A stretch of DNA of 18,223 nucleotides from NCBI GenBank assembly GCA_034667685.1, contig JAXDQU010000051.1:1-18223 (forward strand). The letters are read 5' to 3'. The translations under genes and the position numbers were made by a program. Positions 1-18,223 of this stretch are shown here, piece after piece (the first letter of the stretch is position 1; each line of letters starts with the position of its first letter). This DNA comes from Thermoplasmata archaeon (GTDB taxonomy: Archaea; Thermoplasmatota; SW-10-69-26; JACQPN01; JAJPHT01). Below the pieces are notes generated by a model, which did no database searches, was not told the origin of the DNA, and saw only the letters and a program-made list of their open reading frames with translations.

Positions 1-1
1 C

Positions 2-277
2 ACGGGCGAGGACGCGATGGCGCAGCGCCCCGCCGGCGCGCCGGACGTGCGCGTCGTGGAGGTCGTGATCCCCGAGGGCTCGCCCGTCGCGGGCGTCACG
101 CTCGCGGGCTCGCGCGTCCGCGAGACGACCGGCGCGAGCATCGTGGGCATCCAGCGCGCGGGCGTCCCGATCCTCAACCCCGCGCCCGTCCTCCGGCTGG
201 CGAAGGGGGACGCGGTGTTGCTTCTGGGGACGCCCGAGCAGGTGGAGGCGGCGCGGCGCCTGATCTCAGGCGAGTAG
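2..277 (+). CDS. TrkA-C (RCK_C) domain, probably the C-terminus of a transporter such as a cation:proton antiporter; 5'-truncated by the window
   Basis: VVIPEGSPVAGVTL..SRVRETTGASIVGIQRAG..ILNP....L..GDAVLLLG is the TrkA-C pattern; the frame is open back to position 2. Confidence 0.8.
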   Translation, partial: TGEDAMAQRPAGAPDVRVVEVVIPEGSPVAGVTLAGSRVRETTGASIVGIQRAGVPILNPAPVLRLAKGDAVLLLGTPEQVEAARRLISGE

Positions 278-616
278 GAAGTGCCGGCTGCCCGCCACCG
301 CTTCGCGCGCCGCGCGCTCCAGCTTCGCAAGCGTGATATCATCCAGCTCCGCGCGCACGCCGACGTGGAACTCCCACGCCTCGCCCACGGCCGGGTCGAA
401 GACGGCGGCGGGGTTCGGATCGAGCCCCTCGCCGTACGTCTTCACGACGACCTTGTGGAGCAGCGCCTCCAGGTCGGCGCTGGTGCGCGCCGGCATCCCG
501 AGCGCGGCGGCGAGGGCCGAGGCGACGTTCCCCTGCGCGGCGGCGACGTCGAAGTTGGCGCCCCGCCAGCGCTTGGTGCAGCGCGCCTGGACCACGACGT
601 GATGGCGGAACGCCAT
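266..616 (-). CDS. Hypothetical protein (~116 aa)
   Basis: ATG at 616 gives MAFRHHVVVQARC...; host-like codon usage; converges on the TrkA-C gene and diverges from the gene at 702. Confidence 0.6.
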   Translation of the reverse strand: MAFRHHVVVQARCTKRWRGANFDVAAAQGNVASALAAALGMPARTSADLEALLHKVVVKTYGEGLDPNPAAVFDPAVGEAWEFHVGVRAELDDITLAKLERAAREAVAGSRHFLLA

Positions 617-701
617 GAGGCAGCGCGGGCAGACGTCGGGCACGGCCGCGCGAGGGCGCGTAGGAGAAATGAATTTGACCTTCCTCGGGGAGTCGCCCGC
701 C

Positions 702-1106
702 ATGCGCTGGATGGCTCTCCTGCTCCTCGTGCCCCTGGTGGGCTGCACGGGCAGCTCGCCCACCTCGACGGTCCAACACGCGCCCACCGTCGTCCTCGAC
801 GAGACGTACACGTTCCCGCCGCAGGCCACCGCGAGCGAGAGCCACACGTTCACGATCCCCGAAGGGGCGACGCGCTACGACGCGACCGTCTCCATCGTGC
901 AGGCCTACGGCACCAGGCTGGGCGCGTTCTCCGTGACGCTCCAGGACGCCGGGACGCGCCGGGCGTGCAGCGACCAGAGCTTCGCGCAGACCGGCGCGAC
1001 CTGGACCACGTGCCAGGTGGGCGGCGCCGCGCAGGCCGGCCTCGGCAACCTCTGGTACAACGGCACCGGCGGGCAGCAGGTGCGCGTCGTCATCACCGCG
1101 ACGTGA
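702..1106 (+). CDS. Putative lipoprotein (~134 aa)
   Basis: MRWMALLLLVPLVGC is a signal peptide with a lipobox; Thr-rich, beta-like mature region; GC3-rich codons. Confidence 0.75.
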   Translation: MRWMALLLLVPLVGCTGSSPTSTVQHAPTVVLDETYTFPPQATASESHTFTIPEGATRYDATVSIVQAYGTRLGAFSVTLQDAGTRRACSDQSFAQTGATWTTCQVGGAAQAGLGNLWYNGTGGQQVRVVITAT

Positions 1107-1140
1107 GCGCGCGCGTTCCCTCCCCTGCGTGCCGTCGAGG

Positions 1141-1169
1141 GAAATACGCTTAAAACCCCCGAGGGGGGT
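1141..1169 (+). promoter_or_regulatory. Archaeal-type BRE/TATA promoter followed by an inverted repeat
   Basis: GAAATACGC-TTAAAA (1150-1155) begins 29 nt before ATG 1179 in very GC-rich DNA, with no obvious SD. It is followed by ACCCCC-GAG-GGGGGT (1155-1169). Confidence 0.6.
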
Positions 1170-1178
1170 CGCGCCACC

Positions 1179-2333
1179 ATGGAGTTCACGTTCACGGACG
1201 AGCAGAAGGCCCTCCGCCAGATGGCGCGCGAGTTCGCCCTCAAGGAGTTCCCGGCCTTCAGCAAGCGCTGCGACGACAAGGAGGAGTACCCCCACGAGCT
1301 GATGAAGAAGGCCGCCGCGCAGGGCCTCCTGGGCATCATGATCCCGCAGCAGTACGGCGGCGCCGGCCTCGGCATGATCGAGTCCGCCATCTGCGCCGAG
1401 GAATTGAACGCCATCGACCCGGGCCTCGCGCTGTGCATCTTCGCGGCCGACTTCGGCACCGAGGCCATCATCCGCCTGGGCAGCGAGGAGCAGAAGCAGA
1501 AGTGGCTCGCCCCGATCCCGCTGGGCCAGAAGATGAGCGGCGCCGCCATCAGCGAGGCGGGCGCTGGCAGCGACGTCGCGGGCGCGACGTGCGCCGCCGT
1601 CAAGCAAGGCGACCACTACGTCGTGAACGGCGCGAAGATGTGGATCACCAACGGCGACGTGGCGGACTACTTCATCACGCTCGTCATGACGGACCCGAAG
1701 AACCCCAAGCCGCACGCGCGCTTCTCGCTGCTCGTCATCGAGAAGGACACGCCCGGCTTCAAGGCGAACAAGATCCACGGCAAGCTCGGCATCCGCGCCT
1801 CCGACACTGCGGAGCTCCAGTTCACCGACTGCAAGGTCCCGGCGGCGAACCTGCTCGGCGAGCCCGGCAAGGGCTTCTATTACGTGATGGAATTCTTCAA
1901 CAACACGCGCATCGGCGTCGCCGCGCAGGGCGTGGGCATCGCACAGGGCGCGCTCAACATCGCGACGCAGTACGCCATGCAGCGCGAGGCGTTCGGCAAG
2001 CCCATCGCGGACCTCCAGGGCATCCAGTTCAAGCTCGCCGAGATGGCCACCCGCGCCGAGGCCGCGCGCCTCCTGACCTACAAGGCCGCCTACCTCAACG
2101 ACCAGGGCAAGCCCAGCCCGCAGGCCAGCAGCATGGCGAAGTGGTTCGCCGGCCGCGCCGCGGTGGAGAACGCCGACGAGGCCGTCCAGATCCTCGGCGG
2201 CATGGGCTACGTCGACGAGATGCCCGCGGAGAAGTTCTACCGCGACGCGAAGATCACCGAGATCTACGAGGGGACCAAAGAGGTCCACAAGCTGATCATC
2301 GCGCGGAGCCTGTTCGGGCGAATCAAGGGGTAG
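1179..2333 (+). CDS. Acyl-CoA dehydrogenase
   Basis: Motifs IPQQYGGAG, ISEAGAGSDV, NGAKMWITNG, AFGKPI, AVQILGGMGY, and YRDAKITEIYEGT with the catalytic Glu. Confidence 0.97.
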   Translation: MEFTFTDEQKALRQMAREFALKEFPAFSKRCDDKEEYPHELMKKAAAQGLLGIMIPQQYGGAGLGMIESAICAEELNAIDPGLALCIFAADFGTEAIIRLGSEEQKQKWLAPIPLGQKMSGAAISEAGAGSDVAGATCAAVKQGDHYVVNGAKMWITNGDVADYFITLVMTDPKNPKPHARFSLLVIEKDTPGFKANKIHGKLGIRASDTAELQFTDCKVPAANLLGEPGKGFYYVMEFFNNTRIGVAAQGVGIAQGALNIATQYAMQREAFGKPIADLQGIQFKLAEMATRAEAARLLTYKAAYLNDQGKPSPQASSMAKWFAGRAAVENADEAVQILGGMGYVDEMPAEKFYRDAKITEIYEGTKEVHKLIIARSLFGRIKG

Positions 2334-2546
2334 GCGTGTCCCCTCGGGGCCCGCCGCCCGGTGCTGAGTTCAGCGCAGGCGACGACGCGAAGTTCTTGCT
2401 GTCCACATTGATGAACGAACGACGCGGAAGTTCGCATAGGACCATCCGGCTGATCACAAAGCGGCCCGCAAGGACGAAAAGGGTCCGGATTGGAATGTCG
2501 CGAGGTGGTTGCCCACAAGCTTCCCGAGCGCACGAAGAATTGTGCC

Positions 2547-2588
2547 AAAGGAAAAGTGCTCGGGGCGGGCACGAAGGTCCGCCCCGAG
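2547..2588 (-). terminator. Hairpin plus T-rich tract downstream of the 2610-4049 gene
   Basis: CTCGGGGCGG (2559-2568) and CCGCCCCGAG (2579-2588) form a perfect 10-bp stem; on the minus strand it is followed by CACTTTTCCTTT, ~20 nt after the stop. Confidence 0.6.
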
Positions 2589-2609
2589 ATGTCGTCTACG
2601 AGCATTTGT

Positions 2610-4049
2610 CTATGGCGCCGTGATGGTGCCCTGGAGGGGCGTGCTGGTGCCCACCGTGGAGCCGCCGACGCCGCCGTGCAGGCCGCACGTGTCGCTGCCC
2701 GCGAGGGGGCCCGTGAGTAGACCTGTGCCCCCAAGGCCGCCGCCGGCCGAGCTGCCATCACCGACGGGCGCCGGGCAACCCGAGGTGTCGATGAGGGGCG
2801 GGTTCGCGATGAGGCCGGTCTCGCTGGGGCCGAAGATGATGAATGCCCACGCGCTGCCGTCGTTCACGCCGTAGCACTGGACGCCGTTGGGGTCGGCGCG
2901 CGCCGTGCCCTGCGCGACCGGGCCGAAGAAGCTCGCCCACGGGTCAGGGTCGGTCGTGCTGCCATCGTGCGGGTTCACGTTGGGCGCAAGCGTCGCGCTC
3001 CATCCTCCGGGGAAGTGGCCCGTGATGCCCTGGCCGCAGTCGAAGGGGTCCGTGTCGTAGTTGTCCGAGATGACACCATTGCCGGCGCAGGGGCTCCTAA
3101 CAGCGTCCAGGCCGCCGGTCTGGCCGTCCGTGCCGAACGCGTAGTCCATCAGGAGGTTCGCGGTATTGGACTGGACCGTCGCGGTCGCGCCCCAGCCGCC
3201 GCTGTGGTGGCCCACGACAGGGTAATCCTGGTCACACGCACCCTGGGAGACCTCAGGGAATTGGGCGGCGCCCATCCCGGTCTCGTGGTCGCCGTCGCCG
3301 CTCAGGCAGCCGCTGGTGTCGAACACTTGGGCCGAAGCGGCGTTCGGGGCGCCGATGAACTGGCTGTCCATCGTGACGCCGAAGGCGCTGCTGACCACGA
3401 AGACGTGGATCGCCTGGGTGGGCTGATAGTTGGGGTTCGAGGCGTCACACAGCGCGATTAGCTGAGGCACGACTGGCACGGGCACGGTTGGCACCGTTGG
3501 CACGACTGGTACGGGAACGGTTGGCACGTCTACCTGAGACGATAGAACGCTCATGTCGCAGAATACCCAGTAGTCGGCGCCGTCGCCGCCCACGAGACTG
3601 CTTTCATCCACAGTGCAGAGCCAAGGCGTTGTGCCGTTGCCGACCGCCTGGGCGCTACTACCCGGGTCCTTGAAGGGAATCCCCAAGGTCTTCGTCACCG
3701 AGAGCGCCCCGCATGTTGACGTGACCCTCAGGAGGCCTCCGCCGGCGGCGGCATGATATCCACCCGCGTCCACAATATTGCAGGTCGAGGAACCCAAAGG
3801 CACGCACGAGACTCCCGGATTCGGCGAGCTAAGCGAGTCGCCGGCTTTGACGGGAAGTCCCGTGTTGATGTCGAAGCAGAGATCAAGGGGTGGCGCGACG
3901 AGCAACTTGACCCCTTGGAACGAGAAGCGGTGGATCGTGACGTGGCCCTGAGGCGGGCTGGTGGTCACGGCATGGACGAGCCCGGATGCCGAAAGCGCAC
4001 CGGCGAGGAGAACGAACGCAACGAATGTTACGATTGGATGGCGACACAT
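2610..4049 (-). CDS. Secreted Gly/Cys/Asp-rich protein of unknown function (479 aa)
   Basis: N-terminal hydrophobic signal IVTFVAFVLLAGALSASG; long ORF; Pro/Val linker between two domains; many Cys. Confidence 0.75.
   Translation of the reverse strand: MCRHPIVTFVAFVLLAGALSASGLVHAVTTSPPQGHVTIHRFSFQGVKLLVAPPLDLCFDINTGLPVKAGDSLSSPNPGVSCVPLGSSTCNIVDAGGYHAAAGGGLLRVTSTCGALSVTKTLGIPFKDPGSSAQAVGNGTTPWLCTVDESSLVGGDGADYWVFCDMSVLSSQVDVPTVPVPVVPTVPTVPVPVVPQLIALCDASNPNYQPTQAIHVFVVSSAFGVTMDSQFIGAPNAASAQVFDTSGCLSGDGDHETGMGAAQFPEVSQGACDQDYPVVGHHSGGWGATATVQSNTANLLMDYAFGTDGQTGGLDAVRSPCAGNGVISDNYDTDPFDCGQGITGHFPGGWSATLAPNVNPHDGSTTDPDPWASFFGPVAQGTARADPNGVQCYGVNDGSAWAFIIFGPSETGLIANPPLIDTSGCPAPVGDGSSAGGGLGGTGLLTGPLAGSDTCGLHGGVGGSTVGTSTPLQGTITAP
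3466..3527 (-). repeat. 33-nt-period tandem duplication encoding VPTVPVPVVP twice
   Basis: GGCACGACTGGCACGGGCACGGTTGGCAC (3466-3494) vs GGCACGACTGGTACGGGAACGGTTGGCAC (3499-3527), 2 mismatches. Confidence 0.85.
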
Positions 4050-4361
4050 GACGTCATCTTCCGCCGGCCCGAGCGTACCTGCAGCGAATCAAAATTGTCG
4101 AGCAAAAGTGTGAAACGCGCAGCAACCAACGTAACAAGGATCGTTGCACGCTCACAACTCGCCTCGCGGGGAGGTAACGCGACACCACCACCGGGCGCCC
4201 GGGGGTCCCGCCAAATGCCTGGACGCGGTAGGTCTTGGAGCGCGTCATGAACCGTGGCACTCGTAAGATCGAGTGTTCCCGATTTTCGCCTGAACCCTGG
4301 ACTTCATTCGGCGCCACCCTGTCGTTCACACGGGGCCCCTCCGAGCCTGGCACCCTGACTG

Positions 4362-4477
4362 GTGTCGGCAGGCACGCAGGGCCGATGGACTCATCCTGCG
4401 TCTTGCCGACACGGGGGTCCTCGCCCGATTCCGCCCCCCTGAAACCCCCGCGAGGTCGCCGCGCTACGGCGCGGCGA
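4362..4477. other. Intergenic stem-loops (terminator or structured RNA)
   Basis: Long bulged stem GTGTCGGCA..ACGCAG..GATG / CATC.CTGCGT..TGCCGACAC (4362-4412); perfect 9-bp stem TCGCCGCGC-TACG-GCGCGGCGA (4456-4477). Confidence 0.55.
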
Positions 4478-4505
4478 GACGGCGATGATGAGGCTTTGCA
4501 CTCGC

Positions 4506-4967
4506 CTACTGCTGGAGCGCCTGCCACACGTCGCGGTGCGAGTAGGCGAGCCCTTCCTTCGGAACGTCCTTCAGCGGGAAGTAGGCGACCTTCTCCGTGT
4601 CGGGCGTCGGCGTCAGGTCCGCGGGCGGCTTCGCGCCGTAGACGAAGATCATGTACCAGCGGTTGTCCTCGGGGCCCGTCGCGGGGAAGGAGAGGACGCG
4701 CTCCAGCCAGACCTCCTCGGGGCCCTTCTGGAACCACGAGCGGGCCACGCGCGCCACGGCCTCGTCGGGCGCCTCGTTGTAGCGCATCGTCTCGGCGGGG
4801 AAGGCCCATCCTTCGTTCTCGGCGAGCTTGGCGAGCAGCACGCGGTCCTGCTCGTCGCGGATGGTGAGGAAGCACTGGAGGCGCAGCTCGGCGTGCGCGT
4901 CGTGCACCGTGAACTTCGCGGGCAGCTCGCTCCACTTCTGCGCGTCGCCGTGCATGGGCAGGGACAT
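4506..4967 (-). CDS. NUDIX-fold protein with a degenerate Nudix box
   Basis: IRDEQDRVLLAK...GWAFP....NEAPDEAVARV...VAYFPLKDVP..LAYSHRD matches the NUDIX layout. ATG at 4967 is preceded by a TATA-like TTCAAG ~25-30 nt upstream. Confidence 0.75.
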   Translation of the reverse strand: MSLPMHGDAQKWSELPAKFTVHDAHAELRLQCFLTIRDEQDRVLLAKLAENEGWAFPAETMRYNEAPDEAVARVARSWFQKGPEEVWLERVLSFPATGPEDNRWYMIFVYGAKPPADLTPTPDTEKVAYFPLKDVPKEGLAYSHRDVWQALQQ

Positions 4968-5216
4968 GGTTGTGGCCACCGGCTCCGCCGGCTTGAAGGT
5001 TCGCCCTTTCGCTGCCCTCGGCACCGGCGTTCCCATGCTCCGGGACGCTGCGCGGGCGCGCGGCAGCCGATGAGTAACACGCGGAGCGAAGTCTGCAACG
5101 TTCACATTGCTTACCGTTCGTGGTTTCACAGCATTCATTCTGAATTGACATCCGGAGAGCGCGCCATGCGACGGGCGGCCCTCGTTCGAGGCGCCGAAAC
5201 GGAGACTGAGACACCC

Positions 5217-5474
5217 ATGCGATCCGTCACCATTGTCCTCGCCACGCTGCTTGCCTTCACCGCGCTCTCGATGATGGGCGAGGCGTCGGCCAACGCCAAC
5301 CAGGCCATCGCCTGTTACGTCAGCGGCTCCGAGCAGGTCGTCGCCTGGGCGTCGGCTGGCGTGTCGCTCAACCCCCACCAGTTCTACGCCTGGGCCGAGG
5401 CCGGCGCCCAGGTCACCGCGAGCGCCTCCGTCTACTGCACGACGACGTACCTGCTCGGCCAGGACAACAGCTGA
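5217..5474 (+). CDS. Small secreted protein (85 aa)
   Basis: Signal MRSVTIVLATLLAFTALSMMGEASA with an AxA cleavage site; two Cys in the mature part. Confidence 0.7.
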   Translation: MRSVTIVLATLLAFTALSMMGEASANANQAIACYVSGSEQVVAWASAGVSLNPHQFYAWAEAGAQVTASASVYCTTTYLLGQDNS

Positions 5475-5477
5475 GCC

Positions 5478-6659
5478 TCAGAGGCCCAGTGTCTTGGCGA
5501 TCGTCCAGCGCTGGATCTCGCTGGTGCCCTCGGGGATGCGCACGAGCCGCGCGAAGCGGAAGACCTTCTCGAGGCCCATCTCCTTCATCAGGCCGCTCCC
5601 GCCGTGGACCTGGATCGCCCGGTCCGCGGCGCGGAAGAGCGCCTCGGTGCAGAACACCTTGACCGCGCTCGACTCCATGACCACGTCGATCCCGTTGTCG
5701 ATCCGCCACGCCGTGTCGAGCATCATCGTGTGCGCGGCGTAGAGGTCGATCGCGGTGTCGGCCATCATCGCCTGCAATTGGCCCTGCTTGCCGATCGGCT
5801 TGCCGAACGCCTTGCGCTCCTTGGCGTAAGCGACCATCCGCGCAAGGCAGTGGTCCGCGAGGCCGACGCATTGGCCCCCGATGGTGACGCGCGTGTCGCC
5901 GATGTTGCCGATCGCGAGCGCGAAGCCGTCGCCCTCCGCGCCGACGCGGTTCTCCGCGGGCACGCGGCAATCCTCGAAGATCCACTCGCACTGGCCGCCG
6001 TCGTCGAGGATGCTCTGCTGGACCGCGCCCATCCTGGCGCCCGGCGCGTCGCGCGGCACGAGGAAGCACGAGAGGCCCGCGAGCCCCGCGGCGGGATCGG
6101 TCTTGGCGAAGACCTGGAGGAAGTCGGCGTACGGGCCGTTGGTGACGAACGTCTTCGTCCCGTTGAGCACGTACTCGTCTCCATCGCGCGCGGCGGTGGC
6201 CTCCAGCGCCGCGACGTCGCTCCCCGCGCCCGGCTCCGTGAGGCAGAACGCGCTGCTCTGCTCGCCGCGCACGAGCGGCTTGAGCCACTTCTCCTGCTGC
6301 GCGGGCGTCATCCGCAGGAAGAGCGGGCTGGGTCCCTCCACGAACGATAGCACGCCCATGTTGAGGCCGACGCCGCGCGTCATGGCCTCGCGCCACGCCA
6401 GGTACGTCGCCACCTTGCTGACGCCCGCGCCGCCGACGGACTCGGGCATGTGCATGGCGTACCAGCCGGCGGCCGCGCTCTTGCGGCGGATCCGGCGCGT
6501 GGCCTCGACGAGCTCGGGCTTGAGGCGCCCGTCGGGCAGCAGCGGGTCCGCGAGCACGCGCGCGAGGCGCTTCTCCTCGGGCGCGACCTCCCGCTCGATG
6601 AAGGAGGCGACGCCCTCGCGGATCATGCGGACTTCATCGGGGATGGTGAAGTCGACCAT
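5478..6659 (-). CDS. Acyl-CoA dehydrogenase
   Basis: Motifs MPESVGGAG, FCLTEPGAGSDV, LNGTKTFVTNG, RKAFGKPI, AIQVHGGSG, RIPEGTSEIQR. Confidence 0.97.
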   Translation of the reverse strand: MVDFTIPDEVRMIREGVASFIEREVAPEEKRLARVLADPLLPDGRLKPELVEATRRIRRKSAAAGWYAMHMPESVGGAGVSKVATYLAWREAMTRGVGLNMGVLSFVEGPSPLFLRMTPAQQEKWLKPLVRGEQSSAFCLTEPGAGSDVAALEATAARDGDEYVLNGTKTFVTNGPYADFLQVFAKTDPAAGLAGLSCFLVPRDAPGARMGAVQQSILDDGGQCEWIFEDCRVPAENRVGAEGDGFALAIGNIGDTRVTIGGQCVGLADHCLARMVAYAKERKAFGKPIGKQGQLQAMMADTAIDLYAAHTMMLDTAWRIDNGIDVVMESSAVKVFCTEALFRAADRAIQVHGGSGLMKEMGLEKVFRFARLVRIPEGTSEIQRWTIAKTLGL

Positions 6660-6736
6660 GCGGCGGAAAGCCCGGCGGCGGCCTTGGCGTTTTCCCCCGG
6701 CCGAAGGTTCTTGTCCGGGCTGGCGTCTCGCCGCGC

Positions 6737-7285
6737 GTGCGAGGCCTAGGCGTGCTTCTCGTCGCGCTGCTCCTGGCGGGGTGCTCCGCCGCGCCCGCGA
6801 TCCGGCCCACGCCCGCGCAGCCTCCGGCGCCGCGGCCCGCCGCGCGCATCGACGCCCTCGCGCCGCCCGCGCTCGTGGGCACGGTGGCCGGCTACGCGGA
6901 GCCGAATCTCGCGGTGGACCGCCAAGGCCGCGTCTTCGTCACGGATCCGCAGTCCCTCGCGCTTTGGCGCAGCGACGACGCGCAGACGTTCCAGCTCCTC
7001 GGCCAGGACCCGTGCACGGCGGCCTTGGGCGCGTGCCCCGCCCCGTCGCCCACCGCGCCCGCGTCGTGGCTGCGGGGCGGCTCCGACGGCGCGCTCACGG
7101 CGCTGCCCGACGGCACGCTGGCGTGGGCCGGGCTCGACGTGCCGCACGTGGGTCCCGGCGCGTTCGGCGTCCCGGTGCAGACGAGCCGCGACGGCGGCGC
7201 GACGTGGGACTCGCAAGTCCACAGGACCGCCGGAGGGCCAGGCGAGGGCCAGCCGTGGGCCAACCCGTTGAGGCTCCCTGCTTGA
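6737..7285 (+). pseudogene. Lipoprotein with Asp-box (BNR/sialidase-like) repeats, apparently truncated near 7210
   Basis: Lipobox LLLAGC; EPNLAVD..GRVFV; Asp-boxes WRSDDAQTF and TSRDGGATW. After the second box, codon usage changes and the frame ends ~24 codons later, too short for a beta-propeller. Confidence 0.6.
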
Positions 7286-7352
7286 GTATTTTCAGAGCGC
7301 GCCAGAACCACTTGAAGGCACGCCTCCGGACGCGAAGCGCCGCGGTCGGGAC

Positions 7353-8606
7353 TCATGCCGTGCTCCGCTCGATCCCGACGAAGGGCCCCCGAGCCCGTTG
7401 CTTCAGCTCGAACGCCTTCCGAGCAGTTGCGTCGGCGTAGTCCGCGCCCCGCTCGCACGCCTTGGAGCCCTTCAGCCGCTTGTCCTGGAGGATGGCGCTG
7501 ATCTTGGCGGGCCCCCAAGGCGGGCCTCGGCTGAGCGCGAGTTCCGCGAGGGCGAGGGCGGCGACGAAGTCGCTCCGGCTGCGGCCGCCGTCGAGGCTCG
7601 ACAGGGGTGGTCGCTCGCCCAAGAGGACGCGCCAGTGTTCCGACAGCTTCGGGCTGCCCACCATCCAGGCGCAGACCTCCCGCCATTCTGCCTCCGTGAC
7701 TTCGGGGAGCGGACCGACCGGCGCGGGAGCGACCGGCGCGCGCGGCGGCGGCGCGGGCGTGTTGGTGTTGCCCGCAAACGAACGATGCTGAACAAGGCAA
7801 TCGTACAGGTCCGGCGGCAGGATCTTCCTGGCGGGCGCAATCAAGCCATCCGCGAGGCTCCTGCCGGCGAGGAACTCGTACCGGATCCCCGCGGCGTGCA
7901 CACTGGGCGGTGCCACGAGCAGGCCGCCCTCGCCGCGAACGTCGATCCCCTCCATGAGCTTCATGTTCGGCACTTCCGGCTGGCGCACGTAGATGTGATA
8001 GCCGCGCCAGGTGCGCACCACGAGGGTGAGATTGGCTAGCTCGCTTGGCGAGCGTCGCAGCGTCTCGCGCACGAGTTCGGGCCTATCGAAGTCGAGCCCA
8101 ACGAGAAAACCGCTCGGGCTGCCCGTCACGACGCCGACGTTCTTCTCCTCGACGAGGCGACTCCCAAGCTTCCAGTCCGCTAGAAGCGGCTTCTTGCCGC
8201 CCCGACAGGCATTGCACGAGCTTGTTTCCCAGGGATGCTCCCGGCACGGCGCGCAAGGCTCGTGCAAGGGTGTCGTGCGCAAGCCCAGCCGGCGGTAGAA
8301 GCCCGCAAAGATTCCGTACGCCTCCACCGTCGCCGTCTCGGTGTGAACCGGGCGCTCCGCAATCTCCCCGAGAAGCGCCTGTGCGGCGAGCGCGGCTTCG
8401 CCCCGCTCCCAAATGCTCTTGGGAAACGCGCCCACCGCATGAGGCGTCCTTCCTGGCAGCGTTGTTCTCGCGCGGTGTATCCGGGCGGCATCGCTCGCGA
8501 GCGCCTGGACGCCGTACTCCTCGTGAAAGTCGCAAGTGCGACAATCCGCGACATATCGCTCTGCTATCTTCTCAACCTTCCATGACTTCGGAAAAGGGCA
8601 GATCAA
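7353..8606 (-). CDS. Bifunctional DNA primase/polymerase (Prim-Pol) with C-terminal helical domain; start uncertain
   Basis: Motifs GKKP, NVGVVTGSPSGFLVGLDFD, VRTWRGYHIY, GIDVRGEGGLLVAPPSVH..G.RY; C-terminal RSRSDF...RGADYADATARKA. Confidence 0.9.
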   Translation of the reverse strand: MICPFPKSWKVEKIAERYVADCRTCDFHEEYGVQALASDAARIHRARTTLPGRTPHAVGAFPKSIWERGEAALAAQALLGEIAERPVHTETATVEAYGIFAGFYRRLGLRTTPLHEPCAPCREHPWETSSCNACRGGKKPLLADWKLGSRLVEEKNVGVVTGSPSGFLVGLDFDRPELVRETLRRSPSELANLTLVVRTWRGYHIYVRQPEVPNMKLMEGIDVRGEGGLLVAPPSVHAAGIRYEFLAGRSLADGLIAPARKILPPDLYDCLVQHRSFAGNTNTPAPPPRAPVAPAPVGPLPEVTEAEWREVCAWMVGSPKLSEHWRVLLGERPPLSSLDGGRSRSDFVAALALAELALSRGPPWGPAKISAILQDKRLKGSKACERGADYADATARKAFELKQRARGPFVGIERSTA

Positions 8607-9072
8607 TGCCCGAGAACGACAATTGGCCCAAGTCGCGCTCGGCCACGCCGAGTGCCTCTTCGCGCTCTAGTCCGGCCAGTGTCGAGCGCAGGGCGAGGAT
8701 CGTGCGTTGGCGCATTGTGGCCGCGCCGCGATACTCGTGACTCCAGACGGCCCGGTCGGCGCGCTTGTGCGCGAGCTTCCACTTCACGCCCTCCATCATG
8801 GTCGTGTACGCGTTCGCGTCCACCTTGCGGGCGCGTTGCGTCGCGACGATGAGCCAGTAGAATCCCGAGTCCTGCTTTGCTCCTGAGCCGATGGGCGCGC
8901 CGACGTGGCGCCGCTTCATGGCGCGAAATGCCATCGTCCACCGGTCGGGCGCCAGCTTCGTCTCCCGCCACCTCCCGGCGTATTCCCACTCGTGCGTCAG
9001 GCCGATGGGAGCCCCGACGTACTTGGCCCCGCTGGGCGAGACCTTCACGTCGTCGTACGCCAACGCGGCCAC
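8572..9072 (-). CDS. Conserved hypothetical protein (Trp-rich, basic)
   Basis: GTG start right after the upstream stop. G.TH.W.Y.G.W.ETK..PD.W....KRR..AP.GSG....YW.I.A.Q...K..AN.YTT.M.G.K.KLAHKRA resembles an uncharacterised family I recall from other prokaryotes (unverified). Confidence 0.8.
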   Translation of the reverse strand: MAALAYDDVKVSPSGAKYVGAPIGLTHEWEYAGRWRETKLAPDRWTMAFRAMKRRHVGAPIGSGAKQDSGFYWLIVATQRARKVDANAYTTMMEGVKWKLAHKRADRAVWSHEYRGAATMRQRTILALRSTLAGLEREEALGVAERDLGQLSFSGIDLPFSEVMEG

Positions 9073-9073
9073 C

Positions 9074-9628
9074 TCAGTCCAAGGTGAGGCGGGCCTGCTC
9101 CAGGCGCGTGTAGTTACGGCCGAAAACCTGGAGCGTCCGAACGCGCCGGAACGGGCCCATCGTCACGGCGATCTGCGCCTGGCGAAACCCGCCAGGGAAC
9201 CACTTTGATGGAAAGACGCGCTCGTGGAGGATCGCGAGCTGGCGGCAGGTGCGCCAAATCTCAGCGGCCTCACGGCGGTACATCTTGTCGTAGGGCGGAT
9301 CCCAATACCCCAAGCCAAAGCACTCGTTCAAGAACGGGAGGTGAAGCCAATCCGCGCGGAGCGCGCGCGGCGTGCGCGGCGGCGCGAGATCCACCGCGAG
9401 CAGGTCAGCGGGGATGCCGTCTCGCGCGCCGAAGGCCACCTCGGGCCGCCCGAAGGTCTGCGCGACCCGCTCGAAGACGGCGCCGCTTCCCCACCCCCGC
9501 GTGCGGGGGCGAGGGCAGGCCCACAATCCAGTCCGGACCGGCGGCCGTAGTCCCGCCGCGTGGAGCCGGAGCTGCCAGAGGGCAAAATCGGCGTCGTACC
9601 GCGTCGGCCCCCGTGGCGTGGGCTTCAT
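9074..9628 (-). CDS. Small amino-(N6A/N4C) DNA methyltransferase-like protein
   Basis: LAVDL...RADWLHLPF.NECFGLGYWDPPY gives a SAM-binding region plus the DPPY catalytic motif; ATGA overlap with the upstream gene. Confidence 0.7.
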   Translation of the reverse strand: MKPTPRGPTRYDADFALWQLRLHAAGLRPPVRTGLWACPRPRTRGWGSGAVFERVAQTFGRPEVAFGARDGIPADLLAVDLAPPRTPRALRADWLHLPFLNECFGLGYWDPPYDKMYRREAAEIWRTCRQLAILHERVFPSKWFPGGFRQAQIAVTMGPFRRVRTLQVFGRNYTRLEQARLTLD

Positions 9629-10161
9629 GCGAACGCGTCCAGCGTGTCTCTCCTCTGAGGCGGCTCGCCCCGGCTGGCGAGGCGCGCCTGGAGCACGACC
9701 TCGTAGGGCGACGAGGCGCGACGCCAGGCGTTCCGCTCGTCGGGCGCCCAGGGCCACTCGACGCTGGCCGGATCGCGCGCCCAAGCCCAGCGGAAGCACC
9801 GATCGCAGTGGGGCGGCTCGCCCGCCGCGCGGGCCGCGCCGCACTCGCAGCAGTAAAGGCGTCCTCGCTCGTCGCGGGGACGGCCGCGCGTCCAAGCCTC
9901 GTACAGCTCCGACCCAGGCGGCGCGGACGCTATGCCCTCGTCCCAGGCCGCATCAGCCAAGTCGTAGGCGCGGAAGAGCTGTACCGTCATGACGCCTTCA
10001 GGCTCGGGCTCAGGAGCGCCGCGGGGCAACTCCAATCCGCAAGCGGCCACAAAAGTGGCCAAGGGCTCACACTCCACTTGATCGGGCGCGCGCATCGTCA
10101 TGGCTTCGTCAGGCTCCAAGGCGTAGCGGGCGAGGCGCTTCAGCGACCAGTCCGTGCTCAC
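9625..10161 (-). CDS. Hypothetical Zn-finger protein
   Basis: CCECG...HCDRC; overlaps at both ends (GTGA, ATGA). Confidence 0.65.
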   Translation of the reverse strand: MSTDWSLKRLARYALEPDEAMTMRAPDQVECEPLATFVAACGLELPRGAPEPEPEGVMTVQLFRAYDLADAAWDEGIASAPPGSELYEAWTRGRPRDERGRLYCCECGAARAAGEPPHCDRCFRWAWARDPASVEWPWAPDERNAWRRASSPYEVVLQARLASRGEPPQRRDTLDAFA

Positions 10162-10448
10162 GATGTCGCGCTCCTTCCCTGCTGTTGCACCTCGTACGAT
10201 GGCGCGAGAAGGGGTTCGACGGTGCGTTCCCAGCACTCCTGGCAGTAGAGATCCGGCGTGGGCGCGTACGGTCCGCTCGTCCGGATGACGTACTTGCCCT
10301 TCTCGTCGGCGACGTAGCCGTAGATCACGGCATCCTGCTGCCCGCACTGGGCGCAAGGAAAGAAGATTGGGAGGCGAGCGCCCCCGCTCGTCGTCCAACC
10401 CGCTCGCCACTGCATGGGCATCTTGAGCCGGGTCGCCATCAACGTCAT
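10158..10448 (-). CDS. Small Zn-finger protein
   Basis: CAQC...YCQECW; ATGA and GTGA overlaps. Confidence 0.65.
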   Translation of the reverse strand: MTLMATRLKMPMQWRAGWTTSGGARLPIFFPCAQCGQQDAVIYGYVADEKGKYVIRTSGPYAPTPDLYCQECWERTVEPLLAPSYEVQQQGRSATS

Positions 10449-10756
10449 GCTGACCCTCCAGGACGGAGCGCGCCCTTCGCGATCTCGACCGCTTCGATGA
10501 GACGCTTCGCGCTGCCGACCACTGCGGCCGACTTGCCCCCGTTGGCTCCACCAGCGAGATACACCGTGTAAGGGTGCTCGCGGTTCCAGCGCAGCTGGAT
10601 GGCCGACTCCTTGTCGATGAAGAGCAACTCCCACGGAATGCCGAGGCGATAGCGCGTCAAGTGGTCGTTTAGCCCAAAGACCGCTTCCACCTCGTCGGGG
10701 ACTCGCTTGTGGACCCAGCCCTTGCGAGTCTCGTACGAATCAACAAGGTGGCTCAC
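10445..10756 (-). CDS. Hypothetical protein (103 aa)
   Basis: GGAGGA SD before the GTG; stop overlaps the next ATG. Confidence 0.65.
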   Translation of the reverse strand: MSHLVDSYETRKGWVHKRVPDEVEAVFGLNDHLTRYRLGIPWELLFIDKESAIQLRWNREHPYTVYLAGGANGGKSAAVVGSAKRLIEAVEIAKGALRPGGSA

Positions 10757-10791
10757 GCCAATCCTCCAATGAATCGAGACTCGGGCATGAT

Positions 10792-11046
10792 TCAGGCATC
10801 AGTGCGGGTGAGTTCGGCGGGCTCGCCGCGCTCGTCGCAAAGCCAGGAGCCTTCCTCGTTCTGCGCGATGACGCCCCTGGGAAATCGGCGGACCACGAAC
10901 GTCTTGTCCGGCAAGGGATCGAGGCACGCCGAAGCGTTCGGATTCCCCGCGCGATCCACCAACGCCTCGGCCTCCGCTCGCGTGGGCGCCTCGACGAAGT
11001 AGATGTCCACGAGACGACAGGTCTTGACGATGACGAAACGCGTCAC
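10792..11046 (-). CDS. Hypothetical protein (84 aa)
   Basis: GGAGGAG SD and GTGA overlap; VEAPTRAEAEALV pattern common in small viral proteins. Confidence 0.6.
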   Translation of the reverse strand: MTRFVIVKTCRLVDIYFVEAPTRAEAEALVDRAGNPNASACLDPLPDKTFVVRRFPRGVIAQNEEGSWLCDERGEPAELTRTDA

Positions 11047-11447
11047 GAGCGTCTCCTCCCGCTGAGGAGCTGGCGAGCGCCCTCGGGGTCGCGTGACCAT
11101 TTCTCTAGGCGGAGACGGATGGCTCCCGGCTGGCGGCCCAGCTCTGCGGCGATCTGCCGGAGCGTTCGGCCCGCGTCCCGCAAACGCAAGAGGAGCACAT
11201 CATCCTCCTTCGCCCACGGAAAGAATGCGTTAGGGCAGGTAACGCGGACCCGCGCGATGCGCTCAGCTCGCGACTCGACGCGCGCCGCGCCTTGGGTTTC
11301 GAGCGCGGCAAGCCCTTCGCCTGCGGCGCGGGCGATGTCGTCGCGCGTCAGCGTGGGATGGAGCGCGAGGATCTCCTCGTGCGTGTGCCCTTCGTAGAGC
11401 AGGTAGAGGATGGCCCTGCTCGTTTCTTCGGGCGCGCTCGGGGCCAC
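11043..11447 (-). CDS. DUF433-like plus C-terminal HTH protein
   Basis: ILYLLYEGHTHEEILALHPTLTRDDIARA is the DUF433 pattern; PWAKEDD.LLL.L...GRTLRQIAAELGRQPGAIRLRL is an HTH. Confidence 0.75.
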   Translation of the reverse strand: MAPSAPEETSRAILYLLYEGHTHEEILALHPTLTRDDIARAAGEGLAALETQGAARVESRAERIARVRVTCPNAFFPWAKEDDVLLLRLRDAGRTLRQIAAELGRQPGAIRLRLEKWSRDPEGARQLLSGRRRS

Positions 11448-11449
11448 GC

Positions 11450-12712
11450 CTATCCCTCCGTGGGGATCACGACTTTGTGCACGCGGGGGAACCGCGGCGC
11501 CTCCTTGACCGTCCGCTCGTAGCGGATGTCCGCCTTCAGGGCGGGACGCAACCACATCAGCACCGGCTTCGAGAGCACCGGACGACGCGCGAGCGGGCAT
11601 TCCCTGACCTGGTAGGCGGGCGTGGCGTCCATGACGCGGACCAAGTCGGCGTCGCGCAGACCGCTACCAGCGCAGCAGACGTACTCGAGCCCTCCCTCTG
11701 CTTCGCGGGCGAGGATGAACGCCCCGAAGCTCTGGACGCGCTTGCCGGTCCCCTCAAGGAGGCCCACGACCACGAGGTTGTCAACGCGGGCGGGCTCCTT
11801 CGCCTTCCTCCATGCGTTGCTGCGCTTGCCTACGTAGGGCGCGGTCGTGTCCTTCACGATCACGCCCTCGCCCTTCGCTGCAAGCACCTCGTCATAGAGC
11901 GCGAGCATCGCATTGGTCGCCTTGGCGACGTGGAGGCCACGTCGTGCGAGGATCTCCAGGCGCGCGCGGCGAGCGGCGTAGATCAGTGGCCGCAGGTCGT
12001 GGTTGCCCTCTTGCAGCAGGTCGAAGGCCACGAAGGTCATGGGGTTGCGGGCCACGTGCGCCCGGATGCGCAGCCGATCTGTTCGGGGGCGCTTCTGGAG
12101 CACGTTCACGTCCATGCGGAGGCCCGATGCGTCGAGGCTGCCCAGTTCGCCGTCGAGCATGACGTCACCCAGTTCAAGCTCTTCGAGCGTGGAGACGACT
12201 TCGGGGAACCGATGCGTCTCCTCTTCGCCCTCGCGCGAGAGGAGGCTCGTGACGTGGTTCTGCTTGATGGTGGCGATGATCCGCATGCCATCGAGCTTGG
12301 TCTCTGCCACGTAGCGCGACCCGCCACTGAGCCGGGCGAGATCCGCGCGCACGTCGGTCCACGCGCCCGGCTCGGCGAGCATCACGCCCACCCCGAAGCC
12401 CGTCGAGGGGAGCTGCGCTGGTGGCCCGACGGTGAGGACCGGCGGAGGAGCCGGGGAGGGCTCCGCGGCGGAGGCGTCGGCCTCCGCGCGGTAGCCCTTC
12501 CCCGTCTTCTCTGCCACGAGGCTCTCGTACTTCTTGCGGGCCGTCGCCTCGTCGGTGGCCTCGACCTTGTAGCCTTGGGTCAAGTGAGCTCCCCGGCGGC
12601 CGTACTCGAACCACACCGACCATGCTGCACCTTCGCGGCGCAGTTGGGCGTGGTACACTTTGTCGCTCGTGCCCTCGCGAAAGGCGAGGGCTACGCTCTC
12701 TACGGTTTCCAT
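11450..12712 (-). CDS. ATP-dependent DNA ligase with N-terminal WGR domain
   Basis: WGR: SDKVY...YGRRG...A.KKY..LVAEKTGKGY. Ligase motifs I ETKLDGMR, III LDGEL, IIIa FVAFDLL, IV EGVIVK, V WRKAK; OB-fold GSG...RFPR. GAGGT SD before ATG 12712. Confidence 0.93.
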   Translation of the reverse strand: METVESVALAFREGTSDKVYHAQLRREGAAWSVWFEYGRRGAHLTQGYKVEATDEATARKKYESLVAEKTGKGYRAEADASAAEPSPAPPPVLTVGPPAQLPSTGFGVGVMLAEPGAWTDVRADLARLSGGSRYVAETKLDGMRIIATIKQNHVTSLLSREGEEETHRFPEVVSTLEELELGDVMLDGELGSLDASGLRMDVNVLQKRPRTDRLRIRAHVARNPMTFVAFDLLQEGNHDLRPLIYAARRARLEILARRGLHVAKATNAMLALYDEVLAAKGEGVIVKDTTAPYVGKRSNAWRKAKEPARVDNLVVVGLLEGTGKRVQSFGAFILAREAEGGLEYVCCAGSGLRDADLVRVMDATPAYQVRECPLARRPVLSKPVLMWLRPALKADIRYERTVKEAPRFPRVHKVVIPTEG

Positions 12713-12732
12713 GTTGAACCTCGAGAAGGAAG

Positions 12733-12927
12733 TCAGCGGCGGCCGGGCCGGTTCCGGGCGCGAACGCACTTCGCGCACTCCGGCGCGCGTCGCGAGGGAG
12801 CATCCACGAGCGTCCACGAGGCGCGCACGCGCAGCCCACAGTGCGTCTTGCGGGCGTCGCTGCTCGTGTGCGTCTTTTTGTGGGCGACCACGCGCGTCTC
12901 GTAGTACGCGTAGCCCAGCCTACTCAC
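12733..12927 (-). CDS. Small His/Cys protein (64 aa), possible Zn binder
   Basis: TH...THCG...CAKC; GTG overlaps the upstream ORF end and the gene fills the operon gap. Confidence 0.5.
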   Translation of the reverse strand: MSRLGYAYYETRVVAHKKTHTSSDARKTHCGLRVRASWTLVDAPSRRAPECAKCVRARNRPGRR

Positions 12928-13084
12928 CGCCCGCGGGAAGCGTGCGCAGGAAGAGGCGCGCCGCCTCGGTCGAAGAGAAGGGCACCACAAGCACGACAAA
13001 TCCGCCGGAGTCGGGGAACGTGCCCGAGCTTGCCAATGCGCGATAGGGCGCGCCCGCGATGTTCACGACCACGGTTCGCCTCAC
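12920..13084 (-). CDS. Hypothetical small protein (54 aa)
   Basis: GTGA overlap with the upstream gene; fills the gap exactly. Confidence 0.45.
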   Translation of the reverse strand: MRRTVVVNIAGAPYRALASSGTFPDSGGFVVLVVPFSSTEAARLFLRTLPAGGE

Positions 13085-13626
13085 GCCGCGGCCCCCCGCT
13101 TCTTGCCCGCCGCCGTGGCCGGCTTCGCCTTGCGCGGCTTCGGTGTCACGAGCGGCGCCTCGACGCTCGGGGCCGGATCTGACGCTTCGGGCGCGGGTTC
13201 GGCGGGCTTGCGGCGCGTCTTTGCGGTCTCCATGCAGTAGGCCGCGCCGTGTCCATCGCGTGAGGCGGCGACTTCCTGGGCTTCTTCGGGCGTGTCGCGC
13301 ACGAAGAGCGTGCCGCAATCCTCGCAGCGCAAGCCGTATCGGACCGGCCCGTCGGCGCTGTTGGGATAGTAGGTGAAGATCGCGCTTCCTGGCGCGATAG
13401 GCTCCAGTGTGGGCCAGGTCCGCTTCGGCGGCACGTACGGCTCCACCCTGGGGCCGGCGGGAACGCGCCGTGTCTCGGTGGCTGGGGGTGGCGCGGCGAG
13501 GGCTTCTGCCGTGGCCGCCGACCAGCCGCACTCGCTGCACGTTCCGTCGGGCGCGTCGAGGGACGCTCCGCATTGGGGGCAATCGGGAACCTCGTCGCCC
13601 ACCTCGTCGGGATCAGACGAGGGCAA
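13081..13626 (-). CDS. Zn-ribbon protein with Pro/Lys-rich tail
   Basis: CPQCG...CSECG and CEDCG...H...C; TTG start overlaps the end of the Ku-like gene. Confidence 0.7.
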   Translation of the reverse strand: MPSSDPDEVGDEVPDCPQCGASLDAPDGTCSECGWSAATAEALAAPPPATETRRVPAGPRVEPYVPPKRTWPTLEPIAPGSAIFTYYPNSADGPVRYGLRCEDCGTLFVRDTPEEAQEVAASRDGHGAAYCMETAKTRRKPAEPAPEASDPAPSVEAPLVTPKPRKAKPATAAGKKRGAAA

Positions 13627-14527
13627 AGGCGCTCACCACCCTCTTCTCTGGCTTCGTCTGCTCGGCCTTGGGGATGGGGACGCGGTTTTCGACGCTCGCC
13701 ATCACCAGCTCCTCTTTGGCGTCGCGCTTGACATCCTTGTCCAGCATGGCCAAGAGCCCTTTCTCGGGCGTCTCGCCTTCCCATGCTTGGGCTGCGTGGG
13801 CGGCGCCGGCCGCATAGAGATGATCGTACTCGTCGCGCGAGAGCTCGTCCACCGGGTAGGCGGGGACGCTCTTGGCGTCCCGGTCGAGGTTCACCTTGAA
13901 GAGCAATAGCGCGCCAGACTCGGCGAGCGTCACGAAGGCCAACCGGGAGTTGCCGCGCTGGCGGACCACCGCGAGGCCGACCCTGTCCGTGAGGTAGGCG
14001 TGCAAGCACGCCCAGACCTTGCGCGTGTCCGCTGCCTCGTTCGAGGGCACGATGCTCATGCTCCCTTGGACCAGACGCGCAAGGTAGTCGCGCAAGCCCC
14101 ATGCACCGGCCAAATCCTGCGGGATGGGTCGCAGGACGCGCACCTCATCAGGCAGGCCCTTCGTTACTTCGGCGGTTGCTTCGGCGTCCGCCGGCGCGAT
14201 CACGGCGACCTCGCCGCCGGTCTTGTACCCCTTCAGCGCCGCGTCCTTCGAGACGAGGGCCGCCTGGAAGAGGCTCGCCAACTGCGACTCCAGCTCGCTC
14301 TGCGAGAGGGCGTGGTCCGCGAGGTGCTCGGCCATGTCCTTGATGGCCTGGTCGCGGCATGCTTCGCATGTCTTGGGCTGCTTCACCGGCAGCTGGTGCA
14401 CCGGGCAGAGCGTCGAGAGCGACACCGCGCTCGCGCCCGTCTTCGACGCGGCCAAGCCCGTGAGCTCGACCTCGATGTCGATCTTGGTCTTCTCGACCCA
14501 GAATCGGATTCCTGACTTCTTCGCCAC
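13613..14527 (-). CDS. ku: Divergent prokaryotic Ku-like DNA end-binding protein
   Basis: Colinear with the Ku core: IEVEL..., VSLSTLCPVH..PVKQPKTCEAC, VSKDAALKGYK.GGEVAVI...D.E, EVRVLRPIP, IVP.....KVWACL...L.DRVGLAVVRQRGNSRLAFV......LLL. GGAGGAG SD before GTG 14527. Confidence 0.75.
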   Translation of the reverse strand: MAKKSGIRFWVEKTKIDIEVELTGLAASKTGASAVSLSTLCPVHQLPVKQPKTCEACRDQAIKDMAEHLADHALSQSELESQLASLFQAALVSKDAALKGYKTGGEVAVIAPADAEATAEVTKGLPDEVRVLRPIPQDLAGAWGLRDYLARLVQGSMSIVPSNEAADTRKVWACLHAYLTDRVGLAVVRQRGNSRLAFVTLAESGALLLFKVNLDRDAKSVPAYPVDELSRDEYDHLYAAGAAHAAQAWEGETPEKGLLAMLDKDVKRDAKEELVMASVENRVPIPKAEQTKPEKRVVSAFALV

Positions 14528-14605
14528 GAAGACTTCTCCTCCCGCCACGCGCGGCGGGGCAGGGCTCGCGCTCGCAGCGAAGCGATGCGCGATCCAACGA
14601 CGCGC

Positions 14606-14992
14606 CTACGAGGCGTTCTCGCTCTCGCGGCGCCGCTCGTGCGCCAGCCTGAGGAGGCTCGCGCGCACGAGGCTAGGCACGCGCTCCTCCAAGACCCAGC
14701 CCAACCTCGCAGGCGGTTCCCCGCCCAGGTACACGGGCATGTGCGCGAGTTCCTCGCGCACAAAGCCCCGCAACTCGCCCTTCCCCATCTGCGCGGCCAA
14801 CTCGATCTCGAAGCCATGACAAGCCAGCAGGGCTTCTTCGACGGCCTCCGCGGCATAGAGCGCCCACGCGCACGCCTGCAAGGTATTCGCATCGTGCGAA
14901 GACAGCCTGGTTGCGCAGGCGTTGCAGGAGCCCACGGGATCCGCCAGCTTCGCTCGCAGGTCGGGCCACGGCGGCAAGAGGAACTTCGTCAC
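14606..14992 (-). CDS. Hypothetical protein (128 aa)
   Basis: GAGGAGG SD and GTGA overlap; CNAC...H...C. Confidence 0.6.
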   Translation of the reverse strand: MTKFLLPPWPDLRAKLADPVGSCNACATRLSSHDANTLQACAWALYAAEAVEEALLACHGFEIELAAQMGKGELRGFVREELAHMPVYLGGEPPARLGWVLEERVPSLVRASLLRLAHERRRESENAS

Positions 14993-15102
14993 GCCTCCTC
15001 ACCCGCCTCGTCCTGACCTGTCGCTTGCTCTCGGCGCCAACGGACGCGTGATTCGTCGATGAGCCGGCGCCAGCGCCGGCCCGACTCGGCCGCGCCCTTC
15101 AC
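14989..15102 (-). CDS. Possible 37-aa peptide
   Basis: GTGA overlaps at both ends; no recognisable motif. Confidence 0.35.
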   Translation of the reverse strand: MKGAAESGRRWRRLIDESRVRWRREQATGQDEAGEEA

Positions 15103-16841
15103 GCGACACCCGCCGCAGGCGTGGGCGCAGGCACAGCCGACGCGGGGGCGGGAGCGACCTTGCGCGGCTGCTTGGGCGGCGCCCGGATGGGCACCTTCGC
15201 GGCGGCGCGCACGCGCTCGTCGTGATAGCCGGCGATGAGCGCGCCCTTCGGCCTCGACCGACACGCCGCCTTCACCTTGACCAGGCAGACGGGGCAGGCC
15301 ACGCGCCGGGGGTCCTCCCACCAGCGCGTGCGACGCACCTTCCCCGAGCCGTGCTCCTTCAGTTCTTTCCGCATCTGCTTCTCCGCGCTGGTGCTGATCT
15401 CCTTGATGCTCGTGCGCGCCACGAGCTCCAGCGTGCCCTCATAGCCGCGCATGTACGTGGCCAGGACGGCCGCGACGAAGTGCGAGCGCTTTTCGCCCTT
15501 GAGCCCCTTGACGTACTTTAGCCGCTCCTCGTACGTCATGCCCTTCTTCGCGATCGGGTACGCGCTCGTCTTGTTGCCCCACGCCATCACGGCGGGGTAG
15601 GGCAGCTCGACGCTGGTGGCGATGCGATCGGCCTCGCCCTCGTCGTACTCGGCTACGCGGCAGAGCACGCGGAGCCCTAGCTCGTCCACGACGCTGGGCG
15701 AGGAGCGCGCGGCTCCTTTGGTGAGCGCGATGAGCGCCTGCTCCTGCGTGCGGCGGTGAAGCTCGTTGTTGAAACGCCGCTGATCGTCCTTCTGGCGCTG
15801 CTCCTCCGTCTTCGTGGACTTCTTGCTGCGCGCCTTCGCCTTCTCGGCCTGCTCCTGCTCGATGGCTGCCTGGACGGCCTTTTCGAGCTCTGGCTGGGGG
15901 AAGTACCGAATGGGCCTGTAGGCCGGGTCCGCCAGGGATGGGGCCGCCTCGAACGCGGCCACGAGCGCGCGCCTGTTCCTGATGTCCCAAGGCACGTCCT
16001 CCCGCCACCCCAAGGATTCCAGGCGATGGATGGTGTCCCACCGGATGGAGTGCCAGTCGCGCCGTTCCGGGGCCGCACCGCGCAGGACCTCCGCCACGGC
16101 CTCCTTGACTTGGGTCGCTAGCGTTTCATTCTCGACGCCCTTCGCCTGGACGAATGCTTCCAGGCTGCGAAGCGCGCCCTCCTGCGAGCAGTGCTCGGCG
16201 GCGTAGGGACCGTACGTCGGGCCGAGGGCGTGGATGCGAAGGCGCTGCTCGACCCACGATTCGCTGTGGCCCGCGAGACGGGCCAGTGTCTTGATGCTGA
16301 TTCCTGGCGTGGCTTCGCGCAGGCGGGAGAGGGCGCGGCCCTGCTCGTACGAGTTGTGCGCCTTGACGCCCACGTTCTGGACCAGGCTGCCCGCAGCCGC
16401 CATCGCTTCCGTCTGCTCGGTCGCGTAGCAGAGCGCCGTCGCGTACTGCTCAGGATCCGTCTTCTGGAGGATCATGAGCGCGGCGTGGCGGTGGTGCCCG
16501 TCCGTGATGAAGAACTGACCCGGATTGTCCGGGTCGGGCCGCACGTCAAGCGCCGTGCGCTGGCCGGCGAGGCGGATCATGTCCGCCAACTCGTGGGCCC
16601 AGGCCTCGTCGATCTCGCGCGGCTTCTTCGGATCGTGCTTCAGCTTCGCCAGTGGCACGAGCATCGTCGGCCGCTCGCTGGGCCGTATGCGCACGAGGCT
16701 TGGGTCGAACGCGCCCAAGTCCGCCTGCGCCGCGTCCGCCATGTTCGCCGCGCGGACCTGCGCCCGCGACGGCCTCTTCTTGCCCTTCACGGGCTCCTGC
16801 GCGCCCCCAACGTGGGGCGCCTTGGTCTTGGTCTTCTGCAT
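15099..16841 (-). CDS. ParB/Spo0J-family protein with HTH and C-terminal Zn finger
   Basis: VPLAKL..DPKKPR.....ELADMIR..GQ...LDVRP....FFITDGHHRHAA; HTH SIKTLARLAGHSESWVEQRLRI; CPVC.......C...........H.ER. GGTGAT SD before ATG 16841. Confidence 0.88.
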   Translation of the reverse strand: MQKTKTKAPHVGGAQEPVKGKKRPSRAQVRAANMADAAQADLGAFDPSLVRIRPSERPTMLVPLAKLKHDPKKPREIDEAWAHELADMIRLAGQRTALDVRPDPDNPGQFFITDGHHRHAALMILQKTDPEQYATALCYATEQTEAMAAAGSLVQNVGVKAHNSYEQGRALSRLREATPGISIKTLARLAGHSESWVEQRLRIHALGPTYGPYAAEHCSQEGALRSLEAFVQAKGVENETLATQVKEAVAEVLRGAAPERRDWHSIRWDTIHRLESLGWREDVPWDIRNRRALVAAFEAAPSLADPAYRPIRYFPQPELEKAVQAAIEQEQAEKAKARSKKSTKTEEQRQKDDQRRFNNELHRRTQEQALIALTKGAARSSPSVVDELGLRVLCRVAEYDEGEADRIATSVELPYPAVMAWGNKTSAYPIAKKGMTYEERLKYVKGLKGEKRSHFVAAVLATYMRGYEGTLELVARTSIKEISTSAEKQMRKELKEHGSGKVRRTRWWEDPRRVACPVCLVKVKAACRSRPKGALIAGYHDERVRAAAKVPIRAPPKQPRKVAPAPASAVPAPTPAAGVA

Positions 16842-16876
16842 GATATCACCGATGAATGAGAAACGGCAACGACGCG

Positions 16877-17557
16877 CTACGCCGTGGCGAGGCGAGTCTG
16901 CCCGCGGGCGTTGACTCGGGCGCGCGTCACGCGCGAGGCGGGCACGAAGAGCTCGAAGGCCGAGGAATCCACCGAGTCGACGCCCGCGAGTTCGAACATC
17001 GTGAGAGCTTTCCTTCCCGAGACGCGGCCCACATGCACCTTCAGCCCGAGCTTGTGGGCGAGGCGCACGGCGGGGCCCACCACGCGCCGCTTGAAGCGCG
17101 CGTCCCCGCCCACGAAGAGGCCCCAGAAGGGCGTCGCCTCCTCCGCGGCCCAATCGAGCGCCTCCGCCACATCATGGATGGTGATGCCATTCTGGATGGC
17201 GAGATACCACGGCGTCTCGGCGGGCAGGCGCTCGATCCAGCGGAGGCTGTGCTCCAACGAATCCTCGCTGAGCGGCTTGTCAGGACAGACTCCGAAGTCA
17301 GGCCCGCGAATCGCCCACGCCTGATGGTACATGCGCGGCATCTCCAAGTCGTCGTCGTAGATTGCGTACTTGCAGAAGCGCTCCTCGTCCCACGGAATGC
17401 CCAGCTTCCAGGCGCGAAAGGCGCCGTTGTCGAAGCACCAAGGAATGTCCGCGAGTGGCTTCTTCCAGCTCCAAGGCGAGACGAGTCGGCCCAAGGCGTG
17501 CTGACGGATTTCACCCAGGGCGCGCTCGCCGCCCACGCTGCCCGCATACACCCTCAA
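16877..17557 (-). CDS. TGT/DpdA-like transglycosylase-fold protein (candidate DNA base-exchange enzyme)
   Basis: Motifs in TGT-barrel order: FDNGAF, VCPD, AIQNG, LFVGG, VHVGRV, GVDSVDSS. Start (TTG 17557 after GAGGT) is inferred. Confidence 0.7.
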   Translation of the reverse strand: MRVYAGSVGGERALGEIRQHALGRLVSPWSWKKPLADIPWCFDNGAFRAWKLGIPWDEERFCKYAIYDDDLEMPRMYHQAWAIRGPDFGVCPDKPLSEDSLEHSLRWIERLPAETPWYLAIQNGITIHDVAEALDWAAEEATPFWGLFVGGDARFKRRVVGPAVRLAHKLGLKVHVGRVSGRKALTMFELAGVDSVDSSAFELFVPASRVTRARVNARGQTRLATA

Positions 17558-17574
17558 GGGCAAACCTCGCGAGG

Positions 17575-18222
17575 TCAGGCCGTGGCGAAGGACTCCAAGC
17601 TGGGCCGCTGCAGGTCGTCGAGAATGCTCCGGATGAGCGCCCGACCCATGTTGACGGTCACGACGTTGCCGATCTGCTTGATCTGCTCCTGGCGCGACCC
17701 CTTGAGGACGTAACCACGCGGCAGGCCTTGGAGCGCAGCGAGCTCGTGAGGTTGGAGCATACGGAAGGGGAGCACAATGCGCGCGAAGCCGTCCCGAACA
17801 GGCATGACAAGGCCGAGCCGATCGCGGCACGTTACGGTGGACCCCGGCTCGTCCACGCTGCTCACGCCGCGGCCGTTCTTGTGGTACTTGACCAAGAAGG
17901 GCCGCACGAGACCGCCGGCTCCGTGGCCCGTCACAGCCGGCGCGGGCGCGTCGAGGCGATGCACACGGGGCCGTTGGCCGTGCGCCTCACCGAAGTTGGG
18001 CACGAGAAAGGGCGTCGCCAAGCCCACGCGGTCGCTCGCCAAGATCGTCGGCGCGGGCCGGTCGGCACCGCGCGGTCGGCTGCGGTTCGTGCCCGGCCGA
18101 TCCGTCGTGACAACGAAGGGCGTCACCACATGCCCGCCGCCGCGCATCGCGCGCACCGTGGGCGCGGGCAAGTCCACGCTGCGAGCTGCGTTCTGCCCCT
18201 CCTCGTGATACGGACCCGTGAG
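17575..18222 (-). CDS. DNA (cytosine-5) methyltransferase, C-terminal part; 5'-truncated by the window
   Basis: Motifs IX/X: RMLQPHELAALQGLPRGY.L.G.....KQIGNVV; preceded by repeated PAPT(V/I) units of the variable region. Confidence 0.88.
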   Translation of the reverse strand, partial: LTGPYHEEGQNAARSVDLPAPTVRAMRGGGHVVTPFVVTTDRPGTNRSRPRGADRPAPTILASDRVGLATPFLVPNFGEAHGQRPRVHRLDAPAPAVTGHGAGGLVRPFLVKYHKNGRGVSSVDEPGSTVTCRDRLGLVMPVRDGFARIVLPFRMLQPHELAALQGLPRGYVLKGSRQEQIKQIGNVVTVNMGRALIRSILDDLQRPSLESFATA

Positions 18223-18223
18223 G

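What the first reader, a model, noticed from the sequence alone, without database searches (positions are those of the whole stretch)
11450..14527. Element-encoded end-joining kit: divergent Ku plus WGR-fused ATP-dependent ligase
Seen: a Ku-like ORF and a complete ATP-dependent ligase in one co-oriented cluster, separated only by three small ORFs, two of them Cys/His-rich; a Prim-Pol lies further downstream. Known: prokaryotic NHEJ uses Ku with LigD (ligase, AEP polymerase, phosphoesterase). Complete archaeal NHEJ sets are rare, and mycobacteriophages Omega and Corndog carry Ku but use host LigD. Inference: this element carries a self-sufficient, non-canonical joining system, with WGR in place of the LigD accessory domains. 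It could circularise the genome or repair cuts from restriction or CRISPR nucleases.
Basis: partly seen in the sequence, partly recalled or inferred. Interest (0 to 1): 0.85.

Follow-up and report, generated by a model that had tools for sequence, protein, structure and literature searches.

The report
Mobile-island Ku plus WGR-ligase cassette
An accessory DNA island in an uncultured archaeon carries its own very divergent Ku end-binding protein next to a DNA ligase fused to a break-sensor-like WGR domain, a small conserved gene cassette that probably rejoins broken or linear DNA but has never been tested.

Summary
ORF 13613-14548(-) gets no Pfam or PHROG hit alone. It belongs to a rare family (13 relatives among 1.84 billion representatives). 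The family profile hits solved bacterial Ku (E 4e-12) and the MSA-based model folds as Ku (Foldseek 2.4e-10). ORF 11450-12712(-) is an intact LigD-type ATP ligase with an N-terminal WGR domain.

The host is an archaeon with its own canonical Ku-ligase pair elsewhere. The cassette lies in a strain-specific island beside ParB-like, DpdA-like, C5-methylase, ArdC-like and PrimPol genes.

Linkage recurs. One metagenome contig shows the same order: HTH, Ku, small Cys ORF, WGR-ligase. A congener's unrelated accessory region carries both gene families 16 kb apart. Five Ku/ligase homolog pairs share contig lengths. Linkage is not universal, and 4 of 7 clade ligases lack WGR.

Best reading: a portable two-protein end-joining module, probably an establishment or anti-restriction function. 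"Self-sufficient" is not shown, and there is no polymerase or phosphoesterase. WGR-ligase fusions are already noted in silico (PMC7470946).

This scan earlier noted Ku plus mini-ligase pairs on other archaeal elements, so I rate it a new variant of a known kind.

The parts
13613..14548 (-). Divergent Ku (311 aa)
   Evidence: No Pfam or PHROG hit alone. 13 relatives by phmmer. Family profile hits PDB Ku 9vnq 4.1e-12, 8v53 6.5e-11, 9i91 6.7e-11. 12 of 14 members hit PF02735 at E<=1, best 5.1e-8. AF2 with the alignment: pLDDT 76.6. Foldseek top hits are B. subtilis, M. tuberculosis and human Ku and phage Ku. hhalign against the host Ku: 97.8%. GC3 0.88.
13081..13626 (-). Small Cys-rich ORF (181 aa): N-terminal zinc-ribbon-like motif, Pro-rich linker, conserved C-terminal part, basic tail. 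Overlaps the Ku stop by 14 nt.
   Evidence: DZR and Zn_ribbon_3 hits are below Pfam cut-offs (E 0.002). Residues 73-172 match the ORF that sits just before the ligase in L039 (32% identity, E 8e-7). GC3 0.82. ESM Atlas gave no lead (best 0.78).
12733..12999 (-). Possible 88-aa Cys-rich ORF. Status uncertain.
   Evidence: Open frame with GC3 0.84. No relative found in L039 or L040.
11450..12712 (-). WGR-fused LigD-type ATP-dependent DNA ligase (420 aa)
   Evidence: PF01068, PF04679, PF05406. Best NCBIfam is the LigD ligase domain TIGR02779, 3.8e-45, 154 bits, below the 227.75 cut-off. Best PDB is the M. tuberculosis LigD ligase domain 1vs0, 2.2e-16. Motif residues (KxDG lysine K139, LDGE, FD, EG..K, WxKxK, PRxP) are invariant in 7 of 7 clade members.
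12479..12688 (-). WGR domain of the ligase (residues 9-78 of the 420-aa form)
   Evidence: Pfam PF05406, 33.5 bits. PADLOC WGR_XIII 6.1e-18 over residues 1-87. Conserved in P0016 and P0017.
11798..12382 (-). Nucleotidyltransferase (adenylation) domain
   Evidence: PF01068 5e-23, profile positions 2-204 of 204.
11474..11734 (-). OB-fold C-terminal domain
   Evidence: PF04679 1.3e-9.
11043..11430 (-). DUF433/HTH regulator-like gene that travels with the cassette. The start is approximate; the long ORF to 11600 overlaps the ligase.
   Evidence: DUF433 3.5e-5, HTH_23, Sigma70_r4. 43% identical to the ORF just upstream of Ku in L039 (E 1e-26). This is the only island stretch with DNA matches in congeners (78%).
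14606..14992 (-). 128-aa ORF upstream of Ku, no known family
   Evidence: GC3 0.87. No Pfam, PHROG, NCBIfam or PADLOC hit.
7353..8606 (-). Prim-Pol (context; probably the element's replication enzyme)
   Evidence: PF09250 8.4e-17.
15099..16841 (-). ParB-like protein with a phage zinc-finger domain (context)
   Evidence: phrog_1033 2.6e-15. PF24623 3.3e-6. TIGR00180 1.2e-8, below cut-off.

Best explanation
This is a portable two-protein DNA end-joining module carried by an archaeal accessory element.

Inferred mechanism: the divergent Ku forms a ring dimer that binds double-strand ends. It works with a dedicated LigD-type ligase encoded two genes downstream in the same tightly packed, co-oriented cluster.

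In this and two related ligases an N-terminal WGR domain is tethered to the catalytic core by an Ala/Pro-rich linker. By analogy with PARP-family WGR it most likely helps the enzyme find 5'-phosphorylated breaks or nicks. That would replace the DNA-binding help that other ligases get from extra domains.

The kit has no polymerase and no phosphoesterase, so it should seal only clean cohesive or blunt 5'-P/3'-OH ends. Its neighbours are C5-methylase, DpdA-like, ParB-like and ArdC-like genes. The most likely job is therefore to rescue or recircularise the element's own DNA when it enters or is cut in a host cell.

Shown: Ku homology and fold, an intact ligase, the WGR domain, island location, recurrent linkage. 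Inferred: dimer ring, end binding, Ku-ligase cooperation, the role of WGR, the biological purpose.
For: Ku identity:
- Family profile against PDB Ku: 4.1e-12 to 6.7e-11.
- 12 of 14 members hit PF02735 at E<=1.
- AF2 pLDDT 76.6.
- Foldseek: 9vnq 2.4e-10, TM 0.53/0.69, then M. tuberculosis and human Ku. Mycobacterium phage Dylan Ku 9e-10.
- hhalign against the host Ku: 97.8%.
- In a tree, a clade of 16 rows splits 100/100 from 8 canonical archaeal Ku.

Ligase:
- All catalytic motif residues are invariant in 7 of 7 clade members.
- Closest to LigD ligase domains.
- WGR.

Operon-like packing: the Ku stop overlaps the next ORF by 14 nt here and in L039.

Linkage:
- L039 has HTH, Ku (307.6 bits), a Cys ORF and the WGR-ligase on one strand within 3.8 kb.
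- G003:C46 carries a family Ku and a clade ligase (E 1.2e-52) 16 kb apart. Across 72 kb, six-frame tblastn at 1e-6 found only that ligase and a piece of the giant C42 ORF shared with this island.
- Ku and ligase homologs share the longest-contig lengths 12289, 4633, 7095, 3423 and 9730.

Island:
- There are no DNA matches in 5 relatives beyond window 6664, apart from one 360-bp stretch and a few weak matches under 115 bp.
- The flanks lie 10 bp apart in G003.

Anti-restriction-type neighbours. In G003 the Ku lies among a C5 methylase, an N6/N4 methylase and DUF3560.

Complex prediction, Ku x2 plus ligase residues 100-420: weak support.
- Score 0.49 (runs 0.49, 0.52, 0.30); best of 3 controls 0.01.
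- The mark was reached by 58 of 80 solved complexes and 2 of 110 mismatched pairs. At 0.60 or under it was reached by only 7 of those 80, and by both mismatches that passed.
- Runs agree in at least 71% of contacts; partner pLDDT at least 83.
- Ku-ligase assemblies have been solved, so the pass may reflect likeness.
Against: - The window's Ku is the most divergent member: tip length 1.39 and no Pfam hit alone.
- Its C-terminal motif reads DKDVKRDAKEE where the family has DPYRDARE. Function or ligase recruitment could be impaired.
- Linkage is not obligatory. The genes are 16 kb apart in G003. Family Ku P0005, P0006, P0013 and P0014 sit on contigs of 23.7 to 154 kb for which no same-length ligase appears in the list.
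- WGR is absent from 4 of 7 clade ligases.
- The host already has a canonical Ku next to a ligase, so there is no obvious need for a second set.
- No polymerase or phosphoesterase was found on the island.
- The element type is unresolved. No integrase, capsid, terminase or conjugation gene was recognised among 31 distinct island ORFs scanned against Pfam, PHROGs or both. No att repeat or tRNA. No circular junction.
- The complex score is only weak support.
Confidence: 0.6

Rival explanations
1. The two genes do separate jobs. Ku acts alone as an end-protecting, Gam-like shield against host nucleases. The ligase seals nicks and Okazaki fragments during replication of the element with its Prim-Pol. 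They sit together only because both are DNA-metabolism genes.
For: Prim-Pol, ParB-like and Cdc6_C genes on the island suggest autonomous replication. In G003 the Ku and ligase are 16 kb apart. Four family Ku on long contigs have no same-length ligase in the list. WGR could serve nick sensing in replication as well.
Against: The same tight order Ku, small ORF, ligase recurs in L039. There are five contig-length coincidences. The ligase core is closest to NHEJ LigD ligase domains, not to replicative Lig1-type enzymes, and has no N-terminal DNA-binding domain of that type. No hit to the Mu Gam family: the Pfam scans list PF02735, not PF07352.
Confidence: 0.17
2. It is a host accessory repair paralog set. 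The island is a genomic island that gives the archaeon a second NHEJ pathway for stress such as desiccation or stationary phase. It would have no role in the biology of a mobile element.
For: The island is integrated in the chromosome in contigs of two runs from two studies. No mobility gene was recognised. Ku is common in this lineage: 11 of 41 relatives have a match.
Against: The family is patchy: 2 of 401 genomes of the phylum at E<=1e-22, both in one genus and in unrelated accessory regions. Its neighbours are typical plasmid or virus establishment genes: ArdC-like, orphan methylases, ParB-like, Prim-Pol. The host already has a vertically inherited Ku whose tree follows the genomes.
Confidence: 0.13
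3. The Ku-like gene here is a decaying or neofunctionalised remnant that no longer works as Ku. Only the ligase is functional.
For: Longest branch in the family (1.39). No Pfam hit alone and a degenerate C-terminal motif. An extra two-helix insertion at residues 62-97.
Against: The frame is open and full length with strong coding bias: GC3 0.88, GC2 0.44. The core is confidently modelled, with blocks 130-250 at pLDDT 80-94. Insertions at the same site occur in four other members. The sequence is identical in a second sample.
Confidence: 0.07

Closest known systems
Prokaryotic two-component NHEJ: Ku homodimer plus LigD (M. tuberculosis, B. subtilis; in archaea Methanocella paludicola with separate Lig, Pol, PE)
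   Same: A Ku-fold end binder is genetically linked to a LigD-type ATP ligase core. The ligase-only arrangement resembles the split archaeal form (recalled; only search listings seen).
   Different: The Ku is a separate, very divergent clade: 18% identity to the host Ku, split 100/100 in the tree. The ligase has no POL or PE domain and carries an N-terminal WGR instead. A small conserved Cys ORF lies between the genes. The module lies on an accessory island, while the host keeps its own canonical pair.
Mycobacteriophage Omega and Corndog Ku (actinophage Ku)
   Same: A Ku carried by a mobile element. The model's best viral structural match is a mycobacteriophage Ku.
   Different: Those phages bring Ku only and use the host LigD (recalled, paper not seen). 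Here the element brings its own ligase. A 2025 survey lists 11 viral Ku, all from actinophages, and 19 archaeal Ku (PMC11936186, passages seen). None is from an archaeal element.
WGR-containing ATP-dependent ligases noted by Williamson and Leiros 2020 (NT-OB_2-WGR cluster of delta-proteobacteria and Planctomycetia; the Prochlorococcus marinus ligase with N-terminal WGR)
   Same: A WGR domain fused to a minimal ATP-dependent ligase. The function is uncharacterised (PMC7470946, passages seen). I found 28 bacterial loci with N-terminal WGR plus a ligase domain.
   Different: Those use the OB_2 type of OB domain and are reported from genomes without Ku. This one has PF04679, is only about 30% identical to them, and is paired with Ku. 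None of the 80 bacterial WGR loci had a Ku hit within 10 kb.
PARP1-3 WGR domain (eukaryotic DNA-break sensor)
   Same: Same Pfam domain. A plausible role in recognising breaks.
   Different: It is fused to a ligase, not to an ADP-ribosyltransferase. The eponymous Trp is Tyr or Phe in 3 of 3 clade members (YGRRG/FGRRE). DNA binding is not tested, and the PARP role is recalled, not checked here.

Membership tests
Ku (PF02735, prokaryotic Ku) | Sequence-profile similarity to the Ku70/80 beta-barrel core | tested here: met
   Met at family level. A1 profile against PDB Ku: 4.1e-12. 12 of 14 members hit PF02735 at E<=1, best 5.1e-8. hhalign against the host Ku: 97.8%, E 7.9e-13. The window protein alone gives no hit.
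Ku (PF02735, prokaryotic Ku) | Ku fold | tested here: met
   AF2 with a 14-row alignment: pLDDT 76.6, pTM 0.62. Foldseek PDB top hits are all Ku (9vnq 2.4e-10; TM 0.53 by query, 0.69 by target). BFVD has 2 hits at E<=0.001, both Ku.
Ku (PF02735, prokaryotic Ku) | Homodimeric ring that threads onto DNA ends | not tested
   Two Ku copies were in the complex job, but only the ligase partner was scored. End binding needs an experiment.
Ku (PF02735, prokaryotic Ku) | Conserved C-terminal region used to recruit the ligase | tested here: inconclusive
   The family consensus DPYRDARE...LLALL aligns with eDtYRqa of B. subtilis Ku and DLLAK of M. tuberculosis Ku. The window protein has DKDVKRDAKEE...SAFALV.
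Ku (PF02735, prokaryotic Ku) | Genomic linkage to an ATP-dependent ligase | tested here: met
   The window, L039, G003 (16 kb apart), and five contig-length coincidences. Not universal.
LigD (bacterial NHEJ ligase D) | ATP-dependent ligase core (NTase plus OB, motifs I-VI) | tested here: met
   PF01068 and PF04679. Motif residues invariant. TIGR02779 at 3.8e-45, but 154.4 bits is below the 227.75 cut-off. 1vs0 at 2.2e-16.
LigD (bacterial NHEJ ligase D) | Primase-polymerase (POL) domain | tested here: not met
   No PF21686 hit in the ligase. The island Prim-Pol matches PF09250 instead.
LigD (bacterial NHEJ ligase D) | 3'-phosphoesterase (PE) domain | tested here: not met
   No PF13298 hit in the ligase or in the 20 window ORFs scanned.
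WGR domain (PF05406) | Match above Pfam's gathering score | tested here: met
   33.5 bits against 22, residues 44-113 of the 455-aa form. PADLOC WGR_XIII 6.1e-18.
NT-OB_2-WGR ligases (PMC7470946) | OB_2-type OB domain (PF14743) | tested here: not met
   Pfam finds PF04679, not PF14743. Bacterial WGR-ligase loci score only 22.6-50.3 bits against the clade profile.
Phage Mu Gam (PF07352) | Profile match to Gam | tested here: not met
   Not among the hits of the window protein or the five families listed for the 14 members at E<=1.
Retron type XIII WGR effector (PADLOC WGR_XIII) | Full-length match to the 973-position effector profile, with retron RT and ncRNA nearby | tested here: not met
   Only profile positions 1-89 (the WGR part) match. 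No other PADLOC hit in 10 island proteins.

The most novel reading that the evidence does not exclude
This is a three-part portable end-joining machine of archaeal mobile elements. A new Ku clade works with a LigD-type ligase that carries its own WGR break sensor. That sensor would be a prokaryotic counterpart of the PARP break-sensing module, wired straight to sealing. A small zinc-ribbon protein with a basic tail acts as a previously unknown accessory factor. The element would use the machine as a counter-defence, re-sealing its DNA after restriction or CRISPR cuts or recircularising on entry, independently of the host's own Ku-ligase pair.
Probability: 0.25. Interest if true: 0.8.

Novelty: new variant of a known kind. 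Interest (0 to 1): 0.6.

Why it matters
Ku-dependent end joining is thought to be rare in archaea. Among viruses and mobile elements it is catalogued only as a lone Ku in actinophages (PMC11936186, passages seen).

A mobile archaeal cassette that brings both the end binder and the sealing enzyme would show that end joining is a transferable trait that elements use for their own DNA. That bears on how elements survive restriction and CRISPR cleavage.

The WGR-ligase fusion offers a simple two-protein system to test what WGR domains do in prokaryotes. The pair is small (311 and 420 residues) and could interest people who build end-joining tools for organisms that lack NHEJ.

It also shows that sequence-only annotation misses a whole Ku clade.

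Tried and rejected
**Searches with the window Ku alone found nothing useful**
- Pfam, PHROGs, NCBIfam and PADLOC.
- phmmer against PDB: best hit a ribosomal protein at 0.085.
- Word-indexed search: only itself.
- tblastn against 50,697 phage records: none.
- Single-sequence AF2: pLDDT 35.3.

**Collection scans**
- Viral contig scans with the ligase and with Ku: no relatives.
- The search for related loci with A1 failed for lack of a conserved stretch. So did A2 on genome contigs. I then used the three WGR-ligases (A3).

**Element type**
- 12 large C42 ORFs gave only fn3 domains and a clamp-loader-like ATPase.
- There is no tRNA in the window or in C42:1-20000.
- The longest shared word between the two island borders is 13 nt, so no att site.
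- The end of C42 does not continue the methylase cut at 18223. C103 does. The order of the island contigs stays unresolved.
- Contigs of two runs show no joint with a side longer than 24 nt, so there is no sign of an excised circle or an empty site.

**Other checks**
- ESM Atlas for the 181-aa ORF: best score 0.78, no lead.
- Bacterial WGR loci: 0 of 80 with a Ku profile hit in 10-kb flanks. The earlier scan notes of 'hidden Ku' beside bacterial WGR-tail ligases could not be checked with this profile.
- I considered and rejected retron type XIII (only the WGR part matches) and Mu Gam.

**Literature**
- Three searches found no paper describing a Ku plus WGR-ligase pair or a Ku on an archaeal virus or plasmid. 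One further search attempt failed.
- Subscription journals and supplements were not searched.


Full report
**1. What is in the sequence**

The window is a whole 18,223-bp contig (C51) of a 3.48-Mb genome bin in 124 contigs (completeness 99, contamination 1.29). GC is 63-75%. At this GC, long spurious frames are common, so I judged genes by third-position GC and by homology.

From about 7.3 kb to the contig end, all supported genes are on the minus strand:
- Prim-Pol, 7353-8606 (PF09250 8.4e-17).
- Several small ORFs without family.
- A DUF433/HTH gene, 11043 to about 11430.
- The ligase, 11450-12712.
- An uncertain 88-aa Cys-rich ORF, 12733-12999.
- A 181-aa zinc-ribbon-like ORF, 13081-13626.
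- The Ku-like ORF, 13613-14548.
- A 128-aa ORF, 14606-14992.
- A ParB-like protein, 15099-16841 (phrog_1033 2.6e-15).
- A DpdA-like ORF, 16877-17830 (phrog_15826 6.1e-19).
- The C-terminal part of a C5 methylase, cut by the contig end.

I count two ORFs between Ku and the ligase, not three.

**2. Is the Ku-like ORF a Ku?**

Taken alone it is unrecognisable.
- There is no Pfam, PHROG, NCBIfam or PADLOC hit.
- phmmer against PDB finds nothing meaningful.
- There is no phage match.
- The single-sequence model is useless, with pLDDT 35.3.

An exhaustive phmmer scan of 1.84 billion cluster representatives found 14 proteins at E<=0.001, itself included, with five at E<=1e-10. The evidence from these relatives is as follows.
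- The 14-row alignment (A1) as a profile hits solved bacterial Ku: B. subtilis 9vnq 4.1e-12, M. tuberculosis 8v53 6.5e-11 and 9i91 6.7e-11.
- Scanned one by one, 12 of 14 members match Pfam Ku PF02735 at E<=1, best 5.1e-8. The window protein is one of the two that do not.
- With the alignment, AlphaFold2 gives pLDDT 76.6 and pTM 0.62.
- Foldseek's best PDB matches are all Ku: 9vnq 2.4e-10 (TM 0.53 by query, 0.69 by target), apo M. tuberculosis Ku, then human Ku70/80.
- In the viral structure library, the only two hits at E<=0.001 are a mycobacteriophage Ku and a Ku homolog of an uncultured phage.
- hhalign of A1 against the host's own canonical Ku gives 97.8% probability at 18% identity.
- In a maximum-likelihood tree, the 16 divergent sequences separate from 8 canonical Ku of the host lineage with 100/100 support and a long branch. 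The canonical ones follow genome relatedness. The window protein has the longest tip, 1.39. One canonical locus, L009, gave no usable ORF and was left out.

So the ORF is a real member of a distinct, very divergent Ku clade.

**3. The ligase**

The 420-aa protein has three parts:
- WGR, 33.5 bits against a cut-off of 22.
- The adenylation domain PF01068, 5e-23.
- The OB domain PF04679, 1.3e-9.

PADLOC's WGR_XIII profile matches residues 1-87 at 6.1e-18, and only its WGR part.

The closest curated families are LigD ligase domains (TIGR02779 3.8e-45, below its cut-off). The closest solved structure is the M. tuberculosis LigD ligase domain (1vs0, 2.2e-16). There is no POL or PE domain.

I aligned seven clade members (A2). 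The motif I lysine (K139 of KxDG), LDGE, FD, EG..K, WxKxK and the C-terminal PRxP are invariant, so the enzyme looks active. Three members (this one, P0016, P0017) carry WGR. Four (P0018, P0019, P0020 and the G003 gene) do not. In the three WGR copies the name-giving Trp is Tyr or Phe.

**4. Host and element**

The host is an archaeon.
- The genome's rRNA operon scores 1498 bits with the archaeal SSU model against 1086 with the bacterial one, and has a tRNA in the spacer.
- A genome of the same family has a full archaeal SSU at 1509 bits.

The left 6.7 kb of the window is host DNA. It includes two acyl-CoA dehydrogenases, and the conserved segments (the two dehydrogenase genes and two shorter stretches) are 72-89% identical in five related genomes.

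Beyond 6664 there is almost nothing shared. The exceptions are a 360-bp stretch of the HTH gene and a few weak matches under 115 bp.

In the congener G003, the sequence matching window 6664 lies 10 bp from sequence matching contig C42 position 3333 of this genome. C42 beyond 3333 is also nearly unmatched in relatives. I tested 1-20000 and 31001-62636, but not 20001-31000. So the cassette lies in a large strain-specific insertion.

The methylase cut at 18223 is continued by contig C103, not by the end of C42. C103 also carries:
- An ArdC-like protein: ArdcN 2.5e-30 plus a zincin peptidase domain.
- A 120-aa Cdc6 C-terminal winged-helix ORF, 1.1e-22.

I found no integrase, capsid, terminase or conjugation gene among the ORFs scanned. 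I also found no att repeat and no tRNA. I therefore cannot say whether this is a provirus, an integrated plasmid or a conjugative element.

Contigs from two runs of two studies cover the host-island border (5799-11361 in X1, which may be the source; 5799-6827 in X2). They also cover the cassette without a single difference, and show no credible excision joint.

**5. The host has its own NHEJ genes**

On contig C79, a canonical Ku (PF02735 2.6e-43) sits next to an ATP ligase (PF01068 1.1e-33, PF04679 1.1e-26) among core genes for lysine biosynthesis. The A1 profile finds Ku in 11 of 41 genomes of the lineage, this genome included. The island cassette is therefore a second, unrelated set. 'Self-sufficiency' is not something the sequence can show.

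**6. Is the Ku-ligase linkage conserved?**

Evidence for linkage:
- Of 25 metagenome loci found with the ligase alignment, three have a clade-type ligase scoring over 400 bits.
  - L039 (4.7 kb) has, on one strand: an HTH gene 43% identical to the window's (E 1e-26), a family Ku (307.6 bits), an ORF whose product matches the window's 181-aa protein (E 8e-7), and a WGR-ligase that starts one base after that ORF ends.
  - In L040 the ligase starts at the first bases of the contig, so nothing can be said. Its downstream gene is 43% identical to window ORF 8572-9072.
  - L041 is almost certainly the G003 element.
- In G003, a family Ku (E 1.4e-46) and a WGR-less clade ligase (E 1.2e-52) lie 16 kb apart on the same strand. 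Across 72 kb, six-frame tblastn at 1e-6 found only that ligase and a piece of the giant C42 ORF shared with this island. That region has one DNA match to this genome.
- The look-ups give the same longest-contig length for Ku and ligase homologs five times: 12289 (P0003/P0016), 4633 (P0002/P0019), 7095 (P0053/P0018), 3423 (P0004/P0054) and 9730 (P0010/P0020). This is indirect, because I could not fetch those contigs.

Evidence against universal linkage:
- P0005, P0006, P0013 and P0014 are on contigs of 23.7, 82.9, 154 and 36.6 kb with no same-length ligase in the list.
- P0007, P0008, P0009, P0011 and P0012 are on contigs of 1.1-5.3 kb, too short to judge.

Rarity:
- The family occurs in 2 of 401 genomes sampled from the phylum at E<=1e-22, both in one genus.
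- The clade ligase occurs in 2 of 21 genomes of the class.

Bacterial N-terminal WGR-ligases are a different, distant group at about 30% identity. Of 80 loci fetched, 28 have a ligase domain. None has a Ku profile hit within 10 kb.

**7. How it most likely works**

*Shown:* a Ku-fold protein, an intact LigD-type ligase with WGR, tight co-oriented packing (the Ku stop overlaps the next ORF by 14 nt here and in L039), and recurrent linkage.

*Inferred from established knowledge of Ku-LigD systems:*
- Ku dimers ring DNA ends and bring in the ligase.
- Without polymerase or phosphoesterase, only clean cohesive or blunt ends can be sealed. That suits cos-like termini or restriction cuts.

*Inferred by analogy with PARP WGR (recalled):* WGR helps find 5'-phosphorylated breaks. 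Because WGR-less clade ligases also pair with family Ku, any Ku contact should be through the ligase core.

I therefore sent two Ku copies plus ligase residues 100-420 to complex prediction. The verdict was weak support.
- The score was 0.49, and the best of three controls was 0.01.
- The mark was reached by 58 of 80 solved complexes and 2 of 110 mismatches. At 0.60 or under it was reached by only 7 of the 80, and by both mismatches that passed.
- Runs agreed in at least 71% of contacts, and partner pLDDT was at least 83.
- Likeness to solved Ku-ligase assemblies may contribute.

The neighbourhood here includes a methylase and DpdA-like, ParB-like and ArdC-like genes. In G003 the Ku lies among a C5 methylase, an N6/N4 methylase and DUF3560. 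This pattern points to an establishment or anti-restriction role. That is guilt by association.

**8. Comparison with what is known**

WGR-ligase fusions have been noted in a sequence-network review, which reports them from genomes without Ku (PMC7470946, passages seen). A 2025 survey lists 19 archaeal and 11 viral Ku, the latter all from actinophages (PMC11936186, passages seen).

My three literature searches found no description of a Ku plus WGR-ligase pair or of Ku on an archaeal element. Subscription journals and supplements were not covered.

Earlier notes of this scan report Ku plus mini-ligase pairs on other archaeal elements, and WGR-tail ligases beside Ku-like folds in bacteria. These are unchecked leads, but they mean this is a recurring theme in the scan and not a one-off.

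**9. Verdict**

This is a new variant of a known kind: a separate Ku clade with a dedicated, sometimes WGR-fused, LigD-type ligase and a conserved small partner ORF, carried on archaeal accessory DNA. Interest 0.6.

Noticed in passing
G000:C79 (L013 6267-7793 and 7843-8589): The host archaeon has a canonical Ku (PF02735 2.6e-43) directly after an ATP ligase (PF01068, PF04679) among lysine-biosynthesis genes. Ku matches occur in 11 of 41 genomes of the lineage, so this little-known archaeal class seems relatively rich in NHEJ genes.
   Followed up: partly
window 16877-17830 (-) and 17575-18222 (-): A DpdA-like ORF (phrog_15826 6.1e-19; weak queuine tRNA-ribosyltransferase hit at 0.0025) sits next to a C5 methylase. 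This is a possible DNA-modification pair on the island. The two long ORFs overlap, so the true starts are unclear.
   Followed up: no
window 4435-4485: A roughly 50-bp stretch in host DNA recurs at 83-93% identity at more than 20 places in the congener G003. It may be a dispersed short repeat or a conserved regulatory element.
   Followed up: no
G000:C103 (L144 3994-4941, 2943-3305, 7251-8375): This contig continues the window's cut methylase. It carries an ArdC-like anti-restriction protein (ArdcN 2.5e-30 plus a zincin peptidase) and a lone 120-aa Cdc6 C-terminal winged-helix ORF with no recognisable AAA+ part upstream.
   Followed up: partly
G000:C42:11459-22189 (-): A 3576-aa open frame with coding-type GC3 (0.88) lies in the low-GC part of the same strain-specific region. 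A 139-aa stretch is 37% identical to a frame in G003:C46. Function unknown.
   Followed up: no
window 8572-9072 (-) and L040 1463-2122: A 166-aa ORF of no known family lies next to the Prim-Pol here. It is 43% identical (E 4e-32) to the gene directly downstream of the WGR-ligase in L040, so it may be another travelling companion of the ligase.
   Followed up: no
window 11077-11436: The HTH/DUF433 gene is the only sizeable island stretch with DNA matches in congeners (78% in G003:C20; also G001:C115 and G004:C51). Related regulators therefore sit in other elements of the genus.
   Followed up: no
G000:C42:47870-49138 and about 51214-51751: Two island ORFs have 67-70% DNA matches on three and two different contigs of congener G002. 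This suggests multi-copy mobile-element genes.
   Followed up: no
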